A stretch of 64,000 nucleotides of DNA from a virus (Duplodnaviria; Caudoviricetes). Under the pieces are notes generated by a model. That model was given only the letters and a program-made list of their open reading frames with translations, did no database searches and was not told the DNA's origin. Shown one piece after another: positions 1 to 64,000 of this stretch. Each line of letters opens with the position of its first letter. The stretch's first letter is position 1. The DNA is taken from positions 1 to 64,000 of the IMG/VR virus record IMGVR_UViG_3300020048_000009. One strand, 5' to 3'. The position numbers and the translations under genes are program-made.

Positions 1-60
1 TTAAATATATATTTATATAAAAGAAAGAAAAAAGAAATATATAAAGAAAAAAGAAAGAAA

Positions 61-516
61 ATGGAAATAATAACAGAAACAGACATTTCAAGCAACCTTC
101 CAAAGAATATTAAATTTTCTAATAATATTTTACAGCATTATTGTACAGAGCTTATAGAAGATCTAGATATGTCTATCTTAAATCTTAAAGAAAAATCTCT
201 AAGAACTTCTGCTATTAGAAGTAAATGGTTAATTTATCTAATGAAAGAGAAAGAAAATCTAAAATTATTTAAAGAACGTAAAGAAACGTTAAAAACTTTA
301 TTACTTAAAAGTTCTGCTCAAGAAAATCCATCTATTCTTAGACAAAAAACAGAAGATAAAATTTTAGAAGGTAATAAAGATTTATTAGAAATTGATAAAG
401 CAATGGACATTTTAAAAGAAGTATTAGTATTTTTAGAGTATGCATGGAATATTCTATCTGATTTTAACTATAACGTAAAAAATGCAATAGAATATATTAA
501 ATTAGAACAGGTATAA
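61..516 (+). CDS. uvsY: UvsY-like recombination mediator
   Basis: 151 aa helical protein, stop/start overlap (TAATG) with the UvsW-like helicase as in T4-like phages; C-terminal ...F.YNVKNAIEY..L resembles UvsY. Confidence 0.55.
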   Translation: MEIITETDISSNLPKNIKFSNNILQHYCTELIEDLDMSILNLKEKSLRTSAIRSKWLIYLMKEKENLKLFKERKETLKTLLLKSSAQENPSILRQKTEDKILEGNKDLLEIDKAMDILKEVLVFLEYAWNILSDFNYNVKNAIEYIKLEQV

Positions 517-2102
517 TGGACAATAACTATGATATAAAATTATTTTATGATTCATCTGTTGATAAAATTAAAATAGATGTTAAGACTGCTTCTTTATTAG
601 AAGGTATTCGTAATGAATTTACTAGAGAAAATCCTGAAGCTTTTTTCATAGAACGTTATGGTCATAGAGTAGATCCAGTTGTATGTCCTATCAATATTTT
701 AGGATTTTTTCAAATAGGATTGTTTACTTTAATCTATAAAAAAATTAAAGAATTATATGTAGGCTTTAATGTTATAATTCAAAATCAACAGAAAATTATA
801 GATAAAATTTATCCGTTACTTAATATCTTAAATACTACCAATATTCTAGATAAATCTAATGTTATAAAATTAAGACCCTATCAAAAAGAAGCAGTAGCAA
901 AAATTCTTAAATCCGGTAGAGGTTTAATAGAATGTCCAACAGGTTCTGGTAAAAGTTTAATCATTGGTAATGTTACTCATAATTTATTATCTTCTCGATT
1001 AGGTTCTTTAATCGGATATGTTTTAATTTATGTACCAACTAGACAATTAGTAAATCAATTTTATAATGATTTATTAGAAATAGGTTTTACTAAAAAAGAA
1101 ATATGTAAATTTACTTCTAATGAAGGAAAAAAGAGAGATAATAATTTTGAAGACAATAGTTGTTCTAATGGTTTTAATAAAATAATTATTGCTAATAGAG
1201 ATTTTTTACTTGAGCATTCTAAAGAATTACCGAATATTTCGATTTTATTTGTAGATGAAGTACATAAAATAAAATATGATTCTAGTACTTACAATTTTGT
1301 CAAAGCTCAAAAAACAGATATTAAAATAGGTTTAACCGGTACACTTCCCAATGATGATTATAAATTATGGATGATTATGGGTTTATTCGGTAATGTTTTA
1401 TTTAGAGACACTATTATTTCATTACAAGAACAAGAATATTTAGCACCATTGAAAATCATATCCATTTCAATCCGAGACGCGTTCGTTGAAAATGACCGTG
1501 ATTGTCTATTCCATACCCGTTCTAATAAGAAATTTGACGAATCTGATACGTCTGACGACGCTCTAGCCTTTAACGCTGCTTATAACGCTGAAGCAGAATA
1601 TGTTATTAAGAACTTTTATAAGTTATATTCAAAACCTTTAGAATATATATGCGGTCAGAAAGAAAATAGAAATATTTTAATATTATTTGATAGAACAGAT
1701 TTAGGTATGGGTATTTATGAATATGCTAAAGCTAATATTAAAAATTTTCAATCCTTTTATATTGACGGTTCAATAGATATAAAAATAAGAGATAAGATAT
1801 GTTTAGATTTTGAACAGGGTGATAATAAATTATTATTTGCTCAGAGTACAACATTTTCTACAGGCATAAATATTAAAAATTTAGATGTTATTTCTTTCTT
1901 TTTTACAGGAAAGGGTTATACTAAAATAATTCAGTCTATTGGCAGAACTCTTAGATTACATAAAAATAAAGATTATGCCAAACTATATGACATATCTTTT
2001 AATTATAAATATTCACAGAAACATAAAGCCGATCGTTTTGATATTTATACGTCTATCTATGGAAAAGAAAATTATGATAGTGTAGAAACTATTTTAATTT
2101 AA
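516..2102 (+). CDS. uvsW: UvsW-like SF2 DNA helicase
   Basis: Q motif LRPYQ, Walker A PTGSGKS, DEVH, GLTGT, motif V STGINIKNL, motif VI QSIGRTLR. Confidence 0.88.
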   Translation: MDNNYDIKLFYDSSVDKIKIDVKTASLLEGIRNEFTRENPEAFFIERYGHRVDPVVCPINILGFFQIGLFTLIYKKIKELYVGFNVIIQNQQKIIDKIYPLLNILNTTNILDKSNVIKLRPYQKEAVAKILKSGRGLIECPTGSGKSLIIGNVTHNLLSSRLGSLIGYVLIYVPTRQLVNQFYNDLLEIGFTKKEICKFTSNEGKKRDNNFEDNSCSNGFNKIIIANRDFLLEHSKELPNISILFVDEVHKIKYDSSTYNFVKAQKTDIKIGLTGTLPNDDYKLWMIMGLFGNVLFRDTIISLQEQEYLAPLKIISISIRDAFVENDRDCLFHTRSNKKFDESDTSDDALAFNAAYNAEAEYVIKNFYKLYSKPLEYICGQKENRNILILFDRTDLGMGIYEYAKANIKNFQSFYIDGSIDIKIRDKICLDFEQGDNKLLFAQSTTFSTGINIKNLDVISFFFTGKGYTKIIQSIGRTLRLHKNKDYAKLYDISFNYKYSQKHKADRFDIYTSIYGKENYDSVETILI

Positions 2103-3218
2103 TTAAAAATATTCTTCAACACTTTTTATATATTCTTTTATTTCAGGCGAATATTTCCATTTATGTGTTAACATATAATTAGTTCTAGCATGAATGTCTG
2201 CGCCTTTTTCTACTAGATATTTTACTATTTCAACATGTCCATAATAAGCCGCGGAAAGTAATGGATCGTCTTCATTAGAATGAATATTCGCTCCTTTTTC
2301 TAACAGATATTTTACTATTTCTAAATATCCATTTATGCATGCATTTTTTAATGCTATATCTTCTTCAGCGTGGACGTCAACACCTTTTTCTATTAAATAT
2401 TTTACTATATTTAAATGTCCATAAAAAGTTGCATATTTTAGAGGCGCATCATCGTCATAGTGAATATTTGCACCGTTTTCTATAGCAGTTTTAACTTTTT
2501 TAAAATTATTATATTGTATGTCATTTAATAATTCAGATGTTAGTTCATATGTTTTATATTCTTTAGTATTAATATCAAAAGCATAACATTCCATAGACGA
2601 TTTAAAGAAATCAAAAGTATTAATTTCATCATTATCTTCTATTAAATCATCTATTTGGTTCCAACATTCAAAAGCACCATATTCATCTACTAAAATGGCC
2701 ACTTTATCTAAAACATCATTTTGTTTTTGTTTTCGTATTAGAAAATATACTCTATTATTTCCTTCATAATAATATGTGTACCAATAATCAATATTATCAG
2801 TACTTATACACCAATCTGTTGAATATCCTTTATAAAATCTTCCTAATTCCTTAGCGGCTTCATGTGAATCTACTTGCCATAGCTCATATTCAGCATTTTC
2901 ATTAATTTTTACACCTTTACCATCTTTAGTGGTTTGTGCTTTATATTTTTGATGTGTTTTCTTTTCCGTATTAGATTTATAAGTTTCTATAAAATCTTTA
3001 AATTCTTGAAAATGTTTTTTAAGCCAGAAATTTATATCATTTTGTGGTGGCGTTAATTTAACTCTTAAAACATTAATATATTGATCTAAATATTTTTTTA
3101 AATCTTCTTCTGATGTAGTTGCCCATGTTTTTTTAGCTTGACTTAATATTTTAGCAGAAACATCTTCTAAAATTATTTTATTATATGCTTCACATATTGG
3201 TATATTGTAGTATTTCAT
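2103..3218 (-). CDS. Ankyrin-repeat protein with N-terminal DIxxW/WC module
   Basis: C-terminal repeats A..GHL.IVKYL.EKGAD.H; N-terminal half paralogous to 12791..13921. Confidence 0.85.
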   Translation of the reverse strand: MKYYNIPICEAYNKIILEDVSAKILSQAKKTWATTSEEDLKKYLDQYINVLRVKLTPPQNDINFWLKKHFQEFKDFIETYKSNTEKKTHQKYKAQTTKDGKGVKINENAEYELWQVDSHEAAKELGRFYKGYSTDWCISTDNIDYWYTYYYEGNNRVYFLIRKQKQNDVLDKVAILVDEYGAFECWNQIDDLIEDNDEINTFDFFKSSMECYAFDINTKEYKTYELTSELLNDIQYNNFKKVKTAIENGANIHYDDDAPLKYATFYGHLNIVKYLIEKGVDVHAEEDIALKNACINGYLEIVKYLLEKGANIHSNEDDPLLSAAYYGHVEIVKYLVEKGADIHARTNYMLTHKWKYSPEIKEYIKSVEEYF

Positions 3219-3222
3219 ATTT

Positions 3223-3822
3223 TTAATCTATATAATCACTGGATGCATTTAGGAATGATGCAAAATCTTTATAATGTGGACTAAATCGTTTTAATAAATC
3301 CCAAAACTCAGGAGTATGTGTGCCATTTTTATTTCCAAGTTTAGCATGACATAACTCATGTATGACAATATATTCTATTAATGGCTTTAAATGTTCTGTT
3401 AATTTTTGATTGAAATTTAAAATAAAAGTATCAGATTCTTCATCTACTTTACATGAAGCTAATGCCTTTTCATTGTTATTAATTAAAGGTTTAATGTTTA
3501 TAGATTCTAAATAATATGGAATACTTATTAGCGCCATATATTTTGTACATGTCGGCTTTATAACATAATCTTTTAGATATTTTATTTTAAGACTTTCTAT
3601 AATATTATTTATATTCTTTTCATCGGCCTTATTTTTTATATAAATAATTAGAGTTTTAGTCGTTGGAACTACAGCGGAAGCCCCTGTTCCGTTTTTTATT
3701 TCTACTTTAAACTTGATACCACAGATATATACGCCATTTTTAATCAAATTATCAATAGTTGTATTTCTATTAAGATTGCTCGTATATTCTAATAATAAAG
3801 TATATTTTTTTAGATTTATCAT
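3223..3822 (-). CDS. Zinc metallopeptidase-like protein (YgjP/SprT-like)
   Basis: HExxH motif IVIHELCHAK followed by HTPEFWDLL, as in YgjP/DUF45-type proteins. Confidence 0.7.
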   Translation of the reverse strand: MINLKKYTLLLEYTSNLNRNTTIDNLIKNGVYICGIKFKVEIKNGTGASAVVPTTKTLIIYIKNKADEKNINNIIESLKIKYLKDYVIKPTCTKYMALISIPYYLESINIKPLINNNEKALASCKVDEESDTFILNFNQKLTEHLKPLIEYIVIHELCHAKLGNKNGTHTPEFWDLLKRFSPHYKDFASFLNASSDYID

Positions 3823-3881
3823 ATTATTTTTATTTATTCAAAAAGATAATAAATAAAAATAACAATTAAGGATTTTTATCA

Positions 3882-5414
3882 ATGTCAGTTTATACACCCG
3901 AGGAATTACGTTATATAAAGAACGAAGCACTTGTACAGGAACGTGCATTAATGGCTAATTATTATAAAGATTTAATAGATAGTTATGGTGTAGATATAAT
4001 ATATATTAAAAGAGATCAGTTTTTTGAAACTTCTGGGATTAATTCTGATATTATTTATGGTCACCAGCAATCTCCTAAATATTCATTAAGTTCTAATATG
4101 ATTTCCTTTATGGAAGTTGATAACGCTATTATGAGTATTTTGGATATTGGCAATACTCCTGTTGATGAGGTAACTTTTTATTTTGGTTTAACTGATTTTG
4201 CTGTACGTTTTAGTAATGAATTATCTCAGTTTAAAGAATATCCTATTGATATAATCGTTGGTGATTGTAGATTAACGAAAACTGTACTATCTGGACATTT
4301 TACATCAGATGTAGTTTCTGGTAATTATTTATATAATATTTCTGGAACTATTCCTGCTAGCGGTATTACCAGTGAAGTTTCAGCAGTTATACCGGTGGAA
4401 AATATACCAAAGTTAGATATTGCTGCAAATCCCTATATATATCAATCATTTGTTTCTACGATTCAGGGTGGATATGTATTACCGAGAGTAATGATTAATA
4501 TTAGTAAAAAACCCTGCAAATATGAATATACTCTAAGTGGCGGTATTTTATACTCATCCTTGGAACTTGCTTCTAAATTTTCTAATAAAATTAAACCTAT
4601 TCCAGGTGATGTTATTAGAATCGATTTTCCAAATGTTGATTTATATGTTGGACAATGTGAAGAGTACGAAATAACGGAAGTTGTTGACCGTAAACCAACA
4701 TCATCTGATGGAATTAACCCATTATTAGGCCGATATATATGGAAATGTAAAACTAAACGCAGAATTCCTTCATATGAAAAACTTAATGGCCAAGATTTTT
4801 CAGAACAAGCATCACAACATCAAGAAGACTTATTATCAAAAGAACAACATAATATTAATAGTACGTTTAAAGACATATTTAATTATTCTGAAGTTAGTAA
4901 AGACAATATTTATGGTGGATATGACCAATCTACTTTAACAACATTAGATCCCGATATTGATGCGATAACACCAATAATTGATGGAATGTCTACATATTAT
5001 AAGATATTTGATTTTAAAAATGGCGTTTCTTTAGAAACGGATGGACAAGATTTGTTTAAAGTTATTAATGGAACTGGTACAAATTTAACTAATAATATTA
5101 CCAATAACACGTATGCAGAAAATCAAATATTTAATTGGAATGTTCCTGAAGGTGATTATTTAAAAATAATGAATGGCCAAGTTTACTTTGTAACAAGTAT
5201 TTATAAAGTAAATAGTTTATATGCACAAAATTTATTAACTCCTACTATAACACCTAATGAATTTATAAATACCACATCATTTGATAAATTTATTAAAGAA
5301 AGACAACAACGGGGCTTATTGTTCTATACCTTTAAAGATTTTAAATATGCTCTATATAGCACAGGTAATAATATATATGTGCTTCAACCAAATGGAACAC
5401 CAACATTAATATAA
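3882..5414 (+). CDS. Neck protein, T4 gp14-like N-terminal domain with C-terminal extension
   Basis: E..LM..YY.DLI..YGVDIIYI.R start, later GDVIRIDF and Y.W.C.....S.E as in gp14-type head-tail connectors. Confidence 0.6.
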   Translation: MSVYTPEELRYIKNEALVQERALMANYYKDLIDSYGVDIIYIKRDQFFETSGINSDIIYGHQQSPKYSLSSNMISFMEVDNAIMSILDIGNTPVDEVTFYFGLTDFAVRFSNELSQFKEYPIDIIVGDCRLTKTVLSGHFTSDVVSGNYLYNISGTIPASGITSEVSAVIPVENIPKLDIAANPYIYQSFVSTIQGGYVLPRVMINISKKPCKYEYTLSGGILYSSLELASKFSNKIKPIPGDVIRIDFPNVDLYVGQCEEYEITEVVDRKPTSSDGINPLLGRYIWKCKTKRRIPSYEKLNGQDFSEQASQHQEDLLSKEQHNINSTFKDIFNYSEVSKDNIYGGYDQSTLTTLDPDIDAITPIIDGMSTYYKIFDFKNGVSLETDGQDLFKVINGTGTNLTNNITNNTYAENQIFNWNVPEGDYLKIMNGQVYFVTSIYKVNSLYAQNLLTPTITPNEFINTTSFDKFIKERQQRGLLFYTFKDFKYALYSTGNNIYVLQPNGTPTLI

Positions 5415-5420
5415 AATAAA

Positions 5421-5446
5421 AAACCTAAGAATTTCTTCTTAGGTTT
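5421..5446. terminator. Bidirectional intrinsic terminator
   Basis: AAACCTAAGAA-TTTC-TTCTTAGGTTT hairpin between convergent genes. Confidence 0.8.
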
Positions 5447-5468
5447 AATTTTATATATTTTTGATTCT

Positions 5469-6413
5469 TTATTTTATTACAGTCTTTTTATATTTAGGCT
5501 TAAATGTTACAGGTTTTTGTTCTTTAGGTCTTTTAATACTTAATCTTACTGGACATAAACGTTTTTTAAATGTAATTGGTCTAGTTTTTTGTATTTTTTT
5601 AGGTTTTAATGTTACATCTTTAACTTGGATAGATTCATTTGTAGATTCAGTGGATATATCATTATGTGTTCCATCTAATTCTTCAAGTTCTTGATTTGAA
5701 GGGTCAGTGCCATTTAAGTCATCGGTATCAAGATCACCACTGTCATCTAAATCTGTAGGAGCTGGAGTATCATTTAACTCTGATAAATCAGGATTTTCTA
5801 CTTGTCCACCTTCTTCAGTTGCACCGGCTGTAGTAAGAATATCTATAATGTCTTGATTTCCAACAGCTTTCGCATCACCAAGTGGTGTATTTCCCGTTTT
5901 ACTTGCAATATTTACATCTGCACCTGCTTGAATTAAATCATCTATTACGTATGCATTAGCTGCTTCTGAGTTAACTGCATATAATAAAGCAGTACTGCCT
6001 AATTTATTTTGTTTATTTACATCAGCACCCTTGCTTATTAAGAATTTAACAACATTTCTAGCATTTCCATTATCGGCTGCTGTCATTAAAGGTGTATCGC
6101 CTAGTTTATCAACCGTATTAATATCAGCGCCTGCATCAACTGCGGCTTTAACCTTTTCTAAATCTGTTGAAAATATATCTTGTCCAAGGTCTTCTTCTGT
6201 TATAACTTTTTTATTAAGCATAGCAATATAAGCATCCTGTACTGATAAAATATTGTCAAAACTTATATATTTTCTATTAAGTTCAAAAGCTTCAGTAACA
6301 GGTTGTGCTTTTTTTGTAATAGGTTTAGCTGCTACAGTTTTCTTAGGAGCCGCTGTTTTATTCATCATATTACGATAAGCAGTCTGTATATCATATGTTC
6401 CTAGTAAATCCAT
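5469..6413 (-). CDS. Ankyrin-repeat protein with acidic and basic low-complexity tail
   Basis: GDTPLMTAA, GSTALLYAV, GNTPL, GADVN ankyrin motifs. Confidence 0.85.
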   Translation of the reverse strand: MDLLGTYDIQTAYRNMMNKTAAPKKTVAAKPITKKAQPVTEAFELNRKYISFDNILSVQDAYIAMLNKKVITEEDLGQDIFSTDLEKVKAAVDAGADINTVDKLGDTPLMTAADNGNARNVVKFLISKGADVNKQNKLGSTALLYAVNSEAANAYVIDDLIQAGADVNIASKTGNTPLGDAKAVGNQDIIDILTTAGATEEGGQVENPDLSELNDTPAPTDLDDSGDLDTDDLNGTDPSNQELEELDGTHNDISTESTNESIQVKDVTLKPKKIQKTRPITFKKRLCPVRLSIKRPKEQKPVTFKPKYKKTVIK

Positions 6414-6512
6414 TTTAATAGTCCTTTTATTATTCTAATTTATTTTATTTATTGAAAAGTTTATAAATTTATTTATATTTATTCATTATAAAAACAGGTA
6501 TAATTATATAAT

Positions 6513-7781
6513 ATGAATAGATATACCATAAAATCTCCTATTATATTTCATTTGACTGATATACATTTTGGCATTAAGGCTGATTCTGAAACTCGTATAA
6601 ATATTGGAATTCAATCAATTAATGAAGCAATTAGTATTAAAGAAAAATTAAAAATCAAAACCTTTATCTTTGAAGGTGATTTATTTGACAATAGATCTAA
6701 AATTGATATTAAGACCTTTAATGTTGCAATTGATTGTATAACTAGATTAGCAGAAAATGCAGAAGTTTTCCTAATTGTCGGTAACCATGATACATATCAT
6801 AAGTCCAATATTGAAATACATTCTATAAAAATATTTAATAATTTACCAAATGTCCATATTATAGATAGCTTATCAGAAATTGTTTATAATAACTATAAAA
6901 TATTACTCGTACCATGGGGACAATCCTTAGATAATGTTGATAATGAAGCATATGATTCTATTTGTGGACATTTTCATGTATCGTCTAAATATCTTATCGC
7001 ATCTTATATTGAAGAACAAAATAATGAAACTTTTGAAAATAAGAATGAAGACATATTAGCAGGATTATTAAAGTCTAATTTTGATACATATATTGATAAT
7101 AAAGAAGATATGTTTAAAGATGATGATATTAAAGATGTTATCACTCATAAAGCTGAAAGTAAATCAGGAGCATATCTTGGTAACTATATCGATAAATGTA
7201 AGAAAGATGGTTATATTTTCTCTGGTCATTTTCATATGAGAAAAGAATTTATTGTAAAAGACCGTAATTTTATCTTTATTGGTTCTCCCTTTGAACAGAC
7301 TATTGCTGATATTAACAAACAATTTGGTTTCTATTTACAAGATGTTCAGAATAATAAAATAAAATTTATAGAAAATAAAAAAGCACCTAAACATAAAATT
7401 CTTAAAGTTTCTGATTTTCAGGGCGAAGAATTAAATATGAAGGATTTTGAGGATATAATAAAAGGTAATATCGTTAAATTGATAATTGATGTTAAAATTG
7501 ATTATAATAAACAGAATGATATTAATACTTTGATTAAGGTATGTTGTCCATTAGAAATTTTAGCGCCCGATTATATTATACCTTTAGATAATAATTTAGT
7601 ATTGGATATTGATGCTTCTAATATTACAGGTAAAACACAAAAAGCATATATTATTGATTACATAAGTCATTTAACAGAAGAAGAATTAACAAATAATAAA
7701 CTTGACAGAGAAGATATTTTAAAAATAACAAATACCTATTACAATGAAGCTCAGAAAATTTTAGATAAGGAAAATCAATAA
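6513..7781 (+). CDS. Recombination nuclease subunit, gp47/SbcD/Mre11-like metallophosphoesterase
   Basis: TDIHFG, GDLFD, GNHD, GHFH motifs; coupled to the gp46-like gene. Confidence 0.9.
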   Translation: MNRYTIKSPIIFHLTDIHFGIKADSETRINIGIQSINEAISIKEKLKIKTFIFEGDLFDNRSKIDIKTFNVAIDCITRLAENAEVFLIVGNHDTYHKSNIEIHSIKIFNNLPNVHIIDSLSEIVYNNYKILLVPWGQSLDNVDNEAYDSICGHFHVSSKYLIASYIEEQNNETFENKNEDILAGLLKSNFDTYIDNKEDMFKDDDIKDVITHKAESKSGAYLGNYIDKCKKDGYIFSGHFHMRKEFIVKDRNFIFIGSPFEQTIADINKQFGFYLQDVQNNKIKFIENKKAPKHKILKVSDFQGEELNMKDFEDIIKGNIVKLIIDVKIDYNKQNDINTLIKVCCPLEILAPDYIIPLDNNLVLDIDASNITGKTQKAYIIDYISHLTEEELTNNKLDREDILKITNTYYNEAQKILDKENQ

Positions 7782-9730
7782 TGCAATTAATTTTTAACAA
7801 TATAATAATAAAAAACTTTTTATCTATTGAAAAAGAAACCTTTGATTATTCTAAATATAGTGGTATAAATCTTATTTGTGGTGTTAACGCGGACTTACCC
7901 GATGTAAAAAATGGAGCAGGTAAAAGTACATTATTTTATGCTTTAATTTATGTGTTATTCGGTAAGCTTATTAATGATTTACCTAATGAAAAAATTCCTA
8001 ATAGATATATTTCACCAAAAGAAAAAACAGAAATTATATTAGAACTTATAGCCGACGGCGTTAAATATAAAATCATTAGAGGTTTAACAGGTGTTAAAAA
8101 TAAATCTACATTTTTAAATGTTTATAAGTTCAATTCTGAAACTAATGAATACGATGAAGCTAATAATATAACAAAGTCATCTATTTCAGAAACACAGAAA
8201 TATATTGAACGTTATATTATTAAGTGTAATATAAAAATATTTTTAAGATCAATTCTTTTAACTTCAGATAATGCTTATAACTTTTTTAAATTAGAGAAAA
8301 AAGAAAAGAATGAATTTATTGAACATTTATTTGACCTTAAAATCTTTGGTACTATGTTTGAATTATTACATAAAGAAGTTTTAAAGATGGATAAAGAATT
8401 ATTCGGGTATATATCGGAAGCAAAGGTTTTAGAAGATAATATAAGTTCTATAAAAAGTAGATCGCAGTCTTTTGAGCTAGATATACAGAATAAAAAAGAT
8501 TTATACAGTAAAAAAATAGAAGAATTACAAACTTCTATTGATAATTTTAAACCATTAGAATTAACAACTGACACCCAAATAAAAGCTATTGACGAAGCCT
8601 TAATAAAAGAATTAAAAGATAAAATAGAAAAAATAAATTCTGAAAATGCTGAAATTTTTAAAAATAATGAAAAGAATTCTAAAAATTTAGACCTTCTTAA
8701 AACAAAATATCATGAATTAGATTCAAATATTGCTAAAGAAAATACCAATATTATATTTAATAATAAAGCAATAGAAAAACATAAAGAGACTTTAACATTA
8801 CTTTGTGCCGAATGTAACGATAAATTTGATAAAAAATATAATCTATCTATTTTAAGAAATGAAATAGAACAATCAACAGAAAGTATTAAAAAATTAGAAG
8901 TTGAAAAAATAAAATATAAAACCGGAATAGATAAGTTACAACAAATTATTAACACTGGTCATGAAAGTTGGATGGTATCACAGCCGACTTTAAAATCTTT
9001 ATCATGCCAGATTAAAGATATAGAGCGTGCACAAGAAGAAGAAATACGGAAACAAAAAGAAAATTCTAAAAAAATAGAAGAATATAATAAGAAGGTTGAT
9101 GTTCTTAAAGTCGAATTGATACAAAATAAAACAAAATTAGAAGAACTTTCTAAAACGGTTAATCCTTTTATTTCTAGCGGAACTGAAAGTTCTGAAAAAC
9201 TTTGTAATAAAATAAAACAAGTTAATGATATTACAAGTGTTATAAATCATTATAAATATATAGAAAAAATATTAGCTCCTAATTGTATTAAAAAGATTAT
9301 TATTAAAGATTTAATTAATAGTTTAAATAATAGAATTCAATATTATATGAGTAAAATAGGTTCTAACTTTACATGTATCTTTGATGAAGAATTAAATTAC
9401 ACGTTTATTACAGCTTCAGGTGAAGCAGATTATAATAACTTTTCTACTGGTGAACGTATGAGATTATCTATTGCAACAGGCTTTGCTTTTAGAGATTTTA
9501 TGTCTATTCGTAGTAATTTAACATCAAATGTTTTAATTTTAGATGAATTTATTGACGGGGGATTATGTTCTGGAGCTATTACAGGCTTAATGGAAATACT
9601 TAAAGAATTTAGTATAATTAATAAAACTAATGTATTTATAATTTCTCATAGAAAAGAAATAGCAATTAACAATACGTTTAATAACATAATAACAGTACAA
9701 AAAACAAATGGAATTAGTACAATTATTTAA
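7781..9730 (+). CDS. Recombination ATPase subunit, gp46/SbcC/Rad50-like
   Basis: Walker A NGAGKST, coiled coil with CAEC zinc hook, signature FSTGE, Walker B LILDE, ISH. Confidence 0.9.
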   Translation: MQLIFNNIIIKNFLSIEKETFDYSKYSGINLICGVNADLPDVKNGAGKSTLFYALIYVLFGKLINDLPNEKIPNRYISPKEKTEIILELIADGVKYKIIRGLTGVKNKSTFLNVYKFNSETNEYDEANNITKSSISETQKYIERYIIKCNIKIFLRSILLTSDNAYNFFKLEKKEKNEFIEHLFDLKIFGTMFELLHKEVLKMDKELFGYISEAKVLEDNISSIKSRSQSFELDIQNKKDLYSKKIEELQTSIDNFKPLELTTDTQIKAIDEALIKELKDKIEKINSENAEIFKNNEKNSKNLDLLKTKYHELDSNIAKENTNIIFNNKAIEKHKETLTLLCAECNDKFDKKYNLSILRNEIEQSTESIKKLEVEKIKYKTGIDKLQQIINTGHESWMVSQPTLKSLSCQIKDIERAQEEEIRKQKENSKKIEEYNKKVDVLKVELIQNKTKLEELSKTVNPFISSGTESSEKLCNKIKQVNDITSVINHYKYIEKILAPNCIKKIIIKDLINSLNNRIQYYMSKIGSNFTCIFDEELNYTFITASGEADYNNFSTGERMRLSIATGFAFRDFMSIRSNLTSNVLILDEFIDGGLCSGAITGLMEILKEFSIINKTNVFIISHRKEIAINNTFNNIITVQKTNGISTII

Positions 9731-9746
9731 AAGAATAGGAAGACTT

Positions 9747-10283
9747 ATGAGAAAATTTAATATTTATAATATTACACAGAAGAGAAATGAAAACGGTGTA
9801 TGTGCCTCATCACCACAAGAACTAATAGGTTTATATGAAATGAGTGATGAAAAAATACGAATATTAGCAGAAGTCCCAAATACCGGGGATGTGGAAACTA
9901 TACCTATTGTGGAAAAAAATGATGATGGATCACTTACTATTATTGATGTTGTACCTGTTGCTGCTACAGGACCCGTTCCCGTGCCAGAACATGCTCAATT
10001 TATAACATCACAACAACCACTAGATCTTAAAACAGGTTTACCGTTAGAAGTTAAACCACCATCAATAGCTAGTATATTTGAAACACCTGTAGCTTCATCA
10101 CCAAAATTCTTTACAGATAATGGAACTGAATATAAGACAGTAGAAGGTCATTTATATAAAAAGACGTGGGTAAATGTCAATATGGATTATTATCGTATTG
10201 TAAATGATAAAACAAATAAGATTGTTAATTTAGTAGGTAAGACTGTTCAAACTCTTGATTGGGTTGAAATTAAAGGTGGATAA
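9747..10283 (+). CDS. Hypothetical protein
   Basis: Open frame; start moved to the ATG after an AGGA RBS. Confidence 0.6.
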   Translation: MRKFNIYNITQKRNENGVCASSPQELIGLYEMSDEKIRILAEVPNTGDVETIPIVEKNDDGSLTIIDVVPVAATGPVPVPEHAQFITSQQPLDLKTGLPLEVKPPSIASIFETPVASSPKFFTDNGTEYKTVEGHLYKKTWVNVNMDYYRIVNDKTNKIVNLVGKTVQTLDWVEIKGG

Positions 10284-10284
10284 T

Positions 10285-11013
10285 ATGGTGGATAATATAT
10301 TAGTACCCTCATTTACTTTTGTGTCTGCCTCTCCAACATTTACTTTTATGTGGCAGAAAAATATTCATAATCTTTTAATAACAGAACATAGAAAGTCTCC
10401 AATTAAAAATGAATGGTATGTTAAATATGATCTGTATTGTAATAATAAAGAAGGATTATCAAAAATATATAATCGGGCATTTGAAAAGGCAGACACTGAT
10501 TATGTTATCTGTTTACATGATGATATAGTTATTCATGATATTGAAATATTTGAAAAAATTATTAAATATTCTACTCAATATGATGTTATGGGTTTGGCTG
10601 GTTCATCTTCATTTAATATTAATATTGCTGATAGAAAATCTTGGATGCAATGTTCTATGGATAAACAACGTCATTTACATGGTTCTGTAACGCATGATAT
10701 ACCTGGATATGTAGGGTTTTATAATACTTCCACGTATGGATATATGCCTGCTCCAGTTTGTAATATAGATGGTTTATTTATGGTAATGAAAAAAGATGTC
10801 TATAAAAATGTTAAATTTGATGAACAATTCACTTTTGACTTTTATGATTTAGATTATAGTTTAGCTGCATTAGTTGCTAACTTTAAATTAGGTGTTATAC
10901 CACTACCATGTACACATAAATCTGGTGGTTACGGTATTATGGAAGATAAATATTTGACAGCACAAGCACTTTTTGTTGAAAAGTGGAAAAATCTTTGCGT
11001 TCAAACGGTATAA
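10285..11013 (+). CDS. GT2-like glycosyltransferase
   Basis: LSKIYN, CLHDD, DGLFM, FDFYDLD motifs typical of small GT-A fold phage enzymes. Confidence 0.75.
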   Translation: MVDNILVPSFTFVSASPTFTFMWQKNIHNLLITEHRKSPIKNEWYVKYDLYCNNKEGLSKIYNRAFEKADTDYVICLHDDIVIHDIEIFEKIIKYSTQYDVMGLAGSSSFNINIADRKSWMQCSMDKQRHLHGSVTHDIPGYVGFYNTSTYGYMPAPVCNIDGLFMVMKKDVYKNVKFDEQFTFDFYDLDYSLAALVANFKLGVIPLPCTHKSGGYGIMEDKYLTAQALFVEKWKNLCVQTV

Positions 11014-11020
11014 TTAATAC

Positions 11021-11788
11021 ATGAAAGTAATAAACATAACAAATTTCAATATTTTTGAACAAACAATAGCATCAATTTTAAAATTGGTGCCACAGGCAAA
11101 ATTATCATTTAATTCAAATGGTATGAATATCCATGTTAAAGTCGATAATCAATATAGGGCATCAGTTTTTAGTAATTCTGCTGATTGCACTGAAGATGTA
11201 AGCTTTTGTTTTAATAATATTGCGTCTTTTTATAGTATTTTAAAACTAATAAAAACCGATCATAAGAAAACTGTACCTGAAATTGAAATGGGTTACGACA
11301 ATACTTTCCTACATATTAAATGTAAAAATTTAAAGACGCGTTTGATTACAGTTAAAGAGGAAATTGTCCAATCTAATGTTGCAAAACAAGTAGATATGCC
11401 GTTAACACCAGTTTTAGAATTTAAAACATCATCAGATTTGATTAAAACTATTATGAGTAATAGTTTTATTTTTACAGACAAGAATGAATCCCGCATATAT
11501 TTAAATCAACATCCAGATTTACAAAAAAATACTATTTATGCAGAGGTTACCAATAAAAATGCAAAACTTTCTAACATAATAACTACTAAATTGGGTGATA
11601 TTACTCTTGGTAAATTAGAGCAGGATCTTATTATAGATTTTAAACGTCTGGAAATTATTAATTTATTTAAATCCGATGAAATAACGGTTCAACTTATGGA
11701 TAAACCTGTATTAGTTACTAATTTAGCCTTAACAGATAAAGAACATTTTTCTAAATTTACGATATATGTTCTTTTAAGAAAAAATTAA
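11021..11788 (+). CDS. Probable sliding clamp (gp45/PCNA-like)
   Basis: 255 aa, two-domain beta-rich pattern, located next to primase; no diagnostic catalytic motif. Confidence 0.5.
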   Translation: MKVINITNFNIFEQTIASILKLVPQAKLSFNSNGMNIHVKVDNQYRASVFSNSADCTEDVSFCFNNIASFYSILKLIKTDHKKTVPEIEMGYDNTFLHIKCKNLKTRLITVKEEIVQSNVAKQVDMPLTPVLEFKTSSDLIKTIMSNSFIFTDKNESRIYLNQHPDLQKNTIYAEVTNKNAKLSNIITTKLGDITLGKLEQDLIIDFKRLEIINLFKSDEITVQLMDKPVLVTNLALTDKEHFSKFTIYVLLRKN

Positions 11789-11802
11789 AGTTTATATTTT
11801 TT

Positions 11803-12801
11803 ATGTATCAGCTTGATTTAGACCAATCTACATGGTTGTGGGAGCAACTTCGTCCTTATATACCAATAAATTCAAAAATTACTGGTTATGATGTCAATAT
11901 TCCATGTCCTTTTTGTCAAGAAGCCATTTATGCTAAAAAAAGAGGTACACGTCGTGGACATTATTATATAAATACTCAGAGTTATTATTGTTTTAGATGT
12001 GATTTATGGACACATGGCATCAAATTATATTCTACGTTATCAGGCAAAGATGAAGCGGAAATCAGACCTGAGTATTTTAGGTTTAAATATAGCAGTAATA
12101 ATCTAACCGCTAGTCCAAATGTATCTTCTATAATAGATAAAAATACAAAAATTATTCAATATAATGAAATTCCAAAAATTTTAAAGAATAATTTGTCAGA
12201 TAAAGCTAAAGAATATCTAAAATCTAGAAAAATTTATGAATCCCCTGGCTTATCAAAAGATTTTAAATTTTATTCTGCTAAAAATAAAGTAAATGAGTTT
12301 TTAGTAATACCTTGGTATTTTAATGGTGAAGAATGTTATTACCAATTAAGAGATATTGATAATGTATTAGATACTAAATATTTATTTCCTAAAGGACTAG
12401 ACAAAGCAGTTTTTAATTTAGATAATATTGATACAACATTTCCCTATATCATTTGTTTTGAAGGCGTTTTTGATTCTATTTTATGTTATAACGGTGTTGC
12501 TCTTGGTGGTAAGGCTTTAACTGAATATCAAAAATGGATGATTTCTGTTAGATATCCTAGACATAAAATTGTATTTGCTTTGGACTATGATAAAGCAGGT
12601 CTTGAGCGTACAGAGAAAATTATAAAAGATTCCCCTAATTATTTATTTTTAAATTGGTTTCCGTATGTGAATAAGTGTAAAGATTTAAATGAATATTTCT
12701 GTGAATATAATAAAATACCGTTTTATGATAAAAAGTTATTAGAGGAAAATATTATAGGTAGTTTATCTATGCAGATTTTATTACCGACACTTAAGGTTTA
12801 A
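11803..12801 (+). CDS. DNA primase (gp61-like)
   Basis: Zinc finger CPFC...CFRC; Toprim motifs FEGVFD, ALDYD.AG, KDLNE. Confidence 0.88.
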   Translation: MYQLDLDQSTWLWEQLRPYIPINSKITGYDVNIPCPFCQEAIYAKKRGTRRGHYYINTQSYYCFRCDLWTHGIKLYSTLSGKDEAEIRPEYFRFKYSSNNLTASPNVSSIIDKNTKIIQYNEIPKILKNNLSDKAKEYLKSRKIYESPGLSKDFKFYSAKNKVNEFLVIPWYFNGEECYYQLRDIDNVLDTKYLFPKGLDKAVFNLDNIDTTFPYIICFEGVFDSILCYNGVALGGKALTEYQKWMISVRYPRHKIVFALDYDKAGLERTEKIIKDSPNYLFLNWFPYVNKCKDLNEYFCEYNKIPFYDKKLLEENIIGSLSMQILLPTLKV

Positions 12802-13921
12802 CTCTTTGTTTATCTGCAGTATCTTTTAAATATTTTGCTATCTCATCATATCCGTTATCTATAGCTATTCGTACTGCATAATTACTATCTGCGTATATAT
12901 CTGCTCCCTTTTCAACAAGATATTTTACTATTTCTAAATGTCCATTATATGCTGCCCATCTTAAAGGTCGGTTATTATTAGTATGAATATCCGCTCCCTG
13001 TTCAACAAGATATTTTACTACTTCAAAATGTCCATTTTTTGCAGCATATCTAAGGGCTTCCTCTTCAAAAATATGAATATCTGCACCTTTTTCTACTAAA
13101 TACGTCACAACTTCTAAATTTCCCCTATGCGCCGCAATTCGTAAGGCGTAATCAAAATTATGGTGAATATCCGCTCCTTTTTCTATACATTCTTTAATTT
13201 TTTCAACAGGTTCTCCTTTTTCTGCATAAACCTGTAAATGTAGTGTTGAAATATATTGAATATATCCTTTATCGTTAATATCATATTCATAATATTTAAT
13301 ATATGGAATAAAATAATCAATGCCTTTAATTACCTTTTGATCTATCTCCGTATCAGCAGTATTCCAACATTCTAAGATATTATCAGTGTCTACTAAAATG
13401 GCAATTTTGTTTAAATTACCCCTTTTTTTATTTTTCCCAATTAAAAAATAAATTCTACGGTCACCTTTATAATAATAAGTATTCCAATATTTAATATTAT
13501 CCGTACTTATACACCACTCAGTAGAGTATCCTTTATAAAATCTACCTAACTCCTTGGATGCATCGTACGAATCTACTTTCCAGAGTTCATATTCATCGTT
13601 TTCAGCAATTTTTATACCTTTACCATCTTTAGTGGTAACCGCCTTATATTTTTGTTCTGTTTTTTTCTCAGTATTAGATTTATAATTTTCTACAAAAGAC
13701 TTAAACTCCTCAAAAGGCTTTTTGAACCAAAAATTTATATCGTTTTGCGGCGGAGTTGTTTTTAATCGAATATTTATCCAAAAATTTTCTAATATATGTA
13801 AAAGATCATTTTCTGGTATATCTTTCCATATAGCTCTTGCTTTAATTTCTATTTTATTAGAAATTTCTTCTAATATTAGTTGATTATATGCAGTACAAAT
13901 TGTTTCATTATAATATTTCAT
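12791..13921 (-). CDS. Ankyrin-repeat protein, paralog of 2103..3218
   Basis: ALR.AA..GH.EVVKYLVE.GADIH repeats; shared N-terminal domain. Confidence 0.85.
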   Translation of the reverse strand: MKYYNETICTAYNQLILEEISNKIEIKARAIWKDIPENDLLHILENFWINIRLKTTPPQNDINFWFKKPFEEFKSFVENYKSNTEKKTEQKYKAVTTKDGKGIKIAENDEYELWKVDSYDASKELGRFYKGYSTEWCISTDNIKYWNTYYYKGDRRIYFLIGKNKKRGNLNKIAILVDTDNILECWNTADTEIDQKVIKGIDYFIPYIKYYEYDINDKGYIQYISTLHLQVYAEKGEPVEKIKECIEKGADIHHNFDYALRIAAHRGNLEVVTYLVEKGADIHIFEEEALRYAAKNGHFEVVKYLVEQGADIHTNNNRPLRWAAYNGHLEIVKYLVEKGADIYADSNYAVRIAIDNGYDEIAKYLKDTADKQRVKP

Positions 13922-13966
13922 GTTTTTATTTATTAGATATTAGAAAATTAAATAAATAAAATAAAT

Positions 13967-14803
13967 ATGAAAACCTATAATTATAATAAAGAACTATTAG
14001 TTGCCACAGCACAGATGCGGATGTTATTTAATAACGTCATGGTTAAGCGTGAGGATGGTACAGAAATTCTTGTAAAATGTCTTAATGGACAAAGATCTAG
14101 AATATCTAAAATATTACAAAATCCCGATTCTGCTAATTTTACTCTTCCTTTAATTATAATTACACGTGGTAATATCATAAGAGATGATGCTAGAATAGCT
14201 AATCCACATGATAATATTATGCGTTCGACTATGCCCTATATAAGTTCACCTAATATTATACCCCCTGTTAATATAAGTATTCAATATAAAGTATCCATTA
14301 TTACTAAATATCCTAATGATATGGATATTATATTAAGTAATATCATTCCATTTTTCAATAGAGACGTTTATGTAAGTTCACCACATCCAAAATTACCTGG
14401 AAGAACTTTAAATCATCAGATTATATGGAGTGGTACAATTGATGATAATTGGCCTTCTCAATTAGATTCATCAAAAGATGATATACAAATATGTAATACT
14501 TCATTTGATTTTAAAACTGAATTATTTGGTGGAGAAACCCAAATATCTGATAATCAGGGTATGATTTTATATATAGATTTAACGCTATCTCCTGCAACAA
14601 CAGCTCATCCTGGAAGTTACAGTACTAGTGGTGACAATATTATGTCAGGATTTTATCCTGTTCCATATTCTCAGGAATTTTCAGATTATATGGATAAAAT
14701 TATAACAAATCAAATATTAAATCCAGAACGAGACGAATTACATTTTACTGCACCTATTTTAACGGGTACACTACCTCCTAGTGGATGGGATCCTTCAACA
14801 TAA
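13967..14803 (+). CDS. Tail terminator/sheath stabilizer, T4 gp15-like
   Basis: ..A....LFNN.....; TLP.I.I.R..I..D..R; PVNI...VSI.TKY..DMD.I..NIIPFF. Confidence 0.75.
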   Translation: MKTYNYNKELLVATAQMRMLFNNVMVKREDGTEILVKCLNGQRSRISKILQNPDSANFTLPLIIITRGNIIRDDARIANPHDNIMRSTMPYISSPNIIPPVNISIQYKVSIITKYPNDMDIILSNIIPFFNRDVYVSSPHPKLPGRTLNHQIIWSGTIDDNWPSQLDSSKDDIQICNTSFDFKTELFGGETQISDNQGMILYIDLTLSPATTAHPGSYSTSGDNIMSGFYPVPYSQEFSDYMDKIITNQILNPERDELHFTAPILTGTLPPSGWDPST

Positions 14804-14807
14804 AATA

Positions 14808-14835
14808 TTGAAAAAGTCATATTTTAGGGTATAAT
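14808..14835 (+). promoter_or_regulatory. Sigma70-like promoter upstream of uvsX
   Basis: TTGAAA-N16-TATAAT. Confidence 0.5.
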
Positions 14836-14867
14836 TTATTTAAGATTTAATACAAATGGAGAAATAA

Positions 14868-16712
14868 ATGAGCCTTAGAACGATGATAAATGCCGTCCGT
14901 AAAAAAACAGAATCAGTTTCCTTAAAAGAATCGCCATATGCAAAACCAACAGGGTATATTGATACAGGGTGTTATGCATTAAATAGAATTGTTTCTGGTG
15001 ATGTATTTCTAGGAATTCCTGAAGGCCGTATTACTACATTTTATGGTGAATCTGGTTGTACTCCCGATACAGCAATAGTAAACGTTCTAGTAAAATATTC
15101 AGATAGAATAAAAAATTATTTAAATCCTCTTCCCGAACGATCAGCTTTAGATTATAATAATTTTGATGCTAAACAAAGTTTACAATGTTTATTAAATATC
15201 GGATTTAGTCAAAAAGAATTGGCCAAAGAAATGGGATTATCCCGTTTATCTATTAGAAGAATAGTTACAAGTAAAACACAAAAAATTAATAAAAATACTC
15301 TTAATAAAATTAATAATTTTATTATTAGAAATTTATATGTGTGTACTATTGCCGGTGTTGAAAAGATAAGAGCTATTACTAAAGACTTTTTAATTAAAAC
15401 ACCTGATGGTTTTCAGGCATCTTCCCAAACTTTCCAAAAGGGACTTAAACATTGTATTAAAATTACAACTGAATATGCATTTATTACAGTTGTTTCTGAT
15501 GACCATGCATTTATTGGAAAAGATAACGAATGGATTTTTGCTGCTAATGTAATAGTTGGAACAGAATTACTAACAGAATTAGGTTTAGATAAAGTAGTTT
15601 CAATAGAAGATGCTGGAATGTTAGAATGTTTTGATATTAGTATTGAACATTCAGAACATAGATATTTTGTTGATGGCTTCGCTGCACACAATTCAGGTAA
15701 ATCAAGAGTTGTAGCACAGATTATTATTAATGCTCTAACAAAAAATAATTACGATTATGTTTTCTACTGTGATTCTGAAGGTGGTGGTTTATATGATTTG
15801 ATTACCAATTCTGGTGTTGATACTGGTAAAATTGAACATGTATTATTACCTAATATTGAAGAGGCTTTAGTTAAAATGCTTAATATTTATGCAAGTATTA
15901 AAGAAGAAATTAAAGAATGTAAAGAAAAAGGAACACCTGCTCCTAAATGTTTAATGGTATTAGATTCTTTTGGTATGCTTGTTTCAAATAAAACATATGA
16001 TGATGCCGTTGAAAAAGGTAAACAGGTTTCAGACATGGGATTAAAAGCCAAACTTAAAAACGACTTTATTAAATCTATGATGATACCTTCTATTATGACT
16101 AATACTGCGCTTATTGTTATTAACCATATTTATGACAATCCTGGCGCAATGTATTCTACTAAAATTAAAGATCAACCAGGTGGTAAAGGTTTACAGTTCG
16201 CTTCACATATTATTGTGCAAACAGCTAAATCATTGGCTAAAGATAAAATTGATGGTTTAGATGAAGGTCAGTCTTACTTTAAGGGTAATGAAATAACTTA
16301 TTTTACCGCTAAAAATCGTTTAGTTAAATTAGGATATGAAGCTAAAATGATGGTCGATCTAAATACCGGAACAAATAAATGGGATGGTCTATTAGATGAG
16401 GCTCGTCGTTTAGGATATATTCAAGGTGGAGCTTCTGGTAGATATTTAGTACCTACATATTCAGAAAAGTCACTTACTATGAAAGAACTTATGGCTACTG
16501 ATGATGCATGGATGTCGTTCTTAACAGCTTTCAATGAACGTAGTAAAAAAGATATGCAATATGGTACTGAAATGGAAGCGGTTTTAGCCAATAAGCCTTT
16601 AGAAGATGAAGCACTTATAGAAGAAATTGATGCTGATGGTTTACTAACAGATGTTGTAACAGTTGTTGAACCAGAAGTACCTATTAAAATTAAAACATCT
16701 AAAAAGGTTTAA
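14868..16712 (+). CDS. uvsX: UvsX/RecA-like recombinase, intein-containing
   Basis: IDTGCYALN..VSG; P-loop GESG|SGKS split by an intein; LDSFG, INHIY, GGKG..FASH. Confidence 0.9.
   Translation: MSLRTMINAVRKKTESVSLKESPYAKPTGYIDTGCYALNRIVSGDVFLGIPEGRITTFYGESGCTPDTAIVNVLVKYSDRIKNYLNPLPERSALDYNNFDAKQSLQCLLNIGFSQKELAKEMGLSRLSIRRIVTSKTQKINKNTLNKINNFIIRNLYVCTIAGVEKIRAITKDFLIKTPDGFQASSQTFQKGLKHCIKITTEYAFITVVSDDHAFIGKDNEWIFAANVIVGTELLTELGLDKVVSIEDAGMLECFDISIEHSEHRYFVDGFAAHNSGKSRVVAQIIINALTKNNYDYVFYCDSEGGGLYDLITNSGVDTGKIEHVLLPNIEEALVKMLNIYASIKEEIKECKEKGTPAPKCLMVLDSFGMLVSNKTYDDAVEKGKQVSDMGLKAKLKNDFIKSMMIPSIMTNTALIVINHIYDNPGAMYSTKIKDQPGGKGLQFASHIIVQTAKSLAKDKIDGLDEGQSYFKGNEITYFTAKNRLVKLGYEAKMMVDLNTGTNKWDGLLDEARRLGYIQGGASGRYLVPTYSEKSLTMKELMATDDAWMSFLTAFNERSKKDMQYGTEMEAVLANKPLEDEALIEEIDADGLLTDVVTVVEPEVPIKIKTSKKV
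15057..15692 (+). mobile_element. 212-aa intein in the UvsX P-loop, no LAGLIDADG endonuclease, contains an XRE-like HTH
   Basis: Starts with Cys (CTPDT), block B VSDDH, block F CFDISI...YFVDG, ends HN followed by Ser. Confidence 0.9.
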
Positions 16713-16717
16713 TAGTT

Positions 16718-17113
16718 ATGGCAAGACCTAAAAAAAGTACAGAATCTGATATACAATCTGAAACAATAGAAAAAACAACAGGCTCAATGCCTGTTGAACT
16801 TCCTATACCAAATATATTAGAAATATTTGGATATTATACTAAAGATCAAATTGAACACTTTATACAAAAAGCATATGACTATGATATGTTTAAAAAGATA
16901 GATAAAAGTTTGTTCACGCCGAAGGACTTATTATGTATAATTGGTGTATTGAACACGGAGTTGACCAACAGTAAAAATTTAATAGAAGCTAAAAATAAAG
17001 AAATAGAAAATATACAAAATTTTTATAAAAAACAAAGTCTTAAACCTATTTCCAGAGAAGATGCGTTAAAAGTATTAACAAATACTGATAGTTGGGCTCC
17101 ACAAGCCTGGTAA
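16718..17113 (+). CDS. Hypothetical protein
   Basis: ORF in operon between uvsX and helicase. Confidence 0.6.
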   Translation: MARPKKSTESDIQSETIEKTTGSMPVELPIPNILEIFGYYTKDQIEHFIQKAYDYDMFKKIDKSLFTPKDLLCIIGVLNTELTNSKNLIEAKNKEIENIQNFYKKQSLKPISREDALKVLTNTDSWAPQAW

Positions 17114-17117
17114 ATTT

Positions 17118-18557
17118 ATGGAACAAAATAACAAAAAAATAATAAAAAATACGGCCGAATTGGATTTTTCACCAGATTATATAGAAAAAATATTTCTTAA
17201 TAAAGTTTTTTATAATAGGGAATATGTAGTTTTAATTAGTAATATATTTGATAAACGTTGGTTTATATCTTCAGAAATTGGAGATATTATATCCTTAAGT
17301 TTGTCTTTTTACAAAAAATATGATAAACTTTTAAATAAAACAGTATTAGCCAATCTGATTAATAAATTTTGTGATACGACCAATAATGATATTGAAAAGT
17401 ATAATAGTGTTATATCAGAATGTATTTTTACAAAATTCGATATTGATGAAACTTGTATAAAAAACAATATTATCAATTATATTAAAACTAGAAGTACATT
17501 TTTTGCTATTTTTGATAATGCCCAGGATATAGAAAAAAGAAATGATATTTCAAAATGTTTAAAACGTTTAGAAGCAATTAATACGATTTCTTTTGATGAA
17601 GGATTAGGTTTTAATTATTTTAACGATTTAGCAAAACATATTGATTATATAAAAAACCCCGAGTCTCGTCTATCGCTTGGTTTACGCTGGTTAGATGAGG
17701 TCACGAATGGCGGGTTGTTACGAGATGGCAAATGCCTTGCCGTATTTATGGCTCAACCTGGGTTAGGTAAGTCACTCCTATTAGCGAACGTCGCATATAG
17801 ATTTTTAAAGCAAGATAAAACTGTTGTAATTATTTCATGTGAAATGTCTGAGAATGTATATGGTAGACGTATAGACTCTCTTATTTCTAATGATAATATT
17901 GATACACTACAATATACATATGAATCTACTTTTGCAAAAATTAGACATTTTAAAGAACTTCATCCTAATGCAACCTTATGTATTAAAGAATATCCACCTA
18001 GAACAATTAGATCAATAGATATTAAACTGTATATTGATAGCTTGATTGCAAAGGGCATAAAACCTGATGCGATTATTGTAGACTATCTCAATCTTGTTCT
18101 ACCGAATAATGAAGCAACTGGTGATACTACTTATGCAAAAGTGTTACAAGCCGGTGAAAATCTTAGAGCTTTATCTTATATTTATTCTTGTCCTGTTTTA
18201 ACGGCTACTCAGACAAACAGCGAAGGTATTAATAACGGTGAAGTAGGATTACAACATACATCGGAATCTCGTGGTACTGGACATACAGGCGATCTTATTT
18301 TAGCCCTATATCAATTGGATGATGATATTGAAAACGGTATTATTAATATTAAGATATTAAAAAATAGATTAGGTGGAAAACATGGAAAAGTTCATCCATT
18401 TAAATTAGATGCTAAAACCTTAAGATTAGATGATGAAATGTCCGATGCAATTGAAATGAATGATAATAATGATACTAATAACACAAATGTGGTGTCAATT
18501 GATAATGAAGATGTTATAATGAATTTAGATGATTTAAATATTAAAGGTTTAAGGTAA
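17118..18557 (+). CDS. Replicative DnaB-like helicase (gp41-like)
   Basis: AQPGLGKS, ISCEMSE, IKEYPP, IVDYLNL, TATQTN, SESRG, KNRLGG. Confidence 0.9.
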   Translation: MEQNNKKIIKNTAELDFSPDYIEKIFLNKVFYNREYVVLISNIFDKRWFISSEIGDIISLSLSFYKKYDKLLNKTVLANLINKFCDTTNNDIEKYNSVISECIFTKFDIDETCIKNNIINYIKTRSTFFAIFDNAQDIEKRNDISKCLKRLEAINTISFDEGLGFNYFNDLAKHIDYIKNPESRLSLGLRWLDEVTNGGLLRDGKCLAVFMAQPGLGKSLLLANVAYRFLKQDKTVVIISCEMSENVYGRRIDSLISNDNIDTLQYTYESTFAKIRHFKELHPNATLCIKEYPPRTIRSIDIKLYIDSLIAKGIKPDAIIVDYLNLVLPNNEATGDTTYAKVLQAGENLRALSYIYSCPVLTATQTNSEGINNGEVGLQHTSESRGTGHTGDLILALYQLDDDIENGIINIKILKNRLGGKHGKVHPFKLDAKTLRLDDEMSDAIEMNDNNDTNNTNVVSIDNEDVIMNLDDLNIKGLR

Positions 18558-18558
18558 T

Positions 18559-18876
18559 ATGATGAATTTTAATTTAGAAGCAAATACAAGTGATATGTCG
18601 GAAAAGAATTTAGATAAAGAACAAATATTTAAATATTTGAATGATACCTTTAATTTAAATACTATACCTGAAAAGAAAATTAAAAAATATATTTTAGAGT
18701 TTTTATCAAAACATAAAGTCATAATAGATATATTAGATCTTTTTAATATAACTGAAGAATATTTCATAGAAATATTAATATCAAAATATGCAAATATTTT
18801 TACTCCAAAGTTCGTAAAAGATTATCGTAAAATTTTAGTTAATCGCAAAAAGATAATTAGAAAAAATGTTAAGTGA
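18559..18876 (+). CDS. Hypothetical protein
   Basis: ORF in replication operon. Confidence 0.55.
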   Translation: MMNFNLEANTSDMSEKNLDKEQIFKYLNDTFNLNTIPEKKIKKYILEFLSKHKVIIDILDLFNITEEYFIEILISKYANIFTPKFVKDYRKILVNRKKIIRKNVK

Positions 18877-19555
18877 TAATATACAAGATATTAATTTTAA
18901 TCAAATTAATTTAGATAATAATATTAATCAGTTGTATAATGATTTTTATTTTTTATATATGTTAAAAAATAAAAATATTTATATTTCTAGAAATAATAAT
19001 TATAAAGATAGAAAAAAAGATAAACCAAATGAATGGTTTTTATTTGAACGTTTATATAAAATTTGTGATGAGAATAAATTTAATCCATTTAATTATATAA
19101 AGTATGTCATATATCATACCCCTGCTAAATTATCGATTAGAGATTTTTTAAGTATAAAATATATTAGAGAATATAATGAGTTTAAAGAAGTAGAAACTAA
19201 GTATTTGAATATTAAAAAATATATTGATAAAAGTATTACTAATATATTAGAACTATGCAAAGAAAATAATTATGGTACCTTTTTTGAATTTTTAAAATCT
19301 TCAATAAAAGAACAAAAATTAATGATTTATGTTAAGGGTGGATTAATTTCAAGATATGCAATATGTTTAATACCCGAAATTCTTAAATTTTCAAAATTTT
19401 TCAATATTGAATCTAAAACTGAATTTGATAGCTTAATTGGGACACAATACGAGAAACTATATAATGATGCAAAAAATGCATTAGCATATTTAAATTGTCC
19501 AGAATATATAAATATTCATATTTATATCAAAAAAATGTTGGAAAATGATAAATAA
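18866..19555 (+). CDS. Hypothetical protein (position next to SSB would suit a gp59-like helicase loader)
   Basis: 229 aa, basic and helical, directly upstream of gp32-like gene; homology not demonstrable by eye. Confidence 0.4.
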   Translation: MLSDNIQDINFNQINLDNNINQLYNDFYFLYMLKNKNIYISRNNNYKDRKKDKPNEWFLFERLYKICDENKFNPFNYIKYVIYHTPAKLSIRDFLSIKYIREYNEFKEVETKYLNIKKYIDKSITNILELCKENNYGTFFEFLKSSIKEQKLMIYVKGGLISRYAICLIPEILKFSKFFNIESKTEFDSLIGTQYEKLYNDAKNALAYLNCPEYINIHIYIKKMLENDK

Positions 19556-19566
19556 AATAGTATAAT
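19538..19566 (+). promoter_or_regulatory. Sigma70-like promoter for SSB gene
   Basis: TTGGAA-N17-TATAAT. Confidence 0.55.
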
Positions 19567-19592
19567 TGATATTACTAGTTGATATTTGTTAT

Positions 19593-19637
19593 ACTAACTA
19601 AATAAAAACTAAACAAGAAACTAACTAAAGGAACTAA
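19593..19637 (+). repeat. Six ACTAA repeats in the SSB gene leader
   Basis: ACTAA at 19593, 19597, 19608, 19620, 19624, 19633. Confidence 0.7.
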
Positions 19638-19641
19638 AATT

Positions 19642-20784
19642 ATGCCTATATTAGCCGATACAATGCCTAAAAACTCAAAGTCCGCTGGACAAACTAAACC
19701 TTCAATCGCTTTAAGACTTAAACAAACCGAAGGTAAAAATGTATACGTAGTACGTTTACTATTAACAGAACCCGAAAAAACAATTCCTGGTACAATTCCT
19801 AGAGATCATCCATTTATTGAAAAGAATGTGCATGAAGCATGGGGTAAAGACGCCGATGGTAAGAGTACATTTCAAGGGTGGGTAACTTGCCCGACAACTA
19901 AATACGTTAGACCAACACTTGGTGCTAAAGTAAATCCTAAAGAATATTGCCCGATTTGTAGATATGTCGATTCTAATTTCGTCGCATATAAAAATTCTGG
20001 TTGGAAAGATAAACAAGCTCAAAAAGTTATAAATTCGTTTAAAACGCTTAAACTCGTTGCAATTCCATTATATGTAGTTCGTGATCCACATGAAGTTGCA
20101 AATAATGGCAAAGCTAAAGTTTTACTTTTAAAACTAAAAGATAAAAATGATGAACTATTTTATAACAATTTAAATGCTTTAATTAAGGCACAACAGCTTA
20201 AGACTAAAGTATTTAATGGTAGCGCACAAGCCGTAGATTTGTGGATTTCTGTAAAAGAAGAAACTACTGTTTATAAAGAAGGCACACCTGAAGAAAAGAA
20301 ATATACTAAAACTCGTCCCGATAGAATTGGTTTTATTGCTAAACCTCATGAAATTCCTGCCATTACAAATGAATTGGTAAGTAATTTCCCCTATGACGAA
20401 GATTATTATACTTCTTCTACTCTTGAAGAATTGACAAAGTTTTATAATGATTATGTTGTTCCATCAGGAGCCGTTACAATAGATGGTCATGACTTAAATG
20501 ATATGATCGATATGGATGGTGATGGTACAGCGAGTTTAGAAATTCCAGCTGCATCAAGTGGAATGCAAAATGAAGGTGATTCAGAAATGGATAATCTATC
20601 AATTGATACTGATGCTATTATTGAAAATGCAAAGCAAGAAGTATCTAAACCACAAACAGCTGTAACTAAAACTCCTGAAGTAGCACCAGTTGTTCAATCA
20701 ACAGAACCAGTAGTAGAACCCGAAGTAGATGAAATGGCGAATGTTAACTTAGATGAGTTAATTGCAGGTTTAGAAGTAAAGTAA
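19642..20784 (+). CDS. Single-stranded DNA-binding protein (gp32-like)
   Basis: VVRLL, H......H, TCP...CPIC zinc site, long acidic C-terminal tail ending LDELIAGLEVK. Confidence 0.75.
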   Translation: MPILADTMPKNSKSAGQTKPSIALRLKQTEGKNVYVVRLLLTEPEKTIPGTIPRDHPFIEKNVHEAWGKDADGKSTFQGWVTCPTTKYVRPTLGAKVNPKEYCPICRYVDSNFVAYKNSGWKDKQAQKVINSFKTLKLVAIPLYVVRDPHEVANNGKAKVLLLKLKDKNDELFYNNLNALIKAQQLKTKVFNGSAQAVDLWISVKEETTVYKEGTPEEKKYTKTRPDRIGFIAKPHEIPAITNELVSNFPYDEDYYTSSTLEELTKFYNDYVVPSGAVTIDGHDLNDMIDMDGDGTASLEIPAASSGMQNEGDSEMDNLSIDTDAIIENAKQEVSKPQTAVTKTPEVAPVVQSTEPVVEPEVDEMANVNLDELIAGLEVK

Positions 20785-20804
20785 TAAGTAATAAGTAATA
20801 AAAA

Positions 20805-21230
20805 ATGAATGTATTAGATAAAGACTTAGTATTTGATAGTAAATACACTAATGACGATGGTACTGTGAATACACAATCATCAATTATTTTAACAGCAGAT
20901 GAATTTAATCGTGTTAATAAAGAATATAGTGATATATTCAAATTATTAGAACGTGATATTACTGCTGATAATAATGTTGCTCCTGAATTGGTTAAATGTT
21001 TGAATGCTATAAAAACTAAATTTAATTTAGAAAATAATGGTGTTATTAATTCATATAATCTATCTTTTGGTGCAATATTATCAATAATGGAAACCTTTGA
21101 TAAAACATTAAGAGCGGTTATTGGTGTTCTTAAACAGACAGCAGTAGCTGAAAAAAATGGTGGAGTTATTCCCTCGGGTGTTACTGAGGGACCCTCTACA
21201 GCGGAAATAGTATCAGATGGGAAAGAATAA
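20805..21230 (+). CDS. Hypothetical protein
   Basis: Open frame, overlaps next gene. Confidence 0.6.
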   Translation: MNVLDKDLVFDSKYTNDDGTVNTQSSIILTADEFNRVNKEYSDIFKLLERDITADNNVAPELVKCLNAIKTKFNLENNGVINSYNLSFGAILSIMETFDKTLRAVIGVLKQTAVAEKNGGVIPSGVTEGPSTAEIVSDGKE

Positions 21231-30732: not shown

Positions 30733-32032
30733 TAGAAAAACGTGGAAAAAAGGAATAACTTATACTCATGTTATTCCTGAAAAAAAGAATAGAATTATTG
30801 GCTTAAGCTTTCCTAAACAGGATAAGAATTTAGGATTAGAACCATCTATTTTAACAGTATTACCTGATGGTGATAATGTAGAATATTCATATGATAATAT
30901 AGACTTTGATGATTCTGATGTTTTATATTATGCATGTTCTGTTTATATTTCAGGATATAATGAATTTAAAGAATGGTCCAATAGACACAATAAAAATAAA
31001 ATTATTGTTGGTGGTTATCACCCTACAACATTCCCAGAACAATTTGTAAATTTTGCAAATAAAATAGTAATTGGGATGTGTGATAATTTCTATGAAACCA
31101 TTAAGCAAGAAGGACAAATTGTAAACGGTATAGTTGATTATAATAAAATTCCAAGATATGATTTATATGATATTAAATATAACCAACAAGTTATACCCAA
31201 TAAAAAACAAAACGAATTATGCACATCCATAAATACATCATATGGTTGTCCGTTTAAATGTGATTTTTGTTGCAGTCCATTAATGTGTCCGACATTAATG
31301 AGTAAACCTATTAGTTTAATAGAAAAAGAAATACAATACATAAAAAATAGATATAGTGATAATTTGCCTTCTTATATTTTTATTAGAGATGAAAATTTTC
31401 CGTTACAACCCGACTGGAAAGAGCGTCTAATTGCCGTTGAGAAACTAGGAGCTAAAATATATTTATTTGCATCTGCTAATCTATTAAAAGAAGAAGATGT
31501 TAAATTCATGTCAGAACATAATGTATATATGATTTGTTTAGGTTTAGAAGATATTACAGTTACATATGCTAAAAATGTTAAACTAATAGAAGTTTGTAAA
31601 CTATTAAAGAAATATAAAATTTATATTTATCTATCTTTTATTGTTAATCCTTTAAAGATAATAGGACAAGAAGCGGCTATAAATTTTTATACTTTATTAT
31701 TCGATAGAATAAATGAAATATGTCCTGAAATGATTTGTGGTAATTTCTTAATGCCATTCAGGGGTACAAAGGTTTGGGATGAATATTACGCTTTTGTATC
31801 AGAAGAAGATTATAATAGTTATGATAGTAAATCCGCCTTCCTAATAAAAAATAAAGTACTGAGGCAGAAAATGGAATTTTTTATGTTTTGGTATCAATAT
31901 AAATATTATCTATCTGATGAATATAAGAACGTACGTGACTTTAATTGTAATGATATGTTACAGTTACGATTTATAGAACTATACGATAAACTTATGCCGA
32001 AGTATAATGCAATAAAAAATACAAGGTGTTAG
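30716..32032 (+). CDS. Radical SAM enzyme with degenerate B12-binding-like N-terminus
   Basis: CxxxCxxC motif GCPFKCDFC, upstream IIVGGYHPT, IRDENF, LGLE. Confidence 0.85.
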   Translation: MQPLDDRKTWKKGITYTHVIPEKKNRIIGLSFPKQDKNLGLEPSILTVLPDGDNVEYSYDNIDFDDSDVLYYACSVYISGYNEFKEWSNRHNKNKIIVGGYHPTTFPEQFVNFANKIVIGMCDNFYETIKQEGQIVNGIVDYNKIPRYDLYDIKYNQQVIPNKKQNELCTSINTSYGCPFKCDFCCSPLMCPTLMSKPISLIEKEIQYIKNRYSDNLPSYIFIRDENFPLQPDWKERLIAVEKLGAKIYLFASANLLKEEDVKFMSEHNVYMICLGLEDITVTYAKNVKLIEVCKLLKKYKIYIYLSFIVNPLKIIGQEAAINFYTLLFDRINEICPEMICGNFLMPFRGTKVWDEYYAFVSEEDYNSYDSKSAFLIKNKVLRQKMEFFMFWYQYKYYLSDEYKNVRDFNCNDMLQLRFIELYDKLMPKYNAIKNTRC

Positions 32033-32068
32033 GTGTACTTATATACCATATGAGCATACAATATTAAT

Positions 32069-33361
32069 ATGAAAATTTACAAAATTGGCGGATGTGTTAG
32101 AGATAAATTAATGAGTAGAGTACCACATGATATTGATTATTGTGTGGTTGGTTCTACTATTGATGAAATGTTATCATTAGGTTTTAAACAAGTCGGTAAA
32201 GATTTTCCTGTTTTTTTACATCCTAAAACAGGCGATGAATACGCATTAGCTAGAACAGAAAGAAAAACAGGGAATAAACATACTGATTTTGCTTTTGATT
32301 TTGGTAAAAATATTAATATTGAAGATGATTGTTTTCGTAGAGATTTTACTATGAATTCTATTGCTGAAGATATTACAAATTCTACTATTATTGATATGTT
32401 CGGCGGACAAAATGATATTAATAATAAAATAGTTAGACATATTAATGCTCAATATTTTATACAAGATCCTTTACGGATTTTAAGGGCTTTACGTTTTTGT
32501 GTAACATTAAATTTTAACTTAGCTCCTGAAACTAAAATTTTATTAAAAATTATGGTTAAAGATGGAATGTTAAAAGATTTAACACCTGAAAGAATATGGA
32601 ATGAAATTGATAAAGCTTTGCAGTGTAAAAACTTTTATACTTTCATAACTCTATTAGATGAAATTGGTGGGTTACCTGATATTTTTCCAGAATTAGAACA
32701 TTTAAAATATGTACCAGAGCGTGATGATTATCATGGTGAAAAAAATACATTTAATCATATTCTTTTAACATTAATACATTTAAACAATAAATTTAATAAT
32801 ATCGGTGAAATTAAATATTTAAATTTTGGGCTTTTAGCTCATGATTTAGGTAAAATATTAACACCTATCGCAGACTGGCCATCACATCCAAGTCATGAAG
32901 ATTCTGGTGTGAGTGTTATTGAAAAATTATGTACACGTTTAAAAGTTCCTAATGATTATAAGAAGTTTGCAATATTAGCTTGTAAATATCATATGAAAAT
33001 TTCTAAATATTTTGATATGAATATTAGTAAACGGTATAATTTTATTACAGATGTAACTAATAATTTTAGAGATAAAAGTAATTTGTCATACATTTTTTCT
33101 ATATATTTTTATGATAAGGTTGGTCGTTTAAATTTTAATTTTGATTATACAGATTTTGCGGACAAAATGGCAAATGCGTATGAAATGTTTGATGTTATTT
33201 CTAGGACAAGTGCTGATATGTTCCCAGAATTATTAAAATTTAAAGGATCACAGTTTGGAAAATTATACAGAGATAAACGTATTGAATTTTACAGAAAACA
33301 AATAAAAAAGTATAAGGATAATGACAATGCTTCTAACACGCAGGATATTCGAGACGAATAA
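32069..33361 (+). CDS. cca: CCA-adding tRNA nucleotidyltransferase with HD domain
   Basis: IGGCVRD, DIDY, GKDFPVF, EYALARTE, RRDFTMN, DPLRILR, ERIW.E, HDLGK. Confidence 0.92.
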   Translation: MKIYKIGGCVRDKLMSRVPHDIDYCVVGSTIDEMLSLGFKQVGKDFPVFLHPKTGDEYALARTERKTGNKHTDFAFDFGKNINIEDDCFRRDFTMNSIAEDITNSTIIDMFGGQNDINNKIVRHINAQYFIQDPLRILRALRFCVTLNFNLAPETKILLKIMVKDGMLKDLTPERIWNEIDKALQCKNFYTFITLLDEIGGLPDIFPELEHLKYVPERDDYHGEKNTFNHILLTLIHLNNKFNNIGEIKYLNFGLLAHDLGKILTPIADWPSHPSHEDSGVSVIEKLCTRLKVPNDYKKFAILACKYHMKISKYFDMNISKRYNFITDVTNNFRDKSNLSYIFSIYFYDKVGRLNFNFDYTDFADKMANAYEMFDVISRTSADMFPELLKFKGSQFGKLYRDKRIEFYRKQIKKYKDNDNASNTQDIRDE

Positions 33362-33680
33362 TATATTAATGTATAACATCAAGAAAGAAAGTGAAAGCTT
33401 TCTTGATGTTTTTCTAAAACTTAAAGATTCATATAATTTTACAGTTGCAGATTTTATTGTATTATTAGAAACTCATTTACTAATGAAAAACTATTCTAAT
33501 AAAAAAATTAAAAAGTTTTTTGATATAATAAATAAAAATACACAGTCTTATATTAATAATCTAATAGAAGTTGAAAAAGAACTTGTTAATACTGAACTAG
33601 GTCGGAAAAAAGAAATTAACGAATTAATCAAAAAAGAAAAAGAATTGGAAAAATTAGATAATGAAGAAGAAAATAACTGA
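33321..33680 (+). CDS. Hypothetical protein
   Basis: Open frame in gene-dense run. Confidence 0.5.
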   Translation: MTMLLTRRIFETNNILMYNIKKESESFLDVFLKLKDSYNFTVADFIVLLETHLLMKNYSNKKIKKFFDIINKNTQSYINNLIEVEKELVNTELGRKKEINELIKKEKELEKLDNEEENN

Positions 33681-33870
33681 AGAAGTTGGGATGACTACAG
33701 GTATTGTTACAGGTGGCAATACTGATGTTAACACAAATGGTATACTTGGACCTGGCAATTTCCAAATTCCTGGTGGTAAAAAACCCAAAGTTCTTAAACG
33801 TAAAGCTTTTGAATCTTCATATAAAAATATATGTGAAGGTATTAAAAAGAAAGTTATCAAGCCGGTATAA
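33661..33870 (+). CDS. Hypothetical protein
   Basis: Short ORF beginning MKKKITEE; Gly/Pro-rich. Confidence 0.5.
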   Translation: MKKKITEEVGMTTGIVTGGNTDVNTNGILGPGNFQIPGGKKPKVLKRKAFESSYKNICEGIKKKVIKPV

Positions 33871-33899
33871 TTTAAGTAATAAGTATAAGGAAAAGTAAC

Positions 33900-34073
33900 A
33901 TGGGTAAAATATTAGAAGATTTCACAAAAGAAAATAATATTAAAATAGAAGTTTCAGATTCTATATACCAAGATATGGAAAAATATCATGGTATGTCGCC
34001 TGATAAAATAGACGCCATACTTGTTGAAATGGCAAAAAACACACAAAAGGATGAAGTAACATGTCAAAAGTAA
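33900..34073 (+). CDS. Small hypothetical protein (57 aa, not in the ORF track)
   Basis: AAGGA RBS then ATG; MGKILEDFTK...QK; fills the gap and overlaps the next start. Confidence 0.45.
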   Translation: MGKILEDFTKENNIKIEVSDSIYQDMEKYHGMSPDKIDAILVEMAKNTQKDEVTCQK

Positions 34074-34615
34074 TAACGTATTCAGAAAAAGAAACAGACC
34101 TTAAAACACTAGCCGTTAAAAAAGGTAAACTTGGAAAAAAAAGATATTATATTCCACAAGAAACTGACGAGCTCGTAGTTTTATTTAAAGAACAGCTTAA
34201 TTTAATTAATGATAAAGCATTAGTAGATACACATAATATAAAATTCCAAGTCAATTATATATATCCAGCGATTAGTAAAACAGTATGGGCTCATATTTTT
34301 AAAGTAACGCCTTATATGAAGATGTTTACTGATCTTGATTATGTCGTAGAAGTAAGCGGTGATATTTGGGAAATGATTGATGATGAAATGAAAAAAATCC
34401 TCTTAGAGCATGAACTTGATCATGTCTGTATTACTGAAAAAGATGATGGAACACCTGTTTTAAAAACATTAAAGCACGATGTTCAAGACTTTAGAAGTAT
34501 TATTAGAAAATATGGCATAGATTGGACTGTTAAGAAAGACCTTATATCTGAACAGTATAAAGAGATTTTGCATGAGCGTAAGCAACAGGAAAAAATTGAT
34601 AGCAAAAAGGCTTAA
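34061..34615 (+). CDS. Putative phage metallopeptidase
   Basis: LLEHELDH (HExxH) then KHDVQDF..II..YG. Confidence 0.75.
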   Translation: MSKVITYSEKETDLKTLAVKKGKLGKKRYYIPQETDELVVLFKEQLNLINDKALVDTHNIKFQVNYIYPAISKTVWAHIFKVTPYMKMFTDLDYVVEVSGDIWEMIDDEMKKILLEHELDHVCITEKDDGTPVLKTLKHDVQDFRSIIRKYGIDWTVKKDLISEQYKEILHERKQQEKIDSKKA

Positions 34616-34621
34616 TATAAA

Positions 34622-35218
34622 ATGTCAATTGAATCAATAACTCCAACTAATTTTTCCGGCCTTTTTATTATCACGAATGAAATATTTCGTGATAATAGAG
34701 GCGTTTTTATTCAAAATTTTCAAAAAGAAGATTTTGATGAAAAACTATCAAAATATACAGATAAAAAATATGAGTTTGTCCAAGACAATATTTCCGTTTC
34801 CGCTGATAACGTTGTCAGAGGTTTACATTATCAGTTAAAGAAACCTCAAGCAAAATTGGTATCTGTTTTAAATGGTTCTATTATCGATGTTGTAGTTGAT
34901 ATTAGAAAAGACTCAAAAACTTTTGGCAAATATTTTATCTATCAATTATATGCTGGCAGTGCAGAGCAGATATTGATACCTGAAGGTTTTGCACATGGTT
35001 TTAGGTCTTTATATGATAATACAATTGTTTCATATAAAACAACCAACCCTTATTGCAATGGTGATGAATATGGCATCATTTATAATGATCCACATTTAAA
35101 TATTGATTGGACGCTTAGCGACACATATCCTATGTGTGATGGTGATAAATTTATAGTTTCTCCTAAAGATTTATCTTATAATGAATTAATATTCACTGAA
35201 CCCTCTAAATTGTTTTAA
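34622..35218 (+). CDS. rmlC: dTDP-4-dehydrorhamnose 3,5-epimerase
   Basis: DNRG.F, FVQDN.S.S, RGLHYQ, QAKLV.V, DIR..S.TFG, GFAHGF. Confidence 0.92.
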   Translation: MSIESITPTNFSGLFIITNEIFRDNRGVFIQNFQKEDFDEKLSKYTDKKYEFVQDNISVSADNVVRGLHYQLKKPQAKLVSVLNGSIIDVVVDIRKDSKTFGKYFIYQLYAGSAEQILIPEGFAHGFRSLYDNTIVSYKTTNPYCNGDEYGIIYNDPHLNIDWTLSDTYPMCDGDKFIVSPKDLSYNELIFTEPSKLF

Positions 35219-35220
35219 TT

Positions 35221-35643
35221 ATGAATACTAAAGAAAATATAAAAGAATATAAAGTTCTAGAAAATGGCGATGAGCTAATTATTGATAATAATTTTAGATA
35301 CCATTTGTTTAGAAATGAAGAAGAATTGACTAAAGGTATTGAAGCTTTAAAAGCTCAATCATATCACAATAATTATTGGAAATATAGAGATCTTAATAAT
35401 TTTGAACATTTATTTGATACAAATGGCATAGAATTGACTAAAGACATTAAAACAATGTGGGTTGAAGCATATGCTAATGGGTATTGGAAATACATGACAA
35501 AAGAGGGATTTTGGCAATTATGTAATGATAAGAACGTATGTATTACTAAAGATCCTAGTATTTTCTCAATTACAGTGTTTCCAAATGGAGATTGGGAATA
35601 TAAATTAACAGAATGGGCCATTCCAATATATGTAAGGAAATGA
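35221..35643 (+). CDS. Hypothetical protein with short internal repeats
   Basis: Recurring NGxW.Y units. Confidence 0.6.
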   Translation: MNTKENIKEYKVLENGDELIIDNNFRYHLFRNEEELTKGIEALKAQSYHNNYWKYRDLNNFEHLFDTNGIELTKDIKTMWVEAYANGYWKYMTKEGFWQLCNDKNVCITKDPSIFSITVFPNGDWEYKLTEWAIPIYVRK

Positions 35644-35668
35644 TAATTTATTTTAATAAATAAATTAT

Positions 35669-36109
35669 ATGATAAAAGAAAAATCCTTATATAAAAAAAA
35701 TAAATTTCATATAGATTTCTGTAACATCGATATTATATTCTATATTATAGAAGAACAAAATTTTTTAGATTTTATACAAACGCAAAAAATTAATAATATC
35801 CTAATAAAAGAATATCTTAATGACACTGATACTCCTGATGAAATGAAGTCAGGAGCAGTTATAAATGCTAATAATACGTTGTATATATTAATAACTGCCT
35901 TTAAAGGTGAGTATCTTGATATAATGAATACTATTATTCATGAGTCTACGCATGCAACACAGGAAATTTTTAGAATAATAGGTAATGATAAGGTAACCGA
36001 AGATTTAGCTGAATCTTTTGCATATTTAAATAGTTATATTGCTACTAAGATTTTAAAAACTATTTTCAAAAAAGATTCTAAGGATAAACGGTTTTATATT
36101 AAAATCTAA
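35669..36109 (+). CDS. Hypothetical protein with HExxH motif
   Basis: TIIHESTHA...E..AY. Confidence 0.6.
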   Translation: MIKEKSLYKKNKFHIDFCNIDIIFYIIEEQNFLDFIQTQKINNILIKEYLNDTDTPDEMKSGAVINANNTLYILITAFKGEYLDIMNTIIHESTHATQEIFRIIGNDKVTEDLAESFAYLNSYIATKILKTIFKKDSKDKRFYIKI

Positions 36110-36136
36110 TAAATAATATAAAAATTATCTATAAAT

Positions 36137-37183
36137 ATGCCATATAAAACCTCAAACGGCCTTTGGAAATGGGGCAATCTAGAAAAATCGTCAAAACAAG
36201 AGTTATGTCGATTAGTTTATGGTATTTGGAAAAAACAAGGTTCTGAAGGTAGTTTTTCAAAGTTTTGGCAAAGGGGTAAAGTATTAGAATCAATTTATGA
36301 TAATGTTTTAGATTCTATAAATGAATCAAGAGTTGATTTCGCTGAAAAAAAATTAAACCCTGATATTTGGTATAAAGAAGATGATCAATTTTTTCTTAAA
36401 CAAAATATTAAAGATGAATTGTTAAAGATTAAAGATAAATTTGAAAATATTTCTAAATATACAGTTGAAAGTATTCGTTTGGTTGGAAGTAATACATCAA
36501 CTCAATATAAAAAAGATAGTGACCTTGATTTTCATATAACAATAAATACTACCAGTTTAAAAGAAATTGAAAAATGCAGAAAATTAATTGTAGATAATAT
36601 TAAGGGTAAATATTACTATAAAAAATATCCATATGAAATTTATGTGCAAGAAAATATCTTTCAAGACTTAGCCAGTATAGGATGTTATGATGTACTCAAT
36701 GATACGTGGCTGGTTGGTCCGGATCTAGTCCCAAACTCGTTCAACCCATATATAGAGTTCATTGATATATTCAGCAAGGTGGAAGCAACCTGTAGCGAGT
36801 GTGATATCGAAATTGGAAAGCTGAAAAGAACAATTCAAGATTACAAAGCATTAAAAGAAGGTTTATCTAAAATAAGTTCTAATAAAAAAACAGAACTAAA
36901 AAAATTATTAGATAAAAAATTAAAGGATATTTTTGATACTGTTGATACTTTAACAGAATTAAAAGCTGAAATACGAGATGATAGAAAAGTTTCATCTACG
37001 CCTAAATCTGAAGCGGATGCAAAAAAATTAAGAAAAAATAAACAATGGCAAAAAGCAGATGCATCATTTAAAATGATTGCCAAATATGGTTATTTACAAT
37101 TAATTTCAGATTTAGAAATAATAAAAGATTCTAAAACAAGATTTTTAGATCGTGACATAAAAGACATTGAAAAAATAGTATAA
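36137..37183 (+). CDS. Pol-beta-superfamily nucleotidyltransferase
   Basis: LVGS...QY..DSDLDFH, later YEIYVQ and G.YDVLND.WL. Confidence 0.75.
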   Translation: MPYKTSNGLWKWGNLEKSSKQELCRLVYGIWKKQGSEGSFSKFWQRGKVLESIYDNVLDSINESRVDFAEKKLNPDIWYKEDDQFFLKQNIKDELLKIKDKFENISKYTVESIRLVGSNTSTQYKKDSDLDFHITINTTSLKEIEKCRKLIVDNIKGKYYYKKYPYEIYVQENIFQDLASIGCYDVLNDTWLVGPDLVPNSFNPYIEFIDIFSKVEATCSECDIEIGKLKRTIQDYKALKEGLSKISSNKKTELKKLLDKKLKDIFDTVDTLTELKAEIRDDRKVSSTPKSEADAKKLRKNKQWQKADASFKMIAKYGYLQLISDLEIIKDSKTRFLDRDIKDIEKIV

Positions 37184-37228
37184 CATTTTGTTCGAAAAGT
37201 ATAATGGATATACGTATAATTTTTTATA

Positions 37229-39136
37229 ATGTCAACACAAAATCAAAATAATATCGAAAAACCGGATTTAACTAATGTTTATCCAGGGTATAGAAATATC
37301 TCTTACCATGTTACTAATGGTAAAGGTGAAATTGTATTGGATGGATGGGATAAAGATAAAGTTCCTAAAACTTTTTATTTTCCACATTTAAGCAAAGTTG
37401 TATATGAAACAAAAGAAAAAACAGATACAAAAACATTATTTGATACATACGCACAAACTAGATATTTTAATAATAGTTACGAGCGAAAAAAATGGTTAGC
37501 GTCTATTGATAAAAATATTAATATCATTGAGGCGTTTAAACCTGAACAAGAATTTTTAGTTGATAACTTTTACGATAAAGTTTATGATAATGATTTTAAC
37601 GTTTTAGATTTACGTACACATTTCATAGATATTGAAGTTGCAATAGAAACGGAATTCTGTAAACCTACAGAAGCCAAATATCCTATTAATATTATAACGG
37701 TATATGATACATACTTAAAGAAATATTATAGTTGGGCATTGGATATGTCCATCACTAATACTATTGCAAATAAAAATATAGAATTAAGAAAATTTAATTC
37801 TGAACAGATTATGTTGCGTGATTTTATTGAATGGTTTTCTGTTAATAGACCTGATATTATTTCTGGTTGGAATATTTATTTTTTCGATATGCCGTATTTA
37901 CTTAAAAGAGTTGAGAATGTTTTAGGTAAAACATATTGTGAAAAGTTTTCATCAATTAAGCGTTATTGGTTCGCAGAGAAAAAAGACAAATTCAATAGTG
38001 CATATGTTAATATTCCCGGTGTTTCACAATTAGACTTATTAATATTGTATAGAGATAAGTTTAAAGTTAATCCTTCATTGGATGGCGGCTATAACTTAGA
38101 CAATGTTGCATTTGAAGAATTAGGTGAAAATAAAATAAAATATGAAGGTTCAATGCGTAATTTTTATAAGAATAATTTTCAAAGATTTTGGGAATATAAT
38201 ATAAAAGACGTTGAACTTTGTGTTAAAATTGAAGCCAAAAGATCACTAATTCCTTGTGCTAGACGTATTACTACTCTTGGTTTATGTCAATACGAACAAA
38301 TTTATGGTTCTATTAATTATATTATAGGCTCGGTTTGTATTTATTCTAAAAATCATCATAATAAAATTTTTAGATCTTATACTGATTATGATAATATTGG
38401 TGAAGAGTTTGAGGGTGCATACGTATTCCCAACAATGGCAGCGTTTTATAAAAATGGATGTGCATGTATTGACGTAAACTCACTATATCCCAATACAATG
38501 ATAGCTTTAAATCTATCGCCAGAAACCAAAATTGGGCAACTAATAGATAATCTAAATGGTACTTTTAATATTGTATTAGATGATGGTACTATAAAAATTA
38601 TTACAGCAGAGGTAAGAGCTAAATTATTAGAAACCAAATGTATTTTAAGTAAGAACGATACTTTATTTTATAAGCATTCTGTTAAAAAAGGTATTCTATC
38701 TGGTTGGTGTAAATATTATTTTGATAGACGTAAACATTATCAAAAGTTAGCAAAAGCCGCGGGTAAAAAAATAGAAGAACTTGAAAATCAATTAGTTATT
38801 AAAAAGCAAGAAGGTTCAGACTATAGTGCTATTGATAAAGAATTAGCAGAACAAATTAAATATAAAATGATTTATCATACTACACAGTATGCTATTAAAA
38901 TCATGTTAAACAGTGCATATGGTATGACAGGTACTAAATTTAGTCCTATTTATGATATAAATTTAGCACAAAGTATTACTTTAAATGGACAATTTGTAAA
39001 TAAATCTGTTGCAACATATCTTAAAAAGAAGTTTAATGAAAAATATAAATGTTCTGAAGATTTTGAAGTTACAATTAGCGGTGATACTGACAGTGTAGCA
39101 GGTGATACAATTTTAAATATAAGAATAGGTAAATAA
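37229..39136 (+). CDS. Family-B DNA polymerase, N-terminal part (exonuclease to motif C) ending in an intein N-fragment
   Basis: Exo I DIE, Exo II SGWN...FD..Y, Exo III YNIKDV; motif A DVNSLYP, motif B KIMLNSAYG, motif C GDTD then stop 14 aa later. Confidence 0.9.
   Translation: MSTQNQNNIEKPDLTNVYPGYRNISYHVTNGKGEIVLDGWDKDKVPKTFYFPHLSKVVYETKEKTDTKTLFDTYAQTRYFNNSYERKKWLASIDKNINIIEAFKPEQEFLVDNFYDKVYDNDFNVLDLRTHFIDIEVAIETEFCKPTEAKYPINIITVYDTYLKKYYSWALDMSITNTIANKNIELRKFNSEQIMLRDFIEWFSVNRPDIISGWNIYFFDMPYLLKRVENVLGKTYCEKFSSIKRYWFAEKKDKFNSAYVNIPGVSQLDLLILYRDKFKVNPSLDGGYNLDNVAFEELGENKIKYEGSMRNFYKNNFQRFWEYNIKDVELCVKIEAKRSLIPCARRITTLGLCQYEQIYGSINYIIGSVCIYSKNHHNKIFRSYTDYDNIGEEFEGAYVFPTMAAFYKNGCACIDVNSLYPNTMIALNLSPETKIGQLIDNLNGTFNIVLDDGTIKIITAEVRAKLLETKCILSKNDTLFYKHSVKKGILSGWCKYYFDRRKHYQKLAKAAGKKIEELENQLVIKKQEGSDYSAIDKELAEQIKYKMIYHTTQYAIKIMLNSAYGMTGTKFSPIYDINLAQSITLNGQFVNKSVATYLKKKFNEKYKCSEDFEVTISGDTDSVAGDTILNIRIGK
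39092..39133 (+). mobile_element. Putative split-intein N-fragment (14 aa, SVAGDTILNIRIGK)
   Basis: Follows DTD at the Pol-c intein site and matches intein block A (SVxGDTxI); ORF stops immediately after. Confidence 0.75.
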
Positions 39137-39138
39137 AT

Positions 39139-39348
39139 ATGAATAATGATAAAGCTCAAAAAATTTATACAATAAAAAGCGTTAACAATAAAAGCGTTAT
39201 TGTTTATGTAAATGGCGGTCAATATATAACTACAATAAGGCATGACCATACACAGGCTCTTATAAATGATACAGTTATTACTATAACTACTCCTAGAGGA
39301 AAAACAGTTCAATATTCAGTTTATGGTGCCTTTTTACGACAATTTTAA
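39139..39348 (+). CDS. Hypothetical protein
   Basis: 69 aa ORF directly after polB fragment; no intein or polymerase motifs. Confidence 0.55.
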   Translation: MNNDKAQKIYTIKSVNNKSVIVYVNGGQYITTIRHDHTQALINDTVITITTPRGKTVQYSVYGAFLRQF

Positions 39349-39380
39349 TAAATAAAATAAAACATATAAAAGGTTGAATT

Positions 39381-39725
39381 ATGTCTGAAAGAATGTTTGT
39401 TACTGGATTTACGGGTGTTTATAACACTAATGATAATATATTATCTGCAGTTGTTAATAATATTAAAACTATTGCGGGAAGCGCTATTATCCCCACAAGC
39501 GCTAATATCGGATGTTTAATTAAAGGTTTTTCGGCTGCATCTAGTGGCGATTTTTTATTAAAATTATCAGATTATTCTACTATAAAAGCAACTGTTGATG
39601 ATGGTGTTTATTCTGTAGATGTTGGCTTATATACAGATAATATAAGCGTTCCTATTGATCAATTAACACTATTAACTGGAAATAATCTTACCCTAGATTT
39701 TAATGTATATTATATCCCACTATAA
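39381..39725 (+). CDS. Hypothetical protein
   Basis: Open frame, beta-rich. Confidence 0.55.
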   Translation: MSERMFVTGFTGVYNTNDNILSAVVNNIKTIAGSAIIPTSANIGCLIKGFSAASSGDFLLKLSDYSTIKATVDDGVYSVDVGLYTDNISVPIDQLTLLTGNNLTLDFNVYYIPL

Positions 39726-39731
39726 GATATA

Positions 39732-40217
39732 TTAAAGATTTTTTAAATCCTTATCGGTTATAATTACAAAATTATAACCTTTTTCTTTTGCCATTTTTTT
39801 AGCGGCTGTCCATTTTGACATATTTTTAATATATGCCTGAGATTCTAGGATTTTAGTGGGAGCCATTGTAACGTTAACATCATTTTTTGATTTAACTTCT
39901 ATCCAAACCTTTTGTGTACCATTTTGGGTTTTTATTGTCGCAACAAAATCAATATAATATTTTCGCTTAATGGGTTGTGCTCCACGATCTAATAACAACG
40001 GGCTCTTGTCCCAATATTCTATTGCAAAAGGTTCATAACTCCAATTTATAACATTTTGGTTATTATCTAAATATACCATTGTTTTTAATTCAAGTTTTGA
40101 TTTATAATGAGGTAATGCGTTACTTTTATATTTTTCTTTATTCCTAGGACTATATACACCGTGTAATGATTTATATTTACCTGATTTTTTTAAATTATTT
40201 AATGATACAAACCCCAT
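39732..40217 (-). CDS. Head completion nuclease, T4 gp4/TnsA-like
   Basis: G.Y.P.N..KY, YKSKLE, W.YEP..I.Y, YYIDF, IEVK, KW.AA, F.IIT. Confidence 0.82.
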   Translation of the reverse strand: MGFVSLNNLKKSGKYKSLHGVYSPRNKEKYKSNALPHYKSKLELKTMVYLDNNQNVINWSYEPFAIEYWDKSPLLLDRGAQPIKRKYYIDFVATIKTQNGTQKVWIEVKSKNDVNVTMAPTKILESQAYIKNMSKWTAAKKMAKEKGYNFVIITDKDLKNL

Positions 40218-40313
40218 AATTAAGTCCTTTTACATATAAAAACATACAAACATTTTAAATTATTTATTAAAAAATGTAAAATTTAAATATAAAAATAGAA
40301 CGTAAAAGGATTT

Positions 40314-40718
40314 ATGAAAGCTAATAATACAACAACAACATATCTATATTATCTTGATGGACAATTAATGTATACATTACCATTAGTTAAAGAAAATGAA
40401 ACAGCATATTCAGTAGAATCGCCGGTTATATGTACAGTACAATATTTAAATGAAGAACACACAGAAAAACAAATTATTCTTTATACCAATCCTGAAATTT
40501 TAAAAGAAGAACGCTTTTTCTTAGCCGGTTTAATCGCTGCCATAAAAGAACAAAATGAAGAAATAATTATACAAGATGATAAAGATGAAAATATGATGTA
40601 TAAAGTTGTATGTAAAAAAGATGGATTATATTTTAATGATAAACTAGTTAATCCAATGTATAAAATAGATTTAATAGAAGCTAATAAATTCTTTGCAAAA
40701 GAAATTGTAATAAAATGA
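40314..40718 (+). CDS. Hypothetical protein
   Basis: Open frame, ATGA overlap with next gene. Confidence 0.55.
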   Translation: MKANNTTTTYLYYLDGQLMYTLPLVKENETAYSVESPVICTVQYLNEEHTEKQIILYTNPEILKEERFFLAGLIAAIKEQNEEIIIQDDKDENMMYKVVCKKDGLYFNDKLVNPMYKIDLIEANKFFAKEIVIK

Positions 40719-41401
40719 AGATAGAATTAAAAGATAATGAATGGATAATAACCGATACTACTATTAATTTAACCAGTAATATCGAAAGATCCATTAGTAT
40801 ATGTGTTTCAAATAAAAACAAGTGCACTCTTAATTCAGTAGATTTATCATTAGGTGTTGGAAATTTTTATTATTTTATAGATAGATTTTTTAGAAATTCT
40901 TTTCCGCCTGGTGCTGCACTACATGAAGTGTTAACATTAACACAAAAGAGATTTATTAGAGATGTAGATTTACGTAGTAATATTCTTATTAATTCTGATA
41001 GAAACCAGGGAAAAACTTATATTATGGCAATGTATTGTCTATATAGTCTAATTTGTGATTATTATAATGAAAATAGTAAAGGTACTGATAATATTGTTTT
41101 CATTACACATACTGATGCGTCTAAACAAAATGTACGAAATTATTTTAATAACATTTTAATGCAAAATGATTTATTTAAATATTTTAAAATGGAACAAGAT
41201 AGAAGCAAAATTAAAATGGGAAGTAACGCTGTTCATTTTGTTACTTATAGTTGTAATAATGCAATAAAGGGTATGGGTTCTAAAATATTAGTATGTGATG
41301 AATTACAACAAGCAACCCAGCAACAACAAGATAATATGCTTGCTGCTATTGTACCAACACTATATTACAATAAAAATTCCAAGATTATAAGTAGTATTTA
41401 A
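40715..41401 (+). CDS. Terminase-large-subunit-like ATPase domain only
   Basis: RNQGKT Walker A-like, AIKG, LVCDE Walker B, AAIVPTL..NKNSKII; stops where the STP motif would be. Confidence 0.55.
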   Translation: MKIELKDNEWIITDTTINLTSNIERSISICVSNKNKCTLNSVDLSLGVGNFYYFIDRFFRNSFPPGAALHEVLTLTQKRFIRDVDLRSNILINSDRNQGKTYIMAMYCLYSLICDYYNENSKGTDNIVFITHTDASKQNVRNYFNNILMQNDLFKYFKMEQDRSKIKMGSNAVHFVTYSCNNAIKGMGSKILVCDELQQATQQQQDNMLAAIVPTLYYNKNSKIISSI

Positions 41402-42225
41402 AATCTACTACCTGGTAAATATTCTAATTTCTTTTCTACACTAAAGCTTGTATCAAAATATTTCATAAGTGTATTATATATAGAATTTAAATCCGCATGT
41501 GGGAATACCATTTTATATTTGTTGGCATATTCTATAAATTTATTAATAATTGATGATGCTTGTTCTTTTGTAATATCGGAATGAATATTAAAAAATAAGC
41601 TATTAATTATTTTTACTAGTTTATTTCTAGTGACTATAAAATTATTATCTATTCCATAGTCTAATAATAATAGATATGCGTTATATCCATTAATAGTAAA
41701 GTCACTGATAAGAGCACTTATAAAATCTTCTGTATTAACTGGTTTATATTTTAGGTTTTTATATTTTGCATCTTCGTCTAAATTTTTACAAGCGTTATAA
41801 TTTCCTGTAATATTTACTATACAGGGAATATTCATTTTATTTTTTACTCTGTCTGGAATTATTATTAAAGTAATTATTCCATTATAATTTACGTCTACTC
41901 TATCAGGTAATACCTTTTTACAATCTAACATATTTTGATTATAATTTTTCCAATAGTTTGATATTTCGCTTTGTATACTTTTAGCTTCTTCAGGACGTAA
42001 TCTTGTATTTAAATTAATATCACATTTCCATGTTCCATCTGAATTATTACGGGACCATTTTAAAATATAATTTTTACCGTTAAAGTCCATACTGTTTATA
42101 AAACCAAAAGTTTCTATTGCTCCTGTATATGCTTCTAATATTTTATCATCAGGATTAAACGCTGAAACTTTTGGTTTAATATAATTATCTATTGGAAAAT
42201 CTGGACTATATGTTAGCCATTTCAT
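41398..42225 (-). CDS. Hypothetical protein
   Basis: 275 aa open frame. Confidence 0.6.
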   Translation of the reverse strand: MKWLTYSPDFPIDNYIKPKVSAFNPDDKILEAYTGAIETFGFINSMDFNGKNYILKWSRNNSDGTWKCDINLNTRLRPEEAKSIQSEISNYWKNYNQNMLDCKKVLPDRVDVNYNGIITLIIIPDRVKNKMNIPCIVNITGNYNACKNLDEDAKYKNLKYKPVNTEDFISALISDFTINGYNAYLLLLDYGIDNNFIVTRNKLVKIINSLFFNIHSDITKEQASSIINKFIEYANKYKMVFPHADLNSIYNTLMKYFDTSFSVEKKLEYLPGSRF

Positions 42226-42305
42226 TAACTTTATCTCTCTTTTTATATATTATTTATCACAAATATGTATAATTTAAATAATAAACGACTAAAAAGTATT
42301 TTACT

Positions 42306-43274
42306 ATGATAAATTTAAATATAATTATACAAATGATGGGTGATGACCTTAAGCTAGATTTTAAGCCTATAAGGGATAGCACTTCTAATGATTATGAACA
42401 ATTCCTATGTGATGAGATTCTAAAAAAAATCAAAGATTTTACCGAAGAATTAGTTAACGAGGCTTTATCATATGAAGAAGAAGAGGATACGTCATATAGT
42501 GTTGTACCAAATTCAACATTAAAAGGAATGCCTTCTGCTAATGCCGTAATAGATACGCCTATTAAAAATAGTTATAATAAAAATAATATTTTTACTACGG
42601 GTCTATTAAAAATAGCATATGTTTATACCTTTAAAGACAATAAAAATAATGTAATAAAAGATGGCGATAGGGATATTACCTATAATATGGATGATCCAGC
42701 TTTTGCTAGAGAATTTAAACAGGATAAGAAAATTCTAATTACCAGAGTCCAGGCTCATGATTATTTTACCAATCCTATAAAAATTTATAGTAAAATAGAT
42801 GTAATAGAAAATGTAAAAAACTTTTTATTAACTGGTAAAAATGATGAAGGTAACGTTTTTGCAAAAGAAGCGGTAGCTGATTTAGATTTTGATAATTCAA
42901 CATTTATTGAATTTTATGAAGAAGAAAATATATGGTGGAATAGAGATAAAGAAGAAATGGATAATTTCCTAGACCAATATAATAAACATAAAAAAATTAC
43001 AGGATTATATAATGATGGTATCTGTTATCTAAGAATACCTTTACTTTCAGATCCAAATATTTATGTTAATTTCTATTTTAACTATTTTGATTGTAATAAT
43101 AAGATAAAACATATTAAAGATACGACTGTTATATTAGTTAAATCCTTTAATAAAAGAGATGAAGATCCGTTATATTCCTTTGGTAAAAATTTAGTAAGTT
43201 TAGAATATTCTGAAAATTATGATTTTATCTTTAAAGATATAGAGTTAAAGAAATTCTTAAAATCTAATAAATAA
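42306..43274 (+). CDS. Hypothetical protein
   Basis: 322 aa open frame; real start may be a downstream Met. Confidence 0.6.
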   Translation: MINLNIIIQMMGDDLKLDFKPIRDSTSNDYEQFLCDEILKKIKDFTEELVNEALSYEEEEDTSYSVVPNSTLKGMPSANAVIDTPIKNSYNKNNIFTTGLLKIAYVYTFKDNKNNVIKDGDRDITYNMDDPAFAREFKQDKKILITRVQAHDYFTNPIKIYSKIDVIENVKNFLLTGKNDEGNVFAKEAVADLDFDNSTFIEFYEEENIWWNRDKEEMDNFLDQYNKHKKITGLYNDGICYLRIPLLSDPNIYVNFYFNYFDCNNKIKHIKDTTVILVKSFNKRDEDPLYSFGKNLVSLEYSENYDFIFKDIELKKFLKSNK

Positions 43275-43304
43275 ATTTAATTAATAACTAAAGAAATTGA
43301 ATTT

Positions 43305-43901
43305 ATGGCAAATGCATCAGATGTTTATAACGATATTATAAATGAGGATACTCAACGAATTAATGAAAAAGGCCTATTACCTGCATTAGCATTAGCTGCA
43401 GGTATGGCATTTGCTAATCCAGCACAAGCTAAAAAAGTTATAGATGCACCCCAAGCAGCAGTATCTACTAATGTAAAAAATGTAGATAATAAAGTAAAAA
43501 AGGTTAATGATAGAATTGTTGAAATTTTAGCGAAAACTATATATACAGAAGCCCGGGGAGAATCGTATAAAGGTAAATTGGCAGTTGCTACTATTATTTG
43601 GAATAGAGCAAATAATAATACTTGGCGAAAACTTGGCTTGTCTGGGGTATGCTTACAGAAAAAGCAATTCTCCGGTTGGAATAACGGTGAACCAAGAATA
43701 AAAATCAATACCTATCTTGAACAAAAAGCTTGGAATGACAGTTTAGAATTAGCAAAATCAATGGTTGATAATACGTTTAGACCATTAGCTGCTTTAAAAG
43801 ATTCTACTTATTATTATAACCCTAAAAAAGCTACACCTTCTTGGGGTAAGAAGTTAAAAAATATAAAATTTGTTGGGAATCATAAATTCGGTAAATTATA
43901 A
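43305..43901 (+). CDS. SleB-like cell wall hydrolase
   Basis: LAKTIYTEARGE, AVA..I.NR, V.LQKKQFS.W, YYYNP, P.W, GNH.F. Confidence 0.88.
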   Translation: MANASDVYNDIINEDTQRINEKGLLPALALAAGMAFANPAQAKKVIDAPQAAVSTNVKNVDNKVKKVNDRIVEILAKTIYTEARGESYKGKLAVATIIWNRANNNTWRKLGLSGVCLQKKQFSGWNNGEPRIKINTYLEQKAWNDSLELAKSMVDNTFRPLAALKDSTYYYNPKKATPSWGKKLKNIKFVGNHKFGKL

Positions 43902-44132
43902 TTAATATGGTTTGGGTTTAATTTGCCATTCCTGTATACCATTATTCTTTAACTTTTTATCAATACTTCTACTTATTGCTTCATTATTTTTATTTATAGC
44001 ATTAATTACTGAAGCATTATATTTATAGTTATAATCACCAGCATCTAATTCTTTTTTTCTTTTAGCTAAATACTCTTTGCTAAAAATAGAATTCTCTAAT
44101 ATCGTCTTAACATATGGATGAAATTTTATCAT
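43902..44132 (-). CDS. Small hypothetical protein
   Basis: 76 aa; leader ...KTILEN. Confidence 0.45.
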   Translation of the reverse strand: MIKFHPYVKTILENSIFSKEYLAKRKKELDAGDYNYKYNASVINAINKNNEAISRSIDKKLKNNGIQEWQIKPKPY

Positions 44133-44179
44133 ATTTTTATTTATTATTTTGATAAATAAATAAAAAAGAAATTAATGCT

Positions 44180-47100
44180 ATGGTTTATAATATATTAAAA
44201 AGATTTAATACTTTTCTTAAAAACAATGAAGTAATCTTAGAGGCTAATGAAAATTCGCCCAGAAATCAATTAATTAAACATTTATCTACAAATGTTTCAG
44301 ATGAAGCGGCAAAACAAGACATCGTAAAAAAGGTTGACTTATTCTTTGCTTTTAAAAAAGAAGGTAGATTGTCTGGTATAAAAGAAAAAGAAAAATTAGA
44401 TATTAACTGGTGGATTAAGAATAATAAAACATTTACTGATTTTAATCAATATTTTGATGAATTTTTCAACAATCCCGACAATGTTTCAGTTGATGAATAT
44501 TATTTAAAATATTTAAAGGGTAATAGATTATATAACTATGATTTAGTTCCTAAAAGAATAATAGATCATTTGAAAAATGGTGAAGATTTCGATGGACATC
44601 CTGCCGTAAATCCACATACAGCCGTTCCACATTTAACTAAAAAAGGATTTTCTATAGCATTTGAAAATCCTAGTTGGTTGGTGGTTGTTCCACATACTAA
44701 ATGGGCATCTATATTTTTTAGTAAAATGAATGAAGAACCAAGTTGGAGATATGCATCTTGGTGTACTGGTAAATACGACAAAGAAGATCATAATAATTAC
44801 TTTAACCGTACTAATTATACTCCTCATGGTTTTCAATATATTATCATAGATAAAGTTCGTAGAACTAAATATAATATTCAATTCTCTAATCATTCGTCTG
44901 GTAATAAACAAACAGAACAGAATAATACAATTAGTCAGGGTGAATATGATGTATTCCCAATCGAGCTCATTACTGCAATGTTTAATTTTGAAGATAAAAA
45001 TGAAGCTAAAAGTTTAAGAGCAGATAATATAGCAGATTTTTATAAAATATTAACACAAAAACGTTATAGTAAAATAGATGAACTTGCACAACTACCATTT
45101 ATTAAACAAATAGAAACAAGAAAGAGATTAAAAAATCTATTTGATACTGTTCCTATTAATGAACGGGATGATTTAAATACATATAGAACTACTATTACTG
45201 ATTTTATTAATAAAAATTTAAATACATTTTTTACTCTTGATGATGTAAAAATATATCTATCTGAAATGATTCCTGTATGGTCTGATACAAGACTTGATTA
45301 TACGTTTAAACTACATATACATATTTTGTCATTACAGGAATTTTTCATTGAGACAATAATACAAAAAATGGATAGTCTCAATGTAGAACAAAATCCAAAT
45401 GATAAATTAACATTATCTACTACTATTACAGACTATATTTTTAATGTTTTAAATAAACCTGAATTATTTGAAAGAGCAAAAAATAGTGCTATTTCTAAAG
45501 GGTTAATGCTACCTAAATCAAGTACTTTTGATGTGTTTGAACGCTTAACACCAGAACAAAAAACAGAGCACTTAATCAATAAATTTAAAAGATCTAAAGT
45601 ATTAGAGAAAGATGTTAATTTATATCCATATGAAGCTATATTAGCGTTTGTTAAATATTTAAATACTCTCGATTCTTTTTCTATATCTGAAATTGTTGAA
45701 AATAATGATGTAGTTGAAATACTTTTTAGAAAAACAATAAATTGTTCTAGTAAGTATAAAGCACATATTGAAAAAAATACAACAGAAATAGAAAATGATA
45801 ATGATATTTTAGAGTTAAACGCTAATAATACAGAAACGGAAGAAGAAATACAGTTATTTTTCCAAAAATGTTTATCTACTGATTTTAGTAATAGCAACGG
45901 TCAATATTCTACAGGTATTTTTAGAATTTTTAATGCTGAAAATAAACAATTATTTCTTAATAAATGTTTAGATAATGGTTTATCTTTTTACTCTAAAGAG
46001 ATTTTAAAAATATTATCTCCAAATACAATTAATACCATTTTATTATCAGCAACTAATTCTAAATATATATTAAACCCTTCATATTTAAAAAATGCTGAAT
46101 TTAATGATATACTATCTAATTATATTGATATGATTTTGGCAAAAGAAGATCTTTATTCTTTAGAGTTATATGTAAACGTTAATGCAATTTCACAAAAACA
46201 ATTACATACCCTTATTAAAAAACGTTTTGAACATGAAAGATATTCTATACCAATACCTATATATGGAGTATTATCACATGAAAATAAAAAAGCCTATGTG
46301 AAATTACTTATGGATAAATTGGTATCATATCCAAATGAAGATTATCCTGCTATTCATAGTCTTTGGACAGAATCTTTAATTGAAAATGTTTTTGATGAAG
46401 ATTTATTTAAATATTATATTGAAAAAGCTAAGATAAATCCTAATATTTTTAATGACCTTATTATAAAGAAAATGCCTGAGTCTTTAAGAAATGAATATCT
46501 AAAAATTAGAATAGATGGAAATGTAAAATTAAGAGATTTAGAAAATTCTTATGTAACAGACACGTTGATATTATATTATATCGAAAAAGCTACTAGAGAC
46601 GGTACAAAAATATCAGAAACAATATTCGTTAAAGCCAATGCTCTAAATCCAGAATTAACAAAAAACTATATATTAAGTAGAATAAATGCTGGATATACAT
46701 TAAGTTTAGTAGAACAAGATAATTGTTCTGTTGATGTTTTATACACATATTATAAAAAATGGATTGATGATAAAAAAATATTAGCTTTTTCTGAATTTAC
46801 TAAATTAAGCAACGATACACTTCGCCCACTAAAACATAGATATTTAAAAATGATGTTCCCGAACATTGATCCTATGTATTTTGCTGATGTGTCAGATGTT
46901 GTAAAAGAAGCAATTCTTAAAAAATATACAGATGCTAATTTAAATATTCCTAGAAACATTTTAGCAATAACGCCCGTTGCAATACGTGAGAAATTCCAAG
47001 ATGTAACATTTACTGCAATAAGTGATGAAGAATTTAATGGACTAGATATAAATTCTAAGAAAACATATATTACAAACTGTATTGAAAAGCATATATTAGT

Positions 47101-47311
47101 AACACCTCATCAATTATCTAAATTAAGTGCAGGTTTACAGAAGAAATATATAGAAAGTAATGCAGGTAGATTTGCATTAAGTAATAATCATTTCAATGTT
47201 TTAAGTGAAGAAAATAGATTGTTATATATACATACTTGGTTAGAAAAAGGTAAAAATTCTCTTATTACTCCCGGTCAATTATCATGGGCAAGAGCGCACG
47301 TAAATAAATAA
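44180..47311 (+). CDS. Large hypothetical protein with DIxxW/WC module and C-terminal helical repeats
   Basis: 1043 aa; paralog of 47341..50118 (shared WLVV.PH..W.S.FF.K...ASWCT, FQYIIIDK...KYNIQFSN). Confidence 0.75.
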   Translation: MVYNILKRFNTFLKNNEVILEANENSPRNQLIKHLSTNVSDEAAKQDIVKKVDLFFAFKKEGRLSGIKEKEKLDINWWIKNNKTFTDFNQYFDEFFNNPDNVSVDEYYLKYLKGNRLYNYDLVPKRIIDHLKNGEDFDGHPAVNPHTAVPHLTKKGFSIAFENPSWLVVVPHTKWASIFFSKMNEEPSWRYASWCTGKYDKEDHNNYFNRTNYTPHGFQYIIIDKVRRTKYNIQFSNHSSGNKQTEQNNTISQGEYDVFPIELITAMFNFEDKNEAKSLRADNIADFYKILTQKRYSKIDELAQLPFIKQIETRKRLKNLFDTVPINERDDLNTYRTTITDFINKNLNTFFTLDDVKIYLSEMIPVWSDTRLDYTFKLHIHILSLQEFFIETIIQKMDSLNVEQNPNDKLTLSTTITDYIFNVLNKPELFERAKNSAISKGLMLPKSSTFDVFERLTPEQKTEHLINKFKRSKVLEKDVNLYPYEAILAFVKYLNTLDSFSISEIVENNDVVEILFRKTINCSSKYKAHIEKNTTEIENDNDILELNANNTETEEEIQLFFQKCLSTDFSNSNGQYSTGIFRIFNAENKQLFLNKCLDNGLSFYSKEILKILSPNTINTILLSATNSKYILNPSYLKNAEFNDILSNYIDMILAKEDLYSLELYVNVNAISQKQLHTLIKKRFEHERYSIPIPIYGVLSHENKKAYVKLLMDKLVSYPNEDYPAIHSLWTESLIENVFDEDLFKYYIEKAKINPNIFNDLIIKKMPESLRNEYLKIRIDGNVKLRDLENSYVTDTLILYYIEKATRDGTKISETIFVKANALNPELTKNYILSRINAGYTLSLVEQDNCSVDVLYTYYKKWIDDKKILAFSEFTKLSNDTLRPLKHRYLKMMFPNIDPMYFADVSDVVKEAILKKYTDANLNIPRNILAITPVAIREKFQDVTFTAISDEEFNGLDINSKKTYITNCIEKHILVTPHQLSKLSAGLQKKYIESNAGRFALSNNHFNVLSEENRLLYIHTWLEKGKNSLITPGQLSWARAHVNK

Positions 47312-47340
47312 AAGTAATAAATAAAATAAAAATAAAAGTT

Positions 47341-50118
47341 ATGAAAAATAGATATAAAGAATTACAAAAAAAATTATTAAATGAAGATTGTTTAGAATTA
47401 ATTGTCGAAGCTAATATAGATAAAGATAGATTAGCTAAACATTTTCTAGAACATAATTATGATGGTGATCATTCTGAAGATAAAGTAAAAAGTTTTGTAG
47501 ATTGGTTTTGGTCATTTAAACCTACTAAACAAGCTGTAAACTTTAATATTTTAAATCCACAATATTGGATTAATTCTGGTTCAACTATAAAAGCATTGGT
47601 TCCAATACTTAATAAATATGATAATAACAGACAATATAGACTACCCGCTGTTCCAGTAGGACAAGAAAAAACAGAAGAAAAATTATTTGCACATTTTACA
47701 AAATTTGATGATTATAGTAAAGCTGATTGTAGATATTATGTAAATATATATCTAAATATGTTAGATAAAAAGATTTTAAAGCCTATTAATCCCTTAGATA
47801 TTAATTATTGGATCAAATCTAATATTGAATTTAATGATTTTTATAATTTCTTTTATCCTTATTATAAAAAAAGCTTAAAAACAACAATAAACGAATCTAT
47901 AACAGTAAGAGCCTTTTATGAAGAAGTATTAGATGCTGATGATGTTTACAATTATAATAATATTCCTCCATTTATTTTAGATAGATTATTAAAAAATCAA
48001 AATTTTGATGGCCAAGCTTGTGATAGAAATAATATAGTAACGGATAGAGGTTATTCTATCTTACATAACGATAATAATTGGTTAGTTGTATGTCCACATA
48101 ATGAATGGTCTTCTAGATTTTTTGGTAAAATGGTCCAATCATATGATGGTGACTGGGCTTCTTGGTGTACATGTAAATATTTAAGAAACATGTATTGGAG
48201 TTACGCTGAGTATGGTTTTCAATACATTATCATAGATAAAGTTAATAAAACTAAATATAATATTCAATTTTCCAATAGATCTGGTGGCAATAAACAAACC
48301 ATCGAAAATAGTTCTTTAAAAACAGGTGAATATGATAGATTCCCTGGAGAATTAATAAACAAGATGTTTATATTTGAAAATACCAATAATACAGATGCAG
48401 GCAAAAAAAATGCTAATATAAAAGATTTTGCAGAAACATTAGAATATAACAAGTATAAATATTTATATGAAATAACTATATTGAAAGATCTTATTAAATT
48501 TAAAATTGTTAGTAAGGTTTTAGAAGTAGATAATGATATTACGGCTCTTGATAAGCTAGATATAACGCCTGATGATCTAAAAAAATATATAGATTCAGCG
48601 GTTACAACTAGTATAAATATATTTAGAGATTCTGATTACGCTTCTTATAAAAATAATACAAAAGACTCAATTGTTAAAAATGTTATGGATAAGTATGATT
48701 CGAATTTATATATCTATCTACTTAATGCATTAATAACACAAATGAAGGCTCGTACGGATATTAAAGAAGGCGCTTTTTCTGCATATATGATAGATTATAT
48801 TATTGATACCTTAAACGATCAATCTACTCTTGATATATGTAGACAATTATATATAGAACGTGGATATAAAAATGCTCATAGATTAATTTATAGTAGTGAC
48901 ACATATGGTGGTGATAATACTGTATTAAGTAAAAATGAAAATGTTACAGATGAACAATTTGAAACATATACATTAAATACTATTAAAGACAATATTAAGA
49001 ATCTAAACGTTCAAAGTTTTGAAGCATATTCACCATCATTAAAAAACAAATTAATAGGGGTAATTGCTAATATAAGTGATATGTATAGAACCTCTACTTT
49101 AAACTTCATGCTTAAAGGTGAGCCGAATCTATTAACTTCTATAATAAATAGCTCAGAATTATATAAAAAACTATATGCAGATACTAATTTATTAACAATG
49201 GAAATGTTAATAAAAGAAGAAAATATAGAAAAATTATCTGATACCGATCAAAGAATAAGTATTATATTAAATTTAATCGTTTCTGCTTTTGTTGATAATA
49301 AAACTGGCGGCGGATATATAAGAGATGAATATTCAGAATTTATTAAAACAAATATGAATGCTAATTTTTTAAGAGTTTTAACAACCGATAAGTTTAATAA
49401 AATGTTGGATGTACTTTCTTTATTAAATAATGTAGATATTAATAGATATATTAAAATATTAGCTGAACCTATTATTGTTAAATATATAAATATGTGTATT
49501 CTTAAAAATAATCCAATTACATCAGAGGCTGAACAATATGTTACTTCAGAATTATTTGAATTATATATCAACTCTAAAATTAATAGTTTAGATAAAGATT
49601 CATCACAAGAACTTTCAGTATTATTATTCAATAAGTTTAAAGATACGAACACTGCAATATTAGAACAATATATTAAAGCTAAAATGTCTAAAAAATTAAA
49701 AGTTTCATCACATGAATTACAATTATGCGATAGACAGACACAACTAAAATATATAGAGTCTTTAATTGTTTCAGGTAGAACTATTGCTTTAGACTTGTTT
49801 GAGATGTGTCCTGTTGCATTACAACATTTATATGTTTTAAATACAGGATATAGAAATATTTCTGGTAATTATTATAATCTATGTAAGATTATAAAAAATC
49901 CAGATGGAACAGAAAAAGCAAATTTGAAATTATATCTATGGCGTGATTTTATTAATAATGATACACTACCTGTAGGATATTTACAGTTCACAACACCTGA
50001 ACTATTTGCTAAAGTTTCTGAATATTTTTATTCTAAAGATAGAAGTCAATCATTCATAGAGCATTTCAAGAAGCTCGAAGAGACTATGAAGAGTGGAATA
50101 GATATAGCTAATCAATAA
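47341..50118 (+). CDS. Large hypothetical protein, paralog of 44180..47311
   Basis: 925 aa, same conserved core. Confidence 0.75.
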   Translation: MKNRYKELQKKLLNEDCLELIVEANIDKDRLAKHFLEHNYDGDHSEDKVKSFVDWFWSFKPTKQAVNFNILNPQYWINSGSTIKALVPILNKYDNNRQYRLPAVPVGQEKTEEKLFAHFTKFDDYSKADCRYYVNIYLNMLDKKILKPINPLDINYWIKSNIEFNDFYNFFYPYYKKSLKTTINESITVRAFYEEVLDADDVYNYNNIPPFILDRLLKNQNFDGQACDRNNIVTDRGYSILHNDNNWLVVCPHNEWSSRFFGKMVQSYDGDWASWCTCKYLRNMYWSYAEYGFQYIIIDKVNKTKYNIQFSNRSGGNKQTIENSSLKTGEYDRFPGELINKMFIFENTNNTDAGKKNANIKDFAETLEYNKYKYLYEITILKDLIKFKIVSKVLEVDNDITALDKLDITPDDLKKYIDSAVTTSINIFRDSDYASYKNNTKDSIVKNVMDKYDSNLYIYLLNALITQMKARTDIKEGAFSAYMIDYIIDTLNDQSTLDICRQLYIERGYKNAHRLIYSSDTYGGDNTVLSKNENVTDEQFETYTLNTIKDNIKNLNVQSFEAYSPSLKNKLIGVIANISDMYRTSTLNFMLKGEPNLLTSIINSSELYKKLYADTNLLTMEMLIKEENIEKLSDTDQRISIILNLIVSAFVDNKTGGGYIRDEYSEFIKTNMNANFLRVLTTDKFNKMLDVLSLLNNVDINRYIKILAEPIIVKYINMCILKNNPITSEAEQYVTSELFELYINSKINSLDKDSSQELSVLLFNKFKDTNTAILEQYIKAKMSKKLKVSSHELQLCDRQTQLKYIESLIVSGRTIALDLFEMCPVALQHLYVLNTGYRNISGNYYNLCKIIKNPDGTEKANLKLYLWRDFINNDTLPVGYLQFTTPELFAKVSEYFYSKDRSQSFIEHFKKLEETMKSGIDIANQ

Positions 50119-50137
50119 GTATTAGTTATATCATATA

Positions 50138-50179
50138 ATTAAATCCTAATCTAAATTAAACATTAGATTAGGATTTAAT
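50138..50179. terminator. 17-bp perfect inverted repeat, likely bidirectional terminator
   Basis: ATTAAATCCTAATCTAA / TTAGATTAGGATTTAAT with 8-nt loop between convergent genes. Confidence 0.7.
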
Positions 50180-50922
50180 GTTTTATATCCTGAAAAGGAT
50201 ACTTCAAACTCTCCATTAAAATATAATTCAAGTTGATTTAAATTAAAAATATTATCTTTATTATCTGTTATATTTTCAAGATTATCTAAATCCGCTAGAG
50301 TAATATCGTTGTTATAAACAAGTCTACCGCCCTGTATTAAATCATTATTTTTATATAAGTCTATAAATAAATTTGAACGATAGATTCGTATTGCTGCTAA
50401 TAAAATATTTAAACTTTTTATTTTTTTAAGATAATTTTTAAGGATGTATTGAGGTTTTATTGTTTCAGGGTCTATTAATTCATCCATATCAAGGCTAGAT
50501 GTATCAAATTTTGATAATTCTGGTAAATCTAATAATTCAACTAATCTAATTTGTATGGGTGGATTTAGGTGAAAGTTTATATCATCATTAATGTATAAAA
50601 TATTATCATTTATATAAAATTTAGAAAAATGTCCTCTATCTATTATTTTTTTAGGTGTACCATCAGTATCACGGAATTCTATTACATCATCAAAATTACC
50701 GTTATTTAATTTAGACATTATTACAATATCAGAACTTATATTAAATAAACGTGATCGTATATATTGATCTGTTCTATAAACTACATATGCATTATAATTA
50801 GTTTTATATGTTTCTAATAATTTCTTAAAATATTTAACTAATAGGTTAAAATTAGTATAACCCGCTTCATTTTCTTGGGCTTCAATCAATAATTTTGCTC
50901 TTAAATTTTCAAATCTTTTCAT
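50146..50922 (-). CDS. Tandem paralog family member 6 (most divergent)
   Basis: Leader MKRFENLRAKLLIE; central LDMDELI; C-terminal YKTLNP. Confidence 0.7.
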   Translation of the reverse strand: MKRFENLRAKLLIEAQENEAGYTNFNLLVKYFKKLLETYKTNYNAYVVYRTDQYIRSRLFNISSDIVIMSKLNNGNFDDVIEFRDTDGTPKKIIDRGHFSKFYINDNILYINDDINFHLNPPIQIRLVELLDLPELSKFDTSSLDMDELIDPETIKPQYILKNYLKKIKSLNILLAAIRIYRSNLFIDLYKNNDLIQGGRLVYNNDITLADLDNLENITDNKDNIFNLNQLELYFNGEFEVSFSGYKTLNPNLMFNLD

Positions 50923-51686
50923 TTTATGAATTCCTTGGGATCAATTATTTTATACTTTAAATACCATAAATGTGTAGTTCCTGCTGATAATAATAAAAAG
51001 TCTTTATCTAAAAATCTATATACCTTATAATTAATATCTCCTCCACTATATGATATTTCATGCGTTTCACGGTCAGTAGATACTCCAACAGAATTATCTT
51101 TAATAGTATCAAGTGCTGGAAATAACATGAATCCCGCGGTTAATGCAATCTCTACTTTTTCTGTTTCCATAATCATTTTAAAGAAATTATATAAATTATT
51201 TTTTAATGAAGGTTCTACGTCTAATAAATCATCTAATTTATTGTAATCAACACTTGGATAATTACTAAATTGCTGCATATCATGTATTTCAATTATTTGA
51301 ACCTTGATATTTACATTATATACGCCCCATTTAGTAGAAATTATTATTTCATTACCATTAATTTCAAAATTAATAAGTTCCTTTGCTTGAATCAAACGAT
51401 TATCAATTCTAATATAGTTAGAATTATTATCCACACCCCAAACTCTTCCCCAAGATGTACTACGAATTCTTGGTGTATTGGGATATAATAACAAATATGG
51501 TCCATCGGGTAAAGCATTAGTGGCTTGTTTATATAATAAACAATATTTATTACCATTATTATAAAGCCTATTAAACAACATAAAAAGAGTGTTAAATTTA
51601 TTTCTACGCTCATTAATAATAGTATATACATCAATATCATCATCTTCACATAATAATTTAGCTCTTAATTTTTTAAATCTATCCAT
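50919..51686 (-). CDS. Tandem paralog family member 5
   Basis: MDRFKKLRAKLLCED; VDYNKLDDLL; KYKIIDPKEFI. Confidence 0.75.
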   Translation of the reverse strand: MDRFKKLRAKLLCEDDDIDVYTIINERRNKFNTLFMLFNRLYNNGNKYCLLYKQATNALPDGPYLLLYPNTPRIRSTSWGRVWGVDNNSNYIRIDNRLIQAKELINFEINGNEIIISTKWGVYNVNIKVQIIEIHDMQQFSNYPSVDYNKLDDLLDVEPSLKNNLYNFFKMIMETEKVEIALTAGFMLFPALDTIKDNSVGVSTDRETHEISYSGGDINYKVYRFLDKDFLLLSAGTTHLWYLKYKIIDPKEFIK

Positions 51687-51690
51687 TTGA

Positions 51691-52470
51691 TTAATCCTTT
51701 ACCGATATATTTCTATATTTAAATACCCAAAAAATATGTTCATTAATATCTTTAGTCATTCTTAAAACATTAACACCAAGTCTTTTATATTCAGTGCTAA
51801 AAGAAGTTATATATTCTAAATCAAATTTTTCATCATAATAACTTGTACTATTATAACTTATATCAATATATGAGTTATGTGCTATTTGTCTTTCTCTAAT
51901 TAATACTTTTTCTAAAGGTACCAAACTTCCTCTATATAATGACATATATTTACTAGAAAGATCAGCCTTTAACGACTTTAACCATTCTGCATATTTTATA
52001 CCAACATTGTTAATAGCATTAATTTTTTCAGAAGATAATAATTCATCTAAATTATCATAGTCTATTGGATTAAAGATATATTTATCACAATCCAATGCTT
52101 CTATAAATTTAAGATATATTGAATATACTATATTATCTCTATCTGGTCTTATTCTAAATATAATAAAATTCTCTCTTATATCTTTACGCCAACTTACAAA
52201 GTCTTCTTTAAAATATTCTTGTGATAATTTTATTGATGAATCCGTATAAAAATAAAACTTTTTAATGTTCATATCATTACTATGTTTGCTATCAATATAT
52301 ATTTGTGGAGCTTTAAAATCATCATCAAGATCTTTAAGTACACATACAGAATTACTAATGCCTATCATTTTTTTAAAAAAATTTAAAAACGCATCAAAAT
52401 CATCAGACCATTCACCATCGTTAATATCTTCACATAGTAACTTTTCTCTTATTTTTTTAAAGCGTTCCAT
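51691..52470 (-). CDS. Tandem paralog family member 4
   Basis: MERFKKIREKLLCED; IDYDNLDELL; KYRNISVKD. Confidence 0.75.
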   Translation of the reverse strand: MERFKKIREKLLCEDINDGEWSDDFDAFLNFFKKMIGISNSVCVLKDLDDDFKAPQIYIDSKHSNDMNIKKFYFYTDSSIKLSQEYFKEDFVSWRKDIRENFIIFRIRPDRDNIVYSIYLKFIEALDCDKYIFNPIDYDNLDELLSSEKINAINNVGIKYAEWLKSLKADLSSKYMSLYRGSLVPLEKVLIRERQIAHNSYIDISYNSTSYYDEKFDLEYITSFSTEYKRLGVNVLRMTKDINEHIFWVFKYRNISVKD

Positions 52471-53226
52471 TAATAATATCCTTTGGATTAAGTGTTTTAT
52501 ATTTTATAAAATTTCTACTATTCATATTTCCTCTATACCTATTCAGAAATTTTACATTTGTAACCTCAACATCAAATTTCTTTATCATATCTACAATAAG
52601 TTCTCCATACGTTGCCCCTATATCCATATCTAAATTCTGAAGACCGGTATCCTCTACTATTGTTTTTATGTCATGTATTCCACCATACATAATCCCACTC
52701 TATTATAACCGTCTGATATTTTTGCAAGTGTATTAAAATATTTCTTTATATTTTCTACTTTATAATTTTCATTATATTCAAGTAACTCATCTAATTTATC
52801 ATAATCTATCTCAACTATTTTAAATGGTTCTATATCTACTAATTCTATTGGAACAAGATTAAATGTAGAAACACCTGTTGTATATTTAAGTATATTTTTT
52901 ACAATTAATGCTCTATCAGTTACTTCTACACTTTCAAACTGACTATCTGTCCATATTCTAGCAAAATCTGGCATACCTTCTTCATTAATAAAATAAAAAT
53001 TATCATAACCAAATTTATTTTTGTTCTCCTTATTAATATATAAAAATGCTTCATTTTTATTATTAACATTATATTTTATCATAGAAATATCGGGTCTTTT
53101 TATAAACTTATTAAATATTTCTATAAATTTATTAGAATCAGTAATAATATTAGGTTCTTTTCCTTCGTCTTCTTTTATAAAATTTTCATTTAATAAACGA
53201 CTTCTTAAAGTATCATATCTCTTCAT
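52457..53226 (-). pseudogene. Tandem paralog family member 3, frameshifted (ORFs 52666..53226 and 52457..52690)
   Basis: First ORF has leader and IDYDKLDELL; second has C-terminal KYKTLNPKDI; adding one base at the CCC run 52694-52696 gives a 256-aa family-sized protein. Confidence 0.7.
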
Positions 53227-54077
53227 TATATAAATTCCTTGGGACTAATTACTTTGTATTTTATTAATTGTGGTAATGATATTTTATAATTTTCTATAAC
53301 TAACGTTTCTTTATTATAACATTTTGATTGCTCTACAAATGTATTTTTATAAAAATCTATAAATAAATTAAGTTTTTTAACATATATTCCATTATTTTTA
53401 ATATTTTCTAATAATGGATAAATTTGTTCGTATTTTGTAAAGGCATAATCATATGTACCTTCTTTTGCTATCTGTACTAATCTATTAATATAATTTTTTA
53501 AAGTATATTGAATTAATCTATTTTTTTCAGGAATTAATTCATCTAAATTATCATAATCTATTTCAACCTGTTTAAATTCATCTATATCTTCATTTATAAT
53601 TAATTTGATTTTACTAGTATATGTAACATTCCTTATACCATATATAACACCATATTTAACATAAATATATCCGTCTTCACTTATTTTATATCCCTTAAAG
53701 GTCCCTTTATTTATATTATATGATAATTGTACACTTTCTCCGCCCTCATAATGTCCATCATAGTCATCATCGTTCGGTATATTATTAACTCTATTATAAT
53801 CAACCTTAACTTTATAAGTATCATGTCTATATGAAAAACTCGTTCTATCATTAACAAGTATATACGTATAAACATGATTAGGGGTAGTTTGCTCCTCTAT
53901 AAGGTTTATTAATCTGTTATTCATAAATATATTGCTAAAATAATCTACAAATTTTAAAAAATCAGTATTCCAATTGTCATCAATATTTTCAGAAATCGTA
54001 TTATCTTGTTCTGTAATAACATTTGTTGTATTATTTAATAAACTCTCTTCTAATAGACTGTACCATTTTCTCTTCAT
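53226..54077 (-). CDS. Tandem paralog family member 2
   Basis: MKRKWYSLLEE; IDYDNLDELI; KYKVISPKEFI. Confidence 0.75.
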   Translation of the reverse strand: MKRKWYSLLEESLLNNTTNVITEQDNTISENIDDNWNTDFLKFVDYFSNIFMNNRLINLIEEQTTPNHVYTYILVNDRTSFSYRHDTYKVKVDYNRVNNIPNDDDYDGHYEGGESVQLSYNINKGTFKGYKISEDGYIYVKYGVIYGIRNVTYTSKIKLIINEDIDEFKQVEIDYDNLDELIPEKNRLIQYTLKNYINRLVQIAKEGTYDYAFTKYEQIYPLLENIKNNGIYVKKLNLFIDFYKNTFVEQSKCYNKETLVIENYKISLPQLIKYKVISPKEFI

Positions 54078-54859
54078 TATATAAACTCCTTAGGATCAAC
54101 GCGTTCAAATTTAAAAAACCAAAAAGTATAAGAGTCATCTGTTACTAATAAATATTTATTTTCAAGTCTTAGTGTTCCAGGTAAACGAATACGGTCATAC
54201 CACATTTTAACACTCTGTATATCTATATAATTCTCTTTTAAAATTTCAGAAGCATCATATACTCTATAACCACGAGTAACCATCACTTCTAATTTTTCAT
54301 TATCTACTATATTTTTAAAATACTTTAATACTATTTCCTTATTGGTACTATCAGTATTATCGGGTAACAATGAATCTAAATTATCATAATCAACAGGAAC
54401 ATAATTTAACTTATTCATATTTTGTAAATTTATAATGGTTATTATTATTGGTCTACTTGTTGACATACCAAAACCATCATGTTCTACATAAATATATATC
54501 TGATTATTTTCTATCTTATAATCTTTAAAATTTTCATATGTTATCATTGCGCCTTCCATAAAACTAAGACCACCATTAAACTCTCTTATATGCCATGTCA
54601 TATACCAGCCATCAGCATTATATTTACCCTTTCTATGATACATAGAACGTTTATTATACACTTGAAATTCTGCAATTATTTCATAGTTTTTTTCATTAAT
54701 AGCTAACTTCTGAAATAAAGACATAAAACTATTCCATTTTTTATCTTTTTCATTAGAATCATTATTCTGATCACCTATATCATCAAATATATCATCCTCT
54801 GTAATAAATGATTCTTTTAACAATTTACCCTCTATATCACTAAACCATTTTCTTTTCAT
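54077..54859 (-). CDS. Tandem paralog family member 1
   Basis: MKRKWFSDIEGKLLKES; VDYDNLDSLL; KFERVDPKEFI; start moved to MKRKW. Confidence 0.75.
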   Translation of the reverse strand: MKRKWFSDIEGKLLKESFITEDDIFDDIGDQNNDSNEKDKKWNSFMSLFQKLAINEKNYEIIAEFQVYNKRSMYHRKGKYNADGWYMTWHIREFNGGLSFMEGAMITYENFKDYKIENNQIYIYVEHDGFGMSTSRPIIITIINLQNMNKLNYVPVDYDNLDSLLPDNTDSTNKEIVLKYFKNIVDNEKLEVMVTRGYRVYDASEILKENYIDIQSVKMWYDRIRLPGTLRLENKYLLVTDDSYTFWFFKFERVDPKEFI

Positions 54860-54951
54860 ATTATCACACAAAAGCTTATCAATATTTTTATTTATTTATC
54901 ACTATTTTATAAGCATTACCTGTATAATTAGCATATACATAGGAAAAGATT

Positions 54952-55218
54952 ATGAATAAAACATATCAAGAATTACCAGAAGAACTAAAAATATTAGCAG
55001 ACAATATAGATAAACCCTATAATGAAAATTATAACTATATAAAAGATATGGATAAATTTGTTAAATATGAAAAAGAAGTAAAAGGTTTAACTCATCTGAA
55101 TATAAGTAGTGGTATTTATGGTAATACTTCATCACCGAATCAAATAGCTTATACTTTTATTCAATTATGCTATTCACCAACCTTAATAAAACAAGACTGT
55201 ACAGGAGTATTTTTCTAA
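54952..55218 (+). CDS. Small hypothetical protein
   Basis: AGGA RBS; first of a run of small co-oriented ORFs. Confidence 0.55.
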   Translation: MNKTYQELPEELKILADNIDKPYNENYNYIKDMDKFVKYEKEVKGLTHLNISSGIYGNTSSPNQIAYTFIQLCYSPTLIKQDCTGVFF

Positions 55219-55224
55219 AAGATT

Positions 55225-55497
55225 ATGAAACAAGAAGTAACGCTAATAACAGCAGAAGAAGCCAGACGTAGAGTAAACACACCTCAACAACTACAACTGG
55301 TAGATATTAATAATAAAATCATAGAAGCCTGTGACCAGGATAAGTATTTTATTGAATATAAAGATCCCTATCAAATAGTAATCAATACCCTAAAACAATC
55401 AGGATATGAAGTAATGGAAACCAATCCATTAGCACCTCAAGCTACTATAATAGTATCCTGGAAACCTAAACAAGACTATTCTATGTTTAAACGTTAA
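55225..55497 (+). CDS. Small hypothetical protein
   Basis: ITAEEAR...L..INNKI.EA...G/Y...ISW pattern common in phage small proteins. Confidence 0.6.
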   Translation: MKQEVTLITAEEARRRVNTPQQLQLVDINNKIIEACDQDKYFIEYKDPYQIVINTLKQSGYEVMETNPLAPQATIIVSWKPKQDYSMFKR

Positions 55498-55520
55498 CTT
55501 GTAGTGAAAAATAAAATGTT

Positions 55521-55907
55521 ATGAAATTCTCAGACTTTTCAGATATAGATTATGCTTATATAAAGAATTATATCATCACTCAACATGATATGTTTCAAGA
55601 TTTACAGGCTATGCATGGTATAAAAAATGATGCAGTGGGTATTCTGGGTAAAGCTATTTCACTTCAAGAATTAGAACAACTTAAAGAAACGGATGAAGAA
55701 CTTATTCCCGATCTAGAAATACTCTTTAAAGAAATAATAGAAAATGAAAAACTTGCTCTTATTAAAAGTAAAGAATATTCTAGAGATATAAATCAATCTA
55801 TTGGAGATTTTGAATCAGAATATCAAAGTATTCCTAATACTTTATATGACCAATTCGGAAATGTCTATACTATAAGTAGAGGTTATACTCAAGAAATGGG
55901 ACAATAA
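55521..55907 (+). CDS. Hypothetical protein
   Basis: Open frame. Confidence 0.55.
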   Translation: MKFSDFSDIDYAYIKNYIITQHDMFQDLQAMHGIKNDAVGILGKAISLQELEQLKETDEELIPDLEILFKEIIENEKLALIKSKEYSRDINQSIGDFESEYQSIPNTLYDQFGNVYTISRGYTQEMGQ

Positions 55908-55908
55908 T

Positions 55909-56190
55909 ATGTTCAATATTTCTATATTAAGATTAATACAATTAACTAATACTCCTGATAAAGAAGAGAATTTAGAAGAACCTTGTATAAATTGTGTCGA
56001 TTATACAAAAGGATCGCTTAGTGATAGAGTATGTGATGAATGTCATAAACCTGAATATAAAAAATTTCTAAAGAAAATAGAAAGTAATAAACCTTCTAAA
56101 GATTCAAAATGCCCTATTTGTAATTCAAATTGGTTAGGCTGGGATGAAAATTGTACAACATGTTTAAACTGCGGATATGACTTTAATTAA
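55909..56190 (+). CDS. Small Cys-rich (zinc-finger-like) protein
   Basis: CINC, CDEC, CPIC, CLNCG pairs. Confidence 0.6.
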   Translation: MFNISILRLIQLTNTPDKEENLEEPCINCVDYTKGSLSDRVCDECHKPEYKKFLKKIESNKPSKDSKCPICNSNWLGWDENCTTCLNCGYDFN

Positions 56191-56605
56191 TAAAATGAAT
56201 ACACAATCAATAACACTTCTATATAAAACTGATGTTCCAGGACCCAATGGACGTATATATTCTAAAGATGTCGTAAAAGCCGCATTTGAAGAATATTACA
56301 GTAGAATAAAAAATCAACAATCTTTCGGTAATCTAGGTTTTCGTCTATATTATTCTGTTCTAAATAACCCCGTACAAGATTTAAATAATGCTAGTCATCG
56401 CATAGATGACATAGAAGACGTACCAGAAGGCTTTAATATCACTGCCACATGCCTCCAAAAAACTAAAGCGGGCAAAATACTATCTGAAATGCTGACCAAT
56501 AAGGTAGCAGTGAGATTCGGTTTAAGAGGTATAGGTCGTATAGAAGATAATCACGTAAAAGACTTTAAACTTATTTCAGTAGATATACTATCAGCGGATG
56601 AATAA
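56177..56605 (+). CDS. Prohead-protease (T4 gp21)-like paralog lacking catalytic His and Ser
   Basis: NGRIYS..VV..A...Y, GNLGF (cf. GELNH), ASH.I, T..GKIL, FGLRG.G (cf. GVSSRG), DF.LISVD. Confidence 0.6.
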   Translation: MTLINKMNTQSITLLYKTDVPGPNGRIYSKDVVKAAFEEYYSRIKNQQSFGNLGFRLYYSVLNNPVQDLNNASHRIDDIEDVPEGFNITATCLQKTKAGKILSEMLTNKVAVRFGLRGIGRIEDNHVKDFKLISVDILSADE

Positions 56606-57077
56606 CAATATGATAACTACACCAGAAACAAAAGAACTAAATAAGGCTTGGAGAAAATTCAATAAAACATTTGATCATTCTAAGGATTTTATTCCAGGTA
56701 AAGAAGCGTTTAAAGCAGGATATGAATTCTGCAAAAGCCTTCAGACTCCTAAACCCACAAAGAAAATCTATAAATATATCGTCGTCAATTATAAGTTCGA
56801 TAGTCCTGATTATAACGAAAGTATGGTATTTCAAGATAAAGACAGAAAAGACTGTATAATTGTAAGTAAAGATGAATCTAACTATGTCAAAAGAAATTTC
56901 GATGTAAGATGGATGGCTGAACACCTTAAAGACATTAAGCTATATAATAAAAGAGAAGAAGCACGAGAAGCTGTAAAACTCAATAAAGAAAATGATCCTG
57001 ATATAAAAGAAGTAATCTGGAAAGTCGAAGTAAATGAACATTCTCAATTTATTAACTGGATAAAAAAGACACCCTAA
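56598..57077 (+). CDS. Hypothetical protein
   Basis: Open frame overlapping previous stop. Confidence 0.55.
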   Translation: MNNNMITTPETKELNKAWRKFNKTFDHSKDFIPGKEAFKAGYEFCKSLQTPKPTKKIYKYIVVNYKFDSPDYNESMVFQDKDRKDCIIVSKDESNYVKRNFDVRWMAEHLKDIKLYNKREEAREAVKLNKENDPDIKEVIWKVEVNEHSQFINWIKKTP

Positions 57078-57092
57078 GGATATATTAATATA

Positions 57093-57275
57093 ATGAATAA
57101 CGATATAAAAGAACTTATTAAAACATATGATGATTATTTAGAGTTTTTAAAGAAATCTAATGAAGAACCTTTATCTATTGCATGGGCGCATGGATATAAA
57201 TGTCCTGAAGAACTTATAGTACAAGGTCATTGTTTTAGAGAAAATATTAATAATTTAAAAAAGAGGGTAACATAA
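57093..57275 (+). CDS. Small hypothetical protein
   Basis: 60 aa; AAGGA RBS. Confidence 0.5.
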   Translation: MNNDIKELIKTYDDYLEFLKKSNEEPLSIAWAHGYKCPEELIVQGHCFRENINNLKKRVT

Positions 57276-57276
57276 T

Positions 57277-57459
57277 ATGAAAAATAAAAAATATAATCAT
57301 ACTCAAAGAGATTGTACTCCTTTATGGAATATAGTCGTTAAATGTTCAGTAGATGGTTTTAATAACGGACTTTCAGATGAACAATTAAAAAAATACATTA
57401 CAAAGTTCAGAGATAGACTCGATAAACTTATAGAAAAGAAACTTTCTAAGAAGACCTAA
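57277..57459 (+). CDS. Small hypothetical protein
   Basis: 60 aa; GAGG RBS. Confidence 0.5.
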   Translation: MKNKKYNHTQRDCTPLWNIVVKCSVDGFNNGLSDEQLKKYITKFRDRLDKLIEKKLSKKT

Positions 57460-57636
57460 ATGAAATGTAAAGAATGTGAAAATAAACCAGAACGATTACT
57501 TTCATTAAAGGGTGATGGTTGGTGTGAAGTACATAAAATGAAATTCTTTTTCTCAGAAAGAAATAATCCCTGTCCAATATGTGCAAGAGAGAATAATCTT
57601 TGTGATAGATGTGGAAAAGAATTAAAGGAAAAATAA
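57460..57636 (+). CDS. Small Cys-rich protein (58 aa, not in the ORF track)
   Basis: MKCKEC...WCEVH...CPIC...CDRCG; ATG abuts previous TAA. Confidence 0.55.
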   Translation: MKCKECENKPERLLSLKGDGWCEVHKMKFFFSERNNPCPICARENNLCDRCGKELKEK

Positions 57637-57706
57637 AGTTCTAAGAAAACAAAAGAAAACCTATGGTTTTTGAAAAGGTCAAAAAGGCCCCCGTGATTGG
57701 CCCTTT

Positions 57707-57855
57707 TGGATACAACAGCCTATATACAGATACAATCACATATACGCAGATACAACCCCTATATATCAGATACAGTATGCAGTATATCAGATACAGTCTA
57801 CATACAGCAGATACATATGATACGTATCAGATACAGCTATACAGGCTGCAGATAC
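57707..57855 (+). repeat. Phased array of eight CAGATACA-type repeats, period 20-21 bp
   Basis: Copies start at 57707 (TGGATACA), 57727, 57747, 57767, 57788, 57808, 57828, 57849 (CAGATACG). Confidence 0.85.
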
Positions 57856-57970
57856 GCTGTATGAATACAGGGTGGGCCATCCAGGATCAATATTATAGAA
57901 AATAGCGCTGCAGTGTTTTAAAAGAACGAGTATAATTATATTATAAAAATATATACAGGAGATAATTGAT

Positions 57971-58249
57971 ATGTCATATAGTATTAAGCCGCAAGGAGAT
58001 AGGTTGTTATTGAAGATGGATGTTACAGCTGAACGTGTTGTGTGCGGCGTGATCTTACCGGATCAGGCGTGTGGCGACTTGCTGCGGCGTGGTGTGATAG
58101 TTAGTGTGGGTACAGGCTGCGCCTCATCCTGGAGTGCCGGGACGCGTGTACTGATTGGCAAGGAGACAGGCACACCAGTTAAGATGGGCGACGTGCAGTA
58201 TGTCCTTATACCGGCGGCAGACATCCTAGCGGAGATAACAGATGATTAA
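57971..58249 (+). CDS. groES: Co-chaperonin GroES-like (divergent)
   Basis: IKP.GDRLL, G.ILPD, G.IV.VG.G, G..V, DILA; upstream of groEL. Confidence 0.8.
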   Translation: MSYSIKPQGDRLLLKMDVTAERVVCGVILPDQACGDLLRRGVIVSVGTGCASSWSAGTRVLIGKETGTPVKMGDVQYVLIPAADILAEITDD

Positions 58250-58487
58250 TTTCTTAGATAATATTGTACTGTTTATATTCGATTCCGGTTTAATACTGTT
58301 TAGCTTTATAGTATTATGGTTACTAGCAGCAGTATATGGAGCAGCGATAGTATTGACACTGTTTGCATATACCAGGAAGCTGTACAGGAGTTGGAAGTAT
58401 GTGTCGAATGTGTTTATAGACAGTGTGGTTAATTTTCAATACTGGACTGAAATGGACTTTTTAAAAGATAGAGACAGAGAAGAATAA
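58242..58487 (+). CDS. Small membrane protein between groES and groEL
   Basis: Hydrophobic stretch of ~35 aa; start overlaps groES stop. Confidence 0.5.
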   Translation: MINFLDNIVLFIFDSGLILFSFIVLWLLAAVYGAAIVLTLFAYTRKLYRSWKYVSNVFIDSVVNFQYWTEMDFLKDRDREE

Positions 58488-58504
58488 AAGGAGTAGAAAT
58501 AATA

Positions 58505-60145
58505 ATGAGCAATAAGAAGCAGATAGTGTTTGATAAAGATGTACGGGAAAAGATACTGAAGGGTATTACTATCCTGGCAAAGAGTGTGGGTTCTACGTTA
58601 GGACCGTCAGGTAAGTGTGTGGCTATCCAGAATCAGTACGGATCACATACGATCACCAAGGACGGCGTGACAGTGGCTAAATCGATCAGCGTCGAGGATC
58701 CGTTTGAGGATCTAGGGATTCAGCTTATTAAAGAGGTGGCGTCTCAGACTGCGAATGTGGCAGGTGACGGTACGACTACTGCGACCATCCTGGTTGAAGC
58801 GATCTATAAGGAAGGACTCAAGTATCTTACTGCGGAGTATGATGCGCAGCAGCTTAAGCGTGAGATTGACGCAGCGGTTACATTTGTTCTAGGGAAAGTT
58901 AAAGAGCAGTCGCAGCCAGTGACGACATCAGCGGCGATTGAACAGGTGGCTACTATCTCTGCGAACGGTGACAAGGAGATCGGTAAGATGCTGGCTGAGG
59001 CCTTTGAGAAGGTAGGCCCTGATGGAATGGTAACAGTAGAACCTGGCGACAAGGCGGAGACCTATTTGAACCTGGTGACAGGTATGCAGTTCAACCGTGG
59101 TTATACATCGCCTTATTTCGTGACCGACGTGGACAGTATGACCTGTACCTATGAGCGTGCGGCAGTGTTGCTGTACGATAAGAAGATCTCTAATGTTAAT
59201 GAAATCCTGCCAGTGCTGCAGTACGCGGCCAAGCAGAAGGTGCCGCTCATCCTTATTGCAGAGGATATAGAGGGTGAAGCATTAAGTACACTGGTCGTGA
59301 ATCGCATACGCGGCAACATTGCAGTGTGCGGCATCAAGGCACCGGAGTACGGACAGCAGCGCAAATATGCTTTAGAAGATCTAGCAAAACTATTAGGCTG
59401 CAAGGTGATCAGTGAGGATACCGGGCAGAAGCTGGAGAACGTCACTGATGCTATGTATTTAGGTGTCGCTGACAAAATCATTGTTACCCGGGACAGTACG
59501 ACTATTATTAAGAAAACCCCAGAAGAAGGCTTCCAGGAATATGTTGCAGCGCTGCGTGAACAGGTTAAGCATGCGACGTCAGACTATGAAGTCATGAAGC
59601 TGCAGGGAAGAATCGCTAAACTGGTTGGCGGCATCGGTGTTATTAAAGTAGGCGCAGTAACAGAGGCTGCCATGAAGGAGAAGAAGGACCGGGTAGACGA
59701 CGCGTTCCATGCGACTAAAGCTGCTATCCAGGAAGGTGTTGTACCTGGCGGCGGTATAGCGTTGTTAAACATAGTCCACATGATTTCTACGGAGTTCGGA
59801 ACAGGTGGACGTATAGTTCAGAAGGCTATCGCTGCACCTATCCAGAAGATGCTGTCGAATGCAGGATTGGACCCAGCTATCTATATCAACCGTCTAGAAG
59901 TATTACAGGACGCTGCACAGGCTAACGGTACCTGGAACGTTGAAGGCTATAACATCCTTACCCGTACGTATGTTGATATGTTCGCTGCAGGCATTGTTGA
60001 TCCTGCTAAGGTTACCAGAACAGCGCTGGAGAACGCGGCAAGCATCGCAGGCTTGTTACTTACTACAGACTGTATGATAGTTGATATGCCCGACGACAGG
60101 CCTCAGTTGGTGATGCCAAATATGGGCGGCGGCGGAATGATGTAA
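58505..60145 (+). CDS. groEL: Chaperonin GroEL
   Basis: TLGP.G, ITKDGVTVAK, AGDGTTTAT, GMQFNRGY.SPYF, RVDDA..AT.AA..EG.VPGGG, DPAKVTR.AL.NA.S, GGM tail. Confidence 0.97.
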   Translation: MSNKKQIVFDKDVREKILKGITILAKSVGSTLGPSGKCVAIQNQYGSHTITKDGVTVAKSISVEDPFEDLGIQLIKEVASQTANVAGDGTTTATILVEAIYKEGLKYLTAEYDAQQLKREIDAAVTFVLGKVKEQSQPVTTSAAIEQVATISANGDKEIGKMLAEAFEKVGPDGMVTVEPGDKAETYLNLVTGMQFNRGYTSPYFVTDVDSMTCTYERAAVLLYDKKISNVNEILPVLQYAAKQKVPLILIAEDIEGEALSTLVVNRIRGNIAVCGIKAPEYGQQRKYALEDLAKLLGCKVISEDTGQKLENVTDAMYLGVADKIIVTRDSTTIIKKTPEEGFQEYVAALREQVKHATSDYEVMKLQGRIAKLVGGIGVIKVGAVTEAAMKEKKDRVDDAFHATKAAIQEGVVPGGGIALLNIVHMISTEFGTGGRIVQKAIAAPIQKMLSNAGLDPAIYINRLEVLQDAAQANGTWNVEGYNILTRTYVDMFAAGIVDPAKVTRTALENAASIAGLLLTTDCMIVDMPDDRPQLVMPNMGGGGMM

Positions 60146-60209
60146 GCTGCAGCTAAATGTAGGTGTACAAATTATATAGTCTTCTAGGAGATTATGTAAC
60201 GTAAAAACG

Positions 60210-60245
60210 AAGGCCTCTCATACCGTAATTGATATGAGAGGCCTT
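60210..60245. terminator. Terminator between groEL and the convergent gene
   Basis: AAGGCCTCTCATA...TATGAGAGGCCTT 13-bp stem. Confidence 0.8.
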
Positions 60246-60269
60246 TAATATATATTCTTGCAGCTTTAT

Positions 60270-60656
60270 TTAAAGTTCAACAATCTTCGCGTCCTTAACA
60301 TATTTGCAATAAAGGCTTGCATAGCCCCAATTAATGTTCTTGCTCTTTTGACGCTCGAGGATCTCACTAATCCGAAAAGCTTTAAGGGTTTGCCAAACAG
60401 CACCGACTGAGCCATATCCCTCATTAGGACGACCCTTAGTGTGCTTTGTCATATCCTTGATTTGTTCTTTGGTCAAGGCTCGCATGCAATCACCCTTCTT
60501 AGTAAAGCCCGATGAAGGTGACATGATGATAACCGAATCAAAGTAGTTGACGCCACAAACCCCTTCAGCAAATTGATTTCCACCCCAATGCAAAAGAGCA
60601 TATTGCTCCAAGGCTTCGGGATGTTCTTTTACGAAGGTTTCTAATCTATGAAACAT
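60270..60656 (-). CDS. Hypothetical (probably early) protein
   Basis: AAGGAG RBS and repeated promoter upstream. Confidence 0.65.
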   Translation of the reverse strand: MFHRLETFVKEHPEALEQYALLHWGGNQFAEGVCGVNYFDSVIIMSPSSGFTKKGDCMRALTKEQIKDMTKHTKGRPNEGYGSVGAVWQTLKAFRISEILERQKSKNINWGYASLYCKYVKDAKIVEL

Positions 60657-60681
60657 TTGATGCTCCTTGTTGTGTGATTGA

Positions 60682-60719
60682 ATAGATATATGATGTCACA
60701 TATCCTTAGAACAATACAC
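60682..60719 (-). promoter_or_regulatory. Repeated promoter-like motif GTGTA-N23-ATATATCTAT, copy A
   Basis: Same motif and spacing at 61221-61258 (-) and 61403-61440 (+), each just upstream of a gene. Confidence 0.7.
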
Positions 60720-60727
60720 TTAAAAGG

Positions 60728-60907
60728 CTAATGCTTTTTCTTTTTTTCTTCCTCTTCGTTATTGGTGTATGTCCAATTAGTACTCTTACATTTTGGACAT
60801 ACATAATCAAAATACTCAAACAAAGGCGATAATCCGAATCGTGGCAATTTTTCGTTTTTATCGTATTTATTTCCACATGCATTGCATATATGAAACCAAT
60901 GTAGCAT
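60728..60907 (-). CDS. Small zinc-ribbon protein (59 aa, not in the ORF track)
   Basis: CNACG...CPKCKS; MLHWFH...KKKKH. Confidence 0.55.
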   Translation of the reverse strand: MLHWFHICNACGNKYDKNEKLPRFGLSPLFEYFDYVCPKCKSTNWTYTNNEEEEKKKKH

Positions 60908-61002
60908 AAAAGTTTTTCCTATTTCTTCTTTTGTGGTTTACATAGATGGTAGGCATACCAACACCAATAAATCCAGAAAAATGTCATTGCTGTTGTCATT
61001 TT

Positions 61003-61197
61003 CTATTTTTGTTCGACATATTCCATGGTGTACACATAAGCGAAATATGCATAGAGCAATGCTGCTCCGATTTCAAGGATTGATAACAATGGACGTTCGA
61101 AGATGTTGATTCCGAAACGAAAACCATACGTGATCATAAGATCGATTGAGGCGAGAACGATGATGGCATTTAAAGACTTCTTAAAGAATTTTTTCAT
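61003..61197 (-). CDS. Small two-helix membrane protein
   Basis: Two hydrophobic segments; AAGGA RBS and promoter copy B upstream. Confidence 0.6.
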   Translation of the reverse strand: MKKFFKKSLNAIIVLASIDLMITYGFRFGINIFERPLLSILEIGAALLYAYFAYVYTMEYVEQK

Positions 61198-61220
61198 GGT
61201 GTTCCTTGTTGCTTGATTGA

Positions 61221-61258
61221 ATAGATATATAATGCCAAAAATCTTTAGAACAATACAC
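61221..61258 (-). promoter_or_regulatory. Repeated promoter-like motif, copy B
   Basis: Reverse complement reads GTGTATTGTTCTAAAGATTTTTGGCATTATATATCTAT. Confidence 0.7.
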
Positions 61259-61402
61259 TTAAAAACTAATGGATTTTTATTTTATTTTCTTTGAAATTCC
61301 TGGTGAATTGTGGTGTACAAAGATTTATAGAAATGATATTCGCGTGCGCATTCCTATATAAGATATACATTGAAAAAAGATTCAGATAAAATAAAAATCT
61401 CA

Positions 61403-61440
61403 GTGTATGTTTCTCTTCGGATTGTATAATATATATCTAT
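61403..61440 (+). promoter_or_regulatory. Repeated promoter-like motif, copy C
   Basis: GTGTATGTTTCTCTTCGGATTGTATAATATATATCTAT. Confidence 0.65.
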
Positions 61441-61491
61441 CTTAAATGCACAACGCATTAAGAACAAACCAAAAAGAAAGAGAGTTCCAAT

Positions 61492-61803
61492 ATGAAACGT
61501 GATGCAAATGGTCGCTTCCTCCCCAAGTCCGCAACAGTCGCTCCGGTCGCCAAGAAAGTTGTCGCCCCCGTCGAGCAGAAGCCTGTTGAAACCGATCCCG
61601 TCAAGATGATCAAGCCCCTCGCGAAGTTGCTGGTCGGCGTGGTCGGCACGGGTGTCGCAACGGCCGTCGAGAAAGAGCTCTTCGCCAAGTATCGCACCTC
61701 GGGTGTGTATCAGGCCAACAAGGCCAACCTCTGCGCGCTCTATACCCAACTGGGTATGACTGAGATGGCCGAGCTGGTCGCGGCTGACATGATCGGCGAG
61801 TAA
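61492..61803 (+). CDS. Hypothetical protein with strongly GC-rich codon usage
   Basis: About 60% GC in spot counts, GTC/GCC/AAG codons; promoter copy C upstream, terminator downstream. Confidence 0.75.
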   Translation: MKRDANGRFLPKSATVAPVAKKVVAPVEQKPVETDPVKMIKPLAKLLVGVVGTGVATAVEKELFAKYRTSGVYQANKANLCALYTQLGMTEMAELVAADMIGE

Positions 61804-61819
61804 GTCAAGAACAAATCGA

Positions 61820-61845
61820 GGGGGTGAAAATCCCCCAAGTTTTTT
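61820..61845 (+). terminator. Intrinsic terminator
   Basis: GGGGG-TGAAAAT-CCCCC then AAG and T-run. Confidence 0.7.
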
Positions 61846-61936
61846 GTTTTGCTTTGTTGTATCTTAATGAGATATGGGTAAGACGTTTATGAAGTGGAAT
61901 TACTAGTCTCCATGGATTAAGCATTCAGAGATAGAT

Positions 61937-62007
61937 TGAGGGAACTAGTGTTAATGGTTAGCACAAGGGCCTTTGTCCCTTAGAGCGGTTCGAATCCGTA
62001 CCCTTAG
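61937..62007 (+). ncRNA. Degenerate tRNA-like element
   Basis: D-arm TAGTGTTAATGGTTAGCAC, anticodon-like stem AAGGG/CCCTT with loop CCTTTGT, T-arm GCGG-TTCGAAT-CCGT; acceptor out of register, variable region short. Confidence 0.55.
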
Positions 62008-62062
62008 AACAGATCTTAAGCTATAGCTTAACAGGTGAAATCCTCTGTATCTTACCTTGATT

Positions 62063-62090
62063 CGGGACATGTTAAAGTGTCCCGTTTCTT
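62063..62090 (+). terminator. Intrinsic terminator after tRNA-like region
   Basis: CGGGACA...TGTCCCG followed by TTTCTT. Confidence 0.7.
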
Positions 62091-62136
62091 TTATTTAGTG
62101 TTAAGGTTCTAGGAATTTGTACACCGGATAAAAGAA

Positions 62137-62165
62137 AAACCTGATAACTATTAATTATCAGGTTT
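62137..62165. terminator. Terminator hairpin downstream of 62191..63723
   Basis: AAACCTGATAA-N7-TTATCAGGTTT. Confidence 0.7.
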
Positions 62166-62190
62166 CATTGTAACGTATCTTGTTGAGATA

Positions 62191-63723
62191 TTACTCACCA
62201 GGAGCGACAGGCGTACCAAAGTCTTTAGCTGTAGGGGGTAGTTTAGGTTGAGCATTCGCTTCTCTATCCCATTGAGCCTTCATTGATTTAGCACCGGTCT
62301 CAGACATATCTTCCCAATACCAATAACGTGTTTCAGGTTTCATCTTTGACTTGTAATCAAACATTTTACCAGACTTAGTTGTAGGTTGAATTTTGAAGTT
62401 GATGTTTGTGATGTATTTGATTTGGTCATCAGGCGATAACATTTCAAACTCTGCAACAGCAATCGGCTTACCTTGAGCGATCTTGATCTCTAATGTCTTA
62501 GCACCAGTATTAGGAATAGAAGCTTGGCTTGTAGATTGTATACCTGTTTGAAGGTTCGCTGTGCGTCTGGCTGAATCATTATCAGTTAACCAACCTTTAG
62601 CACCGACTCTATCTGTAGGAAGAACATCTGGACCTGCTTCACCCAACTTCTGATATTTCTTATCGGCGGCTTTTATTTGATTTATACCTTTAGTGATATC
62701 ATCTGGAGTGATTTTATTTTTTATTTTATTATACATCTCCATTATTTTGTCTTTGCCGCCCATATTATACCAGTCAGTAATACTGTCTAAACTATAATAA
62801 GTAGCCAATGCTGCCACAATTTGTACTGAGACACTTGCTAAAACCCCTGCGAGTGCTCCAGCTAAAATGGCGCTTTCTTTCACTGGTTCCTTCTTGAGTT
62901 CACGTTTTGATTTATATTCGTTAACAAACGTACAGAATTCTTTGATATCCTTCTTCATCCAGTAGCTGATATCTTTTTCTTTACCAGTTAATTTATGACG
63001 AATCTCTTTCACGAATTTGTCACAGCAAGCTTTGTCAGCAGCAGTTTTACATTTCTTATCTTTGAATACTGCAATGGTCGTAACAGGTTTCTTTTCTGCT
63101 TCTTCCATTTCTTTAGAAAGATCATATGTTTTATAAGATTCTTCTATAGCGTTACCAGTATAAGGATCTTCATTACTTAGGTCAGGAGCATCCTCGATAT
63201 TCTCGAAACAGTCTGTAATGAATTCTGCGATCGCTGTAACCTCATCAATGCCGAATTCCTCGCAGCAGTCATCATCTTCTGCGCCGCAAGTAACTAAAAC
63301 AACATTCTCCTTAATCAGTTCTATTTCTGCCTTCTGTGTAATAGGATCGCCTGCTTTAATTACTTCTAGGATATTCTCATCTTCATTGAATTCAATTGAA
63401 TAATCAAACATGCCTTCTAATTTAGCTCTAAGGTCTGTACACCAACAAATGTCATCTGAATCAATATCTCCTATATCGTTTTCAACAATTTCATCGTCGC
63501 CAATATCATCTGTTGAAATAATAGGTTCAGCTTTGACGCTGCTAGTAGTCGCCATTCCATCTTCTTTAATGACTTTACCTGTAGGCGCTGCTTTAGTTAC
63601 TTTAGGTTTTGAAACAGCAAATACCGGTTTCCCGGCATTTGGTTTCTGGTTGCAGCATGCTTTACTTTCAGAAATAACCTGTAAGTAAGCATCTGTTATT
63701 TTATCTTCATGCTTTATATACAT
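62191..63723 (-). CDS. Hypothetical, probably internal-head/scaffold-like protein with DIxxW module
   Basis: Repeated (I/V)xE sites (ISES, IKED, IVEN, IEES, VKES), acidic blocks, DISYWMKK...F..FV..YKS; AGGAG RBS. Confidence 0.65.
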   Translation of the reverse strand: MYIKHEDKITDAYLQVISESKACCNQKPNAGKPVFAVSKPKVTKAAPTGKVIKEDGMATTSSVKAEPIISTDDIGDDEIVENDIGDIDSDDICWCTDLRAKLEGMFDYSIEFNEDENILEVIKAGDPITQKAEIELIKENVVLVTCGAEDDDCCEEFGIDEVTAIAEFITDCFENIEDAPDLSNEDPYTGNAIEESYKTYDLSKEMEEAEKKPVTTIAVFKDKKCKTAADKACCDKFVKEIRHKLTGKEKDISYWMKKDIKEFCTFVNEYKSKRELKKEPVKESAILAGALAGVLASVSVQIVAALATYYSLDSITDWYNMGGKDKIMEMYNKIKNKITPDDITKGINQIKAADKKYQKLGEAGPDVLPTDRVGAKGWLTDNDSARRTANLQTGIQSTSQASIPNTGAKTLEIKIAQGKPIAVAEFEMLSPDDQIKYITNINFKIQPTTKSGKMFDYKSKMKPETRYWYWEDMSETGAKSMKAQWDREANAQPKLPPTAKDFGTPVAPGE

Positions 63724-63741
63724 GTTAATATCTCCTGTTAA

Positions 63742-63999
63742 TTACTTAACTTTCTTACCATTAGGAGCTACTGCGATAACTTTTGCTTTCTTACAGCATG
63801 TTTTGCTTTCAGTGATTTCTTCAGAACCTTCTTCTGGAAGTTCTTCACCGGCATCGCCTTCGCCTTCTGCAGCAGCTTTGAATTCCTTAAGTTCCTTCAA
63901 CCAGTCAGCCATTTGAGTATTTACTGCAGCAGCTTCTTCATCTTCTTGTTCTTCTGCATCAGCAGCAAGCTTTTCATAATTTGCAATAGCTTCATCAAG
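63742..63999 (-). CDS. C-terminal end of an acidic protein (partial, runs off the window)
   Basis: Open frame from the edge: ...EEQEDEEAAA...ITESKTCCKK...KKVK; ITESKTCC mirrors ISESKACC of the next gene. Confidence 0.65.
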   Translation of the reverse strand, partial: LDEAIANYEKLAADAEEQEDEEAAAVNTQMADWLKELKEFKAAAEGEGDAGEELPEEGSEEITESKTCCKKAKVIAVAPNGKKVK

Positions 64000-64000
64000 T

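Follow-up and report, generated by a model that had tools for sequence, protein, structure and literature searches.

A probable natural split intein of the PolB16 type in the replicative DNA polymerase of a T4-like freshwater phage

Our analysis indicates that the only replicative polymerase of a T4-like freshwater phage of about 274 kb is very probably interrupted by a class-1 intein of the PolB16 type with a natural, atypical split. The N-terminal half of the polymerase, ending in an intein N-fragment (IntN), is encoded in the stretch of 64,000 nucleotides that was analysed, hereafter the window, which corresponds to the first 64 kb of a linear viral record of 211,678 bp (G000, CheckV 84%). 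The intein C-fragment (IntC) and the C-terminal half of the polymerase are encoded on a second record, and the locus is thus a complete natural pair with an IntN of 14 aa.

The N-terminal half of the polymerase gene and its stop codon

The N-half gene (37229..39136, plus strand) is an ORF of 635 aa encoding a T4-type family-B DNA polymerase that terminates in GDTD plus an IntN. Residues 1-621 (37229..39091, plus strand) make up the N-extein, which was assigned from matches to the Pfam domains DNA_pol_B_exo1 (PF03104) and DNA_pol_B (PF00136), to phrog_262 ("DNA polymerase", profile positions 24-582 of 856), and to RB69 gp43 (E 1.6e-34). It contains the 3'-5' exonuclease domain, palm motifs A and B, the fingers, and motif C up to GDTD. 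The alignment with RB69 gp43 ends at chain residue ~632, that is, at motif C, and because the alignments stop there, this half lacks about 280 aa, belonging to palm and thumb. Read directly, the ORF ends in EVTISGDTD, followed by 14 codons encoding SVAGDTILNIRIGK (39092..39133, plus strand) and by a TAA stop (39134..39136, plus strand); 3 nt past the TAA there is a second in-frame stop, TGA. A first-pass annotation, made from the sequence alone, had described a polymerase that stops 14 residues after motif C with a Ser-initiated IntN, and our reading of the gene confirms this. The genes in the neighbourhood of the N-half are replication and repair genes. A scan for sigma-70 promoters around the gene gave 32 sites versus 22.8 expected, a result that the 30% GC content of this DNA makes uninformative.

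Sequence comparison supports the identification of the 14-residue tail as an intein N-fragment, as had been proposed. The tail is in register with the IntN of PolB16 OarG, whose published synthetic precursor reads SGDTD-SVHGKTHVFIRSIKN (PMC10189870 SI), with 6/14 residues identical, and also with the start of the contiguous mini-inteins found at the same site in the homologous polymerases P0104 and P0118. It would cover beta-strands 1-2 of the HINT fold, with Ser1 as the putative N-terminal nucleophile. Within PolB motif C, the insertion separates GDTD from Ser: the window reads ISGDTD and then S, and intein-less relatives read on through GDTDSQF to a full length of 880-940 aa, while a few full-length relatives have a contiguous insertion at the GDTD site. 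The 120 top-ranking homologues of the N-half include 83 with the same truncation, in which DTD is followed by S or T, a tail, and a stop, so the truncation in the window is not a chance event. The first tail residue of these 83 N-halves is S in 78 cases and T in 5, the IntN lengths range from 11 to 37 aa, and the 72 distinct tails define the pattern S1-x-x-G-[DSE]-[TS]-x-[LIV]-x-[IV]-[KR]. A 29-aa tail query, too short for such a search, gave no match against PDB sequences.

The stop was checked by aligning contigs from public sequencing runs to window positions 38600-39800. The contig of the source run is identical to the window over this whole interval. A 20.3-kb contig from a different study (X2) covers the interval with 24 substitutions and 0 indels, and with zero differences between 38930 and 39185, and a small contig from a third run (X7), spanning 38984-39154, is identical to the window. 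Across 39090-39140, where the first-pass annotation had allowed for an assembly error, these independent contigs have the same stop and no indels. Misassembly or a frameshift as the cause of the N-half stop is excluded.

The broader alternative, in which the stop is an assembly or sequencing artefact or is bypassed by programmed frameshifting or read-through to give a contiguous intein, draws on a 69-aa ORF (39139..39348, plus strand) that begins 2 nt past the stop in a different frame and bears a superficially intein-like TIRH motif. Against it stand the concordance of the independent assemblies, the two in-frame stops after the polymerase, and the properties of the 69-aa ORF itself, which resembles neither IntC nor PolB significantly (best E ~0.7 in a database of 19 sequences) and gave no match in Pfam and PHROG searches. 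In the relative L007, the counterpart is a separate ORF of 65 aa at a different spacing, 16 nt from the polymerase stop, and the dN/dS of the 69-aa ORF (0.03, versus L007) shows strong conservation as a protein in its own right. We consider this alternative extremely improbable. The 69-aa ORF was also tried as a degenerate intein piece and rejected; it is an independently conserved small protein, a neighbour that belongs to neither intein nor polymerase.

The partner gene and the assembly of one genome from two records

The first-pass annotation had reported neither an IntC nor a polymerase C-half downstream of the N-half, and our searches agree: no PolB C-half and no Hint domain was found in the window or in the whole 211,678-bp record. 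These searches comprised profiles (Pfam PF00136 and PF14890, phrog_262 and phrog_1918), a regular expression for the KxY motif, and tblastn using the C-termini of HTVC008M and S-CAM22, 31 closer full-length homologues, and 17 IntC plus C-half proteins as queries. In the same record, the genes for the portal, NrdD, and gp23 (major capsid) were not found either, which indicates that the whole C-half/portal region is absent from it; the record covers only part of the genome, which accounts for the negative result. A search for an IntC ORF restricted to the 211.7-kb record, lacking as it does portal, major capsid, and C-half, would give a false negative.

When the last 284 aa of an intein-less relative were used to search the database, proteins of 432-482 aa were obtained, composed of an IntC of about 150 aa (with the successive motifs SRH, TTDDHTC, and VYDLEV..H.YYAN.ILVHN) followed by SQF and the PolB C-terminus. 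One of these C-halves, P0131, is encoded directly upstream of a T4-type portal gene and comes from the same sample as P0002, an N-half that is 86% identical to that of the window and whose contig (L007) shows synteny with the window, at nucleotide identities of 70-83%. A scan of IMG/VR with P0131 led to the record IMGVR_UViG_3300020048_000142 (G001, 62,427 bp, CheckV 26%), which encodes a C-half of 439 aa with 85% identity to P0131. This gene (12211-13530 of that record, equivalent to L009:10001-11320; minus strand relative to the window) encodes IntC plus C-extein and is located directly upstream of the T4-type portal gene. Measured leftward from window position 1, it is about 48.9-50.2 kb away and thus outside the window; 86,144 nt separate it from the N-half gene, which is on the opposite strand. 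The suggestion that a distant gene encodes the C-half, together with the proposed search of the full genome for an IntC-PolB ORF, was therefore borne out. A nucleotide-metabolism block ends with the C-half gene, which adjoins the portal/capsid module on the other strand.

Both halves are on the same genome. A Logan contig from the source run (L020) consists of the last 9,467 nt of G001 (52961-62427), 18 nt, and the first 12,102 nt of G000 (1-12102), all at 100% identity. Joined in this way, G001, the 18 nt, and G000 give 274,123 bp, and on an ENA contig of 274,159 bp an identical C-half occupies 12.2-13.5 kb. Two contigs of the 0.2-1 Mb class encode the exact N-half protein. The N-half and C-half regions each have a word share of 1.00 in the source run, and in a second study the two were again found together, with word shares of 0.48 for the polymerase region of the window and 0.70 for the C-half region of G001; the small word shares in runs X3-X13 were not taken as evidence of habitat. 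The essential genes of the two records are complementary, with portal and gp23 in G001 only and the terminase in G000 only, and the tetranucleotide correlation between the records is 0.988. One genome is thus represented in IMG/VR by two viral records, and the "absence" of the partner from a record with a CheckV value of 84% is misleading.

Each of the two long assemblies terminates in a two-gene repeat cassette (G000 210937-211678 and G001 87-1276), of which a third, partial copy is located at G000 203258-203644, and this repeat is probably the reason why the circle was not closed. The final 620 nt of G000 match the start of G001 at 77%, which was considered as an end overlap and rejected because the match corresponds to this cassette; the true G001/G000 junction, seen in L020, is at the opposite ends. 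Short matches of 81-97 nt were considered as tRNAs and likewise rejected, being tail-fibre repeats in which aragorn found no tRNA. As the 274-kb genome is not closed, a further polymerase gene might still lie in a small unassembled gap.

Fit of the two halves and the proposed splicing reaction

The C-half is composed of an IntC of 159 aa ending in ILVHN, Ser+1, and 279 aa of palm and thumb, giving a C-extein of 280 aa including Ser+1. The IntC has the NX motif SRH at residues 53-55, block B as T84-D-D-H87, block F, and H158-N159, followed by S160. It matches the PolB16 intein chain 8cpn_A with an E value of 1.3e-17 and about 30% identity, and more weakly the Aes123 PolB1 intein 9HTH (E 2.8e-6). 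Columns without variation across 60 aligned C-halves are H55 in NX, T84, D86, and H87 in block B, Y139, D140, E142, V143, and H148 in block F, L156, H158, and N159 at the end of the IntC, S160 (Ser+1), and K242 and Y244 of the polymerase KxY motif. The AF2 model of the C-half (pLDDT 87.7), which by construction is without the two IntN strands, resembles 8CPN with a TM of 0.78 (normalised by target length; rmsd 2.3 Å, 158 columns) and 9HTH with a TM of 0.69, and beyond the IntC it matches RB69 and T4 gp43. The C-extein covers positions 581-837 of phrog_262, exactly the part that is absent from the N-half.

IntN (14 aa) and IntC (159 aa) together align without gap or overlap to the contiguous inteins of 164-166 aa present at the same site in P0104 and P0118, and the split column, after beta-strand 2, is also the break column of other pairs. 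When N-extein residues 1-621 and the C-extein were spliced in silico, the resulting 901-aa protein aligned to the intein-less homologue P0009 in a single HSP with 47% identity over 896 aa, and the junction, ISGDTD followed by SQFINI, showed no gap against intein-less homologues. Membership in the T4 gp43-type family-B DNA polymerases was judged by an exonuclease domain, motifs A/B/C, a KxY motif, and a thumb in one collinear product, and the N-half and C-extein together have all of these. Compared with the L007/L008 pair (~80% nucleotide identity), dN/dS was 0.078 for the N-extein, 0.16 for the IntC, and 0.065 for the C-extein; the value for the IntN alone, 0.70, comes from 14 codons only and is not informative.

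Neither a second PolB nor any PolA was found in either genome piece, so no replicative polymerase other than the split one is detectable in this phage, and the split gene must be functional. Viewed from G000 alone, where C-half, Hint domain, and a second polymerase are all missing, the N-half might be regarded as the pseudogene remnant of a decaying or truncated polymerase, with replication taken over by another enzyme. The C-half on the adjoining piece of the same genome, the strong purifying selection on both halves, the retention of the same architecture in dozens of lineages, and the lack of a detectable PolA or second PolB all speak against decay, and leave it hardly any probability.

We infer that the two halves are joined by trans-splicing in the phage because of their homology to PolB16 and the conservation of the catalytic residues. 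In the proposed reaction, the IntN would dock on the IntC as a beta-hairpin and complete the HINT fold, after which an N-O acyl shift would occur at Ser1. The N-extein would then be transesterified onto Ser+1, and cyclisation of Asn159 followed by an O-N shift would yield the 901-aa polymerase with the native motif C, GDTD-SQF.

Split gp43A/gp43B polymerases occur in some Aeromonas T4-like phages. The phage polymerase could accordingly work as two subunits without splicing, the intein pieces serving only as a non-covalent dimerisation module; tight binding of split inteins does precede the reaction, and complementation between polymerase halves is possible in principle. However, the residues needed only for the chemistry are all kept: Ser1 is S in 78/83 and T in 5/83 N-halves, HN followed by S is found in 70/70 C-halves, and the NX His and block B TxxH are each found in 69/70. 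Moreover, a HINT domain of 173 aa left in motif C, beside the catalytic aspartates, would be likely to perturb the active site, and the homologue PolB16 splices: it does so in trans in vitro, semisynthetically, and in E. coli (PMC10189870), although slowly and with C-cleavage side products (PMC10189870, PMC13014065). A two-subunit enzyme is thus improbable, and trans-splicing into one polymerase chain is the reading we favour.

The intein family and its relation to known systems

The metagenome family contains at least 83 N-halves and at least 70 C-halves. The first-pass annotation had suggested that a cysteine-free IntN of 14 aa would be among the shortest. This holds with respect to the characterised inteins, where the record is 15 aa, one residue more; it is not the minimum of the family, in which uncharacterised homologues have an IntN of 11-13 aa. 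The IntN has no cysteines, but the IntC has four, Cys14, Cys23, Cys79, and Cys89, all predicted to be non-catalytic, so the pair is not cysteine-less in the strict sense of having no Cys in either fragment. None of the 70 family IntCs is free of cysteine. Judged from its residues, the pair would be cysteine-independent at the junctions and not cysteine-less.

Within a single clade, the stages of a complete evolutionary series are documented: polB lacking an intein and lying upstream of the portal gene, polB with a contiguous mini-intein, halves with a free-standing nuclease-like ORF in between (a fractured gene), and finally dispersed halves 86 kb apart. In L011, an intein-less polB of 886 aa immediately precedes the genes for portal, protease, scaffold, and MCP. 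At the same position, L010 has an N-half (617 aa, with an IntN of 13 aa), a free-standing ORF of 408 aa with a weak match to REase_MTES_1575 (phrog_22677), the IntC plus C-half, and the portal, which is the layout of a fractured gene. In the window phage, the C-half has kept the ancestral position, and the N-half is 86 kb away on the other strand. A TnsA-fold ORF near the N-half (39732-40217) was considered as the homing endonuclease that fractured the gene and was rejected, since it matches phrog_218 (E 2.6e-29) and is a T4 gp4-like head-completion protein.

The pair and its family are candidates for better semisynthetic protein-labelling tools. More speculatively, and in our opinion rather unlikely, the two halves may sit in differently regulated transcription units, and the clade may hold natural IntNs of 11-13 aa, with Ser1 or possibly Thr1, that splice better than PolB16. 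If the former were true, the amount or timing of active polymerase would be controlled after translation, through the moment at which the two precursors meet; if the latter were true, the clade would provide the fast, short, natural cysteine-independent split intein that the field says is missing.

Fractured genes, as described by Dassa et al. (2009, NAR 37:2560) according to the citation in PMC13014065, have split-intein halves flanking a free-standing homing-endonuclease gene. The window phage differs from this arrangement in that its halves do not neighbour each other and have no endonuclease gene in between. VidaL is a natural split intein with a short IntN and a split after beta-strand 2 (PMC13014065), which is the same structural position as in the window intein. 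VidaL, AceL-TerL, and GOS-TerL are all natural split inteins with a short IntN, but they are cysteine-dependent, have an IntN of 16-37 aa, and represent different alleles in other host proteins. The Aes123 PolB1, CL, and CLm inteins (PDB 9HTH) share with the window intein the Ser1/Ser+1 cysteine-independent mini-intein character and the insertion in the PolB of a T4-like phage. Aes123 PolB1 is, however, contiguous in nature and was split artificially (PMC13014065), and it is more distant from the window intein than PolB16.

The closest characterised system is PolB16 OarG, which was obtained from a sheep-gut metagenome (Chem Sci 2023; PDB 8CPN and 8CPO) and is inserted in a putative PolB with Ser1 and Ser+1, an IntN of 15 aa, and an IntC of 168 aa (PMC10189870); the length of about 15 aa that the first-pass annotation had given for its N-fragment is correct. 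The window intein shares with it the T4-type PolB as host protein, the insertion between SGDTD and S, the split after beta-strand 2, Ser1 and Ser+1, NX [RK]H, block B TxxH, and the terminal HN. Insertion in motif C, split position, catalytic residues, the modelled HINT fold, and the presence of both fragments in one genome all correspond to the PolB16 type, and both allele and split site are those of PolB16 OarG. The window pair differs in having an IntN of 14 instead of 15 aa, an IntC of 159 instead of 168 aa, and four non-catalytic cysteines in the IntC versus two in PolB16. In addition, it comes from a freshwater jumbo phage with a known genomic context, in which the halves are 86 kb apart on opposite strands. 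Its biology will not surprise a specialist, but as a new natural relative of the characterised PolB16 split intein it will probably be valued as a resource.

One phage genome divided between two viral records

A single phage genome is represented in IMG/VR by two viral records (L013-L016), one of 211,678 bp (G000, to which the window belongs) and one of 62,427 bp (IMGVR_UViG_3300020048_000142, G001), for which CheckV gives 84% and 26%, respectively. The two records are contiguous: a Logan contig joins them across 18 nt, and ENA has a contig of 274,159 bp. The smaller record is the sole piece carrying the portal, gp23, and the polymerase C-half. A repeated cassette was identified at G000 210937-211678, G000 203258-203644, and G001 87-1276, in which a 129-aa ORF occurs three times, at about 70-77% nucleotide identity, and a 266-aa ORF twice; it adjoins large tail-fibre-like genes. 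Because the ends of both long assemblies fall within this cassette, it probably prevents circular closure of the genome.

Genes of the window and a contiguous intein in the recombinase

Directly after the polymerase stop lies a 69-aa ORF (39139-39348, plus strand), which has no Pfam or PHROG match and is very strongly conserved, with a dN/dS of 0.03 against the relative's contig L007 at about 80% nucleotide identity. Positions 1-5631 of L007, syntenic with about 23200-28900 of the window, are annotated with an NAD+ salvage set comprising an NAD-dependent DNA ligase, a NUDIX hydrolase, and a NAMPT/NAPRTase. Ankyrin-repeat proteins are encoded on the minus strand of the window at 2103-3218 and about 5.5-6.4 kb.

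A UvsX/RecA-like recombinase of 614 aa (14868-16712, plus strand) has its P-loop interrupted by an intein, which came up as a weak tblastn match to IntC in the block F/G region. As read from the sequence, this is a contiguous Cys1/Ser+1 mini-intein (about 15057-15692, plus strand; junctions YGESG|C and AAHN|SGKS), with a Cro/C1-type HTH (Pfam HTH_3, residues 110-148) in place of an endonuclease domain.

Fractured polB and IntN variation among homologues

In another relative, a 'fractured' polB (L010:5183-9613) is arranged as N-half, 408-aa ORF, IntC plus C-half, and portal. Its IntN has 13 aa (SCAYSTLIDVIF). The 408-aa ORF, assigned to phrog_22677, weakly matches REase_MTES_1575 at its C-terminus; this free-standing ORF is a candidate homing endonuclease.

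Thr1 and short IntNs occur in homologues that include P0037, P0069, P0093, P0094, and P0116, and also P0079 and others. Among the 83 split N-halves of the 120 best homologues, five read GDTD|T, which implies Thr1 as the intein nucleophile. The IntN has 11 aa in six split N-halves (for example, SFWGDTKIMLV) and 12 aa in 13, and is in these homologues shorter than any characterised natural IntN.
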